This document shows positions 1-64,000 of a stretch of DNA of 64,000 nucleotides, piece by piece. The translations under genes were made by a program, and so were the position numbers. Positions within the stretch are counted from its first letter, which is position 1. Each line of letters opens with the position of its first letter. The DNA comes from an uncultured Muribaculaceae bacterium (GTDB lineage Bacteria; Bacillota_I; Bacilli_A; RF39; UBA660): positions 10,188-74,187 of the forward strand of contig CAZVUP010000002.1 in the NCBI GenBank assembly GCA_964630365.1, given 5' to 3'. Below the pieces are notes generated by a model, which saw only the letters and a list, made by a program, of their open reading frames with translations, was not told where the DNA came from and searched no databases.

Positions 1-133
1 GAACTAAAATCAATATCTCTATCTTCTTGAAATTTATTATATATATAATATGTAGAAAAAACTGCTAATAATAATATAACTGTACTATATATTATATTTA
101 TTCTTAATTCTTTTTTTCGATTATACATAGTCC
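1..133 (-). CDS. hypothetical membrane-anchored protein, N-terminal part; gene runs off the window start
   Basis: Minus-strand ATG at 131-133 preceded by GAGGTGG RBS. Translation MYNRKKELRINIIYSTVILLLAVFSTYYIYNKFQEDRDIDFS has a hydrophobic signal-anchor. Partial ORF, not in the supplied track. Confidence 0.3.
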
Positions 134-205
134 ACCTCATTAATATAATATAATTTTAAATTAAACTTTTAAAGCTTATTAATTCTAAAATACATATTTT
201 TACAA

Positions 206-1111
206 TTATTTACATATTTCAGAAAACACTTTATAAACTGTATCTAAACTATCACAATTAACTATAAATCTTGCTGAATGACAAAATCTTAAACCTTTAA
301 TACCTGCTACATCTTCTAATTCCTTACCAGTAAGTCCACCCCACTCTTCAGGAAATTCTAACCGTGCCGTCCTATCTTCAATACTTTTAGGCAAAGTCTT
401 AATAGCATAACCACCTCGGTTAGATGGGAATGCTACAAACAATAAATTAACTGCATTCGCATGACTTAATAATACTTCTTCATATGGTAAATATTCATCT
501 AAAATCAAGTATTTACTATTTATATCAATAGTATCTAAAATATCTTGAACCTTTTTATCTGCAATTACTTTACCATTAATATATAATAACTCTTCTTCAA
601 TAATTGTCTTTGCTAAACCAACTGCTTTTATAAATTGTTCACTTTCATTTTGAAAAGAATCATAACTAGGATTAAAAAGCTTAATAACATTACTTAATGT
701 TTTTACTTTATAATTTGCTTCAATCTTAGGAAATTGTCCATTATCATCAGCATCTATCGCTTCAATTAAGTCTTTATCAATTGCCAAAAACATCTCATCA
801 ACATAAGAAAAATCCTGACTCTTCAAGAATTCTTTACCAAATTCTCGCCATAACAATCCAAATGCGGCATAAATAACACCATTTTCACGTTTTAAAACAT
901 CATTTTGATGATGATCAAATTTACCTCGACCAATATCATAAACAATGACATTTTCATCCACATCTTTTGCCTCAATATTACTTGTTCTAAATACTTTGAC
1001 ATCTCCTAAAAACAATTCTAAAAAAGCCGTTGAAAACACTTCATCAGCATGCATTGTCCCACTATGAGTTATACAATTTGCTTCATTAATATTATCTACA
1101 ACTCTAATCAT
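206..1111 (-). CDS. MYG1/UPF0160 family metal-dependent hydrolase
   Basis: N-terminal ITHSGTMHADEVFSTAFL matches the MYG1 THSGxFHADE signature. 301 aa. Confidence 0.65.
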   Translation of the reverse strand: MIRVVDNINEANCITHSGTMHADEVFSTAFLELFLGDVKVFRTSNIEAKDVDENVIVYDIGRGKFDHHQNDVLKRENGVIYAAFGLLWREFGKEFLKSQDFSYVDEMFLAIDKDLIEAIDADDNGQFPKIEANYKVKTLSNVIKLFNPSYDSFQNESEQFIKAVGLAKTIIEEELLYINGKVIADKKVQDILDTIDINSKYLILDEYLPYEEVLLSHANAVNLLFVAFPSNRGGYAIKTLPKSIEDRTARLEFPEEWGGLTGKELEDVAGIKGLRFCHSARFIVNCDSLDTVYKVFSEICK

Positions 1112-1114
1112 ATT

Positions 1115-1789
1115 TTACCTCTCATCACTTCTAGCAATTAATAAAAGCCTAAATATTTGTAAAATAGCCGTTGCTACCGAAGCAACATAAGTAAGAGCTG
1201 CTGCTTTCAACATTTTATAACATAGTCTGTGTTCTCTTTTAGAAACAATTTCTAGTTCTTCTAACTGTTTTAAAGCTCTACTAGAGGCATTAAATTCAAC
1301 CGGTAATGTAACTACTTGAAATAATAAAATAATAAACTCTAAAAATATACCAATCCATAAAAATCCAGTCAATGATGTAAATAACCCTATCATAATAGCG
1401 ATATAACCAAGTCTTGAAGAAAGATTAACAATTGGAACAATACTATTTCTAAATCTTAAGAAAAAATAATCATTCTTATCTTGAATTGCATGACCACATT
1501 CATGAGCAGCTACACTAAGTGATGCTATTGAATCATTATTATAAATATCTGTCGATAAACTAACAGTTTTATTTCTTGGATCATAATGATCAGTAAGCAT
1601 TCCACTAACTTCTAATACTTTAACGTTTTTCAAACCATTTTTATCAAGAATTTTTCTAGCAACTTCACGACCAGTCATTTTTGAATCAGCTTTTATTTTT
1701 TTTGTTCTTTTATACATACTATTTATGTACCATTGAGCACCTAAAGTAATAACTAATGTAATAAGTATAATTAACATTTCATAACTCAC
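1115..1789 (-). CDS. membrane zinc metallopeptidase, YugP-like (Zn_peptidase_2)
   Basis: N-terminal TM helix, then AAHECGHAIQD (HExxH). The block GREVARKILDKNGL...LTDHYDP matches the YugP family layout. Confidence 0.7.
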   Translation of the reverse strand: MSYEMLIILITLVITLGAQWYINSMYKRTKKIKADSKMTGREVARKILDKNGLKNVKVLEVSGMLTDHYDPRNKTVSLSTDIYNNDSIASLSVAAHECGHAIQDKNDYFFLRFRNSIVPIVNLSSRLGYIAIMIGLFTSLTGFLWIGIFLEFIILLFQVVTLPVEFNASSRALKQLEELEIVSKREHRLCYKMLKAAALTYVASVATAILQIFRLLLIARSDER

Positions 1790-1845
1790 AATATATCATC
1801 TCCAAATCTACTCTCATTATATCATAATATTTAAAAAATACTACT

Positions 1846-3648
1846 CTATTTAGTAGTATTTTTCTTCTTTGAATAACCTTTAATATTTTTAAAAGACCCA
1901 TTTAGAGCTAAAGAACTGTTAATTAAAACAATAAGTCCTAAACCACTACCTAGTAACAACCAATCTGGTCTTTTAAATTGTTTTGTTGCAAATTCTTCAT
2001 TATCTTTAGCTGTCGGAATACGAGTATAGTCAACTATCGAATAATCAACATTTAAATAACCTTTTGAATTTCCAGCACCAGCATCAACACAAACATTGGT
2101 TGATTGTGCAACTGCTGCATTATATTCTTTATTATTTAAAACTTCTGCTGGTTTTACTTCATCTAGTTCAATTGCTTCATCACTTGTAGAATATTGATCT
2201 CCCCCAGCAATCCAAACTTGCAATACATCTGAGATTGGATAGTCAACACAACTTTGTAAAAATTTATAATCATTTTGAGTACAATAGATACCAGGAATAT
2301 ATCCTGCCTCTCTAAGTGTTGTTGACCAATCTTCTATCATTTTCACAACCTGTGTCTTTGTAAAATGTGCATTAGCTCCATGCTCATATTCTAAACATAA
2401 ATATACAGGATAACTAACATCTTTATCTTTTAATAAACTTAATACTTGATCTGTTTGAACAGCTAAACGCTTTGCAAATTCATCTGAATTAATCATATCA
2501 GAATTATCAACTTTATTATAACAATAAACACCAAATGGAATATTATAAAGTTCACAATTAGCAGCATTAACTTCAAATGTAGGATCAACATCAAGTCCAG
2601 TAGAACATCTTAAAATTGCAAAACCAAAGTTTTCAGCAATTTTATCCCAATTGATTTCAGCATCTTGATATAATGATAAGTCACATCCACGAATAGCTTC
2701 ATCTAAAACCTCAAAATCTTCAAGCCCCTTATATTGTCTAATAGCACTTTTACTTGGAACTCTAAGTACTGTACCTTCAACAACATCTCTCTTTTTCATA
2801 CCATTATACTCAAGTAAATCATTAACACTCATATTAAATTCTAAAGCAATATCTATAATATCGTCATCTTTCTGAACTACATAACTATAGTCTCCAACAA
2901 AGTATTCTGGATTGTTATCTTTAGAATTAAATTCTCCAGATAAGAAATGCCAAGTAGTAGTTACAATACCCTCTAAATCTTTAATAAGATCAAGATTATC
3001 ACGATCAGGATACTGAATTATCTCACTATCCATCACTAAAAATTTCTTACAATCATCAATTACACAATATTTAACTAATCTCGATAAATTTATATCAGTA
3101 CCACTGATACCAACCACAATATGATTTTCACTACATTTTCTAATAAAATCATTAACTAATATTTCCCTTTGTTCATTAGATAATTTTTCATTGGTAACAA
3201 TTTTATCAATATTTAAAAACACTGGAAAATTAACATCATATTCTTCCAAAACACTTTTAGCATATTCAATATCATCATAAATATCAGCTTCATTTTCTGC
3301 TGAAGATGTAATTTCAATTCCAAGTGAAATATCTTGATCATTACACATTTTCATTTTTCTATCTTGAAAATGCACACCCATACTGTCGTGATCACCAACA
3401 TTTAAAACAACAAAATCTTCTGGATAAACTTTAAAATTATATATTGGATTTATATTAGTATAACCAATTGAGTTTTCTAATCCTCCACCAATTGCGTCAT
3501 CACGCATCTTTTTTGATAAAGAAAAAGTAACAACTCCTGTACCTATACCAGCAGCCAATAATAAAGCTACTACTTTTTTGTTAACTTTTATTTTTTTCAT
3601 ACAAACAACCCCTTTTTTAATAGCGATGCCTATTATAACACAAACCAT
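1846..3648 (-). CDS. secreted LysM-domain cell-wall hydrolase with GH25 (lysozyme/muramidase)-like domain
   Basis: N-terminal signal/TM. LysM-like block YSYVVQKDDDIIDIALEFNMSVNDLLEYNG. GH25-like block INWDKIAENFGFAILRCSTGLDVDPTFEVNAANCELYNIPFGVYCY. Confidence 0.6.
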   Translation of the reverse strand: MVCVIIGIAIKKGVVCMKKIKVNKKVVALLLAAGIGTGVVTFSLSKKMRDDAIGGGLENSIGYTNINPIYNFKVYPEDFVVLNVGDHDSMGVHFQDRKMKMCNDQDISLGIEITSSAENEADIYDDIEYAKSVLEEYDVNFPVFLNIDKIVTNEKLSNEQREILVNDFIRKCSENHIVVGISGTDINLSRLVKYCVIDDCKKFLVMDSEIIQYPDRDNLDLIKDLEGIVTTTWHFLSGEFNSKDNNPEYFVGDYSYVVQKDDDIIDIALEFNMSVNDLLEYNGMKKRDVVEGTVLRVPSKSAIRQYKGLEDFEVLDEAIRGCDLSLYQDAEINWDKIAENFGFAILRCSTGLDVDPTFEVNAANCELYNIPFGVYCYNKVDNSDMINSDEFAKRLAVQTDQVLSLLKDKDVSYPVYLCLEYEHGANAHFTKTQVVKMIEDWSTTLREAGYIPGIYCTQNDYKFLQSCVDYPISDVLQVWIAGGDQYSTSDEAIELDEVKPAEVLNNKEYNAAVAQSTNVCVDAGAGNSKGYLNVDYSIVDYTRIPTAKDNEEFATKQFKRPDWLLLGSGLGLIVLINSSLALNGSFKNIKGYSKKKNTTK

Positions 3649-3688
3649 TTAAAAAGTAAAGAAAAAGCCAGCATATTGATTGACTGAC

Positions 3689-5272
3689 TTATACTCTATA
3701 AATTTTTGCTATACTTTCTGCAACTTTCACCCCATCAATAGCAGCAGTGGTAATTCCTCCTGCATACCCTGCACCTTCTCCACATGGATAAATTCCAGAA
3801 ACATTTGAAACACCAAACTCATTTCTAACGATAATAACTGGTGAACTAGTTCTACTCTCCACACCTAACAAAACAGCATCATCACGAGCAAACCCTTTAA
3901 TCTTTTTATCAAAATTAGGAATCGCTTCCTTTAAAGATTCCGTAATATATTCTGGTAAAACTTTATTTAAATCAGCAAAACTATATTCACCCTTAGTATT
4001 TGGAACGATATTACCTAATTTAGTCGTCTCACAACCTATAACAAAATCTTTATACAATTGAACAGGTATTTTTCCTTGACCAACTTTATAAGCATTTTCT
4101 TCTAATCTTCTTTGGAATTCAATTCCAGAAAGCGGATCATTACCAAAATCAGATGCTGTAACAGTAACTACAAGAGCACTATTGGCATTAACTTCATCTC
4201 GCTTATAATTACTCATGCCATTAACTACAAGTCTATTTTCTTCACTAGATGCATTAACAACAAAACCACCAGGGCACATACAAAAAGAATATACCCCTCT
4301 TCCACTTTTAGTTTGATAAGTTAACTTATAACTTGCTGGTTCCAATAATTTATATTTATCTCCATATTGATTCTTACTAATCATTTCTTGTGGGTGTTCA
4401 ATTCTAACTCCAACAGCAAAGTTTTTAGCTTTCATAGTAATATTTTTATCATGAAGTAATTTAAAAGTATCCCTTGCTGAATGACCGATTGCTAAAACTA
4501 GGATTGAGCAATTAATTATTTCTTTGTTATTAACTTCAATTGCTTTAATAGTATCAGACTCAATAATCAAATTAGTCAACTTTGTATTATATCTAAATTC
4601 TCCACCCATACTTATGATCTTTTTACGAATATTAATAATTACTTTCCGTAAAATATCTGTCCCAATATGCGGTTTATTCAAATACATAATTTCTTCTGGC
4701 GCACCAGCTTCCACAAATATTTCAAATACTCTTTTACCCCTATTTAATTTATCCTTAATAAGTGTATTTAATTTACCATCAGAAAAAGTTCCTGCTCCAC
4801 CTTCACCAAACTGAACATTAGAATTAGGATTTAACTTATTAGTCTTAAAGAATTCTTCAACAGTCTTAACCCTTTCTTCTATCATTTCCCCTTGTTCAAT
4901 TATTAATGGTTTATATCCAGCTTCAGCAAGCATATATGCGCAAAACAAACCACTTGGTCCACTACCAACAATAACTATTCTATCATTTATTTGTTTTGTA
5001 CCTGTAACCAAAAATTTATAATCTTCATCATCAACTAAAAATATATCATTAGTTAAAGATATTTTTTTCTGAGATTTAACCTTCACATCAAATTCATATA
5101 CAAAAAAAATATTATTCTTATCCCTAGCATCAATTGATTTCTTAACTATTTTATAATTTTCTATTTCAGAGGTATTTATTCTTAACTTTGAACTAATTTT
5201 TTTTATAATATTTTCTGGATTATCTTTTAATATGGAAATTTTTACTTGTCTTACCCTAATCATAATCATCAC
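3689..5272 (-). CDS. FAD-dependent protein (COG2509-type uncharacterized FAD-dependent dehydrogenase)
   Basis: Rossmann dinucleotide motif IVIVGSGPSGLFCAYMLAEAG. Length and C-terminal region fit the COG2509 family. Confidence 0.65.
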   Translation of the reverse strand: MMIMIRVRQVKISILKDNPENIIKKISSKLRINTSEIENYKIVKKSIDARDKNNIFFVYEFDVKVKSQKKISLTNDIFLVDDEDYKFLVTGTKQINDRIVIVGSGPSGLFCAYMLAEAGYKPLIIEQGEMIEERVKTVEEFFKTNKLNPNSNVQFGEGGAGTFSDGKLNTLIKDKLNRGKRVFEIFVEAGAPEEIMYLNKPHIGTDILRKVIINIRKKIISMGGEFRYNTKLTNLIIESDTIKAIEVNNKEIINCSILVLAIGHSARDTFKLLHDKNITMKAKNFAVGVRIEHPQEMISKNQYGDKYKLLEPASYKLTYQTKSGRGVYSFCMCPGGFVVNASSEENRLVVNGMSNYKRDEVNANSALVVTVTASDFGNDPLSGIEFQRRLEENAYKVGQGKIPVQLYKDFVIGCETTKLGNIVPNTKGEYSFADLNKVLPEYITESLKEAIPNFDKKIKGFARDDAVLLGVESRTSSPVIIVRNEFGVSNVSGIYPCGEGAGYAGGITTAAIDGVKVAESIAKIYRV

Positions 5273-6497
5273 CTATACTATTACCAATTAATAAACCTGA
5301 AAGCCAAGCAATAGTCAAATTATAACCACCACATTTTCCAGTAAGATCTAATAATTCCCCAGCAATATATAAATTTTTAACTTTCTTAGATTCACAATTT
5401 TTCAAATTAATTTCGGATAATGGAATACCACCACTACAAACTTGCGAATTATCAAATGACTTTGTTCCAGATATTTCTAAATTCATAGCAAATAAATTAT
5501 TAATTAATCGCTCTTTTTCACTATTAGTAAGTTTATCAAAATAATTATCATAATCTAGATTTGCTACTTTAAGAATTATTTTAGCTAACTTATAATTTAG
5601 TAACCCTTCTAATAACTCTAATAAAGTTCTACCATAAACTTTCTTATTGTATTCTTCTAACCAAATAATTCTATCGCCTTTTACAAATGGTAAATAATTA
5701 ATCTTAATTATTTCTTTTTTTCCTAAATCCAAACCTCTACTTATCAAAATACTTAAATTAAAGGTACAAATACCACTTAGTCCATAATCTGTAAACTGAG
5801 CTTCACCTTCTTCACTAGCAACAAGTCTACCATTTTCATAAAGCTCTAATCTAACTTCACTCCTAACCCCAGCCCAATCTTTTAAGTATTTAAAATTAGC
5901 TTCAACTTGAACTAATGCTGGTAAAGGCTTAATTATTGTATGCCCAAAACTTTTTAAAAAATCATATCCCATACCAGTAGATCCAGTTTTAGGATAAGCA
6001 CATCCCCCAGTAGCAAGCACCAACTTTTTACATTGTATTTTAGAAGAATCAGAATTAATTATAAAAACATCATCATTTTTAATTATTTCAGTTACTAAAT
6101 AATTATTTCTAACTTCAATTTTATTTCTTTTTAATTCATTAAGTAAAATATTTTTAATAGTAATTGCTTGATTAGAAAAAGGATAGTAATAACCATCTTT
6201 GATTTTAGGAACAACTCCTAAATTGTCAAAAAATTCTTTAACAAGATTAATATTATCGCTAGTAATTATTTCACCAACTAATTCCAAATTGTTAGAATAA
6301 TAATTATTTATATTTTGATCATCATTAAAATAATTACATCTTCCATTACCAGTAATTAATAATTTCTTTAAACATTCACTATTTCTTTCTAAAATTAATA
6401 CACGATTATTACTAGTTTTAGCTTTTAGTGCTGCTACAACTCCACTAGCTCCACCACCAACTATAACAACATCATACATACTACCCCTCCAATGCAA
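5256..6497 (-). CDS. HI0933/YhiN (BaiN-like, aminoacetone oxidase family) flavoprotein
   Basis: MYDVVIVGGGASGVVAALKA FAD motif. 413 aa. NGRCNYFN and the C-terminal GG...LTGKCGGYNL are typical of HI0933-like proteins. Confidence 0.7.
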   Translation of the reverse strand: MHWRGSMYDVVIVGGGASGVVAALKAKTSNNRVLILERNSECLKKLLITGNGRCNYFNDDQNINNYYSNNLELVGEIITSDNINLVKEFFDNLGVVPKIKDGYYYPFSNQAITIKNILLNELKRNKIEVRNNYLVTEIIKNDDVFIINSDSSKIQCKKLVLATGGCAYPKTGSTGMGYDFLKSFGHTIIKPLPALVQVEANFKYLKDWAGVRSEVRLELYENGRLVASEEGEAQFTDYGLSGICTFNLSILISRGLDLGKKEIIKINYLPFVKGDRIIWLEEYNKKVYGRTLLELLEGLLNYKLAKIILKVANLDYDNYFDKLTNSEKERLINNLFAMNLEISGTKSFDNSQVCSGGIPLSEINLKNCESKKVKNLYIAGELLDLTGKCGGYNLTIAWLSGLLIGNSIGDDYD

Positions 6498-6593
6498 CTA
6501 AATTATAACAAAAAATAAAAAATATTACTACATCAATAAAAAAATAAGATTGAGAAAAAGAAAAATTTATACTATACTTAAACTGGTGATTAT

Positions 6594-8222
6594 ATGAAAA
6601 ATAAGAAAAAGGTGAAACTTAAAAAGAAAGGATTACTAATTTTTACTATTTTATTCATTATAGTAATTATAACTGCTATTATATCCCAAAAAATATTATC
6701 TAATAATTATCAAAAAAAATTTAGTGAATTTGTAATAACAACTAAAAACAACAATCTTTATGATAAAAATAATAAGATTGCTGGTACCATAATTAAAAAT
6801 GTTGAATTAATACTTGATAAAGAAAAAAGTCATTCTAAATATTTTAATATTAAAAATACTAATTACTATATTTACTATAAAGATATTAAAAAGACTGAAA
6901 AAATAGAACGTTCAGAAAAAAATGATACCTATTTACCCCTTAATAAAGTAATAAAATCTAAGAAAAAAACAACATTATATAAAGACAACAAAAAAATAAT
7001 AACTCTAAATACATTAAATATAAATGTTAATTCTGAAGATGATAATAATTATTATGTATATTTTTCTAATCACTTATATAGTATTAAAAAAAATAAAGTA
7101 ATAACTGAAAAACAAACTGAAGAAAAAAATGAAATTGCCAAAAAAGTAAGTGTTTTATTCTATGATAGTATTGAACCAACTTGTAACAATTATAACTGTA
7201 CGACTATTGATAATTTCAAAAGACAAATTGAGTTATTAAAAAATAATGGTTTTTATACTATAAACGAAAATGACTATAATAGGTTTTTAAAAAACTATAT
7301 TAACTTAAAAGATAAAGCCCTTTATATAATAACAAACACAACAAATGAAAATATTACTTCTTTAACAAAAGAATTAAATATCACAATAGATAAAAATAAT
7401 GATGGTATAAAATACTTATCAACAAATAAATCTTCTCTAAAAAATAGTGATTATAATATTAGAGATCGTTATCAAATAAAAAGTTATACTAGCGATGAGA
7501 ATTTACTTAAAATGGCTAATGGTGAAGAAGTTAAAGAAACAACTGCTGAAGATAATAAAACACAAAAAATACCAGTTCTCAATTACCATTTTTTCTATGA
7601 TTCAAGTCTAGGTGAACAATGTAATGAAAGTATCTGTCTAGAAGTTTCAAAATTAAGAGAACATTTAGAATACTTAAAAAATAATAATTATAAAACATTA
7701 ACTATGAATGAGTTTATGCGCTGGATGTATGGTGAAATAGAATTACCAGAAAAATCCATTTTAATAACAATAGATGATGGTGCAATGGGTACAGGTGCTC
7801 ATAACGGTAATAAACTAATACCAATGCTCGAAGAATATAAAATGCATGCTACTCTATTCTTAATTGCTGGTTGGTGGGATATTTTTAACTACCAATCACC
7901 CTATCTTGATATACAGTCACATACATATGATATGCATCAATATGGTCCTTGTGGCCGCGGTCAACTAAATTGTGCAACCTATGAAGAAGCTAAAGCTGAT
8001 CTTCAAAAATCAATTGATATAATAGGTAATAATGACTCATTCTGTTTCCCATTTTATATGTATAGTGATACATCTCTTAAAGCAATTCAAGATACAGGAT
8101 TTAAAATTGCTTTTGTAGGTGGCATGCGTAAAGCAAACAGAACCAATAACAAATATTTAATACCAAGATATCCAATCCATAGTGATATCACATTAAATGA
8201 TTTTATGAATATGGTTAACTAA
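6594..8222 (+). CDS. polysaccharide deacetylase (NodB-homology) family protein with Lys/Asn-rich N-terminal region
   Basis: N-terminal TM. PVLNYHFF and ILITIDDGAMGT (NodB motif 1). HTYDMHQ His motif. Low-complexity K/N-rich linker. Confidence 0.6.
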   Translation: MKNKKKVKLKKKGLLIFTILFIIVIITAIISQKILSNNYQKKFSEFVITTKNNNLYDKNNKIAGTIIKNVELILDKEKSHSKYFNIKNTNYYIYYKDIKKTEKIERSEKNDTYLPLNKVIKSKKKTTLYKDNKKIITLNTLNINVNSEDDNNYYVYFSNHLYSIKKNKVITEKQTEEKNEIAKKVSVLFYDSIEPTCNNYNCTTIDNFKRQIELLKNNGFYTINENDYNRFLKNYINLKDKALYIITNTTNENITSLTKELNITIDKNNDGIKYLSTNKSSLKNSDYNIRDRYQIKSYTSDENLLKMANGEEVKETTAEDNKTQKIPVLNYHFFYDSSLGEQCNESICLEVSKLREHLEYLKNNNYKTLTMNEFMRWMYGEIELPEKSILITIDDGAMGTGAHNGNKLIPMLEEYKMHATLFLIAGWWDIFNYQSPYLDIQSHTYDMHQYGPCGRGQLNCATYEEAKADLQKSIDIIGNNDSFCFPFYMYSDTSLKAIQDTGFKIAFVGGMRKANRTNNKYLIPRYPIHSDITLNDFMNMVN

Positions 8223-8223
8223 A

Positions 8224-8252
8224 AAAAATAATGCTACTTTGTAGCATTATTT
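8224..8252. terminator. bidirectional rho-independent terminator
   Basis: Inverted repeat AATAATGCTAC tttg TAGCATTATT flanked by A-run and T-run, between convergent genes. Confidence 0.5.
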
Positions 8253-8791
8253 TATTTATATATTACATGAATATCTTGATTAACAACTTTTCCATCACTA
8301 TTCAACTGAGCACATATCTCATCTTGTTCTAAATACAAATCTTTAACCGAAGTCGCCAATAAAACTTCTTTCTTATCACTAGAAATATTCATATAATATA
8401 AATTTCCATCCCTTAAGAAAAACTTATCATTAGATGAACCTGAATATCCAGTAGCACTAACAATCTTCTCAGCAGTAATTTTTACTTTTTCTCCATTTTG
8501 ATTAACAAATTCTTCAGTATAAAGTTGTTTAGTATTAGTATTATCACTAGTTGAAGAATCATTAGTAACAGTCTCACCATTATCAACGTTTACATCAACT
8601 TTAGAATCATCACTAGACTTATCTTTACTTCTTACACCAGAATCTGTATCTTTTTCACTAGTATCAATTTCTTTTGTCTCTTTTCCATCATTAAATTTAA
8701 AATATGCAAAAGAACATAATACACCCATTAAAAATATAAAAATACCTACTAAGACTTTTGTTAAAATTGAATTATCTTTCTTTCCATCCAT
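8252..8791 (-). CDS. hypothetical membrane-anchored protein with acidic Ser/Asp-rich linker
   Basis: ORF with N-terminal TM (VLVGIFIFLMGVLCSFAYF). No recognisable catalytic motif. Confidence 0.4.
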   Translation of the reverse strand: MDGKKDNSILTKVLVGIFIFLMGVLCSFAYFKFNDGKETKEIDTSEKDTDSGVRSKDKSSDDSKVDVNVDNGETVTNDSSTSDNTNTKQLYTEEFVNQNGEKVKITAEKIVSATGYSGSSNDKFFLRDGNLYYMNISSDKKEVLLATSVKDLYLEQDEICAQLNSDGKVVNQDIHVIYK

Positions 8792-8927
8792 TTCAATATC
8801 ACCGCCTTTAATATATCACATAGGAATTATTTATCAAATTATATTTTTATTATTAATATTTATTTGACACTAAATTTACATGATAAAAAAGATTAATAAA
8901 TATTATAATATTTATATAATGATAAAG

Positions 8928-8960
8928 GAAAAAAGAAATAGTTCGAACTAACTATTTCTT
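8928..8960. terminator. hairpin terminator downstream of 8965..9930 gene
   Basis: GAAATAGTT cgaact AACTATTTC with T-runs on both strands. Confidence 0.4.
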
Positions 8961-8964
8961 TTTT

Positions 8965-9930
8965 TTACATCTTCTTAACAAATTGTACAGCAGATTTTTC
9001 AACATTACTCTTTTCTGTAAAAGACTTATCTATAACTAATCCAGGTTGTAACATTTCTTTCAAAAACACTTCATTTAAATATCGATATATTTCACTTTCT
9101 TCAAACTTCTTTTTACTAGAATTTATAGACCAATCTACTGGAATACCACCAATAATGCTAGTATTAGAAATCATTCTTCTTTGTTCTAGATCAATATACC
9201 AAGTAATCGGCTCTATTTTAAAACAAGCATAACCACCTTTTATCTTAAGAATCGTATACATATCACCATCTTTTATAAATATAGGTGCTTTTCTAAAAGT
9301 GTGAGCCTTAGAATCATAAATAGTAAATCCGTCACAGTCGGTTTCACTAAAATCATCAATAGATGATTTAAATATAACTTCTTGAGGATAATAACCATAT
9401 TCAATTGTTCCAATATTTTCTCGATAATCTTCAGGTACATCAACAAAGTTAAGTGTTTTATTTGGCAAACTTTTAATCTCAGAAATAGCCTGGCTCAAAA
9501 CCTCATCTGCTTCATCATAAGTTATAACCGGTCTAATATTAGTATGATTAGCAAAACTTATCTCCTTAAATGGTGGATTAGCATGTAATGAGTAAGAAAA
9601 TCTATTGGCATTTTCGTAATATAATACATTATATCTTCCATATTTACCTAAACCAAAATTATAAATATAATAAGTCCTAGCGGTTTTATTATGAGCTATT
9701 ATTTCGTATCTATATCTTTCACCATCTGAGCACCATCCTGCCCAATCTGAAGCAGATAAATCATAGAACCTACAGGCATAGTACATCGCAATATGATTCA
9801 ATAAAAATTCATTACCAACTAGCGGAGTAAAATAATCAATATTAAGGTCTCTATTCCTTTTTCCAATATAATGTCTATTATCTGTAATAAATAATTCATC
9901 ATCACTTAGTATTGTTGCTTTTAAATTCAT
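8965..9930 (-). CDS. hypothetical protein; C-terminal P-x-L-x-IDKSFTE motif
   Basis: 321-aa ORF with no TM and no known motif recognised. Shares its C-terminal motif with the upstream 430-aa ORF. Confidence 0.5.
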   Translation of the reverse strand: MNLKATILSDDELFITDNRHYIGKRNRDLNIDYFTPLVGNEFLLNHIAMYYACRFYDLSASDWAGWCSDGERYRYEIIAHNKTARTYYIYNFGLGKYGRYNVLYYENANRFSYSLHANPPFKEISFANHTNIRPVITYDEADEVLSQAISEIKSLPNKTLNFVDVPEDYRENIGTIEYGYYPQEVIFKSSIDDFSETDCDGFTIYDSKAHTFRKAPIFIKDGDMYTILKIKGGYACFKIEPITWYIDLEQRRMISNTSIIGGIPVDWSINSSKKKFEESEIYRYLNEVFLKEMLQPGLVIDKSFTEKSNVEKSAVQFVKKM

Positions 9931-9951
9931 ATTATCACTTCCCTAACATTA

Positions 9952-11244
9952 TTATTGATTGTTATTTTCTTTCTGAAAAGTTTTAACTCTATTTTTTTCA
10001 CTAACATCACCAAAATCAAGTGCTTCTCTAAATTGTTCACTAACTAACTCAAAATAATCTTTTTTATTCGTAGAAACCAAATCAAATATCTCTGTAAATG
10101 ATTTATCGATTAATAATTTTGGAGATAATGGATCAATTTCTTCTTCTAAAATTCCACTTCTAATATTCATTCTCTTTTGGAATTCTCTCAACTGATCTAC
10201 CGTAACACTTATAAACCCATTATTAGAAAATTCTGCTTCAAGTACAGAAATAACGTCTTCTATTTCTTCACTTGTTATATTAACACTTTTATATCCACCT
10301 AATTTTATATTTAACAAAGTATCTGTAACTTGCTGATGATTATTATCAACTCTTTGATATTTAACATTAATAACATCATCATACTTATAAATTTCTAAAA
10401 AGTGATGCTTCCTATATTCAGTCCAGCCACTAAAAACAATAGCTGAACTTGCTTTTCCTTCAGTTAACCCAGGGAAATTACTTATCCGCATATCTAGAGG
10501 CAAATACCTTCTAACATCATCCACACCCATATTTTCAAAACAAATACCAGAAAAGCTTTGACATAAACCCTTTTTATCAATATTAATAATTCCATATATA
10601 ACATTACCATCTTCAATAAAAGTATAATTGTCTCGCATACCATCAATTGGAATATAGTAATCGCCATAAGTATATAAATGCTCAAAATGTTTTGTATATA
10701 TACCATCTTTTTTAAATATTTTTGTTAACAATCTTTGGTTAGCTATTCTACCACTTCTAGTTTCTACATCTGTTGAATAAACAACAGAAAATTTAAATCC
10801 ATCTGTAGAACATAAATTAATATCATTTTTCCTCTCTCGTATAAAAGATAGCCCATAATCATCATAATTAAAAGTCATTTTTGTAATAATCGGCTTACTA
10901 GAATCTATCCAATATAGACTTTCTATCCTATAATCATTGCCAGTTATAATTACATTTATAAATTTAGTATCACCACCAAAAGAATTAAACAAATCAGCAT
11001 TTGCAGTATATTGAGATGAATACAAAATGTTATTCTTTGTATCCAACACTTCAATAGAAGGAATTTTAAAGTCAATACTTTTAATTACATAGTCATCTAG
11101 CCTAGAAGCATCTACTGAAATATTAAACAACTCAACCACATCCAGCAATGTTGCTGTCCCATCATTTCTTTCTCCTGTATAAAATTTATATCTCCTTTTT
11201 ATCTCTCTTCTTAAATAATCATTTCTTCTTGAGTGCATCAACAT
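9952..11244 (-). CDS. hypothetical protein; C-terminal P-x-L-x-IDKSFTE motif
   Basis: 430-aa ORF. C-terminal LSPKLLIDKSFTEIF parallels LQPGLVIDKSFTEKS of the neighbouring ORF. Confidence 0.5.
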   Translation of the reverse strand: MLMHSRRNDYLRREIKRRYKFYTGERNDGTATLLDVVELFNISVDASRLDDYVIKSIDFKIPSIEVLDTKNNILYSSQYTANADLFNSFGGDTKFINVIITGNDYRIESLYWIDSSKPIITKMTFNYDDYGLSFIRERKNDINLCSTDGFKFSVVYSTDVETRSGRIANQRLLTKIFKKDGIYTKHFEHLYTYGDYYIPIDGMRDNYTFIEDGNVIYGIINIDKKGLCQSFSGICFENMGVDDVRRYLPLDMRISNFPGLTEGKASSAIVFSGWTEYRKHHFLEIYKYDDVINVKYQRVDNNHQQVTDTLLNIKLGGYKSVNITSEEIEDVISVLEAEFSNNGFISVTVDQLREFQKRMNIRSGILEEEIDPLSPKLLIDKSFTEIFDLVSTNKKDYFELVSEQFREALDFGDVSEKNRVKTFQKENNNQ

Positions 11245-11322
11245 TCTCCTTTGTCATAGTATTATAGCATACATTTTTTACTTTTATACAATTAAATTAC
11301 AAAAATAACAATTATATTTGCA

Positions 11323-12441
11323 TCAACTATTACATTTAGAAATATTAAGTATAATTCCAATAGATGCCATTGATACAAGTAAAGAAGACCCACCATAAGA
11401 AAGAAATGGTAATGTAACCCCAGTAACTGGAATTAAGCCAACTACTACCATTAAATTCATAGTAGCTTGAAAAATCATCTGGAAAATAATACCAAATGAA
11501 AGATATTTTGCAAATTTATCATTACATTTACACGCAATCATTATTCCTCTATAAAATAACAAAGCAAAAAGACCAATCACAATAATAGAACCAACTATCC
11601 CAAACTCTTCTGCTATTACAGAAAAAATAAAATCAGTTTGTGGCTCTGGTAAATAAAAATGTTTCTGTACCGAATTTAAATATCCTGTACCGAGTAACCC
11701 ACTTGGCCCTATTGCATATAAACTTTGAATTATTTGAAATCCAGTTCCCAACTCATCACGCCAAGGATTAATAAAAGATGTAATTCTATCCATCCGATAA
11801 GGAGCTATTAAAATTAAACCGATTATCCCAGCAATTCCTAAAAGTCCACCATAAGCAAAAAATCTTAATGAAACTCCTGAAATAAAAAGAAGAGAAATAA
11901 TAGAAATGAACATAATTACTCCCGTACCTAAATCTGGTTGAAGCATAATTAATCCAAAAAACAATAAAACAATAAAAAGAATTGGAAAAATCCCTTTTAA
12001 ATAGTTTTTAATATATTTCTCACTATTTGCTAAATATTTACTCGTAAAAATTAATAAACTAAGCTTTGCAGCTTCACTAGGCTGAATACCTAAAGAACCA
12101 ATTCCAAACCAACTTCTACTACCATTTCTTACACTTCCTATACCTGGAATTAATACAAGAATAAGCAATATAAATGATACTAAAAGTATTATATTAGAAT
12201 ATTTATAATAAATCTTATAATCTAATTTTGAAATATACATCATTACTATCAATCCAATAAAAAAAAATATAGTTTGATACTTTAAATAATGAAAAGAATC
12301 ATTAAATTTATAAGCCGCCCAAACGCTTGAAGAAGAATATATCATTATTAACCCAAATAACGCTAAAGAAATAACTGTAAGAAATAATATTTTATCCGTC
12401 TTCTGCATATTATCACCTAATAAATTATATTTACAAAACAA
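11323..12441 (-). CDS. ftsW: SEDS family peptidoglycan polymerase (FtsW/SpoVE/RodA)
   Basis: 10-TM protein with the SEDS motif PSEAAKLSLLIF. Positioned after mraY, as spoVE/ftsW is in Bacillus. Confidence 0.85.
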   Translation of the reverse strand: MFCKYNLLGDNMQKTDKILFLTVISLALFGLIMIYSSSSVWAAYKFNDSFHYLKYQTIFFFIGLIVMMYISKLDYKIYYKYSNIILLVSFILLILVLIPGIGSVRNGSRSWFGIGSLGIQPSEAAKLSLLIFTSKYLANSEKYIKNYLKGIFPILFIVLLFFGLIMLQPDLGTGVIMFISIISLLFISGVSLRFFAYGGLLGIAGIIGLILIAPYRMDRITSFINPWRDELGTGFQIIQSLYAIGPSGLLGTGYLNSVQKHFYLPEPQTDFIFSVIAEEFGIVGSIIVIGLFALLFYRGIMIACKCNDKFAKYLSFGIIFQMIFQATMNLMVVVGLIPVTGVTLPFLSYGGSSLLVSMASIGIILNISKCNS

Positions 12442-12462
12442 AAAAAAAGAACAAATTGTTCT

Positions 12463-13443
12463 TTATACCCAAACTCCAAAAATAATACCTGCCATAGCTA
12501 AGATCAAGCCCATAACCCAAAATAATTTAACTATGTCTGTTTCAGCCCAACCAAGTTTTTCAAAATGATGATGAAGTGGTGTCATTAAAAATAGTTTTCT
12601 ATGTAATACTTGTACCCAAAATGTTTGAATAATTACACTAAGTGTTTCAACAACAAAGACTGAGGCAACTACAAGTAGAGTCAATTCTCTATGTGTAAGT
12701 ATTGCGATAGCTCCCATAACAGCACCAAGCGCTAATGACCCTGTATCACCCATAAAAACTTTAGCTGGATATGTATTATATATTAAAAATCCAATTAATG
12801 AACCGACTAATATCAAACTAAAAATACCAATATCTTCAAAGCCAACAGACAATGAAATTAGAGAAAATGCAATAAAAGCAATAGCCGATAAACCACCTGC
12901 TAAACCATCTAAACCATCAGTTAAATTTACAGCATTACTGGCACCTACTAAAATAAATAGTATTGCTAAACCATATAGCCAGCCAAATTCCAAATCAATA
13001 TGAAGTGTTCCAACAACCCAAGCTGTTTGTCCACCACTACGCATATAAATATAGAAAAAACCAATTGCAATTAAAACTTGCATAAATAATTTTTGATATG
13101 TCGTTAATCCTTCATTATTACCTTTTCTAACTGATAAAAAGTCATCTAAAAAACCTATCGCAGAATATCCCAAAAAAACTAATAAAACAATACCTAAATT
13201 AGATGTATAAGATATTTTATCAGTAATAATCAATGCCATAGTAGCAACAATAGTTGGAATAATAAAAATCAAGCCACCCATAGTTGGAGTTCCTTCTTTT
13301 TTTCGATGTGCTTCTCCAACAAAGATCGATATTTTTTGACCAACTCGCAATTTTTTTAATATTGGTAAAAGTAATAACCCTAATACAGTTGAAGATAAAA
13401 AACCAATCATAATAGCAAAAATTGCTTTAGTTAAAAGTAGCAT
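12463..13443 (-). CDS. mraY: phospho-N-acetylmuramoyl-pentapeptide transferase
   Basis: PTMGG, NAVNLTDGLDGLAGG and FMGDTGSLALG motifs characteristic of MraY. Confidence 0.9.
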   Translation of the reverse strand: MLLLTKAIFAIMIGFLSSTVLGLLLLPILKKLRVGQKISIFVGEAHRKKEGTPTMGGLIFIIPTIVATMALIITDKISYTSNLGIVLLVFLGYSAIGFLDDFLSVRKGNNEGLTTYQKLFMQVLIAIGFFYIYMRSGGQTAWVVGTLHIDLEFGWLYGLAILFILVGASNAVNLTDGLDGLAGGLSAIAFIAFSLISLSVGFEDIGIFSLILVGSLIGFLIYNTYPAKVFMGDTGSLALGAVMGAIAILTHRELTLLVVASVFVVETLSVIIQTFWVQVLHRKLFLMTPLHHHFEKLGWAETDIVKLFWVMGLILAMAGIIFGVWV

Positions 13444-13522
13444 TTTATCACTCCATTCCTCTGATTCATTATATCATAATTAATTATTTATTATTCCAAA
13501 TAATCAAAAATTGGCACTAACT

Positions 13523-15094
13523 TTACATTGGATATTCGCCTCTTTTTAATACCCTAGCATTATTTCGTTCTAATTCTTTCTCTTGTTGTTCTTTTACTAA
13601 TTCCATCTCATATTCTTTTTCACGAAGATTATCTTTTATTTTTTGTAAATTAGCAATCAATTCATCACACTCTTTAACTACACCAATATAATCCTTAAAT
13701 CTATCTTTAATTTCATACATCATTTTATCAATTTGCTTACTAGTCTTACCTAATAACCTTGTAGCATCATCAATTGCTTCAATACTATGTTCAATTTGAC
13801 TACTATAATCACGAACCGTTACAACTTTAATCTTCCTACTTTTTGTTTTAGGTTTTATAACATTATTAATAAAATATAAATATGAAGCAGCAGCCATTGT
13901 AAATGCCTTAGCACTCCTAACACCAGGAATAAACATCTGTAATGTAAGTAAACTAAGTAATCTTCTACTCTGTAAACTCATTGCTTCAACTTCAACTTCA
14001 ACTCTTTCAGTAACACTCATACTTTTAGAAACTTTATCTCTAATTTCAGCTAATAATTGCTCTTGTTCTTCTTGAAATTTAGCTAAAGTGTTATTTATCC
14101 TATCAACATCATAATATTTTTCTTTTAAATGGTCAAAATCTTCTTCCCTTTCTTCAAAATTCTCTTTCTTTTTTTCAAGTCGCTTATTTAATTTTTCTTT
14201 TTCCTTATCTAATTCATCTAATTTTTCAGATATTAAGATATAAAGAGGAGAATCTTTTAATTCCTTAACTGTTTTGCCATATTTAAATTCTTGTAAATAA
14301 CCTTCAATTAAAATATAAATATAATTAGCATCATATTTATCTAAATCTTCTATTCTTATCTTATTCTTTAAGTCACCAATTTTTTTAATAATATCATTTA
14401 ATTTATCGATTAGATCTTGAACCTCATCACTCATTATGACTTCATTTTCTTGATCTACTAAAACGTTATATTTAAAAACTAATTGTCTTAAATCATAACG
14501 AATATTTTTAAGTTCTCTCTCATATTCTTCTATTAATTTTCGAGATTTTAAATCATGTAATTTTTTCTGAGTTCCCAATTGTAAAGGAAAAGAATAATCA
14601 ATAGGTGTTTCAAAATCTAAAATTCTTGGTTCTTTTTTCCTGCTAATTTCAGGCGCTACTGAATCTCTGTTATCTTTTTCAACAACTACTTCACTATCAG
14701 ACTCATGAGATACCGAAATTAAATCAAGTATACTATTTCTTTCTTTAGGAACTCTAACCCTAATTCTGTTGCCTTCTTTAGTAGTAATAATCTTAGTTTC
14801 TACATCGTTTTTAGGGGGAATACCAGCTTCATAATCACTAACAATAAAATGATTTTCATCGTCAGAATTATTATTCTTATTACCACCAGTAATAGTTTTT
14901 ATTGTTCCCCCTAAAACTATAATTGGTAAAGTTTTAACCAGAGTATAAATTTGTTGTTTTCTAACTTCTTTTTCCAGTTCTCTTAACTGTTCTTCCTGAG
15001 CTATTTCTTGAAGTTTTTTCTGTTGTTTTTTCTTTATTCTTAATACTCGACGGCGATCATTTTTGCCACCCCTAGCACCAATTGTTTCATTCAT
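13523..15094 (-). CDS. uncharacterized Lys/Glu-rich coiled-coil protein
   Basis: 523-aa ORF with long heptad-like K/E/L-rich stretches and a basic N-terminus. Sits between the split PBP gene and mraY. Confidence 0.5.
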   Translation of the reverse strand: MNETIGARGGKNDRRRVLRIKKKQQKKLQEIAQEEQLRELEKEVRKQQIYTLVKTLPIIVLGGTIKTITGGNKNNNSDDENHFIVSDYEAGIPPKNDVETKIITTKEGNRIRVRVPKERNSILDLISVSHESDSEVVVEKDNRDSVAPEISRKKEPRILDFETPIDYSFPLQLGTQKKLHDLKSRKLIEEYERELKNIRYDLRQLVFKYNVLVDQENEVIMSDEVQDLIDKLNDIIKKIGDLKNKIRIEDLDKYDANYIYILIEGYLQEFKYGKTVKELKDSPLYILISEKLDELDKEKEKLNKRLEKKKENFEEREEDFDHLKEKYYDVDRINNTLAKFQEEQEQLLAEIRDKVSKSMSVTERVEVEVEAMSLQSRRLLSLLTLQMFIPGVRSAKAFTMAAASYLYFINNVIKPKTKSRKIKVVTVRDYSSQIEHSIEAIDDATRLLGKTSKQIDKMMYEIKDRFKDYIGVVKECDELIANLQKIKDNLREKEYEMELVKEQQEKELERNNARVLKRGEYPM

Positions 15095-15132
15095 AAAGTA
15101 TCACCAAAATAATTTTAACATACTTTTATGTA

Positions 15133-15783
15133 TTATTTAAGAAAAAGTCTTACTTTACTGCCATCTTCTACTTTTTGAAAGGCAGCAGGTGCTTGTTCAA
15201 AAACTATTTCTCCTGAACCTTCAACAACAACTTCAAAATTACCTAATTCTTTTTTAGCCTCCTGAATACTTTTTCCAACTACATTGGGAACAATATATGT
15301 AACTTTATCATTCCATTCTAAATCTTTTTCTAGCCCATTATCTTGCTTTTCAATTTTTAATGCGTCAATTATATCCAACAAAATTCTTCTCGCAATTGGT
15401 GCAGTTGTATAACTAGATAACATGGCTGTATTCTTAGGATTATCAATAGCTAAATATAAAACTGCTTCCGGATCATTTGATGGAACTACAGCCATAAAAG
15501 ACATTATATAATTATTAACTAAATAATGACCATTTTCTTGTTTTTGAGCAGTACCAGTTTTACCACCTATTCTATAACCATCTATATAAGCACTTTTTCC
15601 TCCACCTTTAGCAACAACACTCTCAAGAGCATATCGCATAATTGCTGATGTTTTAGAACTGACAACTTTTCTCCTCAAAATTGTCTTATATTCTTTAACT
15701 ACTGTATTTGTATTATCGCTTATATCTTTAACAATATGAGGTTTATACAAATATCCTCCATTAACAACAGCCGATACAGCCAT
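15133..15783 (-). CDS. class B PBP (SpoVD-like), 3' portion of a gene split by an inserted element: KTG motif plus one PASTA domain
   Basis: AVSAVVNGGYLYKP and GGKTGTAQ transpeptidase motifs. C-terminal PASTA (VPNVVGKSIQEAKKELG). Upstream in frame: stop-TPLQQV-MAV. Confidence 0.8.
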   Translation of the reverse strand: MAVSAVVNGGYLYKPHIVKDISDNTNTVVKEYKTILRRKVVSSKTSAIMRYALESVVAKGGGKSAYIDGYRIGGKTGTAQKQENGHYLVNNYIMSFMAVVPSNDPEAVLYLAIDNPKNTAMLSSYTTAPIARRILLDIIDALKIEKQDNGLEKDLEWNDKVTYIVPNVVGKSIQEAKKELGNFEVVVEGSGEIVFEQAPAAFQKVEDGSKVRLFLK

Positions 15784-17428
15784 TACCTGTTGTAACGGGG
15801 TCTAATAAATGAAACTTTTTGCCTAAATTATCAGAAGTAGTATATACACTTTCTCCTGTCTTAATAAAAATATCCAATTTAATTTGTTTATCACTTTGTT
15901 TATGAACTATTATTCTATCTATTATCTCATTAAATATATCACTATAACATTTATCATCTTCTAAGCATTTTTCTAATGCATTCTTTATTTCACTAATTTT
16001 GTTTTCAATATTATTTTTATCTTTTTTATTACTTTTTAATTCATTCATTTTTGTTTGATAAATAGTTAAATCTTCATTAATTAAATCTACTTGCTTTTTG
16101 TAGTCTTCTTTAGATAAGTACTCTTCCATAACAAGTTCTAGTAGTTTATCTTTTTTATTATTTAAAACTATTATTTTAGATTCTAAATTTTTTATTTCTA
16201 TTTCATTATTATTAGTTTCTAAATAATTCTTACATTCGCTTAATATTTCATCAAAGATATTATTTCTTCTTTTAAATAGTATATTAAACACATCTTTAAA
16301 TACTTCATCCAATTCAAGTTCAAATACTCTAGGATTAGAACAACCTTTTAAACTTTCACGCCTATAAACTTGGCATTCCCATACAGGATTATTCTTTCTC
16401 TTACCAGCACTTGATCTGTGATATGTAAGATTATGACAGCCGCAATATATTTTTCCTGAATAAGTATATCTATTTTGAAATACTGCTTTATTAATAGTAC
16501 GATTGGTAAAACTATCTTGTCTCTCTTTTAATTTAACATTAGCTCGTTCCCATAATTCTTCAGATACTATTGGTGGAACATTATCATAGTCCTTATAAAC
16601 AATCCAATCAGATTCATTTAATCTTTTCTTTTGTTTAGTACGATAATCTAATACTTTTGATTTATGTCCACAATAATATCCTTTATATTTAGGATTTTCT
16701 ATAATTCTTGTAAGTATTGTTGTATCTATTCTTTTGCCAGTTTTACTTTTATAACCTAAACTATAAAGATATCTTGATACTTTAGATAATCCATCAGTAG
16801 TATTAGCATATCTATTAAATATTATTTTAATCATTTCTGCTTGTGCTTCATCTATTACTAATTTTCCTTTATCTTTTACATAACCATAAATATTAGAACA
16901 TCCTAACACTACACCATTATCAATACTTCTCTTCATCCCAAATGAAACTCTTTCAGAAAGTCTCCTAACTTCATCTTGAGCAATTGAAGACATCATTGTA
17001 AGTCTGAGTTCAGAATCAGGTAATATCGTATTAATATTATCATTTAAGAAATATACACCAACACCATTAGATAATAGTTCTTGTGTATAGATAATACTAT
17101 CTAGTGTACTTCTTGAAAATCTTGATATTTCTTTAGTTAAGATTAAATCAAACTTATGTTTTTTAGCGTCTTCAATCATTCTTAGAAATTCTTCACGTTT
17201 TTTAACTTGTGTTCCTGATATTCCTTCATCAATATATGAACCTATAAATTCCCAGTTAGGAACTTTACTAATATAATCATTAAAGAAAGATATTTGATTA
17301 GATAAAGAATGTAATTGCTCATCTTTATCAGTAGATACTCTTGCATAAAAACATACTTTCAAATTTAATTCTTGTAATGGAACACCTTTCATAATATTAT
17401 TCCTAACTGTATATAGGTCCATAATCAC
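15761..17428 (-). CDS. large serine recombinase (SpoIVCA/CisA/phage-integrase type)
   Basis: Resolvase N-domain with catalytic Ser context (FYARVSTDKDEQLHSLSNQ). Recombinase domain. Zn-ribbon (CGCHNLTYH...WECQVYRRESLKGC). C-terminal coiled coil. Its last 23 nt overlap the PBP 3' piece. Confidence 0.9.
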   Translation of the reverse strand: MIMDLYTVRNNIMKGVPLQELNLKVCFYARVSTDKDEQLHSLSNQISFFNDYISKVPNWEFIGSYIDEGISGTQVKKREEFLRMIEDAKKHKFDLILTKEISRFSRSTLDSIIYTQELLSNGVGVYFLNDNINTILPDSELRLTMMSSIAQDEVRRLSERVSFGMKRSIDNGVVLGCSNIYGYVKDKGKLVIDEAQAEMIKIIFNRYANTTDGLSKVSRYLYSLGYKSKTGKRIDTTILTRIIENPKYKGYYCGHKSKVLDYRTKQKKRLNESDWIVYKDYDNVPPIVSEELWERANVKLKERQDSFTNRTINKAVFQNRYTYSGKIYCGCHNLTYHRSSAGKRKNNPVWECQVYRRESLKGCSNPRVFELELDEVFKDVFNILFKRRNNIFDEILSECKNYLETNNNEIEIKNLESKIIVLNNKKDKLLELVMEEYLSKEDYKKQVDLINEDLTIYQTKMNELKSNKKDKNNIENKISEIKNALEKCLEDDKCYSDIFNEIIDRIIVHKQSDKQIKLDIFIKTGESVYTTSDNLGKKFHLLDPVTTGNGCIGCC

Positions 17429-17433
17429 ACCTC

Positions 17434-17640
17434 CTAAGTTAATAGTTTATAATTATTTAAATCATTTATATATTTATCATCAATTTTACTTTTTTCTATC
17501 TCAATTTTATTTAATAATTTATTAATACAAAAATTATACATTCCATCATCTATAATATTTCTTCCTTTTAAATATTCAAGTAATTTAATACTTGTTTCTA
17601 TTTCAATTATTCTAGATGGAACTTTATCAATACTCTCCAT
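17434..17640 (-). CDS. small hypothetical protein (68 aa) immediately upstream of and co-oriented with the recombinase
   Basis: ORF ends 6 nt before the recombinase start. No motif recognised. Confidence 0.35.
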   Translation of the reverse strand: MESIDKVPSRIIEIETSIKLLEYLKGRNIIDDGMYNFCINKLLNKIEIEKSKIDDKYINDLNNYKLLT

Positions 17641-17685
17641 ATACTTTGTCCTTTCTTTTAAGTTTATTTTTAAAAAAACTAAAAA

Positions 17686-17707
17686 AGAACTTAAGGCATT
17701 AAGTTCT
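17686..17707 (-). terminator. hairpin terminator
   Basis: AGAACTTAA ggca TTAAGTTCT perfect 9-bp stem followed by a T-run on the minus strand. Confidence 0.35.
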
Positions 17708-17811
17708 ACAAAAAATTTGAAAACTTAAATACCACAAAGGACAAAATTAGACTAAATCATCATTTGAAATAAATTAAGTTTTCAAATAACAATTTAGTTC
17801 TTATTCAATAA

Positions 17812-18237
17812 TTAATATTTTATAATTTTTCTAGCTATTTCATAGCCATCAATATTATCAGGTAATAATTCATCATGTTCTAGTACTAAGAATAATTCTG
17901 CAATTACATCTTCCTTTTCTTTAAATGATAATCTTTCAAATATTCGTATCATCTTTTTATATTCTTTTGGATAAAGACGATAAAGATTATAATTATAGTT
18001 CCCATACTCATTAATCTCATTAACTAAATAAGGATAATCAATACTACTTGGATTAAATACTTCTATATCAATACTATCATCAAGTAAACTAGGATTAACC
18101 TCACTTAAACTATTAATTTGATCTCTATCCCATAAGTTAAAAACATAGCTAATAAATTTTAGTTTATTTTCTTTATCAAGTTCATTTATTTTTAAAACTA
18201 ATTCTTTTACTTCATTACTTGTATTTCTTAAATACAT
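17812..18237 (-). CDS. hypothetical protein (141 aa), element cargo
   Basis: ORF only. No motif recognised. Confidence 0.4.
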   Translation of the reverse strand: MYLRNTSNEVKELVLKINELDKENKLKFISYVFNLWDRDQINSLSEVNPSLLDDSIDIEVFNPSSIDYPYLVNEINEYGNYNYNLYRLYPKEYKKMIRIFERLSFKEKEDVIAELFLVLEHDELLPDNIDGYEIARKIIKY

Positions 18238-18480
18238 ATTAAAGGCACTCCTTCATCTTCAATTTAAGCCATTTTAAGAGACTTTATTTTTTATACTAAT
18301 AACCGATTAAGATTAATATCAAAGTCCCTTATTTCTTAAATTAAGTATCAACAAATTAAAATTTAGTTTTAATATTTATCACTTAAAAAAATAAATTTTG
18401 CAATAGTTTTTTTTAAATTTTTTTAATTTATTTTCTAATCTTATTACCATAATATTTTTCCTCCTTCCATTTTAAATTCA

Positions 18481-18678
18481 TTATCTTTTTTCATATCTTT
18501 CTATATAAGATCTATATCCTAGTTCTAATAAATAGATAAACATTTTATTCATACTAAAATTATTTTTAATTGCTAAAAGCTGTATTCTAGTTTTTAAATT
18601 ATTATCTATTCTTAGAGTGATTCTTTCAGTACATCTCATAAATTTTTTCCTCCATTCTTTAAAATATAGAGTAGCCAC
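18481..18678 (-). CDS. putative ribbon-helix-helix (CopG/Arc-like) DNA-binding protein
   Basis: 65 aa. RITLRIDNNLKTRIQLLAIKNNFSMNKMFIYLLELGY fits a beta-strand plus two-helix RHH fold. GTG start lies inside a copy of the repeated motif. Confidence 0.4.
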   Translation of the reverse strand: MATLYFKEWRKKFMRCTERITLRIDNNLKTRIQLLAIKNNFSMNKMFIYLLELGYRSYIERYEKR

Positions 18679-18930
18679 TTTTCACTTTTTTTAGGTATTT
18701 TTTAGGTAAAAAGACTTGCATTTTTTTAATGGGCATAAGGAGAATGCACCACAAACTTATATTTATCTTATAAAATAAAGCAAATATAGTGGTGTCATTA
18801 CTATTTTTGCACTTGCAAAAATGACTACTTTTATAGTAGTAAGTGGCTACTCATATACAAACCATCCTTTTATACCAACAAAAAAAAGTGGCTACTCTTT
18901 CTCTTAAAAGTGCCCACTCATGACTATTTC
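18667..18930. repeat. four copies of a 12-13 bp motif AAGTGGCTACTC (one inverted at the RHH gene start, three direct upstream)
   Basis: Copies at 18671-18686 (minus), 18846-18860, 18888-18902 and a variant AAGTGCCCACTC at 18912-18926. Confidence 0.55.
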
Positions 18931-19247
18931 ATTAAAAATATGTGCTTCCAATACTTTTTAATTAATAAAACCATCTCCCTCCAATGAAAAAAAGAGAAGA
19001 TTATAGTTCTTCTCCATATAATTTTTTCATATCATACACTATTATAACTATTCACAAACACAAGTCAAGCTCATTTTGTGTCCAATTCATGTCATACTAT
19101 GTACAATTTATGTCGCAAAAAAATGCATGTTTTCTTCACAATTCTTGCATATTTTACTATATTATACTACTTGACAATATGAAGTCAAGCCGATTTTGGT
19201 CTGGATTTGGACTTATTTGATCCGTTTTTGGTATGATTTGTGTTTTG

Positions 19248-21038
19248 TTAATTTTCATCATAATTTTTTTCAATAATAATGTCATCAATTTCTTTCTTAT
19301 GTGAACTTGAATAATTATTTGTCTGTAAGTCAATATAGAATTCATTATCTTTCATAAGTTCATTATGAGTACCTTGTCCAACAATATTACCTTTATTTAA
19401 AACAATTATTTTATCAGCAATCTTCATTACATCTTTTTTGTGAGTTATAATTATTATTGTATGATCTAATTTTAAATTTTCAAAAATATCTTTAATTTTT
19501 TCAACTAACAAGGTATCTAATGAACTTGTAACCTCATCAAAGATTAATATTTCAGCTTTTGATAATAGTGTCCTTGCTATTGCTAGTAATTGTTTTTGTC
19601 CTCCACTAAAGTTTGTAGCATTCTCTGTTAAAATAGTATTATATCCTTTTGGTAAACTCATTATATAATCATGAATACCAACTCTTTTACAAGCTTCAAT
19701 TTGATGCTCTATATTTGAATCTATTAGAGATAAATTTCTTTTAATGCTCATATTAAATATAAATGGAGATTGATTAACTCCAACTACATTAGTAGAGTAT
19801 ACATCTTTTGAATAATCATATAAATTTTCTCCATCTATTAGAATTTGACCATCATCTATTTTATATTTTCTGAGAATCAAATTTGTAATAGTTGTTTTAC
19901 CAGAGCCACTATGACCAACAAGTGCAGTAATTTTATTTGGTTCAGCAACAAAACTAATGTTTTCTATATTTCCTTTATTTTTAGATTTATAAGAAAAATT
20001 CACATTTTTAAATTCAACTAATCCATCAATATAATCATTGTCATTCATTCCAAAAGTTATTTGTTGTTTGCTTGAATAATTTAATATATTATTAATTCTT
20101 GTTATAGAAATAGACCATTCTCTAATTTGTCTTGAATATCCCATGAGATCATTTGTATTAGACATTATATTTTCAAAATATGTAATTAATAGTATTAACA
20201 TATTTACTTCATATCTACCTTTTAATACAAAAAACACTAATACTAAATATAATAATACTTTACCAAAATGTATTATAAATGGTAATAAACTTGATCTAAT
20301 ATTAACATATTTTCTCTTTGACATATATTGGTCAGACCATCTATTAGCTATTATATAAAAATTATTTTTTATCTTATCATAAATATTAAAAACTTTAATT
20401 TCACCTAATCCATTTAATATTTGTGACAAATTATCAGTTAGTTTATCTCTATATTTTTGTTGGCCTCTTAAATATTTTGTGCTCATTATATTACAATAAT
20501 CAAAAGACTTTAAATATAAATATTCTAATATCAAAACAAAAATACCAATATAAATATTTGTTTTTAAAAAGATAAATATCATTATAATAACTTTAACAAA
20601 AACAACAATTATTTCACAAACATTATCAATCATTTCAGATAAATTAGCAGTATCAGTGTTTACAGTATTTAAAATTGTTCCCTTAGATAATTTATCTGAA
20701 AACTCTGTGTCGTAGGTAAATACTTTATCTACAATTTTCTCTCTTAAATTTTTATAACTATACTTAAAATTATGAGAATATGAAACATAATTCAGATACC
20801 AGAATAAATTATATGCAATATATGTAATAGCCAACAAGCCTATATTCATATATGTTGCACTTGCATTACCATTAGTTACCTGATAAATAATATTGGAAGT
20901 AAATACTGGAATTAATAAACTAGATAGGTGTGCCATTATAGAACCGAAGAATAATAAAAATATCCATTTTTTAGTACCTTTAACTAACTTAAAAAAATCT
21001 CTTATTATTTTTATATTATCTTTTATCATAGTTACCAC
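19248..21038 (-). CDS. ABC transporter, fused permease/ATP-binding half-transporter (exporter type)
   Basis: N-terminal 6-TM domain. Walker A GHSGSGKTT, signature LSGGQKQLLAIARTL, Walker B ILIFDEVTSSLD. Confidence 0.85.
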   Translation of the reverse strand: MVTMIKDNIKIIRDFFKLVKGTKKWIFLLFFGSIMAHLSSLLIPVFTSNIIYQVTNGNASATYMNIGLLAITYIAYNLFWYLNYVSYSHNFKYSYKNLREKIVDKVFTYDTEFSDKLSKGTILNTVNTDTANLSEMIDNVCEIIVVFVKVIIMIFIFLKTNIYIGIFVLILEYLYLKSFDYCNIMSTKYLRGQQKYRDKLTDNLSQILNGLGEIKVFNIYDKIKNNFYIIANRWSDQYMSKRKYVNIRSSLLPFIIHFGKVLLYLVLVFFVLKGRYEVNMLILLITYFENIMSNTNDLMGYSRQIREWSISITRINNILNYSSKQQITFGMNDNDYIDGLVEFKNVNFSYKSKNKGNIENISFVAEPNKITALVGHSGSGKTTITNLILRKYKIDDGQILIDGENLYDYSKDVYSTNVVGVNQSPFIFNMSIKRNLSLIDSNIEHQIEACKRVGIHDYIMSLPKGYNTILTENATNFSGGQKQLLAIARTLLSKAEILIFDEVTSSLDTLLVEKIKDIFENLKLDHTIIIITHKKDVMKIADKIIVLNKGNIVGQGTHNELMKDNEFYIDLQTNNYSSSHKKEIDDIIIEKNYDEN

Positions 21039-21048
21039 ATCCTAACTT

Positions 21049-21900
21049 TTATACTCCAACTAATTCAGATTCTAATATACTAATTATTTCTTTTATTGCA
21101 TTAATTGTATCTTCAAATTTAACCCCTTTTGCATATAAATTTTTTGAAACATATTCATTCCATAAATTATTCATGTTATTATCATCAATCAAATCATTAA
21201 TAACTTCATTAAATTGTTCTATATCAATATTTGTTTCTCTTCTTTTAAAAGTATTATTAATTGCTTTAATCAAGTTATTTTTATTTAATTCATTCATCTT
21301 TATATTGATTAATATATAGACATCATAAAAATCCTTTAATCTGGTATTTAATAAACCTATAGTAACAATAGTTTGAAATTTTTCTGCTAGTACTGTCTCA
21401 AGTGTATATGACATTATAGGTATTTTTTTATTCTCAAAAATAGAATTATAATTATATTTCATCTCTTTTGGTGTAATAACATCTCCTGTTGTTAATTCAA
21501 CAGTAATATAGGTTTTATTATTATCTAACTTAGATAATATATTTAATCTAAAACCTCCATATTCATCTTCTAATCTAATATCTTTAATAGAAACAACTTG
21601 AAATGATACACCATCATCAATATCTATATTAAGTATTTCATTAAATACTTTTTCTACATCGTTTTTTGTAAGAGGGATACCCTTTAAAGTTGCATCCATA
21701 TCTTTAGTAGTTCTTTCATCATCTCCAATAATAGAAGTAAGTAATAATCCACCTTTTAATATTATTTGCCCTCTATAATTACTTATAGATATTCTTTCTA
21801 AAATTCTTTCAAAGTAAAATAATTGATAAAATTTTTGTGAAATATCACTATTACCATGTGCTTTTTTAGATATGATGTTTTTTAATTTGTCAGAATTCAT
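21049..21900 (-). CDS. AbiEii/AbiGii-type nucleotidyltransferase toxin (DUF1814)
   Basis: N-terminal FYFERILERISISNYRGQIILKGGLLL matches the AbiEii family N-terminus. 283 aa. Confidence 0.7.
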   Translation of the reverse strand: MNSDKLKNIISKKAHGNSDISQKFYQLFYFERILERISISNYRGQIILKGGLLLTSIIGDDERTTKDMDATLKGIPLTKNDVEKVFNEILNIDIDDGVSFQVVSIKDIRLEDEYGGFRLNILSKLDNNKTYITVELTTGDVITPKEMKYNYNSIFENKKIPIMSYTLETVLAEKFQTIVTIGLLNTRLKDFYDVYILINIKMNELNKNNLIKAINNTFKRRETNIDIEQFNEVINDLIDDNNMNNLWNEYVSKNLYAKGVKFEDTINAIKEIISILESELVGV

Positions 21901-22511
21901 TAAAGTAACACCTCCATATATTCAAGAACTTTTTTATCAATATTTAATTTTTTTGCATATTTCATTAGTTTTAATAAATTTTTATCTTTTCTTTCGGCAT
22001 ACCATTTTAATGCTTTTGTAAAAATCTCTTTATCCATATGATTTCTATATTTAACTATATCACAAATAGTTCTTTCTAAATCATAAGTTCTAAGTTTCAT
22101 TCCAAAAGGAGATTCAACAGTAGTTAAACCTAGGTCTAAAAACTCTTTTTTTACATAATGTAATTGAACATTTTTATCCTTACTTAAACTACCACTATAT
22201 CCAACTGGTACAGTCATATCAAAATAAAGTGGTGTTCTATCAGATAAATCATAAAAATAAAGCGCTGTAGAATGAGAAAAAACACAGTTTTTAGATTTTA
22301 ATTGATATTTATAATAATCATCACAAAAAGAATTAGTAATTGCATAATATCCTCTTGTAATTCTTTCTAATTTATTTTGTTCAACTAATCTTGTTAATTC
22401 AATAGTATTAATATTTGCATCCTTAACTTGTTTTGTTGTCACATATCCGTTATTTTCATTTGCAATTTTAATAATTTTCTCAGCATTAGTCATATTATCA
22501 CTTTCCTTCAT
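21900..22511 (-). CDS. AbiEi-type antitoxin/transcriptional regulator
   Basis: N-terminal winged-helix-like block (YVTTKQVKDANINTIELTRLVEQNKLERITRGYY). Start overlaps the stop of the AbiEii gene. Confidence 0.65.
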   Translation of the reverse strand: MKESDNMTNAEKIIKIANENNGYVTTKQVKDANINTIELTRLVEQNKLERITRGYYAITNSFCDDYYKYQLKSKNCVFSHSTALYFYDLSDRTPLYFDMTVPVGYSGSLSKDKNVQLHYVKKEFLDLGLTTVESPFGMKLRTYDLERTICDIVKYRNHMDKEIFTKALKWYAERKDKNLLKLMKYAKKLNIDKKVLEYMEVLL

Positions 22512-23135
22512 TTTAATTTTATCATTTATTTAAAACTAAGTAAATGTATTTTGTTGCTTTTATACTTATTTTTTTATTTTTTTGCGTTTTTTTACAACAT
22601 TATATATAAACAAAAAAGCCAACTTGTCTTGTCAGCTTTTCTGTCAAACATGCATTTATTTATAAATAATGCATCATTCATAAATAAATGTTTACACCTT
22701 TGTAAGCTTTGACATGCTTACACTCACTACTTACTGCTTGAATAATATTTAGTGGCAAAATGAGCTTAATACTCAACAATATCCCATTCCCCATAATCCT
22801 ATCTTAAGTTTTGTAACAATAAATCGTTACATAGCGCTAAAATTACATTTAATGGTTGTTAACTAATCATTTAATACTAAGGGTGTACCACCAAAGGTAA
22901 AATCGCTTTTAACACGACATCACCTCCTAATTTTCGTCATTTTCAAGATAAAATATATACAAGTATACACTTTATCCATCTAACGACAACTAAATTATAT
23001 CATAAATCCCAGTTTTTACCAAGTAAATAAAAGGAAAAAGTCAAATTTTTATGAATAAATTATAATTAAATTCAACATCATACTTTTTCATATATTTACT
23101 AGTAATTCCTATAGTTATAGTAAAGGTATCATTTA

Positions 23136-24392
23136 TTAGACAGTAAGGTGAATTGGTGTAACACTAACTCCCTGTCCAAAAGCACTAGTAGCAAGTTCAA
23201 CATTTCCAACCCTATTTAAAGGAAATAAAATACCACTTCCTTCACCATTTAAATCAATACCTGTCTTTTCACCAAAACCAAATTTATTAATATAAGAAAA
23301 AAGTCTTTCTTTACCCAAAAGTTGCCCTATTCTGACAAAACCAGGATTACAAGAATTTTGTAATACTTGAAGAAAAGTCTGATCACCATGTCCTCCTGCC
23401 TTCCAACATTTTAAAATACTACCATCTACGTTTACTTTACCCGAATCATAAAAATGATCATTAAAAATATCAATAACGCCTTCTTCAACAGCTGAAGCCA
23501 TTGTAACCACTTTAAAAGTACTTCCTGGCTCATAAGATGCCCAAATAGGTAAATTTCTACTAAGAGTTGCACTATCATAATCTTTATAATTATTTGCATC
23601 AAAATCAGGTGTAGAACTCATTCCTAGTATTTCACCATTTTTAGGATTAACTACAATCGCTAAAGCCATATCTGGTTGAAACATATCAACAATATTATCC
23701 ATCTCGCGCTCTAAAGATTTTTGTATATTAATATCTATTGTTAAATTAATATTCATCCCACTTGTAGGGGCAACATAAACATCAGTCATATTAATCTTAT
23801 TTCCATGGGCATCAGCAAAATACTTTATTGCTCCATTTTTACCAGTCAAATACTTATCATATTGTAGTTCTAATCCAGCTAATCCTTGATTATCGATACC
23901 AACATACCCTAATGAATGAGAAAGTAAATCTTTATATGGATAATTTCTTTTAGCTTCTTTTACTAAATAAACACCTTCTAAGTTTAATTTATCAATTCTA
24001 TCAGCAATATCATAAGATAATCTTCTCCCTTCAGGATGAACTCTTTCTATTGAAACTTTTTTCATAACATGCTTTTTCATTTCATCATAACTAACATTAA
24101 GAATCTTAGAAAGCTCAGTAATAGCTTTTTTCTTTTCCTTAATTTGATTTGGTATCAACACTAAAGATGTTGTCGTCAAATTATCAGCAAGAACATTACC
24201 ATTTCTATCAAGTATTTTCCCTCTGTCTGCTTCAATTTCTAAATTTCTACTCCATAAGTCTTTAGCTAAATTATTTAACTTTTTATATTGAAAAAACTGA
24301 ATATAAAAAACTTTAAATATTATTAAAATAAATAATAGTAACATAATTAAAAATAAAACTTTAATACGTCTATCTATTCCTTTTTTAAACAT
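23136..24392 (-). CDS. class B PBP (SpoVD-like), 5' portion of the gene split by the inserted element: TM anchor, dimerisation domain, SxxK and SxN motifs
   Basis: MFKKGIDRRIKVLFLIMLLLF TM helix. STFK (SxxK) and SCN (SxN) transpeptidase motifs. Ends GQGVSVTPIHLTV-stop, exactly where PBPs continue with TPLQ...AVSAV. Confidence 0.85.
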   Translation of the reverse strand: MFKKGIDRRIKVLFLIMLLLFILIIFKVFYIQFFQYKKLNNLAKDLWSRNLEIEADRGKILDRNGNVLADNLTTTSLVLIPNQIKEKKKAITELSKILNVSYDEMKKHVMKKVSIERVHPEGRRLSYDIADRIDKLNLEGVYLVKEAKRNYPYKDLLSHSLGYVGIDNQGLAGLELQYDKYLTGKNGAIKYFADAHGNKINMTDVYVAPTSGMNINLTIDINIQKSLEREMDNIVDMFQPDMALAIVVNPKNGEILGMSSTPDFDANNYKDYDSATLSRNLPIWASYEPGSTFKVVTMASAVEEGVIDIFNDHFYDSGKVNVDGSILKCWKAGGHGDQTFLQVLQNSCNPGFVRIGQLLGKERLFSYINKFGFGEKTGIDLNGEGSGILFPLNRVGNVELATSAFGQGVSVTPIHLTV

Positions 24393-24578
24393 ATTCCACC
24401 TCTGATATAGAATATGAAAAATTATTATCTAAAATGAAAAAAACTCTTATAGACACTTTAAATACTCATATTTAAAAAATATTCTTAAATTATGAAAACT
24501 AGCATTATAAATAATTATAAAAATATGTTTACATGAAAAAAAATATATATTAAAATATGCACAAAAGGAGGAATAATT

Positions 24579-25091
24579 ATGGGATTATTAAATCTTTTTA
24601 AAAGTAAGAATGATAATAATTATTTTAAATATGTTGAGGAACTTCCAAAAAATTTAAATGCAGCAGTAGAAAATACAATTATATTAGCACCAAAACTACT
24701 TAAAATAAAATCGAAAAAAGGAAAATCTATCGCGAAGGAAATATATGAAATAGTTAACAAAATATTAGAAACAGATCAACTTCCAGATGGTTATTCTACA
24801 ATAGATGATGTTGCTGTAGATTTAGGAATATACTATGGTTATGCCATATGTGAACATTATAAATGGTCATGGAAAGCAGTCAAAAACATTAAAAATGTTG
24901 AGGGAATAGTTAGTATAGTTTCTCCTGGTGAGAATTATAGTATACAACCAATGAATTATATGCTAAAAATATTAACTAAAAACAATATTGGTTTAAATGG
25001 TGAAAATGATAACACTATATTGCTTCTATTCAACATGTTAGAAGATATAGATAATAAACCTACTGAAAAAAAATATACTCCAATATTTTAA
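24579..25091 (+). CDS. hypothetical protein (170 aa)
   Basis: ORF with AGGAGG RBS and a downstream terminator. No motif recognised. Confidence 0.5.
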   Translation: MGLLNLFKSKNDNNYFKYVEELPKNLNAAVENTIILAPKLLKIKSKKGKSIAKEIYEIVNKILETDQLPDGYSTIDDVAVDLGIYYGYAICEHYKWSWKAVKNIKNVEGIVSIVSPGENYSIQPMNYMLKILTKNNIGLNGENDNTILLLFNMLEDIDNKPTEKKYTPIF

Positions 25092-25130
25092 AACTACTCT
25101 GTTTAATACAGAGTAGTTTTTTTATTTTTA
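25092..25130 (+). terminator. rho-independent terminator
   Basis: ACTACTCTGT ttaata CAGAGTAGT followed by TTTTTTTATTTTT. Confidence 0.55.
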
Positions 25131-25184
25131 ACTTAAAAAATCATAGAAAATTTATTAATTAAAATGAAAAAAGTGCTTTGCACT

Positions 25185-26057
25185 TTATTTATTATTAATT
25201 AAAAATTCAATAAACTTCTTGACTGCAGCATTAAGATTTTCTTCATAATAATTGAAACAAATATCAACTGTAGGCAAATCAGTAATATTTAAACATTCCA
25301 AGTCAGATTCATATTCAATAAACTTACCAGGTAAATAACCTATTCCTATGCCATTATTGACTAATCTTAACATAGTATCCATATTAGATACTTCAATAAC
25401 AGAATCTAACTCTACATTTTTATTTTTTAAATAATCATCAAGCCTAGATCTTAAATTAGTACCCATACTCGGTAATATTAAATTATATTTTTTTAAGTCA
25501 GTAATATCAGTTATCCTAATATCATTAAAATTATTTTTGTTAAATACAAAATAATTATCAAAACTAGTTAAAGCTTCTTTAGAAATATCACTATTAACAT
25601 TAATTGGTAAAATGTCTAGTGCGATATCAATTTTCTTAGTAAGAAGCATATCTAATAATTCAGATGTATTAGCGTTTAGTATTATAAACTTTATACCAGG
25701 AAATAAATCTCTAAATTTAGAAACTATTTCTGTAATATAAAGTGCTGGTAAAACATTACTAACACCAATTCTAATGTTACCAATATCCAAATTATTTAAA
25801 TTCTGAATATGTTCTTCAGCACCTTTTAAAATATTAAATGCCGTTGAAACATAACGGTATAACTCCTTAGCTTCATTAGTAGGCTCTATTCCCTTAGAAT
25901 TTCTATTAAATAAAGTATATCCTAATTGATTCTCCAATTCTTTTAGACTATAACTAATTGCCGGTTGAGAAACATAAAGTTTACTAGCCGTTTTCGATAT
26001 AGATTTTTCTTCAAATAAATATAAAAATATCTTATACAGGTTATAATCAATATTCAT
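25185..26057 (-). CDS. LysR family transcriptional regulator
   Basis: N-terminal HTH (ISKTASKLYVSQPAISYSLKELE) and a LysR substrate-binding domain. 290 aa. Confidence 0.85.
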   Translation of the reverse strand: MNIDYNLYKIFLYLFEEKSISKTASKLYVSQPAISYSLKELENQLGYTLFNRNSKGIEPTNEAKELYRYVSTAFNILKGAEEHIQNLNNLDIGNIRIGVSNVLPALYITEIVSKFRDLFPGIKFIILNANTSELLDMLLTKKIDIALDILPINVNSDISKEALTSFDNYFVFNKNNFNDIRITDITDLKKYNLILPSMGTNLRSRLDDYLKNKNVELDSVIEVSNMDTMLRLVNNGIGIGYLPGKFIEYESDLECLNITDLPTVDICFNYYEENLNAAVKKFIEFLINNK

Positions 26058-26127
26058 ACTAATCCCCTCGAGGCATATTATATTAGAACCTTATAAAAAT
26101 GTCAAACAATATAATTATATTTTATAG

Positions 26128-27435
26128 CTAATTAGTAGGCAAATAAATAGTACTACATTTATCATTTTCTAAAAGACACAAACTTCCACCCTCAGAACTT
26201 TCACGATACTTATACTCATAGTTTTGATCTACATTCTCCATTTTAGCATGAATATAATAATCATTATCCCTACTTTCCCAATGATATGTGCCGCTGATTT
26301 TTGTATCATTTTTAGTAATCTCTATTTTTCCTTTCTTGATACTAATAACACTTCCTTCATCTCCTTTATATGTATTTTCAAAAGGAGATGGAGAACTTGC
26401 CAAAACAATAAAGGCAAGAATTATCATTACTACTCGAAAAACTATTACTATTCTTCCCGTATTACTACCAAATTTTTTAATTAATAATCTTTTTATTTGT
26501 GGAACAAAACTAATAATAGCCAGTAACCAAACACAAATATTTAAAAATCCTTCATTATTAAAAATAGACCCTAAAAACATTATAAATAAGAAAAATATCG
26601 TAATATAACAAATAATATCCCAAATAAAATTAGTCTTCTTATCTACTTCAACTACCTTTTCTTTAGAAACTGTTTTACTAGCTTTCTTGAAATCAGTTCC
26701 TAAACGTTCAACATATTTAGTACGCATTTCTTTCAATTCAGAAACATAAGAACTACTTAAATGATATTTTGCATCATTACTATTTCCCAAAATAATATCA
26801 ATAATTTCGACAATACTAGAAAGAATTCTTTTTTCTAAAGCCTTATCACCAACAACAATACTATCTAGATAAACATATCCATCTAAACAAGCTTCTAATC
26901 GTTCAATATATCCCTTTGTCTGTTCTTTATTAAGTTTATTACGATTATAAATATCTACAATATAATTTTTTGTTACATATAAAGTAGTACCTGTATCATT
27001 AATACAATCATTAATTTCATTTTTAGACAACTTCATTTTTTTCATTAAATCATATGCTGTCTTCATTCCTTTAATAGATGCATTAATATCCAAGACATTA
27101 TAATCTGTAATTAAAGTACGGCATAATCCTCTACGTAATACCACAATAGGATTATCCGGATTAATCTCTTCAGCCTTAGAATAAGCCTTATAGGCTTCTT
27201 CAAATTCTTGATTTTCAAAATAACGATTTCCTAATTTTAAGTAATTATCAAAAGTAGGAGAATCCTTTAATTCTACTTTTAATAGATTTTCTACCGCTTC
27301 CTCGACAATTATTTCTGTATCACAATACTCACATTTCGTAAATTTTAAACTTCTATCTACCTTAATATTTGCTCCACAAGATGGACATTTAGCAGCAACT
27401 AATTTCATATTATCACCGTATAAATTATAACACAT
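26128..27435 (-). CDS. membrane protein with N-terminal zinc ribbon and TPR-like segment
   Basis: CPSCGANIKVD...CEYCDTEI zinc ribbon. TPR-like YLKLGNRYFENQEFEEAYKAYSKAEEINPDNP. 3-4 central TM helices and a C-terminal extracytoplasmic domain. Confidence 0.5.
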   Translation of the reverse strand: MCYNLYGDNMKLVAAKCPSCGANIKVDRSLKFTKCEYCDTEIIVEEAVENLLKVELKDSPTFDNYLKLGNRYFENQEFEEAYKAYSKAEEINPDNPIVVLRRGLCRTLITDYNVLDINASIKGMKTAYDLMKKMKLSKNEINDCINDTGTTLYVTKNYIVDIYNRNKLNKEQTKGYIERLEACLDGYVYLDSIVVGDKALEKRILSSIVEIIDIILGNSNDAKYHLSSSYVSELKEMRTKYVERLGTDFKKASKTVSKEKVVEVDKKTNFIWDIICYITIFFLFIMFLGSIFNNEGFLNICVWLLAIISFVPQIKRLLIKKFGSNTGRIVIVFRVVMIILAFIVLASSPSPFENTYKGDEGSVISIKKGKIEITKNDTKISGTYHWESRDNDYYIHAKMENVDQNYEYKYRESSEGGSLCLLENDKCSTIYLPTN

Positions 27436-27475
27436 ACAAACAAAAAAGTGTAGGTTAAGAACCTACACTAGAATA
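27436..27475 (-). terminator. hairpin terminator after the ABC-2 permease gene
   Basis: Minus strand GTGTAGGTT ctta ACCTACAC followed by TTTTTTG. Confidence 0.45.
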
Positions 27476-28288
27476 TCTTTTCATTCCCAAATAAAACATT
27501 AAAATACAAGGTATTAAATAAATACCTACTAACAAAGGAGATAATCCATATAAAAGATTATTTTTATGACCTAAAAAATAAAGTAATGGATAATAATTAA
27601 CAAAAGCATATGGAATAATAAAAGTAAAAAATATGACAAAACCTTTAGAAAATACTCCTATTGGATATTGAGCCATATGTTTACCACCATCAGTAAAAAC
27701 ATTTCTTACTTCTAAACCCTGTACTGTATAAAAACAATAAGCAGCTGCTACTAAAAATATTCCAAAGAAAATAATACAAGAAGATAACAACATAAGTAAT
27801 AAAGTAATTATTTTCATAACAGTCCACTTAATTGCTAAATGTCTAAGTGCAATCACAAGAACTATTATTGCCTGAATTAATCTTGATAATTTTACAAAAT
27901 CACCTTCACTATATGCTGACTGTAAAATTAAGTTTTTAGGTCGAAGTAATAATCTATCAAATTCTCCTCTAATTATCAAATTATCAAATTGATCTATCCC
28001 TCTAGCAAAAACCTCATTGAAAGAAAAACCAAATTGAATAATTGAAAAACAAAGTAAAACTTCATATAATGTAAAACCTTTAATATTATCAAACTTAGTA
28101 AATAGAGCCAAAATAACAAAATAATATGTAAAAAAAACTAATATTTGAGAGAGAAAAGATAAAATGAAATTTGCTCGGTACTCCAACTCACTTTTTAAGT
28201 GCATACCGAGAGCATGAAAATACACTTTCACTTTATCCTCCTTGAACAACAACTCTTTTAATATTTTTTTGTAATAATAAACTTCCAA
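27455..28288 (-). CDS. ABC-2 family transporter permease
   Basis: 6-TM polytopic protein in an operon with an ABC ATPase. Confidence 0.55.
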   Translation of the reverse strand: MEVYYYKKILKELLFKEDKVKVYFHALGMHLKSELEYRANFILSFLSQILVFFTYYFVILALFTKFDNIKGFTLYEVLLCFSIIQFGFSFNEVFARGIDQFDNLIIRGEFDRLLLRPKNLILQSAYSEGDFVKLSRLIQAIIVLVIALRHLAIKWTVMKIITLLLMLLSSCIIFFGIFLVAAAYCFYTVQGLEVRNVFTDGGKHMAQYPIGVFSKGFVIFFTFIIPYAFVNYYPLLYFLGHKNNLLYGLSPLLVGIYLIPCILMFYLGMKRYSSVGS

Positions 28289-29036
28289 TTAATACTAAAA
28301 TTATAATCCAGAAAAACTGTAATATAATCCCTTCTATTCCATTATTAATGGAAATATTACCAACATAAATTCTAAAAGGTAAATCACTTATATATTGAAA
28401 TGGTAGATACTTAGAAATAATTTGTAAAAACTTAGGAAAAAATGGGATTGGAACAACTATTCCTGATAAAATATCGGCAATAGAAATAAATATATTAACT
28501 ATTCCCTTCTCACTCATAGTCGTAAGCGCAACTATTGGATATAAAATTGTTAAAGCAACTACAAGTAATGCTCCTAAACTTAATGATACTAAAAATAAGA
28601 TAAAATGATTAAATGAACATGCCAAACCAAAATTATATGGTTCTGGTAAAAAAATAGTTACAAGTATTAAAGGTATAAATCTTAATAAAACATCAGATAA
28701 TCTCCTACCAAGCATCTTAAAATACCACATAAAATATAAATTTTTAGGTCGAGTCAACTCATAAGAAATACCACCATCACGTATTAAATTAAATAATTCT
28801 TTATCCCTCGTAAATTGATTGACTAACGCTAAAAAAGCTTGATTTAACCATAAATATGTAATTACTTGCGACAAGTCCATTGGCAGACTTTTACCACCAG
28901 AATCATAAAAAGCTACATAGACCATAATATAAACAAATCCAAAAAAGAATTGTGTAGCAATACCAGCCCAAGCAGCTGCCCGATATTGAAGACCACTAAT
29001 AAATTTTAATTTAAAATATGTAAAATATGCTTTCAA
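28233..29036 (-). CDS. ABC-2 family transporter permease
   Basis: 6-TM polytopic protein. Overlaps the ATPase gene stop. Confidence 0.55.
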   Translation of the reverse strand: MKAYFTYFKLKFISGLQYRAAAWAGIATQFFFGFVYIMVYVAFYDSGGKSLPMDLSQVITYLWLNQAFLALVNQFTRDKELFNLIRDGGISYELTRPKNLYFMWYFKMLGRRLSDVLLRFIPLILVTIFLPEPYNFGLACSFNHFILFLVSLSLGALLVVALTILYPIVALTTMSEKGIVNIFISIADILSGIVVPIPFFPKFLQIISKYLPFQYISDLPFRIYVGNISINNGIEGIILQFFWIIILVLIGSLLLQKNIKRVVVQGG

Positions 29037-30013
29037 ATCTTATAATCCTGATAAAGTTTAACTATTATATTATCAATACTTTCATGATCAATCTCAATAT
29101 CATCAATCTTAATCTTTTTAGATATTAAACCTAATAAATCTGAAATACTAGTAATTCTAGTATCAATTATTAGATCATATCCATCCTTATTTTTAGTTTT
29201 CTTAATTATTCCTTTATTTCTAATTGCTAATTTATCACTAGTTTTAATAAAAACATATTTTTCAGTTTCATATTTACTCTGTAACTTTTTCAAACTTCCA
29301 TCATATAAAACTTTTCCTTTACCAATTAGAATAATTCTTTTTGCGAGTGTAGTAATATCTGACATATCATGACTTGTTAAAATCACTGTAGTTTGCTTAT
29401 CTTTATTAAGCTTTTTAACAAAATCGCGAACTAGTTGTTTAGAAACTGCATCTAACCCAATAGTAGGCTCATCAAGAAATAATATTTCGGGGTTATGTAG
29501 TAAACTAGCTGCTATTTCACAGCGCATTCTCTGTCCTAGACTTAATTGTCTAACCGGAATGTTTATGATATCTTGAAGATTAAGTCTTTTAATTAAATCT
29601 TCCTTCGTAGCCTGATATTCATCTTCTGGTATATCATAAATATCTTTTAATAAGTCAAATGTATCTTCAGCAGGAATATCCCACCATAATTGACTTCTCT
29701 GTCCAAAAACAACACCAATATTTTTGACATACTTGCTTCGATTCTTCCATGGCATCATTCCATTAATTTGGCATTTGCCAGAATCAGGAATTAAAATACC
29801 ACTAAGGATTTTAATAGTTGTACTTTTACCAGCACCATTGGGTCCAATATAACCAACTATCTCACCCTTTTCAATCGAGAAAGAAATATCTTCTACAGCT
29901 TTCACATCCATATAATCTCTCTTAAAAAAAGATTTAATGGATTCCCAGAGTCCACTTTTTTTCTTAGCAACTCGGAAAGTTTTCGATATCTGTTTAACTT
30001 CGATGAATGACAT
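29033..30013 (-). CDS. ABC transporter ATP-binding protein
   Basis: Walker A GPNGAGKST, signature LSLGQRMR, Walker B ILFLDEPTIGLD. Confidence 0.9.
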   Translation of the reverse strand: MSFIEVKQISKTFRVAKKKSGLWESIKSFFKRDYMDVKAVEDISFSIEKGEIVGYIGPNGAGKSTTIKILSGILIPDSGKCQINGMMPWKNRSKYVKNIGVVFGQRSQLWWDIPAEDTFDLLKDIYDIPEDEYQATKEDLIKRLNLQDIINIPVRQLSLGQRMRCEIAASLLHNPEILFLDEPTIGLDAVSKQLVRDFVKKLNKDKQTTVILTSHDMSDITTLAKRIILIGKGKVLYDGSLKKLQSKYETEKYVFIKTSDKLAIRNKGIIKKTKNKDGYDLIIDTRITSISDLLGLISKKIKIDDIEIDHESIDNIIVKLYQDYKI

Positions 30014-30127
30014 TTTTTATTTCACACTCCTTCCAACGCAAAAAAGCCACATATCACTTATGCGGGGCATAAAGATATCCAGCTAAATTGCAAAAACGTC
30101 TAGATGAACATAACATACTTTCAGAAA

Positions 30128-30160
30128 AAAGTAAAGAGAAAAACAAAAAAATAGGAAATA
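30128..30160 (-). terminator. rho-independent terminator after the ybjQ-like gene
   Basis: Minus strand AAATAGGA tatt TCCTATTT followed by a T-run. Confidence 0.5.
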
Positions 30161-30162
30161 TC

Positions 30163-30477
30163 CTATTTTAATTTAACAGCTGTTCCATAAACAATAATCT
30201 CTGCAGCACCTTGCATAACAGCAGATGAGCCATAGCGAACACAAACAATAGCATCAGCCCCCAAAGCTTCTGCTTCATCAACCATTCTCTTAGTCGCAAT
30301 CTGTCGTGCTTCACGAATCATTTCTGTATATCCTTTAATTTCACCACCAACTAAAGTCTTCATTCCTGCCATAAAATCACGACCAAAGTTTTTAGCCTGA
30401 ACAATTTCTCCTTTTACTACTCCTAAAGATTCCTTAATTTCTTTTCCTTCTAATTTGTCTGTAGTAACTATTATCAT
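30163..30477 (-). CDS. YbjQ/UPF0145 family heavy-metal-binding domain protein
   Basis: 104 aa with the characteristic layout (IIVTTDKLEGKEI...GGEIKGYTEM...EALGADAIVCVRY). Confidence 0.75.
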   Translation of the reverse strand: MIIVTTDKLEGKEIKESLGVVKGEIVQAKNFGRDFMAGMKTLVGGEIKGYTEMIREARQIATKRMVDEAEALGADAIVCVRYGSSAVMQGAAEIIVYGTAVKLK

Positions 30478-30485
30478 AAATCCTC

Positions 30486-30725
30486 CTAATATTTCTTTGC
30501 TTCCTCTTCTTCGCCACCTTTAAGTTCTCTAATACGAGAAATAAGTGCTATAGTAACGCCTAAAAGAGGAATTCCAATTATAATTAATAAAATACTGACA
30601 AGTGGCTTAGGCATACTATTATCAAAAATAAAACCATCAGAAAAAACAAGTATTAGAATAAAACTGTAATAGATGATAACACTAAGTCCTGATAATAATG
30701 CACCCCACAACTTTTTCTTGTTCAT
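30486..30725 (-). CDS. small two-TM membrane protein
   Basis: 79-aa ORF with two hydrophobic helices. Its stop abuts the SOR gene start. Confidence 0.4.
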   Translation of the reverse strand: MNKKKLWGALLSGLSVIIYYSFILILVFSDGFIFDNSMPKPLVSILLIIIGIPLLGVTIALISRIRELKGGEEEEAKKY

Positions 30726-31067
30726 TTATTTTATTTCTCCATTCATCCAAAGACTATGTTTATTACAGTAACTATAAGCCACCATACCATCTTTAAAATC
30801 AACTACTAGTTTAGGTTCTTCATGAGGAAGAAAATGTTTTATAATTTGTTCATTGCCATAGTCAACTAAAATCCATTCAATATAATGATCTTCTTCCATG
30901 ACATGATTAACAAACACTTCAACTTTATCTCCTAATATATTATATTGTGGAACGTGTTTTTCAAAGGAAGCATCCACATCGTTAGATTTTAAAACCTTAT
31001 CAGTAACATCTTCAACCTCTTTTAATAGCATCATTATATTTCCATTTTGACATTTAACTATTTTCAT
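30726..31067 (-). CDS. superoxide reductase (desulfoferrodoxin/neelaredoxin family, single-iron type)
   Basis: Fe ligand set EKHVP (Glu, His), HVMEEDHYIEWI (His, His), YCNKHS (Cys, His). No N-terminal desulforedoxin Cys cluster. Confidence 0.7.
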   Translation of the reverse strand: MKIVKCQNGNIMMLLKEVEDVTDKVLKSNDVDASFEKHVPQYNILGDKVEVFVNHVMEEDHYIEWILVDYGNEQIIKHFLPHEEPKLVVDFKDGMVAYSYCNKHSLWMNGEIK

Positions 31068-31438
31068 ATAAATTCACTCCATTCTTTTTCGTTAAATCCA
31101 ATTAAAACTATATTATCTAAAATTAATAATGGTCTTTTAATAAGCATACCATCACCAGTAAGTAAGCTAAGTTTTTCATCATAACTTAATGATTTTAGTT
31201 TTTCTTTCAAATTAAGTTCACGATATTTTAAACCACTAGTATTAAAAAATTTATTTATATCTTTATTACTTTTCTTTATATATTTATGAAGTTCATTAAT
31301 ATCTGGAGTTTCAATTAATATATGTCTTTCTTCATAATTTATATTTCTTGATTCTAAAAACTTCTTTGCTCTCTGACAAGTAGAACATTTAGGGTACCAA
31401 TAAAACTTCATTCTACTTACTCCATGTTCTTTCTTCAA
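31064..31438 (-). CDS. ArsC/Spx family thioredoxin-fold protein
   Basis: FYWYPKCSTCQRAKKFLESRNINYEERHILIETP is a CxxC-containing N-terminus typical of ArsC/Spx/YffB proteins. 124 aa. Confidence 0.65.
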   Translation of the reverse strand: MKKEHGVSRMKFYWYPKCSTCQRAKKFLESRNINYEERHILIETPDINELHKYIKKSNKDINKFFNTSGLKYRELNLKEKLKSLSYDEKLSLLTGDGMLIKRPLLILDNIVLIGFNEKEWSEFI

Positions 31439-32351
31439 TATCTTTTAACAAATCTGCAGATTCTTGATAAGAATCCAACATTCTATCAACAGCACTATAA
31501 CTATCTTCTGCAGTTATAGATATAGGTTGTTCAATAGTACTTATCAAAGCATCAACATTAATATATGTTCCATATGTTGCGTGAACAATGTTGTATAAAT
31601 CATCTCCATGCCTTAACTCATCATAAAATTCTCTAAAGCAACATATTTCTGTTGGCCTAGAATGCGCCGAAATATTTTCTTCATTATCTACCATATCTTC
31701 AGGAGCAGCTTGCGGTATATAATCTACAGCCGGTCTTACAGCAACAATTTTCTCAGGCATCACATGAACAGATTGCCTCATATTAGCAATATCATCTTCC
31801 CCAACCTTAATTTTTCTAAACTTATCAGTCGCAACTATAGGATTAGAAAAATGAATTATTTCTATATCTTCAACATCTAATTTTTCGCTTTGCTTAACGG
31901 CTTTTACTGAGGCTTCTTTATATTTAGCTAAAACTTGACGTTCTAATTCAATCATATGTCTTAAAAATATAGATTTATTATTTTCACCCAACAACTTTTC
32001 AGCATATTCAGTTCGTATTTGATCTAATTCTTCAGCACTAAGCAATCTCTCATTATCAAGTCTAGATTGTTTTTCGTATAAGAGTTTCCTTGTTCTATCA
32101 TATAACTCTTCATATAATCTCACTGTAGCATCTAATTGAGCTTGCATATCTTTTTCTTTTTTTGAGAAACCATCACTAGAAGTTGTTGAACTATCAAGAG
32201 AAAGACTATGTATTTTTTCTTCTAAGTCAGCCAATTCATGAGTAATATAATCAATAAAATCTGCCTCAGCTTGTTGTCGTTGAACTTTTCCTAATAATTC
32301 ACGAAGTTTATTCAATCTTTCAGTATAGTTAACAGTCTCTAATTTACTCAT
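31413..32351 (-). CDS. hypothetical protein with N-terminal coiled coil (312 aa)
   Basis: ORF only. Confidence 0.45.
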   Translation of the reverse strand: MSKLETVNYTERLNKLRELLGKVQRQQAEADFIDYITHELADLEEKIHSLSLDSSTTSSDGFSKKEKDMQAQLDATVRLYEELYDRTRKLLYEKQSRLDNERLLSAEELDQIRTEYAEKLLGENNKSIFLRHMIELERQVLAKYKEASVKAVKQSEKLDVEDIEIIHFSNPIVATDKFRKIKVGEDDIANMRQSVHVMPEKIVAVRPAVDYIPQAAPEDMVDNEENISAHSRPTEICCFREFYDELRHGDDLYNIVHATYGTYINVDALISTIEQPISITAEDSYSAVDRMLDSYQESADLLKDIEERTWSK

Positions 32352-32677
32352 AAATTGCCTCCTCGTACTTCTAAATCCATATTCTGTAAAGTCTTATTAA
32401 TAAAAGAAAGTTCATCTATATTAGTAATTGGTTCAAAATTATTATCCTTCGTATTTTTATTATAAGATGATACAAAGACATTTTTTCGCTCATTCTTACC
32501 AATAGTATTATCAGTATATCCAATGTAAAGAACATCTTTAATTGGTGAATCAAAAGTAAACAAAACATCATATTCTTTTATAACACCATCTTTTTCAATT
32601 TTAATCTTTTGAGTACTATTTATAACTTTCATCCTTACGACCTCCAAGTATCCCATTATCCTAATTAAGTTTATCAT
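32348..32677 (-). CDS. DUF1292 (UPF0473, YrzB-like) family protein
   Basis: IKIEKDGVIKEYDVLFTFDSPIKDVLYIGYTDN...NVFVSSYN...EPITNIDELSFI follows the DUF1292 pattern. Confidence 0.5.
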   Translation of the reverse strand: MINLIRIMGYLEVVRMKVINSTQKIKIEKDGVIKEYDVLFTFDSPIKDVLYIGYTDNTIGKNERKNVFVSSYNKNTKDNNFEPITNIDELSFINKTLQNMDLEVRGGNL

Positions 32678-32699
32678 TTCATAATAAAAAAGTCAATCA

Positions 32700-32733
32700 A
32701 ACAAAAAACCGGTGCAAAGCACCGATTATAATA
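32700..32733 (-). terminator. rho-independent terminator
   Basis: Minus strand CGGTGCTTTGCACCG hairpin followed by GTTTTTTG. Confidence 0.5.
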
Positions 32734-33000
32734 CTATTTATCTTCTGGAAACATTCCTTCATATTGAGCACTATAGTCATTAAATAATTGCTGTAAAATG
32801 ATTAGATTTTTCTCTTCTAAAACTCTAGTTTCACCATCTTTTTCTATTACTTTTAAAACTACATATTTATCTGTCGGTTCTTTCTTGTCATCTAACAATA
32901 CAGACAAGAAATAACTATCATTTTTATAACTTTCTTCTAATAGTAGTAAATATTCTTTACCACTTGCCAATGTTATAACTGTATCAACTTTCACTGCCAA
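32734..33000 (-). CDS. small acidic protein, DUF1292-like (weak)
   Basis: 88 aa. ITLASGKEYLLLLEE...YVVLKVIEKDGETRVLEE loosely resembles the neighbouring DUF1292 protein. Confidence 0.35.
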   Translation of the reverse strand: MAVKVDTVITLASGKEYLLLLEESYKNDSYFLSVLLDDKKEPTDKYVVLKVIEKDGETRVLEEKNLIILQQLFNDYSAQYEGMFPEDK

Positions 33001-33008
33001 TCCTCCTT

Positions 33009-34826
33009 CTATCTTCCTTTACCGGCTGACATTTCATCTTCTTCTGTTGCTTGAGGATCATTAACCATATCAGCTAAAGGATTATAATTTTTGACATGAT
33101 CCTTCTTTTTCTTTTTAACGACTCTATTCAATTTATACTGTAGAGCCTTTTTTTCAGAATTTGAAAGCTCTGGTGATTCAATTTCTGCCAATATCTTCAT
33201 TGCAGCTGCTTTGAAATCACTATCACTTAAATTATTAACAACTTGGTTCAATTTTGCTATTTCAGCAACTAGTTGCTTATATTTCTCAGAATTTTTTGTA
33301 AGCAACCCTGCACCAACTGCACCCATTCCACCAATACCAGTTATAAGTGCTGCCGCTTGCATTCCTTTTACTGCACTCGCAGCCGTTGTTGCCGCTTCAG
33401 CTGCAGCTGTTGTTGCTGCACCTAATGACTGTCCACCAATTGTCCAAACTCCTGTTGCATCAGCAAAAGTAGATGTCATACCAGTAAGTGATGAAACATT
33501 TGCTGCTAAAGCCTCACTAGACTTATGTAATGCAACTTTCATTGCCGGAGCTGCTGAATGCCATTGAGCAGCATTCTTACTCATAACAGCCAAACTATTT
33601 GAAACAATTTGTGCATTATTAGCAGCTACTAAAGCAGGTAGTAAATGAGTAACAACCAAGTATAAGCTTACAGCCATGGCAGCTAATCCCAAAACAATTA
33701 AAATCTGTTTTTTATGATCTTTTACCCATTGCCATGGTGTTTTCTTTACAACTACATCACCCAATACATCATCTGGTTCACCAGGATCTGGACTTGGTTC
33801 CGGAGTTGGCTCTGGAGTTGGCTCTGGACTTGGCTCTGGACTTGGTTCTGGATTTGGTTCTGGACTTGGTTCTGGATTTGGTTCTCGATTTGGTTCTGGA
33901 TTTGGTTCTCGATTTGGTTCTGGATTTGGTTCTGGACTTGGCTCTGGACTTGGCTCTGGAGTTGGTTCTGGACTTGGTTCCGGAGTTGGTACCGGAATTG
34001 GTTCTGGAGTTGGTTCTGGACTTGGTTTCGGATTTGGCTCTGGATTTGGTACCGGAATTGGATTTTCTTCTGGAAGAGACATATTCTTCAAAGCATCGCC
34101 AGTTATAGCACCTTCTACCATTGCAGATGCATCAGTCCATACCGGCCTATTCTCAGGTGAACCATCCAACTGAATATATTTATATTTACCTTTTTCTGAA
34201 CCAAACATACCTTTTTTCTTTAATTCTTCTACACTAAGACCTTCTACTTCAGATTTTAAGACTTCATTTTTTTCTCTATAAATATCAGATATTTTTGCTA
34301 CTAAATCTGCTATTTTTTTATCTATTTCTTTTACTTCTGTTGAATTAGCTCCATGTTCTTTCTCTGCTTTTTCCCTCTCAGCAGAAAGTTCAGCAAACTT
34401 ACTTTCATAGCTTTCTAAGGTCCTATTATATATTTTTGAAGAAACCTTTTTCTCATTCTTAGGCAATTCCATATTAAAACTACCATATACGTTTTTATCA
34501 GGTTCCTTACCATATGCAACTTTATATATATCATTGAATAGTTCTAAATAAGCTAAACACTTTTCTTTATCTTCCTTCGAAATGGAATCATAGCCACCAC
34601 CACGAACAAGCAATATACGATATTCTCTAACCAAATTTTCTAGAATAACATCAATAATTTCTTCTTCACTCATAACATCGTTTCTAACATAATTATTTGA
34701 ACGAAATTGTCTGGTTGAATAATTACCATTAGCACCTTTACTTATTTCTAAATCAGTATACCATTGGCTATCAACATTTGAATTATTTACTAATTCCATT
34801 ATTTTTTCAAGCTTTGTGTAATCCAT
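33009..34826 (-). CDS. hypothetical bitopic protein with a ~100-aa (X-P-E-P)n tandem repeat, one TM helix and an Ala/Gly-rich C-terminal domain
   Basis: [91 protein letters not shown], then [22 protein letters not shown], then an A/G/T-rich region. Confidence 0.55.
33775..34075. repeat. tandem 12-nt (GGTTCTGGAYTTGG-type) DNA repeats encoding the PEPx repeat
   Basis: Near-perfect 12-mers visible directly in the sequence, e.g. ggttctggatttggttctcgatttggttctggatttggttctcgatttgg. Confidence 0.8.
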
Positions 34827-34953
34827 AAATAACCACTCCTCTACAATATGATTCTAACTTTTTTAATTACACATGTCAATATTACAAAACATATTTATTA
34901 CAATTGTTTACGCGTTGAAGTGTAACACAAAATGAAGTTTTTGTCAATTAAAA

Positions 34954-35592
34954 CTACTCTTCTGAATCATCTGAAGTCTTTTCACTGACAATAGAAATCT
35001 GTATTTTTTCACCATCTTGAACATCATTAGCTTCTTCTACTTCAACATAATAATAATCAGTAATTTCTTCATCTTTAACTAATTTTATTGGATCAGACTC
35101 AGTCATTGTTTTAGCATCTATCACTTTCTTATTATCATCCTTTGTTACAGAAACGACTGAACTTGTATTATTGGTAATCGTTAAACGATAATAAACATCT
35201 TCTGAATTAACTTCACCATTACGATAATTTGTAACTTTAAATAGATATTTTTTACCAACTAACGATTTAAGATCAATGCCAAAAGAATAATTAGCATTAA
35301 AATCTCTTATTGGTACCACCATATTAGCTTGTATTTCTTCAGTTTGATTACGATTTTTATGATATACCATAAATGCCAAAATGATAACTAAAACAACTAA
35401 AAAAGCAAAAACCATTTTTAAAAATACAATTGATGACAAAAATTCTTTAATACTACTTTTTGCTTTTTTCTCCTCTTGTACTGCTTTTTTAGTCGCCTTT
35501 TTAGATGCTTTATTTACACTAGTTTTTCTTACAGTTTTCTTTTTATTTTTTAAATCACTTTTTTTAACATTTTTATTATCTTTTTTATTCAT
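34954..35592 (-). CDS. hypothetical membrane-anchored protein with Lys-rich N-terminus (212 aa)
   Basis: Basic N-terminus, one TM (FLVVLVIILAFMVY) and an extracytoplasmic beta-rich domain. Confidence 0.45.
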   Translation of the reverse strand: MNKKDNKNVKKSDLKNKKKTVRKTSVNKASKKATKKAVQEEKKAKSSIKEFLSSIVFLKMVFAFLVVLVIILAFMVYHKNRNQTEEIQANMVVPIRDFNANYSFGIDLKSLVGKKYLFKVTNYRNGEVNSEDVYYRLTITNNTSSVVSVTKDDNKKVIDAKTMTESDPIKLVKDEEITDYYYVEVEEANDVQDGEKIQISIVSEKTSDDSEE

Positions 35593-35668
35593 AAAATCAC
35601 CAACTATCTATCAAATACATCTTATAACAATTCATCATTCAAAGTCAATAAAAAAGCATAAGGTATTC

Positions 35669-36229
35669 TTATACTTTTATTTTAGAAATTATTCCCAACT
35701 TGTAATTAAATGTCTTTTTAGAAATAACACCAGTAGATGGATTATAATAAACAACTATTTTTACTTCTAACTTGCCATCAGGTTCAATAACTTTACCACT
35801 AACATCATCAAGTTTTATTGAAACTGGAGAAATAAGTTTTTTAAAATAATTATCAGTATAGTCAGGACTAGTCATTAAAGTAACCATTTCAATTGGAACT
35901 GTTCCTTCATTTTTAATAACAGCAATATAAGTTATTTCATCTCTAGGAGCATTTAATGTAAAATTCATATCCAATAGTTGACCTGATTCATCTATTTTAA
36001 AAGAACTTGTAGGCTCGACTTCTGACCCCTTTACAGAAGATGACTTCATAACCTCTGAGAAAATAACTTCATAATTACAACTTTTATTTTTCTCTTTTTG
36101 GAGCTGTACTGCTACAACACTAAATCCAATACCTAAACAAACAAGAGTAAAACAAAGAATAATTATAATACAATTTCTAATATTAATTCTTTTTTTCATA
36201 AAAATCACCTTCTTTTTATTGTTCAACAC
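35669..36229 (-). CDS. hypothetical secreted/anchored protein (186 aa)
   Basis: N-terminal signal anchor and a beta-strand-rich mature region. Its start overlaps the pbpB stop. Confidence 0.45.
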   Translation of the reverse strand: MLNNKKKVIFMKKRINIRNCIIIILCFTLVCLGIGFSVVAVQLQKEKNKSCNYEVIFSEVMKSSSVKGSEVEPTSSFKIDESGQLLDMNFTLNAPRDEITYIAVIKNEGTVPIEMVTLMTSPDYTDNYFKKLISPVSIKLDDVSGKVIEPDGKLEVKIVVYYNPSTGVISKKTFNYKLGIISKIKV

Positions 36230-38363
36230 TAAATTTTGGTGCTAATTTTAAATGTATTTCCATACCATCACCAATTGCTGTTCCTTCAGCAATTGACTGT
36301 TCATAAACATAGCCTGTTCCTTCCATGGTCACCTTAAGTCCTATTTTTTGTAAAATATCTTTAGCAATTTTTCCAGATATTCCATTAACATTAGGAACCA
36401 AAATATTAGTATCATTTGTTACTAAATACACAACCTCATTTGTTGTTATTGTATCATTAACTTTTTGAATTTGATTAATTACTTTATTACCATTTCCAAT
36501 AAACACATATCTGATACCCATACTATCAAGTAATACTCTTGCAGCATCAACTTTTTTATTAATTAAATTAGGCATTTTATATTCCTTAACTTCTACAGTA
36601 GAACTATTGCTATCAGTATTACCATAATACTTTGAAACATTATTAACTATATCTTTAACAGCATTGCTAACAGGCTTCTGACTACCACCACTTGGTCTCT
36701 TTACTGAAGCATATATTATAATTTGAGGATTACTCTTAGGATAAATCCCTGAAAAAGATGAAATAATATCCTCTTTACCTGATAGATATCCCCCACCTCG
36801 TTCATTAGCAATTTGCGCTGTACCTGTCTTTCCAATTAATTCTCCACTATCAATTCTATAACCACTACCAGTATTACCTACACCATTAACACAATCATCC
36901 ATTAATTGAAACATTTTAACTACTGTATTAGTTGAGGCAACTCTCTCTATCTCTTCTCTTCCTTTTTCCAGAACAATTTCTCCAGTAGAAGAATCTACTA
37001 TTTTAGATACTAAATAAGGTTCTAATAACATTCCATCATTAGTAAGAGGCGTCATAGCTTTCACATTTTGAATAGGTGTTGTAGTTATACCTTGACCAAA
37101 TCCAGCATTATATATTTCTGTTTCATATTTAAATTCCAAATTACCCTTATTTTCACTTGGAAGTTCAATACCTGTTCTTCTACCAAAGCCCAGCCTTCTA
37201 AAATACTGTCTTAACATAATACTAGACATATGTCTATTGATCATATTAATAACCCCAACATTACTACTCATCGCATATCCCTTATCAAAAGAAATTACAC
37301 CCCAACCATTTCTATTCCAATCACCAATTTCTGTACCATCAGCAGTAGTATAGACACCTGACTTATATGTTTCATTTCCATTATAAACTCCATTTTCCAT
37401 AGCAGCCATATAAGTAAAAGTTTTCATTGTACTACCTGGTTCATAAGGAGAAGAAACCATTAAATCTAAATAATTTGTAATATCTCTAACATTCGGATCA
37501 AAAGAAGGATGAGTTGCTGTAGCAAGAATTGCTCCTGTCTTAGCATCCATAATAGTAATATGAAACCATTCCCAATCATAACTATAATCAGCATCAGTAA
37601 TTGCTTGTTCAACAAAAAATTGAATACTAGAATTAAGTGTTAAATAAATATCTTTACCTTGAACTGCATCTTTAGTAATAACTGGTGTATTAGCAATTCT
37701 ATATCCTTTTAAGTCTTTTTGATAAGTAGTATAACCATCTTCTCCCTTTAAAATATCATTATATTGCTTTTCTATTCCCATCTCACCAACAATTGACTCT
37801 TCATCATTACCAGTAGTATAGCCAATAGTATATGAAGCAAAATTACCTTTTGGATAATATCTTTTAAAACTTTCAATAAATCCAAGACCCGGTAAATTAA
37901 GATCTTCTATTTGTTTTTTAGTAATTTCATTTAGTCCTTTACCTTTTGTTCCAAATTCAGTTTGATAAACATTTTCTTTATTTAAATATTTTAAAATAGC
38001 ATCTTTTTCCATTCCTAAAATAGGTGCTAATTTTTCTGCTGTTTCTTCTTTATTTACAACATGCTGAGGTTTTTTTTCATTTGTCGTTCTCTTCGGATCT
38101 AAAAAAGCAATTAATTTATAGGAAGCAACATTTTGAGCTAACAAATCACCATCAGCCGAGTAAATAGCCCCCCTATTAGCCGAAATTACATCTGTCTTTG
38201 TCGTTCTTTGACTTGCTAAAGTACCAAGATCAATTCCATCTATTTTTCTAGACATTCCTAATTGAACTACTCTTCCTATCATTAGGCAAAATAAAAGAAG
38301 AGAACACACTATAAATACTTTAGAATATTTAATATTATTTTTTCTCTTCTTTCGTTTTTTCAA
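36216..38363 (-). CDS. pbpB: class B penicillin-binding protein 2B (division transpeptidase) with two C-terminal PASTA domains
   Basis: SxxK (STMKTFT), SSN and KTGTA motifs. Two PASTA repeats. 715 aa. Follows ftsL. Confidence 0.9.
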   Translation of the reverse strand: MKKRKKRKNNIKYSKVFIVCSLLLFCLMIGRVVQLGMSRKIDGIDLGTLASQRTTKTDVISANRGAIYSADGDLLAQNVASYKLIAFLDPKRTTNEKKPQHVVNKEETAEKLAPILGMEKDAILKYLNKENVYQTEFGTKGKGLNEITKKQIEDLNLPGLGFIESFKRYYPKGNFASYTIGYTTGNDEESIVGEMGIEKQYNDILKGEDGYTTYQKDLKGYRIANTPVITKDAVQGKDIYLTLNSSIQFFVEQAITDADYSYDWEWFHITIMDAKTGAILATATHPSFDPNVRDITNYLDLMVSSPYEPGSTMKTFTYMAAMENGVYNGNETYKSGVYTTADGTEIGDWNRNGWGVISFDKGYAMSSNVGVINMINRHMSSIMLRQYFRRLGFGRRTGIELPSENKGNLEFKYETEIYNAGFGQGITTTPIQNVKAMTPLTNDGMLLEPYLVSKIVDSSTGEIVLEKGREEIERVASTNTVVKMFQLMDDCVNGVGNTGSGYRIDSGELIGKTGTAQIANERGGGYLSGKEDIISSFSGIYPKSNPQIIIYASVKRPSGGSQKPVSNAVKDIVNNVSKYYGNTDSNSSTVEVKEYKMPNLINKKVDAARVLLDSMGIRYVFIGNGNKVINQIQKVNDTITTNEVVYLVTNDTNILVPNVNGISGKIAKDILQKIGLKVTMEGTGYVYEQSIAEGTAIGDGMEIHLKLAPKFSVEQ

Positions 38364-38381
38364 AATATCACATCCTAGTAA

Positions 38382-38681
38382 TTAGCTATCTTCTACAACA
38401 GATTTTATATTACTATTATTATAACTCAAACCTTGTTGTTCTGCAACTTGCTGTATCTTCGTAAGTGATGCTAATTCATCAATTGTCATAGCAAGAGATT
38501 CATTAGTCTTTTTCTGTTTTTCTATTTCTTTTTTCTGCTTTTCTACTTCAAAATTAATTTCTGCTAATGTAGCTTTCGAAAAAACTATTGAAACCGGTGA
38601 AACAACTAATAATAGTACTGCAACGGTATACAAAAGTTTTTCAAATTTAGAAATCTTAACACGCTTTTTCACCTTTTTCAT
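38382..38681 (-). CDS. ftsL: cell division protein FtsL
   Basis: 99-aa bitopic protein with a coiled coil, between rsmH and pbpB. Confidence 0.6.
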   Translation of the reverse strand: MKKVKKRVKISKFEKLLYTVAVLLLVVSPVSIVFSKATLAEINFEVEKQKKEIEKQKKTNESLAMTIDELASLTKIQQVAEQQGLSYNNSNIKSVVEDS

Positions 38682-38690
38682 AAAGACCTC

Positions 38691-39623
38691 CTATTTTATT
38701 CTTTCTATAACTCTAAGCTTTGCACTCCTGGCCCGAGGATTATTCTCTAATTCCACAGAACTTGGCACAATTGCTTTATTTACAACTAACTTAAAATTTG
38801 GCAAATACTCTTCAGGGATATTTGGCATTCCCTTTAGCCGTTCATCAATCGCTGTCTTTTCCCTAAAAATATTCTTTACCAATCTATCTTCCAAAGAATG
38901 AAAAGTAATAACAGCAATTCGTCCTCCAACTTTTAAAATATCCATCGCTTGTAAAAGTGCAGGCTCTATAACATCTAATTCATGATTTACTTCAATTCTA
39001 ATTGCTTGAAAAATTTGTCGAGCTGGATGTTTATCTATTCTAAATTTCATTGGAACAGCAGTTTTAATTATTTCAACTAATTCAAGTGTTGTCTCAATTG
39101 GTTTCTCACTTCGATATTCAACAATTTTTTTAGCAATATTATTTGCAAATTTTGCCTCACCATACTTATGAAAGATTTTTGCTAACTCTTCTTTAGAATA
39201 ATCATTAACAACTTCATAAGCTGATAATTTTTGTTCTTGATCCATTCTCATATCAAGTCTTGCATCCTGATGATAAGAAAATCCTCTTTCAACATCATCA
39301 AGTTGAGGCGAAGATACGCCTAAATCAAATAAGACAGCATCAACTTCAAAAACGCCAAGATTTTGAAGTTCACTTTTCATATTAACAAAATTACTTTTAA
39401 TGATAGTGAAGTTAGTACCGATCTTTTTTAAGCGATCGGTACTATGCCGAATTGCTTCACTATCTTGGTCAAAGGCGAATAAATACCCCTCGTTTATTCT
39501 ATCCAAGATGTTACTACTGTGTCCTCCATAGCCAAGTGTTGCATCTACTACAATACTATTTACATTTAAATTTAGGGAGGAAATAGATTCTTCTAGTAGA
39601 ACGCTTATATGTTTTTCCGTCAT
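38691..39623 (-). CDS. rsmH: 16S rRNA (cytosine1402-N4)-methyltransferase
   Basis: HISVLLEESI...DATLGYGGHS N-terminus and SAM-MTase motifs. 310 aa. Sits after mraZ. Confidence 0.9.
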   Translation of the reverse strand: MTEKHISVLLEESISSLNLNVNSIVVDATLGYGGHSSNILDRINEGYLFAFDQDSEAIRHSTDRLKKIGTNFTIIKSNFVNMKSELQNLGVFEVDAVLFDLGVSSPQLDDVERGFSYHQDARLDMRMDQEQKLSAYEVVNDYSKEELAKIFHKYGEAKFANNIAKKIVEYRSEKPIETTLELVEIIKTAVPMKFRIDKHPARQIFQAIRIEVNHELDVIEPALLQAMDILKVGGRIAVITFHSLEDRLVKNIFREKTAIDERLKGMPNIPEEYLPNFKLVVNKAIVPSSVELENNPRARSAKLRVIERIK

Positions 39624-40090
39624 AAATTCACACTTTCATTAAATAAATTTTCGGCTATGTCTGACATACTGTCTTTCGTAGAATTGAAGAAATCATCCCA
39701 AGCCTCTTGAGCCCATATTTCTAATCTGTCACCAGTACCAACGATTACGCAATCTTTCTTCAAACCTGCATAATTAATTAATGGTGACATAACATTTACT
39801 CTTCCTTGTTTATCCAATTCTACATTTGTAGCACCTGACATAAAGAAACGATTAAAAACTCTCGCATCTTTTTTAGTAAAAGGTAGTGAATTTAATTTAT
39901 TACAGATTTCATCCCAATTAGCATTAGAATAGACGAAAAGACAATTTTCAATTCCTCTGGTAATAATAAAACTATCGCCAAGATCTTCGCGAAACTTAGC
40001 AGGAATTATAATTCTACCTTTATCATCTATCGTATGATGATATTCTCCTATAAACATATTCATCCCCCACTTTTCACCACAATCAACCAC
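39620..40090 (-). CDS. mraZ: transcriptional regulator MraZ
   Basis: MFIGEYHHTIDDKGRIIIPAKFRE and a second DxxGR repeat. The true start is probably the internal Met (MFIG...). Confidence 0.85.
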   Translation of the reverse strand: MVDCGEKWGMNMFIGEYHHTIDDKGRIIIPAKFREDLGDSFIITRGIENCLFVYSNANWDEICNKLNSLPFTKKDARVFNRFFMSGATNVELDKQGRVNVMSPLINYAGLKKDCVIVGTGDRLEIWAQEAWDDFFNSTKDSMSDIAENLFNESVNL

Positions 40091-40177
40091 TACTTACCTA
40101 TATATTACAAAAATGCAAAAAAAAAGTAAATATCAAAAATGATATTTTCTTTGATATTTACATTTATTTACAACAAA

Positions 40178-41221
40178 TTAAATTAAACTTTTTCGTGTGA
40201 AACTTTCCACATCTTTATCAATATATAAATCAATTACACCTTTATTAACAATCTTAATAAATCCTAAACCATTTATAACTAAATCTTCATCATATTTCAT
40301 ATTATATGTAATTTTATTTTTATCTTTCAATTCTTGATTGTTAAATAAGTTAAGTAAACGCCTTACCTTTAAATCATTAGATATAAATAATGTAAAACTG
40401 TTCTTTTCTCCTTCAACATAATCAATTCTAATTAAATCTTCTATTATAATAGATTGATTTTTGCGCAATTGATAAGTTCTAGGCTTTATTTCCTTGCGAG
40501 CAGATATCTTTTTTACAACGTTTTCATCAACATGATTTAAAATTGATCCAACATCTACAAGTCCAGGTGTATCTATAAGAGTTAAATGTTCATTTATTTC
40601 AATAGTCACTGTATTTAATGTTGTTGAAGGGAGTGGACTCATAGTTAGTTCCTGAGTATTTGTCGAATAATTTTTAATAAGTTTATTAATTAAACTACTT
40701 TTACCAGCATTTGTATGTCCCACAACATAAACATTCTTACTAGTTTGATAAAACTTAATTCTTTTTAATAAATAATCGATATTATAGTTCTTATTCGCTG
40801 AAATAACTATTACCTCTTCAAAGTGAACACCCTGTGACTCTAAATATTCAATTAATTTATTTTCTTTTACAGATTTTGGCAAAACATCTTTTTTATTTAA
40901 AACCAATATCATTTTATTAGGAATTATTTTTCGAATATCTTCAATATTTTTTTCTAAGTTAAGTAAATCTGTAACATATAAAACCAAGTCTTTAGTTTTA
41001 CCAACATCCTCAAGAATTTTTATATATTCTTCATTCGATTTAGTAACAACTTGATATTCTCCATAATTCTTCATTCTAAAGCATCTTTGACATATATCAT
41101 TTTCCAAACTTGTAGTATAACCCTCTTGCAAAACATTTTCATCTTGCAATAACACTCCACATCCCAAACATCGCTTTTCATTCATAATATCTACCTCTTT
41201 CAAATAGGCCTCTTTTTGCAT
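40178..41221 (-). CDS. yqeH: ribosome biogenesis GTPase YqeH
   Basis: N-terminal Zn finger (CLGCGVLLQ...CQRCFRMKNYGE) plus a circularly permuted GTPase (NKKD...GHTNAGKSSLIN). Confidence 0.8.
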   Translation of the reverse strand: MQKEAYLKEVDIMNEKRCLGCGVLLQDENVLQEGYTTSLENDICQRCFRMKNYGEYQVVTKSNEEYIKILEDVGKTKDLVLYVTDLLNLEKNIEDIRKIIPNKMILVLNKKDVLPKSVKENKLIEYLESQGVHFEEVIVISANKNYNIDYLLKRIKFYQTSKNVYVVGHTNAGKSSLINKLIKNYSTNTQELTMSPLPSTTLNTVTIEINEHLTLIDTPGLVDVGSILNHVDENVVKKISARKEIKPRTYQLRKNQSIIIEDLIRIDYVEGEKNSFTLFISNDLKVRRLLNLFNNQELKDKNKITYNMKYDEDLVINGLGFIKIVNKGVIDLYIDKDVESFTRKSLI

Positions 41222-41696
41222 AATATTTTACTATTATTTTCTCAATAAATCTATTAAAACTAGTAATTTTAAGGTCTTTTTCACCTAAAGGATCAGTCAA
41301 AATTGTTTTTATTCCATAATTTTTGCCAGCCAAAATATCAGTAAGTATTTGATCACCAATTATACACATTTCATTTTTTTTGAAATTTGTTTGCTTTTTA
41401 ATTTTCTTTAAACCAATACTTAATGGTTTTATACTCCAGGATACTCCTTCAATATTAAGATTATCTAAATATGGTTGTAATCTTTTTTTGGTATTATTAG
41501 AACATATACAAATATGAAAATCCTTCTTTAATTTTTCTATTAATATTATGGTTTCTCTAGGACACTCCATATTGGATATCAAACCTAGTGTATTATCAAG
41601 ATCAAATATTAAACACTTAATACCTTTATTTTTAAGCTTATCATAATCAATACTATATATATCTTTTTGATAAGAATCGGGTATAAAAAGACCCAT
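41178..41696 (-). CDS. yqeG: YqeG family HAD-IIIA phosphatase
   Basis: LIFDLDNTL HAD motif I. 172 aa. Immediately upstream of yqeH, as in Bacillus. Confidence 0.8.
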   Translation of the reverse strand: MGLFIPDSYQKDIYSIDYDKLKNKGIKCLIFDLDNTLGLISNMECPRETIILIEKLKKDFHICICSNNTKKRLQPYLDNLNIEGVSWSIKPLSIGLKKIKKQTNFKKNEMCIIGDQILTDILAGKNYGIKTILTDPLGEKDLKITSFNRFIEKIIVKYYAKRGLFERGRYYE

Positions 41697-41720
41697 GAAA
41701 TCACTCCTAGTATATTTAAA

Positions 41721-42611
41721 TTATATTTTATCTTTTTTGCTTAAAACAAACTTTGAATAGTTGTCATTAATATGAGTATGACAATACTCACAAACACTTT
41801 TACCATTAAGATTATTACCACAATTAGGGCATTTTTCCAAAAATCTATTAGTAACAACAAATTCTAAATTATATTGATTATGTACTGAATTATTTACTTT
41901 TCCCCTAACCACTTCATTAGTATCAGTATCAATAACATAATCATTAAAAATTGTATGCATAAATAGTTTAATTATTATTGTATTGTTTTCTTCAATAATT
42001 TCCATTATATTGGCTGCAGCCAAAGAAAAATTAGACATTATATTTTGTCGATGTTTTGATCTAAGCTCCTCTAAATCCATTTTATATGATTGAAATAATT
42101 GATCAGTACAAAGACCCTTTAATGCATCATAATCAAAATTTATCCAAGCAACTTGAATCTCAATAAACATTTTAAATAAATGTTCCAACAAACTTTTTTC
42201 CGTATATTCAGGAAAATATTTTTTTACGACCTCATCATAATCATGCGTAAATGGACTATCTTCTAACGTAGTAATTGCTTCCTTAATCTTGATATTACCA
42301 GCTGGCATAGGAATTGATAATAAAAGCATTCTAATTATTGAAAAAACTGGTATTAATAAAAGAACAAGCAAAAGTATCAACGTAGTAATACCATCAATTT
42401 TCGCATCACTTGTACCATGACTACCACTATAACTACTACCGCTACTAAAATCCCAGTCCGAAGAAGAACTTCCGCCCCAACTAGAGCTACTACCCCAACT
42501 AGAACCTGAACTATAATCACTATCCCAACCAGAATCAGCATTTACAATAAAAAAAGAACCTAACGACAAAACAAGAAAAAAAACCAAAAGTATATATTTT
42601 ATTTTTTTCAT
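41721..42611 (-). CDS. hypothetical membrane protein with Ser/Gly-rich N-terminal region and C-terminal zinc ribbon
   Basis: Signal peptide, SGSSWGSSSS low-complexity region, TM helix, C-terminal CPNCGNNLNGKSVCEYCH. Confidence 0.45.
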   Translation of the reverse strand: MKKIKYILLVFFLVLSLGSFFIVNADSGWDSDYSSGSSWGSSSSWGGSSSSDWDFSSGSSYSGSHGTSDAKIDGITTLILLLVLLLIPVFSIIRMLLLSIPMPAGNIKIKEAITTLEDSPFTHDYDEVVKKYFPEYTEKSLLEHLFKMFIEIQVAWINFDYDALKGLCTDQLFQSYKMDLEELRSKHRQNIMSNFSLAAANIMEIIEENNTIIIKLFMHTIFNDYVIDTDTNEVVRGKVNNSVHNQYNLEFVVTNRFLEKCPNCGNNLNGKSVCEYCHTHINDNYSKFVLSKKDKI

Positions 42612-42620
42612 ATTTACCCC

Positions 42621-43148
42621 TTAATCAAAACTCTTAATAATAAAATCAAAATCTGCAAAATCAAATGCTCTACCACAATTAGGGCAATTCGAATTTTCAT
42701 AAATATTAATAGGTGCTCCACAACCCAAACAATTATAAGTATGACTAACTTCACCATTTTTCTTTTGAAAAGTTACAATATGAATCACTTTTACACGTTC
42801 ATTAGTATTTCCTCTTAAAAAATGTCCATCATCAATTGCCGTATAATATTTCAAGTATTTAGTAGTAGCATTCACAATGATTTCAACATTAGTAGAATTA
42901 TCTACGATATCCTTTATTTCACAACTAACATTAATTTCATCATAATTAACTTTTTCTCCATTTTCTTTTGCTAAAGATACTTTATCATCTATCTTTTTAA
43001 AAACTTCTTCACTAACAAAATGTTTTATCTTTTCAACTTCACCAGATGAAATAAATATAAACATCATCTTAATGAAATTATTAGCTCTACTTAAAAACAA
43101 ACTAGTATTAAAATCTAAATCTTTTGCTACTAATTCTTCTTCCGTCAT
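42621..43148 (-). CDS. hypothetical protein with C-terminal zinc ribbon
   Basis: CLGCGAPINIYENSNCPNCG at the C-terminus. 175 aa. Confidence 0.45.
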   Translation of the reverse strand: MTEEELVAKDLDFNTSLFLSRANNFIKMMFIFISSGEVEKIKHFVSEEVFKKIDDKVSLAKENGEKVNYDEINVSCEIKDIVDNSTNVEIIVNATTKYLKYYTAIDDGHFLRGNTNERVKVIHIVTFQKKNGEVSHTYNCLGCGAPINIYENSNCPNCGRAFDFADFDFIIKSFD

Positions 43149-43156
43149 AATTCCTC

Positions 43157-44593
43157 CTAGTTATTAACTCTTTGCCTAATCATCTCTGTTCCCATCGTTA
43201 TCTTTTCAAAAGTATAACCATTATTTTTTCCATAATGAATTATATCTCTAAGTGCATCTCTCGTATATGTCTTAATATCATGCATTAATACCATATTAAC
43301 ACGATCTTTACGCAAACTAGATACAACATTATTATAAATATCTGAACTACTTGGGCTTCCACCAGCAGCATCACCGCTGGATACATTCCAATCATAATAT
43401 TTAAATCCTCTATTAAGTACTTCACCTGTTAAATAACTCATAATCCCAGCTGAATAACGTCTACTAATAGTATTACTACTTCCTCCTGGAAAACGTATTA
43501 TTTTACTTTCATAACCAGTAATTCTTTTAACTCTATCTTGAACACTATACAAATCTGAAAAATATGAATCAGCAGAAGCATAAACAATCGCATAATCATG
43601 ACTAGCGGTATGAAGTGCAACAGTATGTCCTTCATCGTATTCCCTTTTTATTAATTCATCAGGACCTTTATTCGTTACAAAGAAAGTAGCCTTCACTCCT
43701 TCTTCTTTTAAAATATCAAGAATGACATCAGTTGTACCACTATTAGGGCCATCATCAAAAGTTAAATAAATAGTCCCATTTGCCCCTCTTTCACTAACCA
43801 TAACAGTTCTCGTAATACTAGCTTCATTTCCAGCGGCATCTACTGCTTTATAAGTTATTTTGTATTCACCAGCAGTATTCATATCAACATTACCGCTTGC
43901 TTCAACACTTACATTTTCATCGCAATTATCTGTTGCAGTTGCACCTGAATCACTATATGTATCACCACGATAAACATAAACATAATCGGCACCCTCTAGA
44001 ACAATTTTAGGCTGTTCAATATCTTTAAAGAAAATCTTCTTTTCAACTTCCTTCATATTTCCAGAACTATCTTTTACTTTATAAATAATACTATCACTAT
44101 CAATAATAGTTTTAATTCTTTTACTAATATCACCATCATAATTATCAGTTGCTTTTACTTTTTCTGGAACCACTTCATCACCAGGACATAAATAAATATC
44201 ACTATTATCAATATCTAATTTTGGTTTTGTCAAATCCTTAACTAAAACTTTCCTCTTTACTTTTCTAGTAAAAATACCTGTCTTAACTTTATATGTTATA
44301 TCATATTCCCCTAACTTATTAGAATTAACTTTACCAGAGACAGACACATCAGAACTAATATCATCACCAAGAAAACTAGCATTATAGCCTTTCTCTTTAT
44401 ACTTATCTTTATAATTTAAGACAACAACCTTATCACCTTTAAGATTAATTTGCGGTAATAATAAAAAATTAATAATGATAACTACTAACATAATAGTAGC
44501 AACCAAAGAAAACCATACTAAGAATTTTTTGTTTATAAAATGCTTCGTCTCAAACAATCTTTTTATTTTTCTTTTTAACTCAATTTTACTCAT
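43157..44593 (-). CDS. polysaccharide deacetylase family protein with N-terminal TM and Ig-like repeats
   Basis: NodB motif TIYLTFDDGPNSGTTD, plus HTASH and MHD His motifs. Three repeated about 70-aa beta modules precede the catalytic domain. Confidence 0.75.
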   Translation of the reverse strand: MSKIELKRKIKRLFETKHFINKKFLVWFSLVATIMLVVIIINFLLLPQINLKGDKVVVLNYKDKYKEKGYNASFLGDDISSDVSVSGKVNSNKLGEYDITYKVKTGIFTRKVKRKVLVKDLTKPKLDIDNSDIYLCPGDEVVPEKVKATDNYDGDISKRIKTIIDSDSIIYKVKDSSGNMKEVEKKIFFKDIEQPKIVLEGADYVYVYRGDTYSDSGATATDNCDENVSVEASGNVDMNTAGEYKITYKAVDAAGNEASITRTVMVSERGANGTIYLTFDDGPNSGTTDVILDILKEEGVKATFFVTNKGPDELIKREYDEGHTVALHTASHDYAIVYASADSYFSDLYSVQDRVKRITGYESKIIRFPGGSSNTISRRYSAGIMSYLTGEVLNRGFKYYDWNVSSGDAAGGSPSSSDIYNNVVSSLRKDRVNMVLMHDIKTYTRDALRDIIHYGKNNGYTFEKITMGTEMIRQRVNN

Positions 44594-44652
44594 ACAAAGA
44601 CCAACTCTCTCACCTTAAATTATAATAAAAAGTATGGTTTTTGTAAAGAGTA

Positions 44653-45351
44653 TCAAATCCGATTGTTTTTAATAAATTCCCTTAAAAGTTTTGTAAGTGC
44701 CCTTTTCTCTATACGTGAAACATAGCTTCTAGAAATACCCATTTTTTTAGAAATTGTTTTTTGTGTTTCCTCATCTACATTTTCTAAACCATACCTATTT
44801 ATTATTATTTTCTTCTCCCGAGGAGTTAATACATCCATATACTCATATAATAATTTAATATTATCTTTCAATTCAATATCATCACAAAAATCAACTTCTT
44901 CAGTCTTTAAAATATCCATAATAGCAATCTCATTACCATCTTTATCATAACCTACTGTTTCATTGATAGAAATATCTTTACTATACTTATTATTCTTTCT
45001 AAAATACATTAATATTTCATTCTCAATACACCTAGCACAATAGGTAGTAATTTTAACACCTTTATCAGGAGAAAAAGTATCTACGCCTTTTATTAATCCA
45101 ATTGTACCAATACTAATTAAATCATCTACATCAGTTTGTTTAGAATCATATTTTTTAACAATATGAGCTACTAATCTTAAATTATGTTCAATTAATTTAT
45201 TCCTACTCTCTAAGTCACCATTAAGCTTCTTTTTAATACACTCATCTTCCTCTTCCGGAGATAAAGGTTCTAAAAAAACATCATTAGAATAACTACCAGT
45301 AAAACAAAATAAACTTTTTAATAAATAAATTAAAAACATATAATCACCCAT
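44653..45351 (-). CDS. sigK: sporulation pro-sigma factor, SigK/SigE family (SigK-like)
   Basis: Pro-sequence, then FLEPLSPEEE, IEHNLRLVAHIVKKY, DLISIGTIGLIKGVDTF, TYCARCIENEILMYFR and ISRSYVSRIEKRAL. Near-identical to the conserved blocks of Bacillus SigK/SigE. Confidence 0.75.
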   Translation of the reverse strand: MGDYMFLIYLLKSLFCFTGSYSNDVFLEPLSPEEEDECIKKKLNGDLESRNKLIEHNLRLVAHIVKKYDSKQTDVDDLISIGTIGLIKGVDTFSPDKGVKITTYCARCIENEILMYFRKNNKYSKDISINETVGYDKDGNEIAIMDILKTEEVDFCDDIELKDNIKLLYEYMDVLTPREKKIIINRYGLENVDEETQKTISKKMGISRSYVSRIEKRALTKLLREFIKNNRI

Positions 45352-45377
45352 GTAATTATATGTCTAAATATCTGTTT

Positions 45378-46790
45378 TTATTTTAATTTTAATTTTTTCA
45401 TAACTACCTTTAAACTATCATTAATAAATTTTTTATTTAGTAAAAAGGCATAAATACAAACTACTACTAAATTAACAATATTTAATAATAAATTATTATA
45501 GTAATAAAGTCCAATTGAAAATGTAAATATAATCAAAGTCTTCAATATTAAACCATTCTCAATTTTAATATTGATGTACTTTTTCAAATCTATATGTCGA
45601 TATAACATCATTACAAAATAAGCTATAGCTGTTGATATAGCAGCAGCATATAATCCTATTTGTTTAATAAATACAATATTTATAATAATATTTATAACCG
45701 CCCCAATAATAGCCGTTGTGGCTACTTGTTTTGATAATTTCTTAGCTAAGTATACTTGACTATATAAACATATTGCTACATTAAATACTGCTCCCAGTAC
45801 TAAAAAAGGAATATAATTATAAGCATCATTATATTTCGAATCTATTAATAACGGAAAAACAAATGGTAAGCAAGCAATCATTCCAACACCTAAAGCTGTA
45901 AATAACTTAATAACTGTATTTGTAATATCTGAAAAGAATTCATCTCTATCATCACTATTAATATGTAAAGCTGCACTCTCACTCCAACTAAGATTAAATA
46001 CACCAGTCAAACTAGAAATAATAGTTGGAAACTTATTACTAATAGCATATAGTCCATTAAAAGAAGCTCCTAAAACAATTTTTATAATAGTTCGATCACT
46101 AACATTAACAATCCACCAACTTATACCATTAGGTATTAAAGGAAGCGAGTATTTATACATTTCTTTCAATAATTTACTATCAACCAATTTAAAATCTACA
46201 TCTTTATATAATTTAAGTTTTAAAAATAAATATAATGAACAAATAAAATTAGCTAGTGCCATAGAAACAATCATTCCTAGTGCTCCCATATGGAAATAAC
46301 AAATTAATACTATGTTAGAAATAACTGTTGTTAACCCCGTCAAAATACAACTAATAGAGTAATCTAATGTCTTTCCATACCCTCTAGCAATCTGTAAAAA
46401 ATTACCTGATAAAACGCAAACAATAATATCAATTAATATTATCCATCTAAATGGAATTGTTACAAAAGCTGAAAAAATTATATATAATAAACTAAATAAA
46501 CTTAAACTAATAAGTAATACATAGAAATTATTACTAATAAGTTTCTTTGTATTTTTATTATCCCCTCTTGCATCAATTAAATATCTAAAAATACTCATTT
46601 CAAGTTCTAAAGTAATAATTGGAACAAGTAATGTAACATATGTCTGAATCAAATCAACAAGTCCATATTCACTAGTTGCCAAATACGCAGTATATAGAGG
46701 TAATAAGAAAAACGATATTAATTGTGTACAGACTTTTCCAAAAAATATTATAATTGTATTTTTAGCAAGTTGCTTCTTTTTATTCATCAA
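45378..46790 (-). CDS. MOP-superfamily oligosaccharide flippase (Wzx-like polysaccharide biosynthesis protein)
   Basis: 470 aa with 12-14 TM, characteristic length and topology. Confidence 0.65.
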   Translation of the reverse strand: MMNKKKQLAKNTIIIFFGKVCTQLISFFLLPLYTAYLATSEYGLVDLIQTYVTLLVPIITLELEMSIFRYLIDARGDNKNTKKLISNNFYVLLISLSLFSLLYIIFSAFVTIPFRWIILIDIIVCVLSGNFLQIARGYGKTLDYSISCILTGLTTVISNIVLICYFHMGALGMIVSMALANFICSLYLFLKLKLYKDVDFKLVDSKLLKEMYKYSLPLIPNGISWWIVNVSDRTIIKIVLGASFNGLYAISNKFPTIISSLTGVFNLSWSESAALHINSDDRDEFFSDITNTVIKLFTALGVGMIACLPFVFPLLIDSKYNDAYNYIPFLVLGAVFNVAICLYSQVYLAKKLSKQVATTAIIGAVINIIINIVFIKQIGLYAAAISTAIAYFVMMLYRHIDLKKYINIKIENGLILKTLIIFTFSIGLYYYNNLLLNIVNLVVVCIYAFLLNKKFINDSLKVVMKKLKLK

Positions 46791-47241
46791 ATCTCCTCCT
46801 CCAATTATTTAATGTCCAATAACTAAAACTAGCTGCTATTCCACCAATAGTATCAATTACAACATCAAGTATTTCTCCACTTCTCCCATTAACAAACATC
46901 TGATGGACTTCATCACTAATCGCATATACAAAAACAATCAAAATAGTCAAAGCAATACTTCTATAACTAATAATTGTAAATTCTTTGATAAAACTAATAA
47001 TAGCTAAACCTAGTAAAAAATATAAAAACAAATGTGCACTTTTCCTAACTATTTTAACAAATTTTTTTATATATTTTTCCTTCTCATATTCACTAAGTTT
47101 CCTTTCTAATATTACTTCACATGACTTAACTATAATAGAATCACTTTTCTTCGTCGATTGACTACCAGTATCTGCTGATAAAGAAAATATAAATGCCATT
47201 AATAATACTATTATTATAAATTTAACTACTTTTCTAATCAC
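46780..47241 (-). CDS. VanZ family protein
   Basis: 4-TM. C-terminal ISDEVHQMFVNGRSGEILDVVIDTIGG matches the VanZ-like motif. Confidence 0.6.
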   Translation of the reverse strand: MIRKVVKFIIIVLLMAFIFSLSADTGSQSTKKSDSIIVKSCEVILERKLSEYEKEKYIKKFVKIVRKSAHLFLYFLLGLAIISFIKEFTIISYRSIALTILIVFVYAISDEVHQMFVNGRSGEILDVVIDTIGGIAASFSYWTLNNWRRRFDE

Positions 47242-48701
47242 TAATTAGTAACTCCCTCTTTTATTTTTCTAGATGCAACTGCATTATATGCTTCTTCAAT
47301 ATCATTAAAATAAATTGTCTCATCTTTTAATTTTTCATATGTCTCATTACCTTTACCCAGTATTAAAACAATATCCTTTTCTTGAGCCATATTAATTGCT
47401 TTATTAATAGCTTCTCTCCTATCAATAACTATCTCATAATTAGTATGCGTATCTTTTAATTCTTTAATAATATCTTCACAAATTGCCATAGGATCTTCAC
47501 TTCTTGGATCTTCATAAGTAAAAATTGCATATGTTGCATTTTCAACAACTACATTACCAACTTTAGGTCTTTTTAAATTATCCCTCTCACCAGCTTGGCC
47601 TATTACAACTATACTTTTGTTTATATCTAACGTATGAACAAAATTCAATAACTTTTGAATTCCATTAGGTGTATGAGCATAATCAACCATTACATAATAT
47701 GGAGTATCAGTTTTTAAAAGCTCTAATCTACCACTTATCTTAATATCAGCTATTCTTGGTAATATTAAATCAATATTAAAACCTGCTGCTACTGAGCATA
47801 AGATAGCACACGCTAAATTATAAACATTAAAGTCACCCATCAAAGGACTATCGATGTTCAATTCTCTATCACCATATTTAAAAACAATATCTGTATGATT
47901 TGGATAAACCTTGTAATTAACTATTTGCAAATCATTATCAGCAGCTTTTCCATAAGTTAAAACTTTCCCATTACAAGCTGCCTTAACTTGTTCATAATAA
48001 AGATCATCTTTATTAATTATACAAAAACCATCTTTCTTTGTTTGTCTAAATAATTGTAATTTTGAATCTAGATAGTTTTCAAAAGAACCATGGATATTAA
48101 GATGTTCACTAGTTATATTTGTAATAGCCGAAACATCATACTCCATAGCCTGTAAACGTCCTCTGAAAAAAGCCTCACTTGATGCTTCCATCGCCGTATA
48201 TTTACATCCATACTTAACAAATTCATCCAAATATAAATACAAGTTTTGTGCATCAGGAGTAGTATTGGGATTATCACCAGTAAATCCTGCACAACTTCTA
48301 CCATTAGTTCCTATATACCCACAAATATCACTTCCAATAAGTGTTTGAATAATTGTAGTTACACTTGTTTTCCCATCTGTACCAGTAACCCCAATCATTT
48401 TCATTTTATTATCAGGATAATCATAGAACTTTTGACACAAATATGGTAATTCTCTATTAGTATCTGGTACTTTAATAATAGGAACACTCTTATCTTTTAT
48501 ATCTTTACTGACTATTATAGCACTAGCACCATTTTTTATAGCTTCATCAATAAAATCATGACGATCCCTAGTAACACCCATTGTACAGACAAACAAATCG
48601 CCTGCTACCACTTCCTTAGAATTGATTTTAATTCCTTTTATTAATATATCTGTACCAACACCAGGATATAATTCATTTAATTTTTTCATACACTTCACCA
48701 A
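47241..48701 (-). CDS. murE: UDP-N-acetylmuramoyl-tripeptide ligase (MurE-type Mur ligase)
   Basis: GVTGTDGKTS P-loop and DYAHTP Mur-ligase motifs. 486 aa. Confidence 0.8.
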   Translation of the reverse strand: MVKCMKKLNELYPGVGTDILIKGIKINSKEVVAGDLFVCTMGVTRDRHDFIDEAIKNGASAIIVSKDIKDKSVPIIKVPDTNRELPYLCQKFYDYPDNKMKMIGVTGTDGKTSVTTIIQTLIGSDICGYIGTNGRSCAGFTGDNPNTTPDAQNLYLYLDEFVKYGCKYTAMEASSEAFFRGRLQAMEYDVSAITNITSEHLNIHGSFENYLDSKLQLFRQTKKDGFCIINKDDLYYEQVKAACNGKVLTYGKAADNDLQIVNYKVYPNHTDIVFKYGDRELNIDSPLMGDFNVYNLACAILCSVAAGFNIDLILPRIADIKISGRLELLKTDTPYYVMVDYAHTPNGIQKLLNFVHTLDINKSIVVIGQAGERDNLKRPKVGNVVVENATYAIFTYEDPRSEDPMAICEDIIKELKDTHTNYEIVIDRREAINKAINMAQEKDIVLILGKGNETYEKLKDETIYFNDIEEAYNAVASRKIKEGVTN

Positions 48702-48788
48702 GATAATTATACAGTAAAGATTACGATTATTAAAGCGTTTTTCTTGATATAAAGACTAATTTACGTTAAAATTAATAATGGTGATAAA

Positions 48789-49694
48789 ATGAGAACAATG
48801 ATATTTGGTGCTGGATCAGACTTAGGTGTCCATATCGATGGAGCAAACCTTGGGCCAGTACAATTAATGAATGATTTAAAAGCTTTCTATAAAGGAGAAA
48901 GCATGATGTTTCAGAAAGATGAATCTATTATCAAAAGTAGAAATTTATCTGATAGAAGAAAAAATGAATATGAAATTGAAAAATTCAATTCAAACCTTTA
49001 CAAAGCAATGGTTGATAAAATTAAAGAAGAGTATTTTCCTATTCTTATAGGTGGAGATCACTCAGTAGCAATACCTAGTGCCCTAGCTTCTGCTAAAGTG
49101 AATACTGATATTGGTATAATTTGGATCGATGCTCATACTGACTACAACACATTTGAATCAACTGTAACCGGCAATATTCACGGTCTTCCTTTAGCCGCTA
49201 TTACAGGTTATAAAAATGCCGAATTACGTCACTATCATGATGGCAAAATAATCCAACCGTCAAAAACCGTAATCGTTGGTGCTAGAAGCATCGATGAAGG
49301 AGAAAAAGATAATGTCCGTTATTCTGGAGTTACTGTATTTACAACAGAAGACATAAAAGAAAAAGGTATTGAAGCTGTTATGGATGAAGCTTTTAAAATA
49401 GCCGGGTATAAAACAAAGGGAATCCACATTAGTTATGATCTTGATGTTATTGACCCAGATGTTGCTCCAGGTGTTTCTATTCCAGAGTTTGATGGAATAT
49501 CTGAAGAAGAAGCAATGCAAATAAATGAGTATATAGTAAACCATTTTAAAGAAGTTTTATCATTTGATCTAGTTGAATTCAATCCTTTAAGAGACATTAA
49601 TCGTAAAACTGAACAAATAGCCTTAAATATTCTAGCACAAATAATAAGAGCTGCAGAAAACAAAGAAAAATGGGAAAAGAAGATTTATTATTAA
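48789..49694 (+). CDS. arginase/agmatinase (ureohydrolase) family protein
   Basis: GGDHSVAIP, DAHTDYNT and SYDLDVIDP Mn-binding motifs. 301 aa. Confidence 0.8.
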   Translation: MRTMIFGAGSDLGVHIDGANLGPVQLMNDLKAFYKGESMMFQKDESIIKSRNLSDRRKNEYEIEKFNSNLYKAMVDKIKEEYFPILIGGDHSVAIPSALASAKVNTDIGIIWIDAHTDYNTFESTVTGNIHGLPLAAITGYKNAELRHYHDGKIIQPSKTVIVGARSIDEGEKDNVRYSGVTVFTTEDIKEKGIEAVMDEAFKIAGYKTKGIHISYDLDVIDPDVAPGVSIPEFDGISEEEAMQINEYIVNHFKEVLSFDLVEFNPLRDINRKTEQIALNILAQIIRAAENKEKWEKKIYY

Positions 49695-49725
49695 AAAAAG
49701 CGAACAATACGTTCGCTTTTTATTT
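49695..49725. terminator. bidirectional rho-independent terminator
   Basis: AAAGCGAAC aata CGTTCGCTTTTT between the convergent arginase-family and ftsZ genes. Confidence 0.55.
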
Positions 49726-50846
49726 TAAAAATTTCTATCTCTTAAGAATGATGGAACTTCAATATCACCTGTTGGATCTGAATTATCATCATCTTTATTG
49801 CCAAGAACTTCTGTAGGATAACTATAACTATCTCTTGAAGGACTTCTTCTACTTTGTTGATTATTATGGTTAACATCTTGTTGAGAAGTTTTCTTTTGCT
49901 TATCAAAACCTGTAGCAATAACAGTAACAATTACCTCATCACTTAAATTTTCATTAATAACTGATCCAAAAATAGTATTAATATCATTGCCGGCAGCACT
50001 TCTAACAACTTCTGCAGCTTGTTCCGCTTCAAACAAAGTTAAATTAACTCCACCAGTAATATTAATAATTGCATCTGTTGCTCCTTCAATTGAAGTATCA
50101 AGAAGTGGTGAAGAAACAGCTTGCTTAGCAGCCTCAAGTGCCCTATCTTCGCCCATTCCAATACCAATTCCAATTATCGCACGTCCACTATTTTGCATAA
50201 CAGCCTTAACATCTGCAAAATCCAAGTTAACAAGACCAACAACAGCTATCAAATCAGAAATTGATTGTACCCCACGACGAAGTACATTATCAACTTCTTT
50301 AAACGCTTCAAGCATTGGAGTTGATTTATCGATAATCTCTCTCAACCTATCATTAGGTATTACAATCAATGTATCAACATGTTTTTTTAACTCTTCAATA
50401 CCTTGAATGGCATTTTCCATTCTTTTCTTTCCTTCAAATGAGAACGGTTTAGTAACAATAGCTACTGTCAAAGCACCTAACCCTTGAGCTATTTCAGCAA
50501 CTATTGCTGCTGCTCCAGTACCAGTTCCTCCACCCATTCCTGCAGTAATAAAAACCATATCTGCACCAGCAAGGGCATCTTCTATTTCTTTTTTTGATTC
50601 TATTGCTGACTCTTTACCAACTTCTGGTTTACCACCAGCACCAAGTCCATCTGTAAGTGTTGCTCCTATTTGAATTTTAACATCTGCTTTAGATGTATTT
50701 AAAACTTGCAAATCAGTATTTGCAGCAATAAATTCAACACCTTTTACGCCAGATTCAACCATTCTATTAATAGCGTTCCCTCCGCCACCACCCATACCGA
50801 TGACTTTAATCTTCGCTAATTGATCCATCTCTAATCCGCCGATCAT
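49725..50846 (-). CDS. ftsZ: cell division GTPase FtsZ
   Basis: GGGTGTG tubulin signature. [18 protein letters not shown]-terminus. Confidence 0.95.
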
Positions 50847-50858
50847 ACCATTTCCTCC

Positions 50859-52085
50859 TTAATTATCGAGAAAGTGTTCAAACACCTTATTTAACCTATT
50901 ATCATCGATAGTTGTTTTCTTCATAGCCTTTTCTTCTTCTTTAGTAAACATATTATATTGCTTACCACGAAGAGATAATTTGTCATCAAAATATTTGATA
51001 ACGCCATAACAACTACTAAATTTATTGTGCCTAATTCCCATAGCCGATATATTGCATACCTTAGCAACAAAACCAAATTCCTGTTCAACTAAGTTTTGAA
51101 AACCGGCAAGTTCACTTAAGCCACCTGTTATAATTATATAACGTATTTCTCTATTTGTTAAGTTTTTTATTTCATTTTTTGCAAGTTTTAATATTTCTCT
51201 TATTCTAGCCTCCACGACTTTTGAAACACCAACTTGGTTTAGCTCCTTAGAATTATCATTATCAACATTAAAAGTCCATAAATCATTCTGATCAGCATAA
51301 GAAGAAAGTGCAACTGCAAAGCATTCTTTTATTTTTCTAGACTCACTTATTTTTGATTTAAAAACATAAGTCAAATCTTTATCGACATTCTTACTTCCAA
51401 CAGGTAATGTACTATTTTTAATTTGAATGCCCTTATTAAAAACCGCAACATTAGTAGATAATTCACCTATATTAATAATAGCCCCAACCAATTCATCATA
51501 CTTACGATTTTTGATTGTATAATAATCGCCTACAGAAGTATAAGCAATATCAACGGTTTCCAAACCACTTAGTTTTAAAACCTCCAATATTCTATATAAA
51601 GGTTCTTTAGGGGTAGTACTAATAACAACTCTAGTCTCTAATACACTACCCTTCATTCCTTTAGGATCTTTAATATTCTTTTCATCATCTATAGTAAAAC
51701 TAATAGGCATTGCTGTTACAAGTTCATTATTTGTAAAATCTTCTCCTTTAAGAGCATTTATCAAAACATTACTAACATCAACTCCAGTTATTTCATTATA
51801 ATCAACAATATCTGTTTTCCCAACAACAATATTCATATCACACAGTTCTGGAGGTACACATGCTATAACTTTAGTAACTTTAACACCCAATAAATCATCT
51901 AACTCTCTAATAGCTCTTTTCACACTACTAGCAGCTAGTTTAGTATCTTCAATAAAACCATTTTTTATTCCTTCAGAAGGACTACAAGTAGAAGCTAACA
52001 CATAAAACTTATCATTAACTTTTTCAGATACAATAATTTTTATACTATCTGTTCCTAAATCAATACCAGTATATATCTCACGCAT
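50859..52085 (-). CDS. ftsA: cell division protein FtsA
   Basis: Actin-fold ATPase blocks (GIDLGTDSIK, IITGGLSELAG). Immediately upstream of ftsZ. Confidence 0.9.
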   Translation of the reverse strand: MREIYTGIDLGTDSIKIIVSEKVNDKFYVLASTCSPSEGIKNGFIEDTKLAASSVKRAIRELDDLLGVKVTKVIACVPPELCDMNIVVGKTDIVDYNEITGVDVSNVLINALKGEDFTNNELVTAMPISFTIDDEKNIKDPKGMKGSVLETRVVISTTPKEPLYRILEVLKLSGLETVDIAYTSVGDYYTIKNRKYDELVGAIINIGELSTNVAVFNKGIQIKNSTLPVGSKNVDKDLTYVFKSKISESRKIKECFAVALSSYADQNDLWTFNVDNDNSKELNQVGVSKVVEARIREILKLAKNEIKNLTNREIRYIIITGGLSELAGFQNLVEQEFGFVAKVCNISAMGIRHNKFSSCYGVIKYFDDKLSLRGKQYNMFTKEEEKAMKKTTIDDNRLNKVFEHFLDN

Positions 52086-52155
52086 ATAATCCTCCTATTC
52101 TTAAAAAACATTATACTACAAATAAAATATTTTGCCTAGATTTATCTTGAAATTA

Positions 52156-53484
52156 TTAGTTCAAAACATACAAATCATAATCCAATAATGTATCTATCTT
52201 TTTACCATTTTTAATTATATATTCAAAACCTTCTTTATCTAATTGCGTTTCTTTATTAGCAATACGCTTATAACAATCTTTTTTTATAAGAAATATCTTA
52301 TCATTATTTTTTTCTATTAACTTTATTATTTTTTTACTACCATTATAACCATGATTACCATGATTAACCAAATCTAAATATCCAATTTTTTGATTAGAAA
52401 TAATTCGATAAAAATAAGCATCATCATTATATATAATTGAAGCATTATCTTTTATGAAAGAAGCAATTTCATTAGAATACATAACATTTTTCCTTGAAAT
52501 ATTTTTATATTCGAAATGTTTTAAATTATTCTTTTGATACTCCAAAACATTCATAGTTTTACCAAATGTAAATATAATTGCAATTAAACATGTATAAAAA
52601 ATAAGTTCATACCTTAGTCTTATATCACCAACTATATTAATAAAAAGTATAGTAAAAGAAAATATAACATAAAACAAATGTAAATTATCAAATAATGGAA
52701 CAAATAACAAATAAGAGAAAATCAAATAATAATTAGAAATATCTTTCTTATTTTTAGCAATCATTATTATGCTAACAATTACTAATATTAAAAACAAAAA
52801 TACAGCTAATCCAAAACCATTGCTATTATTAGTAAAATCGAACATTCCGAATAAACACAAATCCAAAAAATCATATAAAGTTCCAGTTAATAACAAATAA
52901 ATTAAGAATATTATATTAGGAATTATAAATCCTATAATACGCTTAACTAAAGAAATATTACTTTTTTTGATAAACAAAATACTAGGAATTATAAAAAATA
53001 TTCCCACACTATGTTTAGTTAAAATACAACATGCGACCAAAAAACCAATTAAATAATCTTTGTATTTTATATTGCTCTTTTCAAAATAAATAATTAATAT
53101 CATCAAAAATAAAAAGAAAAAATTATATGTTGGATATATTAAAGGGAAAAACATTAATGAAATAATAATTAAAAAATATATTTTTTTATCAAACATTTTA
53201 TATAATAAATAAAACTCTAATGTCACTATTAAAGCATGAAATATAATAAATGATAAATAACTATTCGAAATTAATAATGGTATTGTCATTATAAAACTAT
53301 ATAAAGGGGGAATAACCATATTAAAATCTTTATATGGAATTTCCCCTAATCTAATTGCATAACTAAACCCATAATTCCATATTTCATCAAGATTATTAAT
53401 TACAAACAATAAGTTAAAAATTATTATAAATAAGAAAAAAAGAAAAAAAAGCAAAAATTTACCATATTTTTTCAAAATTATCAC
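52156..53484 (-). CDS. polytopic membrane protein, paralog 5 of 5 (GT-C-like glycosyltransferase candidate with novel C-terminal domain)
   Basis: NLDEIWNYGFSYAIRLGEIPYKDFNMVIPPLY N-terminal loop. LTKHSVG motif. C-terminal HFEY...GNHGYNGSKK. Confidence 0.55.
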   Translation of the reverse strand: MIILKKYGKFLLFFLFFLFIIIFNLLFVINNLDEIWNYGFSYAIRLGEIPYKDFNMVIPPLYSFIMTIPLLISNSYLSFIIFHALIVTLEFYLLYKMFDKKIYFLIIISLMFFPLIYPTYNFFFLFLMILIIYFEKSNIKYKDYLIGFLVACCILTKHSVGIFFIIPSILFIKKSNISLVKRIIGFIIPNIIFLIYLLLTGTLYDFLDLCLFGMFDFTNNSNGFGLAVFLFLILVIVSIIMIAKNKKDISNYYLIFSYLLFVPLFDNLHLFYVIFSFTILFINIVGDIRLRYELIFYTCLIAIIFTFGKTMNVLEYQKNNLKHFEYKNISRKNVMYSNEIASFIKDNASIIYNDDAYFYRIISNQKIGYLDLVNHGNHGYNGSKKIIKLIEKNNDKIFLIKKDCYKRIANKETQLDKEGFEYIIKNGKKIDTLLDYDLYVLN

Positions 53485-54812
53485 TCCTTATAATAAACAG
53501 AAAAGCCCCCTATACTATCTACTTTTAAAAAGTTGTTCTTTATATAATTATAAGCTTCATGATTAAATTGATCACCTGGATTAAGACGTTTTTCATTATT
53601 AGTTATAACAAAATAACAATCTTTTTCATTTTTAATCATATCAACAAACTTCTTACTGCCATTATAACCAAAATTACCATATAGTGGAACATCATAATAA
53701 GTAATTTCCCGATCATAAACTATATCATAATACATATTTAAACCATCAATCATATAATATTTTTCATACTTAGATAATTTTTTATGGACTTCATTAATAG
53801 ATTTTTCAAAAACACTATCCATTAATAAGTATTCATAATGATTTGCTTTTGATAATACCAATTTATCATATATACTATAATAATATACAAAACTTGTCGC
53901 CATAAAAATGAATAACCAAAAATAAATAAATCCATATGTTGGTAGCTTAGAATTATTATTACAAAGAAAAACAAATATTAGTATCATCAAATAAAAAGAA
54001 ATATGTGATTTATCAAATAATGGTAAAACAAACATAAAAGAACCAAGTAAATAATAAATTAATATATTATTTTTTTGTTTTATCAATATATAACTAGTAT
54101 AAATAAGAATAATTAATGAAACTAAGAAATAGATTGAAATTTTTGAATTCTTAGAAGCAAACTCAAACAAACCAGCAATACTCAAGTCAAAAAATGCAAA
54201 TAAACTCTTAGATAAAACTAAATACGCAAAAAACAATAATAATGGAATAAACATATAAAGAATTCTATAAACAACTTTCTTCAATTCTACTTTTTTTATC
54301 AATAGACCAACAAGTACAATAAAAACAATTGGCAAACCAATAGTATGCTTTGAAAGAATTAACAATCCCCAAAAAAAGCCAATCAATTTATCAGAATATT
54401 CTAACTTTTCAATACATAACAACAAAATTACAATTGAAAATGCCAAATAATTATAAGTTGGTATTAAAGCATAGAAAAACGCACCACATAAAGTACAAAT
54501 ATAAATAATAGATTTATTTTTAATTATCTTATCAACAAAGTAGAAAACAACTATATTCAATATAAATGATTCTATTAAAAATACTATAAATGAATCTTTT
54601 ATAAACAATCCTAAAGAAAACAAGAAAATAAACAATGGTGTAGAAATTATATTAAAATCAACATATGGTGTTTCACCTATCACAAATGCATGACAAAAAC
54701 CATATTCCCACGTAGCATCATATTCATAAAAAATAACATTTAAAATAAACAATCTAACAAATAATATAAATCCAAAAATAATAATCCTATAATTTTTCCT
54801 AATAAAGTTCAT
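53481..54812 (-). CDS. polytopic membrane protein, paralog 4 of 5
   Basis: YDATWEYGFCHAFVIGETPYVDFNIISTPLF, LSKHTIG, HYEY...GNFGYNGSKK. Confidence 0.55.
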   Translation of the reverse strand: MNFIRKNYRIIIFGFILFVRLFILNVIFYEYDATWEYGFCHAFVIGETPYVDFNIISTPLFIFLFSLGLFIKDSFIVFLIESFILNIVVFYFVDKIIKNKSIIYICTLCGAFFYALIPTYNYLAFSIVILLLCIEKLEYSDKLIGFFWGLLILSKHTIGLPIVFIVLVGLLIKKVELKKVVYRILYMFIPLLLFFAYLVLSKSLFAFFDLSIAGLFEFASKNSKISIYFLVSLIILIYTSYILIKQKNNILIYYLLGSFMFVLPLFDKSHISFYLMILIFVFLCNNNSKLPTYGFIYFWLFIFMATSFVYYYSIYDKLVLSKANHYEYLLMDSVFEKSINEVHKKLSKYEKYYMIDGLNMYYDIVYDREITYYDVPLYGNFGYNGSKKFVDMIKNEKDCYFVITNNEKRLNPGDQFNHEAYNYIKNNFLKVDSIGGFSVYYKE

Positions 54813-54824
54813 AAAATTATCCCC

Positions 54825-56150
54825 CTATTCCAATATATAAAAATCATAAATTTGAACTGTATCAATCTTAGTTCCTTTTTCAATAATATATTTAACAGCC
54901 TTTTTATCAGCTTGACATTTTTCATTTAAATCATCAGGAGAAATGACAAAGACAGCATTCTTATCATTTCTCTCATTTATCATTTTAATAATCTTATCAC
55001 TACCATTATAACCGAAATTACCACTATTTATTAAATCTAAATATGACATTTTATCATCCAACACAATTCTAAAATAGTAAGCATCAGATGCAACAAAAAT
55101 ATATTCCTTATCATTATTTTTATTAATATAATTAACAATATTATTAGTAAATTTAATAGAATCAGCCCTAATATACCGATATTCAAAATGATTAATACTA
55201 TTAGGGTAATCAATCTTAAATCCTTGGTTATTACTAACAAACATAATAATACCAATACCAACAATTAAAATAAATATTGCTGGTTTTAACTTTGAAATAT
55301 ATTCAATATTAATAATTGATAAAATTTGCATAAACAATAACAAATATGCTAAGCAATTATGATGAAAATCAAACAAAGGCAACATCATCGAAGCAAAAGC
55401 AAAATAATAATAATTACTAATATCATGTTTTCTTTTCCTTACTATCAAAAATCCAACTAATAAATATAATAGAAAATAAAAATACCCAAAATTAAAACCA
55501 GTTGTGTTTTCATGACCAAAGTCAAATAAACCAAGTATACATAAATCAACGAACTGTGGCAATGCATCAAAACAAACTAAAAATAATAAAAATATTATGC
55601 ATGGAACAAAACATCCAATTATTCTCTTAAAAACTTTTTTTCTATCTTTAACAATATAATAAATACTAGGTAAAAGAATAAAAAAACCTATAGTATGTTT
55701 AGTCAAAATACATAATCCTATAATAAATCCTATAATATAATCATTATAATTTATTTTCTCGAGATATATTAACAAAACAACCAAAAAGACAATAAACAAA
55801 TTATAACTTGGAAATGTTATAGAATTTGAACAGAAAACAATAATCAATCCCAATATATATACTTTATCTCCAATTAGTTTATATACAATATAAAAGAAAA
55901 AAGTTAGAATAATAGCGTTTTCAACGTGCAAAACCAACATACTACTACCAAATATATGAAATGGTAACGACATTAAAAACGGATAAAGTGGTGGTATAAC
56001 CATATTAAAATCTCTATATGGAATTAATCCAAGATAAATATTGTGAGCAAAACCATAATTCCATATTTCATCATTCTGAATACTATTAATAACTAAATTC
56101 CATACCAGACATACAACAAATAAAACAAAAAGTTTAAATATTTTTTTCAT
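54825..56150 (-). CDS. polytopic membrane protein, paralog 3 of 5
   Basis: QNDEIWNYGFAHNIYLGLIPYRDFNMVIPPLY, LTKHTIG, HFEY...GNFGYNGSDK. Confidence 0.55.
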   Translation of the reverse strand: MKKIFKLFVLFVVCLVWNLVINSIQNDEIWNYGFAHNIYLGLIPYRDFNMVIPPLYPFLMSLPFHIFGSSMLVLHVENAIILTFFFYIVYKLIGDKVYILGLIIVFCSNSITFPSYNLFIVFLVVLLIYLEKINYNDYIIGFIIGLCILTKHTIGFFILLPSIYYIVKDRKKVFKRIIGCFVPCIIFLLFLVCFDALPQFVDLCILGLFDFGHENTTGFNFGYFYFLLYLLVGFLIVRKRKHDISNYYYFAFASMMLPLFDFHHNCLAYLLLFMQILSIINIEYISKLKPAIFILIVGIGIIMFVSNNQGFKIDYPNSINHFEYRYIRADSIKFTNNIVNYINKNNDKEYIFVASDAYYFRIVLDDKMSYLDLINSGNFGYNGSDKIIKMINERNDKNAVFVISPDDLNEKCQADKKAVKYIIEKGTKIDTVQIYDFYILE

Positions 56151-56204
56151 ATTTCACCACCAAAAAACACTATTAAGATAAAATATTAATAATATTAGTT
56201 AACA

Positions 56205-57587
56205 TTACTTTTTATAATAGATATCAAAACTACCTTCAGATCCAATTTTATTACAATTCTCAATAACATAATTAACTATATTTTTATCAAATTGAGAATA
56301 GGAATCATTTTTCTCATAATCTTTTCTATCAACTAAAATATACCTATCATGCATATTTCCAATTTTATTAATCATTTTTTCGTCACCATTATATCCGAAA
56401 TTACCATAAAGCAACACACCAAAGTAATCAAGTTTCTTATCCCTAGAAATATCATATTGTATTTTAGAATAACTTAAAACTAAAGGATTAGCATATGAAT
56501 CAATAATATTATAATCATTAATAATTCTAGTATAGTTTGAATCAACATTATAAAAAAATTCAAAATGTTTTATTCCTTTATTCAATACAAAATTATAATC
56601 CTTAGCCATGAAGAAAAATACACACAAAAAAATTACAAAAGAAACAATAAAACTTAATATTCCTAAATAGTCACCATATTTTTTTATAAAAGGAACTAAT
56701 TGTAGCAACACACAAACCATATACAATGAAAAATGTGGTGGATCAAATATAGGAATTACAAAAGCTATACCAAATAGTAAATAAAGGTTAGCTATATCAT
56801 CACGATTTCTAATAGTTATAAATAGACTAATAAAAAATAAGGCAACACTTACAAAGAAAAGCGTTGTAAATAAATGATTATTATTACTACCAAAATCAAA
56901 TAATCCTAAAAAACATAAATCTATAAATGGCCATAAACTTTTTGTTAATAATAAATATAAAAAGAATATACTTAAAGGAATAAAAGCACCAAGTACTCTT
57001 CTACCAATCTTCTTTTTATCTTTAAAATAATAAATTAGTGTTGGAATAGCAAAAAAGCACCCAACAGTATGCTTACTAAGAATAGCTAAACCTATAACAA
57101 TACCAATCAAAATATCTTTTTCTTTATAATTCTTTTCAAGAAAAATGAGAAGTATTAAGAAAAAAAGAACCAAAAAATTATAAGTAGCATTAAGAGCATA
57201 TCCAGAAAATAAGGATATAAAAAACATAATTATAAAAGACTTTTTACCAAATGTTCTCTCCAAAATATAAAAAAACAAGGTAACAAGTAATGCTTGTTCA
57301 ATCAACAACATTGTAAAATTATTCCAGAATAACAAGCCTATAGCCATTAAAAAAGCATATAATGGCGTAGAAATAATATTAAAATCAAGATATGGTATTT
57401 CCCCCTTTGTAATAGCATAACTAAAGCCATACATAGCAATCGGATCACCATAAGCACTTGGAAAATTAAAAATATAATATAAAGAAAAAACAAATATAAA
57501 TATCAAAATATAATACCAATTTTTCTTAAATAAAGTTACCATACTACTCTCCCAATACATAAATATTGTAATTACCAAAACTATCAA
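56205..57587 (-). CDS. polytopic membrane protein, paralog 2 of 5
   Basis: GDPIAMYGFSYAITKGEIPYLDFNIISTPLY, LSKHTVG, HFEF...GNFGYNGDEK. Confidence 0.55.
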   Translation of the reverse strand: MIVLVITIFMYWESSMVTLFKKNWYYILIFIFVFSLYYIFNFPSAYGDPIAMYGFSYAITKGEIPYLDFNIISTPLYAFLMAIGLLFWNNFTMLLIEQALLVTLFFYILERTFGKKSFIIMFFISLFSGYALNATYNFLVLFFLILLIFLEKNYKEKDILIGIVIGLAILSKHTVGCFFAIPTLIYYFKDKKKIGRRVLGAFIPLSIFFLYLLLTKSLWPFIDLCFLGLFDFGSNNNHLFTTLFFVSVALFFISLFITIRNRDDIANLYLLFGIAFVIPIFDPPHFSLYMVCVLLQLVPFIKKYGDYLGILSFIVSFVIFLCVFFFMAKDYNFVLNKGIKHFEFFYNVDSNYTRIINDYNIIDSYANPLVLSYSKIQYDISRDKKLDYFGVLLYGNFGYNGDEKMINKIGNMHDRYILVDRKDYEKNDSYSQFDKNIVNYVIENCNKIGSEGSFDIYYKK

Positions 57588-58857
57588 TTATCTTCCCATT
57601 ATCGATAATATAATGAATTAACTCCTGATCCGTTTGTTTACCTCTTCCTATTTCATTTTTATTAAGAAAAAAAGCATAATCAGAGTCCAACTTCTTAACA
57701 CTCTCTAGCAACTTACTACTACCATTATAGCCCCAATTACCAGTATTTATCAAATCCAAATTATTAAGTGGATAATTACCAATAAGTTTATAATAATATG
57801 CATTAGGCCCAACAAAAATAACTTTATGATTATATTTCTCATAATAATTAAGAACTTTGTGAGCTGATTTTACTTTTTCTTGAGTAATAAACCGATACTT
57901 AAAAGCACCTAAATCATTAGGATATACTCTATAATTAAAACCACTATTAATAAAATATATTATCAAAAAAGCTAAAAACAAAGATAAACCAATAGTCTTA
58001 TACTTAACTACTTTAAAATCAAAATTAATAAAAACAATTATCAAAAAAGCAACCAAATATATATTAAAATGATATAAATCAAAGATTGGAAAACAAATAC
58101 TAGAAAATAATAATAAATAATAGTAATAAATATTTCGTCTATTTTTAATTATCAAATAAATAGTAAATAGTATTATCATTATGACAAAAAAGAAAAAGAT
58201 ATTAAATGGTGTTCCATTTCCTTTGCCAAAATCAAATAAACCAAGAAAACATAAATCAAAAAATTCTTTATAACTATTTGAAATAATTAAATATATCATA
58301 AAAATAATATTAGGTATTATAAAAGCCACTATTCTTTTAAAAAGCTTATCTTTACTAGAAAAATAAAAAAATATAGAAAAGAATAAAACTAATCCAACAC
58401 TCTGTTTAGTTAAAAATATCAAAGCTAATATTAAACCTATTAAATAATCATTAGCTTTTATTTTTTCTAAGTAAAGAATAAAAACAAATAACAGTAACAA
58501 TAAAAAATTATAATTAGGAAAAGTTATATTTAAAGGAAAAATAAGTAGTGGTAACACTATATAAGCTTTCTTATTCAATAACTTAAAAACAAAAAATATA
58601 AAAATTAGTATCATTAAACTATTTATTATATGAAAAACTAAAAAACTATCATTAAAAAAATGAATAAAAAATCCCATAATCATAGGATAAAAAGGCGTTA
58701 TTACCATATTAAAATCAACATAAGGAATAAGACCTGAAGAAATATTTTTAGTAAAACCATAACTCCATACTTCATCCAAATTCATTGGACTAATAAGCAA
58801 ATTAAACCCTAAAAAAATTATAAATATTAACATATAAGACAATATTTTTTTATTCAT
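57544..58857 (-). CDS. polytopic membrane protein, paralog 1 of 5
   Basis: NLDEVWSYGFTKNISSGLIPYVDFNMVITPFY, LTKQSVG, AFKY...GNWGYNGSSK. Confidence 0.55.
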   Translation of the reverse strand: MNKKILSYMLIFIIFLGFNLLISPMNLDEVWSYGFTKNISSGLIPYVDFNMVITPFYPMIMGFFIHFFNDSFLVFHIINSLMILIFIFFVFKLLNKKAYIVLPLLIFPLNITFPNYNFLLLLLFVFILYLEKIKANDYLIGLILALIFLTKQSVGLVLFFSIFFYFSSKDKLFKRIVAFIIPNIIFMIYLIISNSYKEFFDLCFLGLFDFGKGNGTPFNIFFFFVIMIILFTIYLIIKNRRNIYYYYLLLFSSICFPIFDLYHFNIYLVAFLIIVFINFDFKVVKYKTIGLSLFLAFLIIYFINSGFNYRVYPNDLGAFKYRFITQEKVKSAHKVLNYYEKYNHKVIFVGPNAYYYKLIGNYPLNNLDLINTGNWGYNGSSKLLESVKKLDSDYAFFLNKNEIGRGKQTDQELIHYIIDNGKIIDSFGNYNIYVLGE

Positions 58858-58862
58858 TTAAT

Positions 58863-59561
58863 TCACTCCATAATCTTAAAATGATTGCCACTATCTAAAT
58901 AAAGAATACCTTTATGGCCTTCAAGTTGCTTCAAAACCTCATTATAATGATTAATAGCCTTAAACTTTGTCAAAGTAAGATAAACCATATTACCATCATC
59001 CATATATAATAAAAATCTATCTTTATCATAATCATTTGGTTGATACTCAATATCACTAATTTTAGATATTACATCATCATTAACATTTTCCATAGATTCA
59101 ATAAACTTTTTATATTTTTTATCAGGCACATAATTTAATAGCCTTGGCACACTAAAATTATGACTTATTTCATCATCAGCAACTTCACCATTAATAAAAA
59201 CATATTTATTTATATTATTATCAAAAAATAAAGGTTTAGCTTCTCCAATTTCAACTTTTAAAACAAATGGATATTTTTTTGTAACTTTTGCATTATCAAT
59301 ATATTTAGATTTTTCTAATTTTGATTCTAACCTATTAGTATTTATAAGAAAAAACTTTGGATAATTTTTAATACCAACTAAATTAATAATATAATCATCA
59401 TTTAAATACTTAGTACCACTAATTATAATATTCTGAGTTTTTATATTAACAATAAAATACACGCCAAAAAATAGTCCTATAAAAACTAAAAGAACTATTA
59501 AAAAATTAAATACTTTTAATTTCCTTTTCTTAACTATTTTTTTAGCCATATCTACTCCCAA
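58863..59561 (-). CDS. divIB: cell division protein DivIB/FtsQ
   Basis: Bitopic protein (basic N-terminus, one TM) with a POTRA-like region. Position between murB and ftsA. Confidence 0.6.
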   Translation of the reverse strand: MGVDMAKKIVKKRKLKVFNFLIVLLVFIGLFFGVYFIVNIKTQNIIISGTKYLNDDYIINLVGIKNYPKFFLINTNRLESKLEKSKYIDNAKVTKKYPFVLKVEIGEAKPLFFDNNINKYVFINGEVADDEISHNFSVPRLLNYVPDKKYKKFIESMENVNDDVISKISDIEYQPNDYDKDRFLLYMDDGNMVYLTLTKFKAINHYNEVLKQLEGHKGILYLDSGNHFKIME

Positions 59562-60463
59562 TTTACAAATTCTTGTTCAATTTTCAAATCTATTCCATAT
59601 TTCTCTAAAACTGTATCATGAGCTAAATCAATAAGATATTTAATTTCACTACTAGTAGCATTATTATAATTAACAATAAAATTAGCATGCTTGTCGCTAA
59701 TCATTGCTCCCCCATACTTTTTACCCTTAAGTCCGGAATCTTCTATTAATTTTCCGGCGAAATTACCTTCAGGATTTCTAAAAACACTACCAGCTGACGG
59801 AAATTCTAATGGTTGCGTTTCCAATCTTCTCTTTCGCCTTTCATTAATAACTTCTTCGATTATTTCCTTTTTTCCTTTATTAAGTTTTAATAATACTTCT
59901 AAACAAATATATCCCTTATTTTTTTGTAGAAAAGAGCTACGATAATGAAAGTTCATTTCTTTGTTTTCTAAATCAATTATCTTAAGATCAGGAGTTAATA
60001 CTTTAACTTTTTGAACTATATAACCCATATCAGATTTATAAGCTCCAGCATTCATATATACTGCTCCACCAACAGTTCCAGGAATACCAGAAGCAAATTC
60101 AAGCCCTGCAAGCCCCTTTTTTGCAGCCATAAGACTAAGCTTTATTAAGGAAACACCAGCACCAACACGAATTTTATTTCTAGCTAAAAATTTGATATCA
60201 TTAAATTCTGAAAGTCTAATTAAAACTCCATTATAATCTTGATCACTAAAAAGCAAATTAGAACCATTACCAAGTATTTTAAACATTATTTTATTTTCCC
60301 GTAATAATCCTATTAACTTAACTAATTTTCTACTATTAGTAGGATACACTACACATCTAGCATTTCCTCCAGACTTATATGTAGTATATTTTTTTAATGG
60401 AACATTTTCTTCAATTCTTCCAATATCCTCAATTTTAATAAATTCTAAAATATCTTTCATCAA
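59552..60463 (-). CDS. murB: UDP-N-acetylenolpyruvoylglucosamine reductase
   Basis: FAD-binding PCMH N-domain and the C-terminal block GGAMISDKHANFIVN. 303 aa. Confidence 0.9.
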   Translation of the reverse strand: MMKDILEFIKIEDIGRIEENVPLKKYTTYKSGGNARCVVYPTNSRKLVKLIGLLRENKIMFKILGNGSNLLFSDQDYNGVLIRLSEFNDIKFLARNKIRVGAGVSLIKLSLMAAKKGLAGLEFASGIPGTVGGAVYMNAGAYKSDMGYIVQKVKVLTPDLKIIDLENKEMNFHYRSSFLQKNKGYICLEVLLKLNKGKKEIIEEVINERRKRRLETQPLEFPSAGSVFRNPEGNFAGKLIEDSGLKGKKYGGAMISDKHANFIVNYNNATSSEIKYLIDLAHDTVLEKYGIDLKIEQEFVNWE

Positions 60464-60464
60464 A

Positions 60465-61562
60465 TCACCTAATTATCTTTTTAGCTTCTTCATAAATTCT
60501 TGTAGCTGAATCAGTAATTCCAAGTTTTCGACAATTATTAACCATTGAATCGTATCTATCTTTATCATCAAACAACTTATCAATTTCACTTATTATTGTA
60601 TCTTTTGAAAAATCATCTTCACTAATAATGATACAAGCTCCTCTTTCTTCCAACTCTTTAGCATTTTTATATTGATGATTATTTGTAACATATGGAGAAG
60701 GCACAAGAATTGCTGGCAAACCAATAGCTGTAATTTCAGCAATTGTTGACGCACCTGCTCTTGATACTATTAAATCGCTATCCTTCAATAAATTAATTAA
60801 ATCATCCATAAAAGGAACAATTTTTACATTATCAGTTTTTTCTATATCTTTATAATCTTCAAAATACTTATTACCAGTTATAACCAGAACTTGATAGTTT
60901 TTATTTTTAAACCCTGGAATTAACTCCTTAATTTTTAAAGTCATTGTAGTACTACCAAGAGACCCCATAACCACAACCACAAGCTTCTTATCTTCATCAA
61001 ATCCTAACGTAGATTTTTTTCTTTTAGAAACACTAATTATTTCTTCACTACGAGGATTCCCGGTATAAACAACTTTCTTTCGTGGAAAAAGATCTAAACT
61101 ATTTGGTAAAGAAACACATATTTTATCCGCAAAATTACCAATAAATTTATTAGATAATCCTGGAATTGAATTCTGTTCATGAATAAGTGTAGGAACTTTT
61201 TCTAAATGCGCTGCATACAAAACCGGAGCCGTAATATAACCACCTGCTCCAATCACAATATCAGGTTTAAATTTTTTTATCTCTTCTCTTGCCTTTTTTA
61301 TAGCCAAGCGGAATTTTTTCAAAACAACAATATTAGCAAATACATTTTTTCGATTTAAACCAATCATCTCTAAACCAACGAATTTAATACCTAGTTTTGG
61401 AACAATATCCTTCTCCATCCTATCACTTGTTCCAATATATAGAATTTCACTATTCTTTTCCTGTTCTTTAATTTTATTAATTATTGCCAAGGCAGGATAA
61501 ATATGTCCTCCTGTTCCACCAGCCACCACAATTGCTCGCATTACAATCACTCCATCTAACAA
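60465..61562 (-). CDS. murG: undecaprenyldiphospho-muramoylpentapeptide beta-N-acetylglucosaminyltransferase
   Basis: AGGTGGHIYPALAI N-terminus and GT28 C-domain. 365 aa. Confidence 0.9.
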   Translation of the reverse strand: MLDGVIVMRAIVVAGGTGGHIYPALAIINKIKEQEKNSEILYIGTSDRMEKDIVPKLGIKFVGLEMIGLNRKNVFANIVVLKKFRLAIKKAREEIKKFKPDIVIGAGGYITAPVLYAAHLEKVPTLIHEQNSIPGLSNKFIGNFADKICVSLPNSLDLFPRKKVVYTGNPRSEEIISVSKRKKSTLGFDEDKKLVVVVMGSLGSTTMTLKIKELIPGFKNKNYQVLVITGNKYFEDYKDIEKTDNVKIVPFMDDLINLLKDSDLIVSRAGASTIAEITAIGLPAILVPSPYVTNNHQYKNAKELEERGACIIISEDDFSKDTIISEIDKLFDDKDRYDSMVNNCRKLGITDSATRIYEEAKKIIR

Positions 61563-61713
61563 AATTATAGCATATTTTTCTAGTAATTTATATATGTTAA
61601 CACCTATATATTTTAAACTTTACATTAAATAATATTATAACCTAACTATAATTAGAACAATTGTAAAAACACCAATAATATGATAAAATACAAAAAAAGA
61701 AAAGAGGGATAAC

Positions 61714-62862
61714 ATGAAAGCAATCGGAATTATCGCTGAATATAATCCTTTTCATAATGGTCATTTATATCATATCAATAAAATCAAAGAAAAATATCCT
61801 AATCATAAATTAATATTAATAATGGCCGGAAATTTCACTGAACGTGGTGGAGTAATGTTATTAGATAAATGGAAAAGGACAGAAATTGCTCTAAAACATG
61901 GAATAGACTTAGTAATTGAATTACCCTATCCTTTTGCCACTCAATCAGCTGATTATTTTGCTTATGGGTCAATAACTATTTTAGAAAAATTACATGTTGA
62001 AAAAGTTATCTTTGGAAGCGAATCCGATGATTTAGAAACTTTAAAATTAATTGCCACCACCCAAATAAACAACCCTGAATTTGACAAACTTGTTAAAATA
62101 TATTCAAAGTTTGGAAACAATTATCCAACCGCTATTTCAAAAGCAATCTACGACTTAACAGGAAAAACAATAAAAACACCTAATGATTTATTAGGAGTTA
62201 GTTATTTAAAAGTTATTATTTCCAACAACTATAAAATTAAAGCTGAAACAATTAAAAGAATAAATAATTATCATGATAAAAATATAACTGGCGAAATATC
62301 AAGTGCCACAGCTATTAGAGAAGCACTAAAAGATGGTAAAGATATTAGTAATTCTGTACCAAATGATACATTAAAATATTATACAAATTTACATTATATT
62401 GATGATTATTTTGAAATACTAAAATATAAGATTATAACTACAGAAGATTTAACCATCTATCAAACAGTTGATAGTGGCTTATCAAAAGCACTAAAAAGAG
62501 AGATACTAAAATCTAATAATACTGAAGAATTAATTAAAAATGTTAAAAGTAAGTTTTATACTTACAACAAAATTAGTCGCATGTTAATTCATATACTATG
62601 TAATTTTACCAAAGAGAAAGCTAAAAACTTTAATAATATAACCTATATTAGAGTATTAGGTCTAAATAACTCCGGAAGATTATATTTAAATGAAATAAAA
62701 AAAGAATTAGAAACACCTCTGATCAGTAAAATAACAAAATCAAAAGATGCAATGTTAGAATTTGAATTAGAAACAACAAATGTTTATGCCATTAAAGATT
62801 CAAATCTCTATAACAAAGAACAAGGAAAAATAATTTATATGAAAGGAGAAGAAAATGATTAA
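61714..62862 (+). CDS. tmcAL: tRNA(Met) cytidine acetate ligase (YlbM/UPF0348)
   Basis: MKAIGIIAEYNPFHNGHLYHI (HxGH nucleotidyltransferase motif), almost identical to the Bacillus YlbM N-terminus. Confidence 0.8.
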   Translation: MKAIGIIAEYNPFHNGHLYHINKIKEKYPNHKLILIMAGNFTERGGVMLLDKWKRTEIALKHGIDLVIELPYPFATQSADYFAYGSITILEKLHVEKVIFGSESDDLETLKLIATTQINNPEFDKLVKIYSKFGNNYPTAISKAIYDLTGKTIKTPNDLLGVSYLKVIISNNYKIKAETIKRINNYHDKNITGEISSATAIREALKDGKDISNSVPNDTLKYYTNLHYIDDYFEILKYKIITTEDLTIYQTVDSGLSKALKREILKSNNTEELIKNVKSKFYTYNKISRMLIHILCNFTKEKAKNFNNITYIRVLGLNNSGRLYLNEIKKELETPLISKITKSKDAMLEFELETTNVYAIKDSNLYNKEQGKIIYMKGEEND

Positions 62863-63535
62863 AAATAAAAAAACTGGTCAAATCATTGTTATTAGTGCTC
62901 CATCAGGAAGTGGTAAAAGCACTATTATTAAGAGACTATTAGAAAACGATTCAAAAACTAGATGGTTATCAGTATCAGCAACCAGTAGAAGTCCAAGACA
63001 AGGTGAAAAAGATGGAATAAATTACTATTTTCTTTCAAAAGAAGACTTTGAAGAAAAAATAAAAGAGGGCTATTTCTTAGAATATACAAATTATGCTGAT
63101 AATTACTATGGAACGCCAAAACAATATATAAAAGAAAAAATTGATCAAGGAATTGACGTTATTCTAGAAATTGAAATTGAAGGAGCAAAAAATATAAAAA
63201 AGTTAATACCAGAAGCAATATTTATTTTTATAATACCTCCATCATTAAAAGACCTTGTAAAACGTTTGAAAAAACGTGGTACAGAAACAAACGATAAAAT
63301 ATTAAAAAGATTTCATGAAACATACAAAGAGATTAATGAAGTCACAAAATATAACTACGTTGTTATAAATGATGAAGTAGAAACAGCAGTTGACAAAGTA
63401 GAAGCAATCATCAAAGCTGAAAAATGTAGTGTTAATAGAATTGAAGAAGTATTTCTAGACACTAAAGAAGAAGAAATCCATGAGTTACTAATGGAAGATG
63501 ATTTTAAAAACAATAGTCTAGGAGAAAAGTTATGA
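62855..63535 (+). CDS. gmk: guanylate kinase
   Basis: P-loop APSGSGKST. SATSRSPRQGEKDGINYYF and YADNYYGTP GMP-binding blocks. Confidence 0.85.
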   Translation: MIKNKKTGQIIVISAPSGSGKSTIIKRLLENDSKTRWLSVSATSRSPRQGEKDGINYYFLSKEDFEEKIKEGYFLEYTNYADNYYGTPKQYIKEKIDQGIDVILEIEIEGAKNIKKLIPEAIFIFIIPPSLKDLVKRLKKRGTETNDKILKRFHETYKEINEVTKYNYVVINDEVETAVDKVEAIIKAEKCSVNRIEEVFLDTKEEEIHELLMEDDFKNNSLGEKL

Positions 63536-63855
63536 GAAAAAAACTAGATGATTATATTAAAGAATTACAGCAAGCCATTAAAGAAAATAAAAATATTGCT
63601 CTAGATAATATCTTAATTTGGATTAAATTTTATCAACATGAAAGATTGGTTCATTTGATTGTAACATTTTTAACAGCTATAGCAACAATTCTTTTCTTAT
63701 TTGGTTTTCTCTTCTTCAACAATATAGCCATTTTAATTCTATTTATAATTACAGCAATATTATTTGTTTTTTATATAATTCATTATTACAACTTAGAAAA
63801 TGGTGTCCAAAAATTATATAATTTATATTTTGAAATAAAAGAAAAAGAGCATTAA
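63532..63855 (+). CDS. small two-TM membrane protein (hypothetical)
   Basis: 107-aa ORF translationally coupled to gmk (ATGA overlap) and followed by a terminator. Confidence 0.4.
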   Translation: MRKKLDDYIKELQQAIKENKNIALDNILIWIKFYQHERLVHLIVTFLTAIATILFLFGFLFFNNIAILILFIITAILFVFYIIHYYNLENGVQKLYNLYFEIKEKEH

Positions 63856-63871
63856 TTACATAATGCTCTTT
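63844..63871. terminator. bidirectional rho-independent terminator
   Basis: AAAGAGCATT aattacat AATGCTCTTT perfect 10-bp stem between convergent genes. Confidence 0.6.
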
Positions 63872-64000
63872 ATATTTCAACAATTCTCAAGTAATTAGTA
63901 GATCTAGCTTGACCAATAGGAAATCCCCCTGTAACTATAATTAAATCCCCATCATTTAACTTAAATTCTTTTTTAGCTACTTCCCTAGCCCAATTAACCA
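63870..64000 (-). CDS. pyk: pyruvate kinase, C-terminal end (gene continues beyond the window)
   Basis: Minus-strand translation ...AREVAKKEFKLNDGDLIIVTGGFPIGQARSTNYLRIVEI-stop matches the conserved PK C-terminus (GD.VV.TAG.P.G..G.TN). Not in the supplied ORF track. Confidence 0.55.
   Translation of the reverse strand, partial: VNWAREVAKKEFKLNDGDLIIVTGGFPIGQARSTNYLRIVEI

What the first reader, a model, noticed from the sequence alone, without database searches (positions are those of the whole stretch)
15133..24392. SpoVD-like class B PBP gene split by a ~7.4 kb recombinase-bearing element
Two ORFs on the same strand, 7.35 kb apart, are the two halves of one class B PBP. The 5' part (23136..24392) carries the TM anchor, SxxK and SxN motifs and ends GQGVSVTPIHLTV-stop. 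The 3' part (15133..15783) starts, after an in-frame stop, with TPLQQV-MAVSAVVNGGYLYKP and carries KTG and one PASTA domain. A complete two-PASTA PBP2B (36216..38363) sits separately after ftsL. The split gene is therefore the second, SpoVD-type paralog: one PASTA, about 630 aa when joined, followed by mraY and a spoVE/ftsW-like gene, as in Bacillus. The genome also encodes a SigK-like pro-sigma factor. The arrangement parallels the skin element in sigK (excised by SpoIVCA) and SPbeta in spsM. I have not seen spoVD as the host gene of such an element and cannot check the literature here.
Basis: partly seen in the sequence, partly recalled or inferred. Interest (0 to 1): 0.9.

Follow-up and report, generated by a model that had tools for sequence, protein, structure and literature searches.

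The report
Mobile recombinase element splitting sporulation gene spoVD
A sporulation cell-wall gene (spoVD) of an uncultured gut bacterium is cut cleanly in two by a 7.4 kb mobile element carrying its own recombinase, and the same element family sits at exactly this spot in dozens of related gut species, which points to a cut-out-and-rejoin switch like the known 'skin' element, in a gene where none had been reported.

Summary
The ORFs 23136..24392 and 15133..15783 (minus strand) are the two halves of one 633-aa class B PBP. Rejoined, it passes NCBI's SpoVD equivalog model. Between them lies a 7,358-bp element (15791..23148) bounded by a CA crossover dinucleotide. Its reconstructed attP has perfect 12-bp inverted arms. 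The element carries a large serine recombinase (LSR) at its 3' edge, a conserved 68-aa partner ORF, an Arc-like repressor, an ABC exporter and an AbiE module. It has no phage or transfer genes.

The element belongs to a large family. 118 of 120 close LSR clusters read into spoVD, and 47 of 48 metagenome loci have the spoVD 3' part directly after the LSR, in hosts forming 33 clusters. LSR relatedness is decoupled from host relatedness, which indicates horizontal spread. Two further LSR families insert at the SxxK and SxN motifs of the same gene. attP-type junctions and an uninterrupted site exist in nature. The 3' fragment shows pN/pS of 0.05-0.28 between interrupted genomes.

The most likely reading is a skin/gin-like intervening element excised to restore spoVD in the mother cell. 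Excision timing, the directionality factor and host sporulation are inferred, not shown. No prior report of spoVD as a target was found.

The parts
23149..24392 (-). spoVD 5' part: TM anchor, PBP_dimer, and the first half of the transpeptidase domain with SxxK (STFK) and SxN (SCN). As an ORF it runs on to a stop at 23136-23138 inside the element (...TPI-HLTV*).
23130..23170 (-). attL. The host half ends ...ACACCAATT, the core CA is at 23150-23149, and the element half is CCTTACT + GTCTAATAAATG (the right 12-bp arm of attP, 23141-23130).
15791..23148 (-). Integrative element, 7,358 bp counting one copy of the CA core. All genes are co-oriented with spoVD. GC is about 0.20-0.27, against 0.29-0.31 in the flanking gene halves.
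21900..22511 (-). AbiEi antitoxin/transcriptional regulator (left-end cargo).
   Evidence: Pfam PF13338; PADLOC AbiEi 4.5e-71
21049..21900 (-). AbiEii nucleotidyltransferase toxin (type IV TA / abortive-infection module).
   Evidence: Pfam PF08843 6e-36; PADLOC 6.3e-91
19248..21038 (-). Fused TMD-NBD ABC exporter (cargo).
   Evidence: Pfam ABC_membrane + ABC_tran; NCBIfam matches all below cut-off
18680..19247 (-). Conserved non-coding control region. It holds two near-consensus sigma-70-type promoters (19188->19161 and 19068->19041, 11/12 matches) inside a 59-nt direct repeat, a terminator-like hairpin (19015-18993) and three copies of GAGTAGCCACTT.
   Evidence: conserved at 84-87% in L081/L085/L086
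18481..18639 (-). 52-aa ribbon-helix-helix (Arc-like) repressor candidate.
   Evidence: PHROG 582 Arc-like repressor 6e-5; 88-96% conserved in many family members
17812..18237 (-). orf141, a conserved core gene of unknown function.
   Evidence: No family hit; present upstream of orf68 in most loci
17641..17811 (-). Highly conserved leader upstream of orf68. It has a 19-bp hairpin, an anti-Shine-Dalgarno stretch (TTTTGTCCTT pairing with AAGGACAAAG) and an intrinsic terminator (AGAACTTAA-N4-TTAAGTTCT + T6).
17434..17640 (-). orf68, a 68-aa protein whose stop lies 11 nt before the recombinase start. It is the candidate recombination directionality factor (inferred).
   Evidence: Found directly upstream of the LSR in nearly all loci with an LSR of >=68% identity and enough upstream sequence; not detected in four loci with LSRs of about 70% identity (L141, L142, L143, L146); no family hit
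15761..17422 (-). Large serine recombinase (553 aa): Resolvase + Recombinase + zinc-ribbon with a coiled-coil insert. Its last 9 codons and its stop codon are host spoVD DNA read out of frame.
15771..15811 (-). attR. The element half is CATTTATTAGAC (left 12-bp arm, 15811-15800) + CCCGTTA, the core CA is at 15792-15791, and the host half is ACAGGTAATGG...
15133..15790 (-). spoVD 3' part: the second half of the transpeptidase domain with KTG, plus one PASTA domain.
44653..45351 (-). Context: uninterrupted SigK-type pro-sigma factor, an indicator of a late mother-cell programme.
   Evidence: NF004471 300.6 vs cut-off 252; TIGR02846 285.8 vs 298.65
36216..38363 (-). Context: the separate two-PASTA division-type class B PBP after the ftsL-like ORF (38382..38681).
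11323..13443 (-). Context: mraY (12463..13443) and a SEDS protein of FtsW/SpoVE type (11323..12441) downstream of the split gene.

Best explanation
The gene is a SpoVD-type sporulation transpeptidase. It is interrupted between the codons for ...TPI and QQV... by a 7.36-kb integrative element that entered by large-serine-recombinase (LSR) recombination between a 40-bp palindromic attP and an attB lying in conserved transpeptidase-coding DNA.

While the element is integrated, only a truncated protein lacking the KTG motif can be made. The LSR, most likely helped by the small conserved protein orf68 encoded just upstream (a candidate directionality factor), recombines attL with attR at the CA core. 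This removes the element as a circle and restores an exact 633-aa reading frame.

In B. subtilis, SpoVD is needed only in the mother cell, for spore cortex synthesis. Excision confined to that terminal cell would therefore let the host sporulate normally while the spore inherits the element. This is the same logic as skin in sigK, SPbeta in spsM and gin in gerE.

Unlike skin, this element belongs to a family that is still horizontally mobile, carries changing cargo (here AbiE and an ABC exporter), and always uses this one site.

Shown here: the split, the exact junction, the att sites, the site specificity of the family, its horizontal spread, natural attP junctions, and an uninterrupted site.

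Inferred: that excision happens during sporulation and in the mother cell, that orf68 is the directionality factor, and that the host makes spores.
For: 1. Exact split of a SpoVD equivalog. The Pfam profile coordinates abut. Orthologs are contiguous across the junction. The rejoined protein passes TIGR02214, 704.4 vs 688.

2. Hallmarks of an LSR site. Identity between attL and attR is limited to CA. The reconstructed attP is CATTTATTAGAC-N7-CA-N7-GTCTAATAAATG. The element-side sequence is identical in different hosts up to the CA core, and the sequences diverge within a few bases beyond it.

3. Natural attP-type joints match the prediction in contigs from 5 samples (L081-L085).

4. Strict target specificity. 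118 of 120 LSR clusters at 89-94% identity have C-terminal tails that are out-of-frame spoVD. 47 of 48 metagenome loci have the spoVD 3' part starting at the same residue right after the LSR, and 45 of those have a full open 3' ORF. The hosts form 33 clusters at 90% identity and 15 at 70%.

5. Two other LSR families (39-45% identical) split the same gene at SxxK and at SxN. This convergence on a gene dispensable in growing cells resembles the way sigK is targeted.

6. Purifying selection on the 3' fragment between genomes that are all interrupted: pN/pS 0.05-0.28, for example 22 synonymous vs 4 nonsynonymous and 64 vs 20.

7. In the window's species all 7 contigs carry the element, and no intact allele above 85% identity exists among 5.8 billion protein clusters.

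8. Architecture like known intervening elements. The recombinase sits at the edge next to the 3' fragment (compare Galperin et al.). A small ORF is coupled to it, as GirX is to GirC. The upstream leader is tightly conserved and structured.

9. The host keeps an intact pro-SigK gene. In B. subtilis, spoVD is a sigma-E mother-cell gene required for cortex formation (PMC517825).
Against: - No excision in sporulating cells has been observed. The attP joints can also arise in tandem arrays (L085, L135), so they do not prove free circles.
- No B. subtilis-type sigma-E or sigma-K promoter match was found in the element or upstream of spoVD.
- LSR relatedness is essentially uncorrelated with host relatedness (Spearman 0.105; LSR 90% vs SpoVD 44% identity). 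The same species carries different LSR variants and cargo. This is the behaviour of an ordinary active mobile element, and it means purifying selection may partly date from uninterrupted periods.
- Site-3 relatives carry a relaxase and a coupling protein, like plain conjugative or mobilisable elements.
- The host is uncultured, and its sporulation is inferred only from sigK, spoVD and literature predictions for related orders.
- A few 3' fragments are decayed (L121, L134), and the one uninterrupted allele seen in a prevalent species is frameshifted at 2.7x coverage.
Confidence: 0.55

Rival explanations
1. Safe-harbour insertion with no developmental role. The LSR families use conserved spoVD motif-coding DNA simply as a widely available attB in a gene that is useless during growth. 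Carriers are sporulation-defective or belong to lineages giving up sporulation. Excision serves only transfer of the element.
For: - There is extensive horizontal transfer and turnover.
- Cargo is variable, including conjugation genes at site 3.
- Up to two elements can sit in one gene (L103, L132, L151).
- In one prevalent species and its relatives, all 120 best-scoring C-terminal clusters are truncated forms.
- No sporulation-type promoter was found.
- Some fragments are decayed.
- The literature predicts repeated loss of sporulation in these orders.
Against: - 45 of 47 3' fragments are full open ORFs across 33 host clusters.
- pN/pS of 0.05-0.28 between interrupted genomes is far below neutral.
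- The pro-SigK gene is intact in the window.
- Three unrelated LSR lineages converging on one mother-cell gene, each leaving a frame that rejoins exactly, is what is seen for sigK.
- An element that abolished transmission by spores should not be fixed in abundant gut anaerobes.
Confidence: 0.3
2. Reversible population-level switch ('active lysogeny' type). The element excises and re-integrates in growing cells, turning sporulation capacity on and off in subpopulations rather than acting in the mother cell only.
For: - The LSR reaction is reversible in principle when a directionality factor is present.
- Within-species polymorphism exists: site 1 occupied, site 3 occupied, or empty.
- Different LSR variants occur in near-identical hosts, which implies the site is vacated and refilled.
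- The strong sigma-70-type promoters, the repressor and the attenuator-like leader suggest vegetative control circuits.
Against: - The 7.4-kb element has no replication or partition function that would maintain an excised circle in dividing cells.
- The AbiE toxin-antitoxin module would penalise loss of the element.
- No contig with a rejoined, in-frame allele of the window's species was found.
Confidence: 0.1
3. Decayed pseudogene or assembly chimera. The two ORFs are remnants or a mis-join, and the recombinase is incidental.
For: None beyond the fact that the source is a metagenome assembly.
Against: - The identical arrangement is found on 7 contigs from 6 samples.
- Both halves are free of stops and frameshifts and retain all catalytic motifs.
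- The junction is exact to the base, and the att architecture is repeated in about 50 other loci.
Confidence: 0.02

Closest known systems
gin element in gerE of Bacillus cereus ATCC 10987 (GirC LSR + GirX directionality factor; PMC5595907)
   Same: - It is a small, non-prophage element inside a mother-cell sporulation gene.
- An LSR plus a tiny partner protein with no recognisable motif carry out the reaction.
- Rejoining is precise.
- Horizontal spread was inferred without any transfer genes of its own.
   Different: - The target is spoVD, an enzyme of cortex synthesis, rather than a transcription factor.
- There is one LSR here, not three.
- The family is far more widespread and diverse in hosts.
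- Excision here has not been demonstrated.
skin element in sigK (SpoIVCA; B. subtilis, C. difficile and at least 12 other Firmicutes; bioRxiv 10.1101/2022.02.25.481979, PMC5025042)
   Same: - The LSR sits at the element edge next to the 3' gene fragment.
- Elements share nothing but the recombinase.
- Sizes range from a few kb upward.
- Different lineages use different sites in the same gene.
   Different: - skin is mostly vertically inherited and prophage-derived, and its excision controls a regulator and hence developmental timing.
- Here the elements are actively exchanged between distant hosts (LSR 90% vs host proteins 44-62% identity).
- The interrupted gene is a structural enzyme.
SPbeta in spsM (SprA/SprB), vfbin in spoVFB, yin in yabG (PMC4191935, PMC5499854, PMC10747680)
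   Same: - A mobile element with a serine integrase interrupts a mother-cell gene.
- The concept is 'regulated gene integrity' / active lysogeny.
   Different: - Those are prophages or prophage-like elements.
- The window element has no phage structural, lysis or replication genes and no close relative in phage collections.
LSR-driven conjugative or mobilisable transposons and islands (Tn5397 TndX, Tn4451 TnpX, SCCmec Ccr; PDB 3g13 'putative conjugative transposon recombinase')
   Same: - The catalytic domain is closest in sequence to 3g13 (7e-38).
- There are weak sub-threshold NCBIfam matches to CcrC/CcrB/XisF.
- Site-3 relatives in spoVD carry a MobL relaxase and a TraG/VirD4 coupling protein.
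- Tandem accretion occurs, as in SCC composites.
   Different: - The window element itself has no relaxase or coupling protein.
- Its target specificity for one position in a sporulation gene is not a feature of those elements.
fdxN/nifD/hupL elements of Anabaena heterocysts (XisF etc.)
   Same: A gene is restored by programmed excision in a terminally differentiated cell, and the fdxN element uses an LSR (XisF).
   Different: The phylum, the cell type and the target genes all differ. The NCBIfam XisF score is 93.6, far below the cut-off of 375.

Membership tests
Sporulation gene-intervening elements (skin / SPbeta / vfbin / gin / yin type) | The element interrupts the coding sequence of a sporulation gene expressed in the mother cell. 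| tested here: met
   The rejoined gene passes the SpoVD equivalog TIGR02214. Mother-cell (sigma-E) expression is known for B. subtilis spoVD (PMC517825) and is assumed, not shown, for this host.
Sporulation gene-intervening elements (skin / SPbeta / vfbin / gin / yin type) | The element encodes its own site-specific (serine) recombinase. | tested here: met
   A 553-aa LSR lies at the 3' edge.
Sporulation gene-intervening elements (skin / SPbeta / vfbin / gin / yin type) | Precise excision would regenerate an intact, functional reading frame. | tested here: met
   Joining at the CA core gives a 633-aa protein identical in register to the intact orthologs inspected.
Sporulation gene-intervening elements (skin / SPbeta / vfbin / gin / yin type) | Excision takes place during sporulation, in the mother cell. 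| not testable with these tools
   Only static assemblies are available. attP-type joints and one uninterrupted allele show that the recombination products exist, but not when they form.
Sporulation gene-intervening elements (skin / SPbeta / vfbin / gin / yin type) | A directionality factor and/or the recombinase is under sporulation-specific control. | tested here: inconclusive
   orf68 is a conserved candidate. No sigma-E/K consensus match was found. A conserved leader with a terminator and an anti-SD stretch is present, but its signal is unknown.
Sporulation gene-intervening elements (skin / SPbeta / vfbin / gin / yin type) | The host forms endospores. | tested here: inconclusive
   A pro-SigK-type sigma factor and spoVD are present in the window. 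Related uncultured Bacilli orders are predicted to contain sporulators (PMC10868615).
Large serine recombinases (serine integrases) | An N-terminal resolvase catalytic domain with the nucleophilic serine, a recombinase domain, and a zinc-ribbon domain with a coiled-coil insert. | tested here: met
   PF00239, PF07508 and PF13408 all score above their cut-offs. The YARVSTDKDEQ motif and a long heptad-rich stretch around residues 400-490 are visible in the sequence.
Large serine recombinases (serine integrases) | Short att sites with a 2-bp crossover, an imperfectly palindromic attP, and no long direct repeats. | tested here: met
   The core is CA only. attP has 12-bp perfect arms 7 nt from the core. 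attB is only weakly symmetric (7 of 20 positions). No long flanking direct repeats were found.
SpoVD (TIGR02214, stage V sporulation protein D) | The full-length score exceeds the curated equivalog cut-off. The protein has one PASTA domain and the SxxK, SxN and KTG motifs. | tested here: met
   704.4 vs 688; one PASTA domain; motifs are visible in the sequence. PGAP and IMG name some intact homologs 'stage V sporulation protein D'.
SpoVD (TIGR02214, stage V sporulation protein D) | Dispensable for growth and required for cortex synthesis. | not testable with these tools
   Indirect only. Interrupted alleles are common, and fixed in at least one species, so the gene cannot be essential for growth.
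Prophage / defective prophage | Phage structural, packaging, lysis or replication genes. | tested here: not met
   PHROGs hits are only integrase, an Arc-like repressor and an ABC transporter. No relative closer than 45% identity exists in IMG/VR or INPHARED.
Integrative conjugative / mobilisable element | A relaxase and/or a type IV coupling protein or oriT. | tested here: not met
   None is present in the window element. They are present in the unrelated site-3 spoVD elements L181-L183.
AbiE type IV toxin-antitoxin / abortive infection | Adjacent AbiEi and AbiEii genes. | tested here: met
   PADLOC gives AbiEi 4.5e-71 and AbiEii 6.3e-91, and the genes overlap by one base. Activity was not tested.

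The most novel reading that the evidence does not exclude
spoVD is a convergent docking hot-spot for at least three unrelated LSR element families in uncultured gut spore-formers: small defence/cargo islands, islands carrying RiPP-type gene clusters, and conjugative or mobilisable elements. They dock at the DNA encoding its SxxK, SxN and TPIQQ motifs. Excision in the mother cell would both restore cortex synthesis and liberate element circles that are released when the mother cell lyses. On this reading, sporulation itself becomes a regular launch point for horizontal gene transfer in the gut. The conserved terminator/anti-SD leader upstream of orf68-LSR would be the switch.
Probability: 0.2. 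Interest if true: 0.8.

Novelty: new member of a known kind. Interest (0 to 1): 0.62.

Why it matters
- **A new target class.** Known intervening elements sit in regulators and in coat or dipicolinate genes: sigK, spsM, spoVFB, gerE, yabG, cotJC and spoIIID. If the rejoining occurs, spoVD adds the spore-cortex transpeptidase to this list.
- **A wider host range.** The strategy would be widespread in abundant, uncultured, small-genome gut Bacilli, not only in model Bacillus and Clostridium species.
- **Effects on genome annotation.** A gene split into two or three pieces may be scored as absent or as a pseudogene. MAG-based predictions of sporulation ability, including reports that some of these orders lack spoVD, may therefore be biased.
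- **Natural experiments.** The three insertion sites lie in the catalytic motifs of a PBP, which offers test cases for how serine integrases choose conserved coding DNA.
- **Possible tools.** The many LSR/attP/attB sets with a defined 40-bp site and a candidate directionality factor could be useful for genome engineering.
- **A link to gene flow.** The cargo (AbiE, exporters, RiPP-like clusters, conjugation genes) ties sporulation to the movement of defence and competition genes in the gut.

Tried and rejected
- **Sporulation-promoter scan.** Patterns for sigma-K (AC-N16/17-CATANNNTA) and sigma-E (ATA-N15-18-CATAYAHT) were run over 15700-24600 on the gene strand. There were no hits in intergenic DNA and none upstream of spoVD. 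This is uninformative, because the consensus may not transfer to this lineage.
- **Rfam at E<=1 over 15000-24600.** Nothing was found.
- **Prophage reading.** Rejected. There are no structural-gene hits, and only 38-45% identical LSRs in IMG/VR and under 40% in INPHARED.
- **Within-species pN/pS in the prevalent host (L175-L180).** Only 2 variable sites in 660 nt, so the test has no power. It was replaced by between-genome comparisons.
- **Intact alleles of element-bearing species.** The intact sequences already fetched were searched. None was above 87% identity, but that set is biased towards relatives of the window.
- **Order-level placement of the host from the literature.** The Onthousia protologue lies beyond the stored text. 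The host is therefore described only as uncultured gut Bacilli.
- **Mageeney et al. 2020.** The supplements that were available were checked for transpeptidase or spoVD disruptions. None were found.
- **Decayed pseudogene and chimera readings.** Rejected on the recurrence of the arrangement and the exactness of the junction.
- **Structure prediction of orf68 and orf141.** Not run. No alignment could be submitted, and the fold of a small helical protein would not identify a directionality factor.

Full report
**1. The observation**

On the minus strand, ORF 23136..24392 (418 aa) and ORF 15133..15783 (216 aa) lie 7.35 kb apart.
- Pfam places PBP_dimer and Transpeptidase profile positions 2-167/299 in the first ORF. 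It places Transpeptidase 170-298/299 plus one PASTA domain in the second. The two are adjacent pieces of one domain.
- A scan of GTDB species representatives with the joined protein returned 80 uninterrupted orthologs at 63-82% identity, nearly all full length. All come from gut MAGs labelled Bacilli, 'Tenericutes', 'Mycoplasma sp. CAG:877' or Candidatus Onthousia/Scybalousia.
- The 14 orthologs inspected all read FGQG.S.TPIQQV.A[VI]S straight through the junction.
- The window reads ...GQGVSVTPI|HLTV* on the 5' side and *TPLQQV|MAVSAV... on the 3' side.
- The rejoined protein is 633 aa, the length of nearly all of the 120 best intact homolog clusters. It scores 704.4 bits on the NCBIfam equivalog TIGR02214 (SpoVD), whose cut-off is 688.
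- The other class B PBP in the window (36216..38363) has two PASTA stretches and follows an FtsL-like ORF. It scores 332.5 on the SpoVD model and best resembles PBP2X-type division PBPs.
- PGAP and IMG name some of the intact homologs 'stage V sporulation protein D'.
- The same split with the same element is on 7 contigs from 6 samples, so it is not an assembly error.

**2. Anatomy of the insert**

*Boundaries.* Comparison of attL, attR and the orthologs' attB fixes the crossover at a CA dinucleotide: 23150-23149 in attL and 15792-15791 in attR. The element is 15791..23148, 7,358 bp.

*Attachment sites.* The reconstructed attP is CATTTATTAGAC-CCCGTTA-CA-CCTTACT-GTCTAATAAATG. It has perfect 12-bp inverted arms 7 nt from the core. 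attB is only weakly symmetric. A 2-bp core with a palindromic attP and no long direct repeats is the signature of serine integrases.

*Genes.* All are co-oriented with spoVD. From the 5' side they are:
- AbiEi and AbiEii (PADLOC 4.5e-71 and 6.3e-91)
- a fused ABC exporter
- a 570-bp conserved non-coding stretch, with two 11/12 sigma-70-type promoters inside a 59-nt direct repeat and three GAGTAGCCACTT motifs
- a 52-aa Arc-like ribbon-helix-helix protein
- orf141
- a structured leader
- orf68
- a 553-aa large serine recombinase with Resolvase, Recombinase and zinc-ribbon domains

*Recombinase ORF.* It crosses attR, so its last nine codons and its stop are spoVD DNA read out of frame.

*What is absent.* There are no phage structural, replication, relaxase or coupling genes. 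GC is lower than in the flanks.

**3. The element belongs to a large family that uses exactly this site**

- The LSR has more than 120 database clusters at 89-94% identity. Their C-terminal tails after ...KKFHLLDPVT differ (TGNGCIGCC, TNNSR, TSYSS...KWRNTI). These tails have the same pattern as out-of-frame translation of different species' spoVD. 118 of 120 are of this kind.
- In a metagenome scan, 48 loci had a complete LSR (>=55% identity) and at least 700 nt downstream. In 47 of them the spoVD 3' part begins at the same residue directly after the LSR. 45 have a full open 3' ORF, 2 are decayed, and 1 is a tandem array. The host fragments fall into 33 clusters at 90% identity and 15 at 70%.
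- The element-side sequence TTTCATTTATTAGACCCCGTTACA is the same in different hosts, and the host-side sequences diverge within a few bases of the CA core.
- LSRs of 43-47% identity are not next to spoVD.
- Where both gene halves are visible, the elements measure about 4.9-9.6 kb. Others exceed 10 kb.
- orf68 sits immediately upstream of the LSR in nearly all loci with an LSR of at least 68% identity and enough upstream sequence. tblastn did not detect it in four loci with LSRs of about 70% identity (L141, L142, L143, L146). orf141 and the Arc-like gene are usually present. AbiE recurs at the left end. The rest of the cargo varies.

**4. The family is mobile**

- Between the window and a 1.2-Mb scaffold (L086) the LSR is 89.9% identical. 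SpoVD-C, MraY and FtsW are 44%, 53% and 62% identical.
- Over 820 pairs, LSR identity and host-fragment identity are essentially uncorrelated (Spearman 0.105). Near-identical LSRs occur in hosts only 60-70% identical, and LSRs differing by up to 13% occur in hosts 97-100% identical.
- One very prevalent species has the exact LSR sequence on 83 and 210 contigs, in scaffolds up to 1.27 Mb. It carries the same LSR with two different cargo sets: a YcaO/radical-SAM/SPASM cluster with a 40-aa ORF, or LysR, an EF-G-like protein and alanine racemase.
- The site is therefore repeatedly filled, emptied or remodelled.

**5. Recombination products exist in nature**

- Contigs from four samples (L081-L084) join the element's right end (window 15791) directly to its left end (window 23159...). 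The sequence TTTCATTTATTAGACCCCAATA-CA-CCTTGTGGTCTTTTAAATGATACC matches the predicted attP.
- L085 and L135 are tandem arrays of two related elements joined by attP-type junctions. Such joints therefore validate the boundaries and the existence of a circular intermediate at some time, but they are not proof of free circles in those samples.
- In the prevalent species, one contig (L184) has spoVD continuous across all insertion sites, although with a frameshift at 2.7x coverage.

**6. spoVD is a hot-spot**

- In L151 and L132 a second element with its own LSR (40-45% identity to the first) splits the gene inside the active-site motif (YEPGSTF|K).
- In L103 a third kind of element splits it at the SxN motif (NSCN|PGF). 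In those genomes the gene is in three pieces.
- A database search with the C-terminal third of the prevalent species' SpoVD returned 120 best clusters at 70-100% identity. All are truncated C-terminal pieces, beginning at about residue 291-298 (32 clusters), 335-364 (74) or 385-425 (12). None is full length.
- In the same species the site-3 element carries an LSR of 576 aa, a TraG/VirD4-type coupling protein and a MobL relaxase. That is an ICE/IME-like element.

**7. Is the split gene still under selection?**

Between pairs of genomes that all carry a site-1 element, the 3' fragment has pN/pS of 0.05-0.28.
- L118-L132: 22 synonymous, 4 nonsynonymous differences
- L117-L120: 21 and 10
- L129-L143: 64 and 20
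- A tight cluster of six strains: 0.09-0.28

Neutral decay would give about 3.4 nonsynonymous changes per synonymous one. This is supporting evidence, not proof.

In the window's own species all 7 contigs carry the element. The best intact homolog among 5.8 billion protein clusters is only 85% identical.

**8. Mechanism**

The established chemistry of serine integrases is that attP x attB needs the integrase alone, and attL x attR needs a directionality factor. This is shown for the sporulation elements GirC/GirX and SprA/SprB. Together with the anatomy, it gives the following model.

The LSR integrated the element into spoVD. The integrated state yields a protein lacking KTG. The LSR plus a small partner, most plausibly orf68, excises the element exactly and restores the gene.

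In B. subtilis, spoVD is a sigma-E-controlled mother-cell gene required for cortex formation (PMC517825). Every known sporulation intervening element sits in a mother-cell gene. The parsimonious reading is therefore excision in the mother cell with retention in the forespore chromosome.

The window also encodes an uninterrupted SigK-type pro-sigma factor: NF004471 scores 300.6 against a cut-off of 252, and there is a pro-sequence like that of B. subtilis. Related uncultured orders are predicted to include sporulators (PMC10868615).

How excision would be timed is unknown.
- No Bacillus-type sigma-E/K promoter is recognisable.
- The leader upstream of orf68-LSR is more conserved than the coding DNA. 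It folds into a 19-bp hairpin, an anti-Shine-Dalgarno pairing and a terminator, which suggests tight post-initiation control.
- All genes are co-oriented with spoVD, so read-through from the host promoter is conceivable. This is inference only.

**9. Rivals**

- The main rival is that spoVD is merely a convenient attB in a gene useless during growth, and carriers have impaired sporulation. The mobility, the conjugative relatives, the double insertions and the near-universal interruption in one clade fit this view. The intact fragments, the low pN/pS, the intact sigK and fixation in abundant gut anaerobes argue against it.
- A reversible vegetative switch is possible but lacks any means of maintaining the circle.
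- Artefact and pseudogene readings are excluded.

**10. Comparison with the literature**

Full-text searches combined spoVD with intervening element, serine recombinase, skin, excision, split gene and attB.
- They found no natural spoVD-interrupting element.
- The only co-occurrence is a laboratory secondary insertion of ICEBs1, a tyrosine-recombinase ICE, in B. subtilis spoVD that could not excise.
- Surveys of 'regulated gene integrity' and of sporulation gene sets list sigK, spsM, gerE, cotJC, spoIIID and others, but not spoVD.
- The closest analogue is gin in gerE.

The finding is therefore a new member of a known kind, with added interest from the three sites and the scale of the family.

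Noticed in passing
L151 2271-12293; L132 1-12296; L103 1153-12290: In these related metagenome loci spoVD is in three pieces. A second LSR element (LSR 40-45% identical) is inserted in the SxxK motif (YEPGSTF|K) in L151 and L132, or in the SxN motif (NSCN|PGF) in L103. This is in addition to the site-1 element.
   Followed up: partly
L181-L183 (about 1-10020); same host species as L175-L180: The site-3 (SxN) element carries a 576-aa LSR, a TraG/VirD4-type coupling protein, a MobL relaxase and an N6/N4 methyltransferase, so it looks like an ICE/IME. One host species shows three states: site 1 occupied, site 3 occupied, or uninterrupted (L184, frameshifted at 2.7x coverage).
   Followed up: partly
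L085 3700-13392; L135 10001-15900: Tandem arrays of two related spoVD-type elements are joined by attP-like junctions. In L085 the two LSRs are 76% identical at the nucleotide level. Arrays could arise by homologous recombination of an incoming circle with a resident element.
   Followed up: partly
window 17641-17811 (minus strand): The leader upstream of orf68-LSR is more conserved than the neighbouring coding DNA. It contains a 19-bp hairpin, the stretch TTTTGTCCTT complementary to the orf68 ribosome-binding region, and an intrinsic terminator with a few compensatory changes. It may be an attenuator or riboregulator. There is no Rfam match.
   Followed up: partly
window 18680-19247 (minus strand): Two near-consensus sigma-70-type promoters (TTGACT-16-TATAAT) lie in a 59-nt direct repeat 120 nt apart. 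They are followed by a terminator-like hairpin and three copies of GAGTAGCCACTT (two direct, one inverted) ahead of the Arc-like repressor gene. This looks like an operator/promoter region or a small RNA locus, and it is conserved in other elements.
   Followed up: no
window 15761-15790; P0022, P0054, P0245: The LSR ORF ends in host DNA when the element is integrated (tails of 5-30 aa that differ by host). At an attP junction it is extended by about 25-35 aa. In P0245 it runs on to give an 850-aa protein. Whether the tail matters for activity is unknown.
   Followed up: no
L175-L180, 1-8300: With an identical LSR in one host species, there are two alternative cargo sets. One is a RiPP-like cluster: YcaO, three radical-SAM proteins (two with SPASM domains), a PEP-utilising enzyme and a 40-aa ORF. 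The other has LysR, radical SAM, an EF-G-like GTPase, a methyltransferase, alanine racemase and an LD-carboxypeptidase.
   Followed up: no
window 13523-15094 (minus strand): A 523-aa lysine/glutamate-rich, coiled-coil-like ORF with no family match is wedged between the spoVD 3' part and mraY. A 557-aa ORF occupies the same place in L103, but there is none in L086.
   Followed up: no
window 52156-58857 (minus strand): Five tandem paralogous genes for polytopic membrane proteins of about 440 aa are inserted between divIB/ftsQ and ftsA in the division cluster. The one tested has no Pfam match.
   Followed up: no
window 33009-34826 (minus strand): A 605-aa protein has a long PEPxPEP(S/T/N)PEP proline-rich repeat region followed by a membrane-spanning, alanine-rich C-terminal half. 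Its function is unknown.
   Followed up: no
literature, PMC10868615: That MAG survey reports reduced presence or absence of spoVD in order RF39. Genes split by these elements could be scored as absent, so such calls may need re-checking.
   Followed up: no

Follow-up and report, generated by a model that had tools for sequence, protein, structure and literature searches.

A small non-phage element with a large serine recombinase splits the sporulation gene spoVD at a conserved codon

Organization of the locus

The window, meaning the whole 64,000-nucleotide stretch analysed here, carries a penicillin-binding protein (PBP) gene in two segments, separated by an element that brings its own large serine recombinase (LSR). 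The features of the region are as follows.

15133–15790 (−): 3′ segment of spoVD, starting at the third base of codon 415 and ending with the stop
15761–17428 (−): LSR, 555 aa from a GTG start or 553 aa from the ATG at 17422 used by gene callers
15793–23150 (−): integrated element, 7358 bp with one CA copy counted, delimited by breakpoints against the relatives L086 and L087
17434–17640 (−): o68, a 68-aa ORF directly upstream of the LSR
17681–17707 (−): conserved hairpin AGAACTTAA/TTAAGTTCT with a T-run after it, directly 5′ of the ribosome-binding site of o68
17812–18237 (−): conserved 141-aa ORF, found in 46 of 86 loci
18481–18678 (−): 65-aa Arc/ribbon-helix-helix-like regulator (phrog_582 Arc-like repressor, E 7.7e-5)
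19248–21038 (−): ABC transporter with fused membrane and ATPase domains (PF00664, PF00005), cargo
21049–21900 (−): AbiEii nucleotidyltransferase toxin (PF08843, E 6.1e-36), cargo
21900–22511 (−): AbiEi-type antitoxin/regulator (PF13338, E 7.6e-11), cargo
23149–24392 (−): 5′ segment of spoVD, codons 1–414 plus the CA of codon 415
24413–24416 (−): CATA box, −10-like, 24 nt before the start codon of spoVD

The insert is a small non-phage integrative element. Its PHROG matches are limited to the integrase and the Arc-like regulator, and the rest consists of the AbiE genes, the ABC transporter and unassigned ORFs; the prophage-like gene content of the original definition of an intervening element is not seen. 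Searches of INPHARED phages and PLSDB plasmids returned nothing above 40% identity and thus do not point to an origin from a phage or a plasmid. A scan of IMG/VR with the LSR found two relatives only (45% and 38% identity), and the element has no match in Rfam at E ≤ 1. The AbiEi-type gene recurs in about 21 related elements. The ABC transporter is unique to the window element; its matches in related loci are 24–36% identical and, where the element boundaries are known, fall outside the element. The 65-aa regulator also shows a weak HicB match, and the 141-aa ORF has no Pfam or PHROG match.

Identity of the interrupted gene

The strings on which the initial annotation based its reading are all found on the minus strand. 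The 3′ flank, TTAGACCCCGTTACAACAGGTAATGGCTGT, lies at 15806–15777; the 5′ flank, GTTAGTGTTACACCAATTCACCTTACTGTCTAA, is also present, although it occupies 23168–23136, three bases beyond the range originally given. The 5′ PBP ORF (24392–23136, minus strand) encodes 418 aa ending in GVSVTPIHLTV, since in the integrated state the 5′ segment reads on to a stop at 23136 with the tail HLTV. The 3′ part starts with TPLQQVMAVSAVVNGG and runs to 15133 on the same strand. When the fragments are joined in the register first proposed, they form 1902 nt with 633 codons and no stops. The joined protein scores 702.8 bits against the equivalog model TIGR02214 (spoVD_pbp; cutoff 688), and the match is unbroken from residue 12 to 632 against profile positions 4–634 of 636. 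There are more than 100 intact homologues with a length of exactly 633 aa, and they share the junction motif GQG.SVTP[IL]QQVMAVS. The one-stretch profile match and these homologues argue that the joining is not due to chance. The 3′ segment holds the remaining transpeptidase domain and a PASTA domain, as assigned by Pfam in the same gene of L092. On this sequence evidence, we identify the interrupted gene as spoVD, which encodes a sporulation-specific class B PBP. A separate 715-aa division-type PBP is also present. The original proposal that a serine-recombinase element interrupts a PBP gene is upheld.

Attachment sites and crossover position

The attachment sites derived from the junctions are as follows.

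23119–23180 (−): attL, with host B arm 23180–23151, CA 23150–23149 and element P′ arm 23148–23119
15761–15822 (−): attR, with element P arm 15822–15793, CA 15792–15791 and host B′ arm 15790–15761
23129–23141 (+): P′ arm core of the terminal inverted repeat, TCATTTATTAGAC
15800–15812 (−): P arm core of the terminal inverted repeat, TCATTTATTAGAC

Comparison of the junctions places the crossover at CA, with which the Gln415 codon begins (window 23150/23149 and 15792/15791), six bases downstream of the CC proposed in the initial annotation. The assignment is drawn from three findings. No dinucleotide other than CA agrees between attL and attR throughout, in 26 of 26 loci; a perfect inverted repeat of 13 bp in attP is centred exactly on CA, with 7 nt to either arm; and CA equals the 2-nt overlap of the BLAST breakpoints against L086 and L087, which have the same gene order as the window and empty sites that agree base for base. 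The 64-kb window has just two copies of TCATTTATTAGAC, at 15800–15812 (−) and 23129–23141 (+), and the 13-bp repeat sits within 20-nt arms that are 90% complementary. As expected for a serine integrase, inverted-repeat arms in attP flank a 2-bp non-palindromic CA that is also found in attB. The imperfect inverted repeat noted earlier in attP is therefore real and longer than described, but TTAGAC and GTCTAA are spaced by 16 nt and not 14, because the crossover dinucleotide had been dropped from the count.

In the window itself, CC and also AC, three bases further upstream, are common to attL and attR, and a crossover at either would give an in-frame TP(L)QQ. The related loci make this placement very improbable. 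At the CC position their attR reads CC, TC, CT, AC, GC or AT, and attL keeps the host CC; the two bases agree between attL and attR in 62% and 81% of the 26 loci, and CC is not shared in at least 10 of them. Several attR sites carry AC, AT or GC, which would replace the conserved Pro. Moreover, CC is not central in attP: one arm is 1 nt away and the other 13 nt. A crossover at CC would produce attB ...ACACCGTTACAACAGG... and attP ...GACCCCAATTCACCTTACTG..., whereas for CA the predicted junctions are attB ...ACACCAATTCAACAGG... and attP ...GACCCCGTTACACCTTACTG... (in longer form, attB GTTAGTGTTACACCAATTCAACAGGTAATGGCTG and attP CATTTATTAGACCCCGTTACACCTTACTGTCTAATAAATG). With the crossover at CA, codon 414 of the repaired gene would be Ile (ATT, from attL) and not Leu; the motif becomes VTPIQQ instead of VTPLQQ, and the TPLQ first predicted is lost.

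Precise excision by attL × attR recombination would remove 7358 bp and rebuild an intact 633-aa SpoVD, as judged from the sites. The frame restoration predicted earlier survives the shift to CA, which leaves the 633 stop-free codons in the same register. After in silico excision the frame is open across the junction in 26 of 26 loci, and the 3′ halves of these loci are complete wherever a contig end does not cut them. Thus, the insert shows what is expected of an intervening element of a sporulation gene, the class of skin, SPβ, vfbin, vrin, gin and yin: its own recombinase and att sites, an ORF restored on precise excision, and a position inside the coding sequence of a gene that, by analogy with B. 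subtilis, would belong to the mother-cell class.

The recombinase and its reading frame across attR

The LSR is composed of a catalytic domain (PF00239, E 1.6e-29, residues 27–173), a recombinase domain (PF07508, E 9.8e-19, residues 195–303) and a zinc ribbon (PF13408, E 7.7e-7, residues 323–380), and it matches the phrog_95 integrase with E 2.3e-111. Its motif YARVSTDKDEQ places the serine of RVS, the nucleophile, at residue 32. Matches in the PDB are to the catalytic domains of a conjugative-transposon recombinase, the TP901-1 integrase, γδ resolvase and TnpX.

The LSR ORF ends in ...HLLDPVTTGNGCIGCC before its stop, and the last nine codons (TGNGCIGCC) and the stop are host spoVD DNA; the earlier observation that its final codons are encoded on the PBP side of the junction is accordingly confirmed. 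The C-terminal tails of LSR homologues part ways after KKFHLLD. Since attP lies inside the 3′ end of the LSR gene, the excised form would encode a conserved 37-aa C-terminal extension, which in the integrated form is swapped for host-encoded residues; the recombinase would then have roughly 578 aa in the attP form, against 553 aa when integrated. In the window, this extension corresponds to the following feature.

23041–23154 (−): 37-codon C-terminal LSR extension in left-end sequence, read when the ends join (attP form)

Two sequences (P0142 and P0174) read through attP-type junctions into the extension. It is 37 aa long in about half of 29 elements, and its substitutions by codon position number 198, 212 and 386. 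If such an integration-dependent isoform switch is true, it could bias the direction of recombination.

The small ORF o68 and its leader

Of 86 loci, 74 carry o68, and in most of these it lies about 10 nt ahead of the LSR; by analogy with known systems it is a candidate recombination directionality factor. Among the 120 listed of its 1239 homologues, no Pfam domain was found and 'hypothetical protein' is the only source-given name. o68 itself has no Pfam or PHROG family match and no significant PDB fold match. Its structure is confidently predicted to be a helical hairpin (pLDDT 84); a likeness of the model to the coiled coil of LI integrase (TM 0.71) has an E of about 1 and is not taken as evidence.

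The hairpin AGAACTTAA/TTAAGTTCT upstream of o68 is nearly invariant across 52 aligned elements, and the whole leader folds far better than its shuffles (z = −7.15). As an RNA element the leader showed no compensatory changes in the 52-element alignment and no Rfam match, and we do not claim it as one. No promoter of the sigma-E or sigma-K type was recognised upstream of o68 and the LSR, where a terminator-like hairpin is found instead. A sigma-70 promoter scan gave 91 sites against 80 ± 9.5 in shuffled sequence, a count no higher than shuffled, which makes the scan uninformative in this 27% GC DNA.

Distribution and mobility of the family

The same element family is found at the spoVD site in at least 74 other species, closed chromosomes of 1.3–1.5 Mb included. 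Among 80 genome loci, the LSR runs into the 3′ half of spoVD in 74, five are cut by contig ends and one has a tandem-type junction; no insertion in a gene other than spoVD was found among them. At the species level, 74 of 75 informative genomes carry the family at the Gln415 codon. In the source species, the element is integrated in four further samples, in which an identical arrangement was assembled independently. SAMN15829904, SAMN15829910, SAMN15829916 and SRR12529046 carry this species. The sequence is of the metagenome type and repeats can cause chimeras, but an assembly or binning artefact joining unrelated contigs has a negligible probability in view of these independent assemblies and of the same junction architecture in 74 other species, including the closed chromosomes.

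All contigs of the source species are in the integrated state, and no excised chromosome or circle of the window element was found among them; a search of JGI metagenome contigs with the exact attP pattern (30 specified bases) gave 0 matches. The attP-type junctions in L001–L005 and L023 were considered as excised circles, but in L044 and L074 such junctions join elements that lie in tandem within spoVD, so that those of the relatives either belong to tandem arrays or look the same as them. These junctions confirm the structure of the site, not excision.

LSR identity (59–93%) is uncoupled from the identity of the host SpoVD (42–77%). In addition, conserved motifs elsewhere in spoVD are the insertion sites of further LSR families. 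A broader reading, which we offer tentatively and with somewhat less than even confidence, is that spoVD of these small-genome gut Bacilli serves as a landing pad for at least four distinct LSR families, that the gene must therefore be rebuilt from three pieces in some species by orthogonal recombinases in the mother cell, and that the LSR isoform switch described above operates as well. The conserved coding motifs targeted in this case are STFK, SxN, VTP(I/L)QQ and one near residue 534; L082 and L045 have three-piece genes.

Sporulation context and proposed mechanism

Because the host is uncultured, its ability to sporulate is deduced from its genes. CATA is the core of the −10 consensus of both sigma-E and sigma-K in B. 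subtilis. Of 16 spoVD orthologues, 15 carry it between −22 and −27; by comparison, it occurs there at 4 of 63 gene starts of the window and at 9% of random sites. The sigK gene is intact in the window (44653–45351, minus strand; NF004471, 300.6 bits against a cutoff of 252), so that the interrupted sigK of skin proper is not found here. In B. subtilis, spoVD is a cortex gene under sigma-E control (PMC517825), and nearly all known intervening elements are in mother-cell genes (PMC6957869).

The sequence shows that the LSR recombined the attP of the element with a host attB, the coding sequence of the conserved SVTP(I/L)QQ. Strands were exchanged at the CA of the Gln415 codon, and the reverse reaction, attL × attR, rebuilds spoVD. 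The further steps of the mechanism are proposed. By analogy with skin, SPβ, vfbin and gin, excision would be specific to the mother cell, which differentiates terminally and needs spoVD for cortex synthesis; confined to this terminal cell, it would leave the element in the spore genome. In this scheme, o68 may act as the directionality factor that permits excision, and the AbiE toxin–antitoxin pair may help to hold the element in place. The use of a conserved catalytic-domain motif as the target would allow the element to move between very different hosts.

Alternatively, this may be an ordinary mobile element for which spoVD is a landing site harmless during growth, with sporadic excision tied to transfer and with carriers that sporulate poorly or not at all. 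The uncoupling of the LSR tree from the hosts, which indicates an actively mobile family, speaks for this, as do cargo of defence and transport genes with no sporulation genes, the lack of a recognised sporulation-type promoter at o68 and the LSR, and the repeated loss of sporulation in related lineages (PMC10868615). We nevertheless regard it as unlikely. The recombinase precedes a spoVD segment in every readable locus, several different LSR families have this single mother-cell gene as their target, and both spoVD halves are intact in every locus; since the elements are mobile, however, intact halves could also mean recent insertion. The CATA box and sigK are retained. Furthermore, samples of one species all have the element in its integrated form, and a permanent block of sporulation would presumably be costly for gut anaerobes. 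The explanation that we favour, and consider probable, is a non-phage LSR element in spoVD that is excised in the mother cell with o68 as its directionality factor.

Implications

With this locus, the essential cortex-synthesis gene spoVD joins the few sporulation genes that excisable elements are known to split, namely sigK, spoVFB, spoVR, spsM, gerE, kamA and yabG. Our literature search, with subscription papers outside its coverage, found no earlier report of a split spoVD. The arrangement is widespread in an uncultured gut lineage with reduced genomes and is not an oddity of a single strain. Surveys that score sporulation genes by presence in metagenome-assembled genomes may miss split genes; one reported spoVD as reduced or absent in RF39 (PMC10868615), for which split genes are one possible cause. 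The family is also a source of naturally occurring serine integrases that seem to be orthogonal; their att sites are defined, and each targets a conserved PBP motif. The exact att sites make the predicted excision directly checkable by PCR or in reads.

Comparison with known systems

A close parallel is gin in gerE of Bacillus cereus ATCC 10987 (GirC and GirX; PMC5595907), which had already widened the class of intervening elements to non-phage elements. It likewise splits a mother-cell sporulation gene, pairs a serine recombinase with a small accessory factor and rebuilds the gene by recombination at a short shared core (PMC5595907). However, gin is 28.6 kb long with three recombinases, whereas the spoVD element has 7.4 kb and one recombinase, resides in an uncultured gut member of the Bacilli with a small genome and has a predicted excision.

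In skin (sigK of B. subtilis; SpoIVCA and Skr) and skinCd (C. difficile; CD1231 and CD1234), a mother-cell gene is likewise restored by LSR-mediated attL × attR excision, and the recombinase gene has a small ORF directly upstream. The o68–LSR layout matches skr–spoIVCA and sprB–sprA (PMC6957869). In contrast to the present element, skin is a defective prophage in sigK, the gene that is intact in the window. The arrangement at the junction also differs from the spoIVCA analogy first drawn: spoIVCA adjoins the 5′ half of sigK and is oriented like it (PMC10747680); the spoIVCA promoter and skr lie upstream (PMC6957869), so that its 5′ end points towards the junction and its 3′ end does not cross it. 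The LSR of the spoVD element adjoins the 3′ half of the gene, and its ORF crosses attR.

SPβ in spsM (SprA and SprB; PMC5499854) shares the symmetric inverted-repeat attP with a central dinucleotide inside a codon of the target gene, an LSR integrase (545 aa in SPβ) and an adjacent directionality factor gene. However, SPβ is an active 134-kb phage and its att sites share a 16-bp core with central AA, whereas in the spoVD element CA alone is invariably shared and the flanks differ.

Finally, the heterocyst elements of Anabaena (nifD, fdxN/XisF and hupL) are a further case of several different elements in genes that only a terminally differentiated cell requires. The LSR scores 93.6 bits against the XisF model, below its threshold (cutoff 375). 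The Anabaena elements belong to another developmental system and another phylum, and in the family described here several elements can share one gene, spoVD.

Interruption of spoVD and its repair in silico

The 7358-bp insert separates two parts of spoVD, and every listed gene of the locus lies on the minus strand:

24392..23136, minus: upstream spoVD ORF, 418 aa, C-terminal end GVSVTPIHLTV and stop
to 15133, minus: downstream spoVD frame, reading TPLQQVMAVSAVVNGG...
17428..15761, minus: large serine recombinase (LSR) with Resolvase, Recombinase and Zn_ribbon_recom domains; catalytic motif YARVSTDKDEQ
6 nt upstream of the LSR gene, minus: 68-aa ORF
within the element, minus: 141-aa ORF
within the element, minus: Arc-like regulator, 65 aa
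within the element, minus: ABC transporter
within the element, minus: AbiEii/AbiEi pair

Read on the minus strand, the 5' junction is ...GGAGTTAGTGTTACACCAATTCACCTTACTGTCTAA (23170..23136) and the 3' junction is ...TTATTAGACCCCGTTACAACAGGTAATGGCTGT... (near 15800). The initial annotation had quoted these junction sequences, which are found in the window, with coordinate ranges a few bases short, and had proposed that the two halves join in frame. This joining is confirmed: in the same register, the halves give 1902 nt and 633 codons with no stop, and the protein aligns from end to end with the NCBIfam model TIGR02214 (stage V sporulation protein D; 702.8 bits, cutoff 688). Its best database relatives are 78-85% identical, nearly all exactly 633 aa long, with GQG.SVTP[IL]QQVMAVS across the junction position. 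The frame is also open after in-silico excision in 26/26 loci, and on the sequence evidence excision rebuilds spoVD exactly.

Position of the crossover

Within 11 bases, the attL (5' half side) and attR (3' half side) junctions of the window have AC, CC and CA in common; each of these yields in-frame TP(I/L)QQ as the crossover, so the window alone cannot settle the position. CC had been proposed. Across related loci, attR at this position reads CC, TC, CT, AC, GC or AT, and the host Pro codon is retained in every attL. Among the 26 loci having both junctions, attL and attR agree at the CC positions in only 62% and 81%, whereas the CA of the Gln415 codon provides the only adjacent positions identical in 26/26. 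The attP rebuilt around the central CA is symmetric: the 13-mer TCATTTATTAGAC and its reverse complement stand on either side of CA at a distance of 7 nt, and the window has no further copy of this 13-mer. In L086, a relative in which the site is empty and the gene order is the same (TPR, LysR, spoVD, 520 aa, mraY, ftsW; 83% nucleotide identity), the alignment runs to window 23149 and starts again at 15792, and the 2-nt overlap is CA; the breakpoints of a second empty site, L087, behave in the same way. In LSR recombination, strands are exchanged at the dinucleotide in the middle of a symmetric attP (PMC5499854); the crossover is therefore assigned to CA (23150/23149 in attL and 15792/15791 in attR), which lies six bases further 3' than CC. 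The spoVD frame and length are unchanged by this shift, and codon 414 becomes ATT (Ile) from attL, as in the closest empty-site relative. The TTAGAC to GTCTAA spacer in attP becomes 16 nt, replacing the N14 suggested initially, and natural junctions (P arm, 7 nt, CA, 7 nt, P' arm) in nine related loci have the same 16-nt spacing:

L001: 5280
L002: 2955
L003: 3277
L004: 2055
L005: 5805 and 13026
L023: 11612
L044: 5103
L051: 6760
L074: 6766

In L044 and L074, which also carry broken (decayed) LSR copies, these junctions lie between two tandem elements adjoining spoVD, and L005 carries two or more successive elements. The junctions fix the site structure; they are not proof of excised circles.

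Recombinase ORF across the attachment site

The LSR ORF (17428..15761, minus, 555 aa) ends in HLLDPVTTGNGCIGCC and a stop. The initial remark that junction DNA supplies its final codons is correct and applies to the whole family: homologues are conserved through KKFHLLD and then diverge into tails of varying length (545-565 aa), which are host spoVD sequence in another frame. Where element ends abut (LSR homologues P0142 and P0174), the ORF runs 37 codons into the other end, corresponding to NSPYCLINDTFTITIGITSKYMKKYDVEFNYNLFIKI and a stop at 23041-23154 (minus). Of 29 elements, about half have the complete tail. Its substitutions by codon position (198/212/386) fall mainly at third positions, which suggests that it is translated in the excised configuration. 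Integration thus appears to swap the LSR C-terminus.

Element content

The insert showed no genes for phage structure or replication, and no LSR relatives exceeded 40% identity in annotated phages or plasmids or 45% in IMG/VR. The 68-aa protein is predicted to form a helical hairpin. The leader upstream of its ORF (17641-17811, minus) is highly conserved and folds much better than shuffles (z = -7.15), with one helix pairing TTTGTCCTTT with the ribosome-binding region AAAGGACAAA; neither compensatory changes nor an Rfam match was found for it. It contains the following feature:

17681-17707, minus: conserved terminator-like hairpin and T-run

Separately, the region 18658-19190 has a pair of strong promoter-like sites, TTGACT-16-TATAAT, at 19188 and 19068 (minus), with a terminator-like hairpin after them (19015-18993). 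Upstream of the Arc-like ORF are three to four copies of AAGTGGCTACTC, direct and inverted; these features may represent operators or a small RNA.

Related loci and other recombinases in spoVD

A scan for relatives, with one genome per species, returned 170 stretches, and the best 80 were examined. These are gut MAGs labelled uncultured Bacilli, Tenericutes, Mollicutes or Erysipelotrichaceae, closed 1.3-1.5 Mb chromosomes among them. In 74 of the 80, the LSR ORF runs directly into a 3' half of spoVD beginning at codon 413 or 414; five others end at contig ends and one (L023) has a tandem-type junction, and none of the 80 has the LSR in a gene other than spoVD. LSR identity to the window is 59-93% and host SpoVD identity 42-77% (3' half). 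Because the two do not track, we infer that the family moves between divergent hosts, always onto the same conserved motif. Elements range over 3.1-10.8 kb with only the 68-aa ORF and LSR constant, and the element is integrated in the same species in four other samples.

Other LSRs, 25-55% identical to each other and 25-43% to that of the window, split spoVD at STFK (~residue 292), SxN (~residue 348) and near residue 534. Each extra LSR lies directly upstream of the next spoVD segment, preceded in L082 by a 64-aa ORF. In L082 and L045, spoVD is in three pieces. The segments and loci with these other LSRs are:

L045: 3347-4237, 7589-7963, 11622-12287
L082: 1-1041, 7484-7702, 11634-12302
L062: 11628-11999, 16936-17229
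Further loci with other LSRs in spoVD: L028, L075, L032, L074, L033, L027, L051, L011

Host context

The window encodes an intact SigK (44653-45351; 300.6 bits, cutoff 252). A second class B PBP (36216-38363; 715 aa, PBP2X/2B-like) is uninterrupted in the mraZ-rsmH-ftsL cluster and reads GQGITTTPIQNVKAM at the target motif, similar to spoVD but distinct. Since this separate PBP occupies that cluster, the split gene is the specialised sporulation paralogue. A CATA box, the core of sigma-E and sigma-K -10 elements, lies 22-27 nt upstream of the start codon in 15/16 spoVD orthologues versus 4/63 window gene starts. In B. subtilis, spoVD is a cortex gene under sigma-E control (PMC517825).

Two other stretches are missing from L086: ~700 bp between the LysR gene and spoVD (24461-25159), holding a 170-aa ORF (24579-25091, plus), and ~2.4 kb at 8885-11322 with two ORFs (8965-9930, 9952-11244) without family matches. 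Elsewhere, five adjacent paralogous ORFs (52156-58857; ~440-460 aa) encode polytopic membrane proteins with an N-terminal ...WNYGF...IPY.DFN... motif in common.

Proposed mechanism and comparison with known systems

The sequence shows that the insert is an LSR element whose attL and attR are defined, that the crossover is at CA, that excision restores spoVD exactly and that site specificity is strict. Excision would occur in the sporulating mother cell, with the 68-aa protein serving as directionality factor, given the behaviour of known elements of this class and the convergence of several LSR families on one mother-cell gene. Counting against this mechanism, neither an excised form nor a sporulation-type promoter at the 68-aa ORF and LSR turned up (the conserved terminator-like hairpin occupies that place instead), and the predicted structure of the 68-aa protein gave no informative matches. 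The chief alternative, sporadic excision of a mobile element not subject to developmental control, seems unlikely to us, and we regard the full model of an LSR element with mother-cell excision and a 68-aa directionality factor as probable.

Published split sporulation genes are sigK, spoVFB, spoVR, spsM, gerE, kamA and yabG; we found no report of spoVD among them in the open-access literature. In the uncultured order RF39, spoVD was described as reduced or missing by a genome survey (PMC10868615), which may have been affected by such splits, as orthologue-based annotation could miss them. The element family is unusual in being widespread in an uncultured reduced-genome lineage, in its LSR ORF across attR, which gives alternative C-termini, and in the several LSR families found in one gene, spoVD. 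Its nearest known counterparts are gin (in gerE), skin (in sigK) and SPbeta (in spsM). The likeness of the LSR 3' end to spoIVCA in skin, drawn initially, fails: spoIVCA is oriented like sigK and adjoins its 5' part (PMC10747680), with skr and a promoter upstream (PMC6957869), whereas here the LSR ORF enters the 3' half of spoVD.

Follow-up and report, generated by a model that had tools for sequence, protein, structure and literature searches.

What is the function of a repeat-rich spacer that separates an RHH-like gene from a transporter gene on a small genomic island? The island spans ~15.79 to 23.14 kb (~7.35 kb) of the window, by which we mean the whole 64-kb stretch of DNA that was analysed, and has a serine recombinase at one end. 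It splits a spoVD-like PBP gene, one fragment of which matches the Transpeptidase profile over positions 2-167 and the other over 170-298. The genes identified on the island encode the recombinase, 68-aa, 141-aa and RHH proteins, an ABC transporter, AbiEii and AbiEi. Across the related islands described below, the cargo looks like defence, resistance and cell-surface genes (AbiE and ABC-F plus APH and glycosyltransferases). The complete island contains no relaxase or T4SS genes, tblastn searches with the relaxase and VirB4 of helpers found no match at the locus of the window, and no helper element was found within the 64 kb. The ABC gene had been described as divergent and as possibly controlled from the spacer. 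It is co-directional, lying at 19248-21038 on the strand of the RHH gene and ending at the spacer, with which it has no connection; it belongs to the variable cargo, and in relatives the same place is taken by other genes.

Coordinates of the features of the spacer and its surroundings (positions are those of the window; the minus strand is the gene strand)
Feature	Position	Strand	Basis or remark
Large serine recombinase of the island	15761..17428	-	Resolvase, Recombinase, Zn_ribbon_recom domains
Remnant of the gene for a 109-aa protein, next after RHH in most relatives; 23 codons, good RBS	18379..18450	-	
52-aa RHH-like protein (MRCTERITLRID...)	18481..18639	-	86 homologue clusters
oriT-like region, ~281 bp, from GGAAGCACATATTTTTAATG to the RBS-proximal 12-mer	18669..18949	-	alignments
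S4, exact 12-mer, inverted, between nick-like block and RBS	18669..18680	-	motif scan, relatives
Nick-like octamer TTATGCCC, 7 nt past IR2	18731..18738	-	fixed offset in relatives
IR2: GACACCAC (18789-18796), variable ~36-nt spacer, GTGGTG-C (18746-18752)	18746..18796	-	
21-nt core TTTTTGCAAGTGCAAAAATAG	18801..18821	-	unique in window
Hairpin IR1, TTTTTGC-AAGT-GCAAAAA, inside the 21-nt core	18804-18821	-	sequence
S3, exact 12-mer, 30 nt off the hairpin core	18841..18852	+	motif scan, relatives
S2, exact 12-mer, ~75 nt off the hairpin core	18886..18897	+	motif scan, relatives
S1, degenerate 12-mer, 2 mismatches, AAGTGCCCACTC (gene strand GAGTGGGCACTT)	18908..18919	+	motif scan
Leader hairpin GGAGAAGA-N7-TCTTCTCT, then T-run (terminator-like), ~20-50 nt downstream of P2	18985..19015	-	
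Promoter P2, TTGACT-16-TATAAT	19041..19068	-	11/12 matches
Direct repeats GACATAAATTG, GACATGAATTG, just upstream of the P2 -35 box	19084..19120	-	
Promoter P1, TTGACT-16-TATAAT (19161-19188), internal IR TTGAC-N7-GTCAA; hairpin/T-run 19116-19150	19116..19188	-	
Direct repeats ACCAAAAACGG, ACCAAAATCGG, upstream of P1	19190..19235	-	repeat search

The 12-mer AAGTGGCTACTC had been reported four times within 260 bp of this spacer. Three of these copies are exact, and the fourth (S1) is recovered only with two mismatches; the motif scan over the 64-kb window confirmed that one copy (S4) is inverted and that the others are direct. All four lie within 18669-18919. As for an equal density elsewhere in the genome, which the original prediction had named as evidence against the repeats, no further AAGTGGCTACTC occurs in the 64 kb. 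Dinucleotide shuffles gave 0 exact matches per 64 kb compared with the 3 observed. If up to two mismatches are allowed, 4 matches stand against 2.1 expected, a count that is not significant alone and that would suit chance repeats in AT-rich spacer DNA. What counts is the clustering together with the three exact copies, and the repeats are real, beyond chance. The chance explanation is refuted by the shuffle test and by the conserved offsets in relatives, where the 12-mer positions are kept across >60 unique loci, and its probability is negligible.

The part of the spacer that is common to islands and conjugative elements, hereafter the oriT-like region, is conserved in >100 fetched loci. These are of two kinds, conjugative elements and small serine-recombinase islands, which are also the two contexts in which homologues of the RHH gene were found. 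The region is 80-90% identical to that of islands whose recombinases are just 44-45% identical, and 58-73% identical to that of conjugative elements over ~300 bp, compared with ~54% in flanking DNA. A scan with the 21-nt core matched at least 80 representative-genome loci, which were classified by tblastn. Among the matches listed, ~35 are conjugative loci with the order VirB4, M23 peptidase, core, RHH, 128 aa, RHH2 and relaxase, in which the core lies 180-200 nt upstream of the RHH gene and the three genes that follow it, and ~35 are recombinase islands without relaxase or T4SS. About a dozen islands keep the sites and the core though they have no RHH gene. In one MAG (Lapin-030 bin39), an island (L029) co-occurs with a conjugative element (L031) that has the same 12-mer. 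A blastn search of 18400-19300 against phage and plasmid collections found nothing, and a full-text literature search for the core sequences returned nothing relevant.

The relaxases of the conjugative elements, which we call helper relaxases, have the HUH block HTHIHLA and match the Pfam Relaxase profile (PF03432) with 26.4 bits (cut-off 24.6). Membership of the MobL/MobP2 family was considered and rejected, as the profile scores fall below the cut-offs: 17.8 bits for Pfam MobL (28.5), and 32.8-33.9 bits for MobP2 (200) and 42.7 bits for MobP3 (150) in NCBIfam. The pLS20 relaxase itself scores 397.6 bits.

Read along the gene strand, RGTAGCCACTT comes first, in three direct copies, and is followed by the hairpin TTTTTGC-N4-GCAAAAA, a further inverted repeat (IR2), TTATGCCC and the inverted 12-mer. 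Every protein-derived locus that extends to the 21-nt core has it without a mismatch, as do at least 80 species-representative genomes; the latter were picked by an exact core match, so that conservation of the core inside that set is by construction. Conjugative loci found via protein homology (L014-17 and L020-22; relaxases 69% identical) also have the exact core. The arms of IR2 change in a compensatory manner across lineages (GACACCA/TGGTGTC and TGCCACC/GGTGGCA), and the repeat reaches 14 bp in one locus (L057). The octamer is placed at a fixed offset of +81 to +84 in 68 of the 69 unique loci, as TTATGCCC (54), TTATGCTC (10), ATATCCTG (3) or TTATCCTG (1). The sequence (T/A)TATCCTG thus occupies this position in 4 of the 69 loci, and TTATGCCC or TTATGCTC does so in 64. 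The MOBP-type geometry of IR2, 7 nt and a fixed octamer is present, and the motif of this window is a variant of the consensus. This geometry would place the nick between positions 18731 and 18730 of the minus strand. The copy in the window has lost one T from the right arm of IR2 (a 1-nt deletion), its S1 is degenerate and its neighbour gene is deleted; it may be a decaying copy.

The 12-mers are positioned at -96/-74, -30 and +142 (inverted) from the core in both contexts. S3 is found at -30 in nearly all loci, islands and conjugative elements alike, and S4 at +142 in both, whatever gene comes next. At the S1 offset, the islands have GAGTGGTCACTT and the conjugative elements GTAGCCACTTT. Counted from the RHH ATG, the positions kept in relatives are -258, -213 and -41. 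S4 and S2 extend into 25-nt inverted arms (18658-18682 and 18884-18908). Because the 12-mers persist in islands without the RHH gene, the sites appear to act in cis for a factor that is able to come in trans. Comparison of the RHH beta-strand with the 12-mer variants showed no clean co-variation (three loci, L014, L053 and L079, share RTTLRID and differ in their sites), and the flanks of the 12-mer sites showed no concerted evolution (0.44 against 0.40).

We consider that the spacer is probably an oriT equipped with sites for accessory proteins, which the island, itself without transfer genes, would have acquired as a copy from a family of conjugative elements of gut bacteria. The island would then be a relaxase-less hitcher. 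As a rough figure, we give this reading three chances in four. An origin of transfer is favoured over a replication iteron or a simple operator because the same architecture lies directly upstream of relaxosome genes, because islands that lost the RHH gene still have the region, and because the inverted repeat is followed by a MOBP-type nick-like motif. The original prediction had proposed an operator array or an iteron-type origin. Its idea of protein-binding, 'origin'-type repeats accompanied by an RHH-like protein agrees with the sequence comparisons, whereas these point to transfer and not to replication or a simple operator.

In the mechanism that we propose, the 12-mers would bind an accessory protein, either the RHH protein of the island itself, RHH proteins of the helper, or both, and the DNA would be bent. 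A co-resident conjugative element would provide, in trans, a MOBP-like relaxase that recognises the inverted repeat and nicks the DNA next to it, and the excised circle of the island would leave through the type IV secretion system of the helper. S4, the RBS-proximal 12-mer, may have a secondary role in autoregulation of the RHH gene.

The start of the RHH gene had been assigned to a GTG at 18678. The inverted 12-mer does overlap this GTG; the start is nevertheless the ATG at 18639, because the N-termini of the homologues and a GGAGG (18649-18653, 9 nt upstream) fit this codon. Most of the homologues that we read begin with MRCTER/MIYTER or similar at ATG 18639, and their extra length is C-terminal. 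The 52-aa protein is 70-78% identical to the first gene product of the RHH-X-RHH-relaxase operons, and we infer that it is a relaxosome accessory protein. It matches a PHROG Arc-like repressor profile (E 6e-5) and, with a score below the cut-off, Pfam HicB (17.8 bits; cut-off 21). A PDB profile search gave weak matches, including 2kel ('Uncharacterized protein 56B', E 0.16), which we take to be SvtR of SIRV1, an RHH protein. AlphaFold2 modelled the monomer as a single helix, which tells nothing about an obligate dimer. Islands without the RHH gene have the same GTGGCTACTC ahead of another gene. A ~330-bp deletion took away the rest of the neighbouring 109-aa gene in this island, and comparison of the 109-aa protein of other islands with the 128-aa protein of the helpers gave no convincing homology.

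The distal half of the spacer (18985-19247) is island-specific and contains two paralogous units, each with a sigma-A consensus promoter followed within ~50 nt by a hairpin and a T-run. Both units face through the oriT-like region into the RHH-to-recombinase gene string. The leader hairpin downstream of P2 has a folding energy of -12.1 kcal/mol (z -3.5) and is conserved in at least 20 islands with one-sided changes; no two-sided compensatory change was found among them. In most of the island loci that reach so far, P2 has an offset of -234 to -247 relative to the core; in a few it is farther upstream. The GACAYRAAWT repeats upstream of the promoter are conserved in the islands. The P1 unit is a paralogue of the P2 unit with a degenerate hairpin, which is weak here (z -0.46) and has a 9-bp stem in another locus (L001), and the repeats upstream of P1 are kept in relatives as two copies of TCGTAYCAAAAANGG. 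The promoter and leader motifs, which most of the sufficiently long island loci have, were found in 0 of 20 conjugative loci searched within 8 kb. Several repeats of the original prediction recur in this half: the pair at 19062 and 19181 belongs to a tandem duplication of 59 nt (19020-19078 and 19140-19198, 71% identical), the CAATTYATGTC pair is present at 19084 and 19110, and the TTTGG-containing repeats at 19190-19203 and 19222-19235. The supposed TTGACA box at 19170 is instead the complement of TGTCAAG within the spacer of a minus-strand promoter. None of the small ORFs of the spacer is conserved (MKKLYGEEL, a 16-aa ORF after the terminator and a 78-aa plus-strand ORF differ or are interrupted in relatives).

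Within the proposed mechanism, transcription would come from the P1 and P2 units in place of the long conjugation operon, with the leader terminators limiting read-through. An extended version of the hitcher hypothesis gives them a further role, in which the oriT, accompanied or not by the RHH gene, rides the helper and the module of promoter, operator-like IR and leader-terminator senses it (for instance by way of an antitermination factor or an RHH protein of the helper), so that the island would be excised only when transfer is possible, restoring the sporulation/peptidoglycan gene. We regard this extension as speculative and unlikely.

The same promoters allow the spacer to be explained as only the promoter/operator region of the RHH-to-recombinase operon, in which the RHH protein, bound at the 12-mers, would repress or loop its own promoter and set the frequency of excision, the region having no part in transfer. 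S4 precedes the RBS by 16 nt, strong promoters are present upstream, the RHH protein resembles Arc-like repressors, and RHH relaxosome proteins often double as autorepressors. However, the same sites and core are found inside a long conjugation operon, directly upstream of relaxosome genes, and the sites persist in the dozen or so islands without the RHH gene. The promoters are also 170-350 bp from the sites, and an operator leaves the invariant hairpin, the compensatory IR2 and the TATCCTG variants unexplained. We consider it doubtful that the region is only an operator. Alternatively, P1/P2 could drive a structured non-coding RNA or an attenuator. Its conserved hairpins would be RNA structures controlling the downstream genes, and this reading could account for the promoters facing into the region, for the stable, conserved leader hairpin and for the changes in IR2. 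Those changes would be expected just as much of a DNA hairpin or of a symmetric protein site. The conserved elements are palindromes and recurring 12-mers that look like protein sites (one of the 12-mers is inverted), and conjugative elements, which do not have the promoters, conserve the core as well. A search of 15-24 kb against Rfam gave no family at E <= 1. The distal promoter-hairpin units may make short RNAs; that the spacer as a whole is an RNA element appears quite improbable.

An iteron-type replication origin of the excised circle, at which the Rep-N-like 109-aa protein would act, would explain why direct repeats are present, and the intact 109-aa protein matches the N-terminal DNA-binding domain of replication initiators of phages and plasmids (PHROG 4707, E 3e-24; DnaD-like, E 1e-14). 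The protein corresponds to only the first ~100 residues of proteins of 300-400 aa and so lacks the helicase-loading part. Moreover, the repeats remain where the 109-aa gene does not: it is deleted here and in another island (L033), and it is missing from L084 and all conjugative loci. Their irregular spacing of 22-45 bp, with one copy inverted, is unlike that of phased iterons, and the homologous region of pLS20 is an experimentally defined oriT. We hold a replication origin to be very improbable.

If the spacer is an origin of transfer, it would provide a testable oriT, with a predicted 21-nt invariant core, accessory-protein sites and a candidate nick, for a widespread, uncharacterised conjugative family of uncultured gut Bacilli, 'Tenericutes' and Clostridia, and would help in predicting gene flow and building genetic tools in these bacteria. 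Small serine-recombinase islands could then take their cargo to other cells although they have no transfer genes. The iOriT class, a recent proposal, would be extended to gut Bacillota and to serine-recombinase islands, and oriT hitchhiking would be linked to insertion in a spoVD-like gene.

Intervening elements in sporulation genes are known from skin in sigK, SPbeta in spsM and gin in gerE (PMC4191935, PMC5595907, PMC5025042). The island resembles them in that a serine-recombinase element breaks a gene, here a peptidoglycan gene that resembles a mother-cell sporulation gene by its position and profile matches. The split PBP gene may be spoVD, and excision of the island may be developmental. 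A literature search for an intervening element in spoVD found none. To our knowledge, no oriT is known on skin, SPbeta or gin.

The iOriTs are integrative elements with an oriT and without relaxase or mating-pair genes (Ares-Arroyo et al., bioRxiv 10.64898/2026.01.13.699239). Like them, the island is delimited by an integrase and has a conjugative-type oriT (as we read it) without relaxase or T4SS, and it belongs to a large family with variable cargo and defence genes near the oriT (AbiE here). The iOriTs were described from six nosocomial species, whereas the island family comes from uncultured gut Bacilli and Clostridia. The island family also differs in its integration by a large serine recombinase into a peptidoglycan/sporulation gene and in its island-specific promoter/leader-terminator module upstream of the oriT. 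Many members, including this one, keep a helper-derived RHH gene, and their similarity to the helper extends past the oriT. Vibrio MGIs, which mimic the oriT of SXT, are older iOriT-like examples. Staphylococcal plasmids carry oriT mimics matched to the pWBG749-family conjugative plasmids (PMC8136818). These are likewise non-conjugative elements with copies of a helper oriT, of which the subtypes differ; they are plasmids instead of integrative islands, do not carry the RHH gene and depend on another relaxase family. SmpO is the specificity-determining RHH protein of the pWBG749-family system.

The nick consensus of MOBP systems, (C/T)ATCCTG(C/T), adjoins an IR (PMC3772185). The family described here has, as do the oriT nick regions of RP4 TraI, Ti-plasmid VirD2 and H. 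pylori Tfs4 VirD2 (PMC3772185), an IR immediately proximal to a short conserved motif, which is nick-like here. The (T/A)TATCCTG of 4 of its 69 unique loci agrees with the canonical motif. Most of its members, including the copy in this window, have TTATGCCC or TTATGCTC in place of ATCCTG, and the nick here is a predicted one.

A close parallel in layout is pLS20 of Bacillus subtilis (MOBL/MobP2 relaxase RelLS20), which has a functional 362-bp oriT upstream of aux1(RHH)-aux2(RHH)-relaxase, three direct repeats suggested as the preferred Aux2 binding site, and a nick mapped at the base of GGCTTTTTGCtgccGCAAAAAGCC (PMC5313138, PMC5675868). The conjugative relatives likewise have an oriT-like region, RHH gene(s) and a relaxase in a conjugation operon, with three direct repeats 5' of the core. 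The same IR arm, TTTTTGC-N4-GCAAAAA, occurs at the mapped pLS20 nick (PMC5313138), and in both systems a CACCA/TGGTG inverted repeat is followed by the block TGGTGyC..TTTCCCCTTATGCTC. To compare with the nick-like octamer, the pLS20 oriT has TGGTGCCAGTTTCCCCTTATGCTC. Over the first 50 kb of pLS20, a single TTTTTGC-N4-GCAAAAA and a single TGGTG-N-CCTTATGC were found, both in the oriT. A pairwise alignment with this oriT is not significant alone (8-54 of 300 shuffles score as well), and the informative part of the sequence comparison is only the joint, unique occurrence of the two motifs. The two shared blocks are in opposite order in pLS20, its repeat is TGTGCAT in contrast to GTAGCCACTT here, and the oriT-like region of the window is on a relaxase-less island. 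The relaxases are remote (27% identity over 85 aa), and comparison of the RHH and RHH2 proteins with Aux1 and Aux2 gave no detectable similarity. The pLS20 nick is on the template strand beside the TTTTTGC hairpin, whereas the MOBP-type geometry here predicts a nick on the gene strand after TTATGCCC. The comparison raises the question of whether the IR and the CTTATGCTC block of the pLS20 oriT, 54 nt off the published nick, are functionally important.

The repeats in the spacer upstream of the small 52-aa gene are real and functional-looking. The 12-mer AAGTGGCTACTC occurs exactly at 18669–18680 (minus strand) and at 18841–18852 and 18886–18897 (plus strand), with no exact match in dinucleotide-preserving shuffles of the 64-kb window. 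A fourth copy is present at 18908–18919 with two mismatches, and the window holds no copies beyond these four. The pair at 19062 and 19181 was also borne out, as part of a 59-nt tandem duplication (19020–19078 and 19140–19198, 71% identical), and the CAATTYATGTC pair and the TTTGG-containing repeats are both direct repeats on the gene (minus) strand. The gene assignments in the original prediction required correction. The small gene was thought to begin at a GTG within the inverted 12-mer; the actual start is ATG 18639, with GGAGG 9 nt upstream. The same position is the start in most of the homologue sequences read, whose extra length is C-terminal. The inverted 12-mer therefore sits in untranslated DNA and does not form the first codons. 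The ABC gene, described as divergent, shares the strand of the small gene; with its end at 19248, it is thus upstream and co-directional. The proposal of an origin or operator array was partly right, but not as to the type of origin or the link to the ABC gene. The spacer repeats are, with a probability of about 0.75, an origin of transfer (oriT) on a hitcher island that lacks a relaxase.

Features of the island and of the region shared with its relatives (window numbering; offsets are relative to the 21-nt core)
Feature	Position	Strand	Sequence or remark
Class-B PBP gene with PASTA domain, split	23136–24392 and 15133–15783		Pfam Transpeptidase
Serine-recombinase island	~15790–23140 (~7.35 kb)	minus (all genes)	AbiEi, AbiEii, ABC transporter, 52-aa RHH-like gene, 23-codon remnant, 141-aa, 68-aa, large serine recombinase
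68-aa and 141-aa proteins	17434–17640 and 17812–18237	minus	conserved beside the recombinase in spoVD-type islands
Remnant of 109-aa gene (23 codons)	18379–18450	minus	intact counterpart in a related island (L001, 1812–2141)
5' block	first element of shared region	gene strand	GGAAGCACATATTTTTAATG
Three direct 12-mer copies	about -96/-74 and -30	gene strand	RGTAGCCACTT
Hairpin IR1	3' of direct 12-mers	gene strand	TTTTTGC-AAGT-GCAAAAA
Inverted repeat IR2		gene strand	GACACCAC, 35–45 variable nt, GTGGTGTC
Octamer (nick-like motif)	7 nt past IR2	gene strand	TTATGCCC, then A/T-rich stretch
Inverted 12-mer copy	+142		next comes the RBS, whatever the gene downstream

The interrupted gene is spoVD-like and adjoins mraY and spoVE/ftsW. 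The Pfam Transpeptidase profile matched at 2–167 in one PBP fragment and at 170–298 in the other, T-P-(I/L)-(H/Q) is present in the PBP reading frame at both island junctions, and the recombinase ORF crosses a junction into the host gene. No relaxase or type IV secretion genes were found in the island, and no spoVD-intervening element turned up in a paper search. At 36216–38363, 12 kb away from the split gene, is an intact PBP2X/SpoVD-like paralogue of 715 aa; as the probable source of the division transpeptidase, it would make the split copy dispensable for growth. The AbiEi/AbiEii pair (type IV toxin-antitoxin/abortive infection, 21049–22511) is carried by the island as cargo, and the equivalent end in relatives has other cargo, among it radical-SAM and glycosyltransferase clusters, ABC-F plus APH, NUDIX and Peptidase_S51 genes. 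A second gene-free stretch of ~620 bp (22512–23135), at the island's distal end, separates AbiEi from the N-terminal part of the PBP gene; it contains only short, unconvincing ORFs and may hold a recombination-site arm or regulatory DNA. Neither the 68-aa nor the 141-aa protein has a family match; in one group of relatives (L012, L023 and L070) the 141-aa homologue is only 30% identical and no 68-aa homologue was detected. Either protein could be a recombination directionality factor.

Homologues of the 52-aa protein form 86 clusters, mostly from gut metagenomes, and their contigs fall into two contexts. In type A, which is conjugative, genes for a VirB4-like ATPase and then an M23 peptidase precede a ~270-bp spacer; after it come the ribbon-helix-helix (RHH) gene, genes for a 128–135-aa protein and for a 110-aa protein whose N-terminus is RHH-like, the relaxase gene and, farther on, one for a coupling protein. 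In type B, the islands, variable cargo is followed by a ~600-bp gene-free spacer, the RHH gene, the 109-aa, 141-aa and 68-aa genes, the serine recombinase and, together with mraY and spoVE, the C-terminal part of the PBP gene. The spacers of the two types align, and every one aligned has the 21-nt core TTTTTGCAAGTGCAAAAATAG without mismatch. A scan with this 21-mer over one genome per species yielded at least 80 loci, in uncultured Bacilli, 'Tenericutes', Erysipelotrichaceae and Clostridia; tblastn classed ~35 of the 80 listed as type A and ~35 as type B. Core conservation within these 80 is by construction, because exact matches were selected, whereas it is not by construction in the type-A loci found by protein homology. 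Relaxases of type A are only 45–76% identical to that of L014, a type-A relative. Type B comprises four subtypes, with RHH and 109-aa genes, the 109-aa gene only, the RHH gene alone, as in the window and L033, or neither, as in L084.

The 12-mer offsets are kept in both contexts, including islands without the RHH gene, and a few lineages have other sequences at these offsets (AGTGATGCACTT, GGTAGCCATTTT, ACTGGCACTT and TCGCCACTT). Two alleles of IR2 occur, GACACCA/TGGTGTC and TGCCACC/GGTGGCA; they constitute a compensatory double change, and the repeat reaches 14 perfect base pairs in one locus (L057). The position of the octamer is fixed in 68 of the 69 unique loci, as TTATGCCC (54 loci), TTATGCTC (10), ATATCCTG (3) or TTATCCTG (1). 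The shared region of the window (18669–18949) is 80–83% identical to that of islands whose recombinases are 44–45% identical, and 58–73% identical to that of type-A elements, compared with ~54% for flanking DNA. In the window copy, the right arm of IR2 lacks one T, one 12-mer site (S1) is degenerate, a deletion has removed the 109-aa gene except for the remnant and the hairpin of one promoter unit (P1) is weak; the activity of this copy may be lower than that of its relatives.

The sister islands (L012 9907–12349, L023 and L070) carry the same putative oriT module with a recombinase only 44–45% identical to that of the window. The L012 recombinase abuts a Peptidase_S11 (D-Ala-D-Ala carboxypeptidase) gene instead of a PBP gene, and therefore a second peptidoglycan gene may be an insertion target. 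Among the loci listed, the metagenome-assembled genome Lapin-030 bin39 contains both an island (L029) and a conjugative element (L031) with the same 12-mer variant, and chromosome OZ007025.1 has two copies of the core (L070 and L078).

In the self-transmissible relatives, the relaxosome genes follow the shared region directly. The type-A relaxase has an HUH block (HTHIHLA), passes Pfam PF03432 and gives weak MobP2 and MobP3 matches; by score, the helper relaxases fall outside MobL/MobP2. MOBP nick regions consist of an inverted repeat, a few nucleotides and a short conserved motif, with the consensus (C/T)ATCCTG(C/T) (PMC3772185), and an exact TATCCTG occupies the octamer position in some family members. 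The retention of the sites in RHH-less islands fits cis-acting sites served by factors supplied in trans. The MOBP-type geometry predicts a nick on the gene strand after TTATGCCC, between 18731 and 18730.

The experimentally delimited oriT of pLS20 (362 bp) is located upstream of aux1(RHH)-aux2(RHH)-relaxase; its three direct repeats are the suggested preferred Aux2 binding site, and its nick, which falls on the template strand next to the hairpin, has been mapped to the base of GGCTTTTTGCtgccGCAAAAAGCC (PMC5313138, PMC5675868). CACCATgcaaATGGTGCCAGTTTCCCCTTATGCTC is also present in the pLS20 sequence, and TTTTTGC-N4-GCAAAAA and TGGTG-N-CCTTATGC each occur once in its first 50 kb, both within oriT. 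However, these two common blocks are in opposite order in pLS20 and the island family, and the whole alignment with the pLS20 oriT is not significant. A pLS20-type nick would fall on the template strand beside the hairpin. Because the strand and site of the pLS20 nick disagree with the MOBP geometry, both candidate positions are given and neither is preferred. The pLS20 oriT (L103 2540–2640) also contains CACCATgcaaATGGTG-CCAGTTTCCCCTTATGCTC, an inverted repeat plus nick-like block as in the island and conjugative family; the TTTTTGC inverted repeat where the published nick lies is 54 nt downstream of it.

Profile searches link the 52-aa protein to Arc-like repressors (PHROG E 6e-5) and, weakly, to the RHH region of HicB; its structure prediction was uninformative. 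It is 70–78% identical to the first gene product of type-A operons, and the island apparently captured oriT together with the RHH gene. We infer that the 52-aa protein binds the 12-mers. Co-variation of the RHH beta-strand with the 12-mer variants is not clean, and the second RHH protein of the helper is an equally good candidate.

The distal half of the spacer (18985–19247) holds a module that is confined to islands and was not found in type-A loci. Its one or two consensus promoters (TTGACT-N7-TGTCAAG-N3-TATAAT) each contain an inverted repeat TTGAC/GTCAA; direct repeats (GACAYRAAWT, or ACCAAAAACGG for P1) lie upstream of each, and within ~50 nt downstream comes a purine/pyrimidine hairpin with a T-run. 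The hairpin of the second unit, P2, has a folding energy of -12.1 kcal/mol (z -3.5), and that of P1 is degenerate in the window copy. The leader hairpin is conserved across islands; two-sided covariation was not seen in it. The module would supply and limit transcription through oriT into the RHH-to-recombinase genes. The 109-aa gene is next after the RHH gene in most islands, and the match of its product to phage replication initiators/DnaD-like loaders is confined to their N-terminal DNA-binding domain (PHROG 4707, E 3e-24). The GACAYRAAWT repeats could be its binding sites.

Mimicry of oriT is known in staphylococcal plasmids (PMC8136818), and integrative elements with an oriT alone, recently given the name iOriTs, have been shown to be common in six nosocomial species (bioRxiv 10.64898/2026.01.13.699239). 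The window island joins this kind, and its core sequences are absent from the searchable literature. It stands out by its serine recombinase, its insertion in a spoVD-like gene and its hosts, uncultured gut Bacillota; many members of the family retain a helper-derived RHH gene, and the promoter and terminator leader is specific to the islands.
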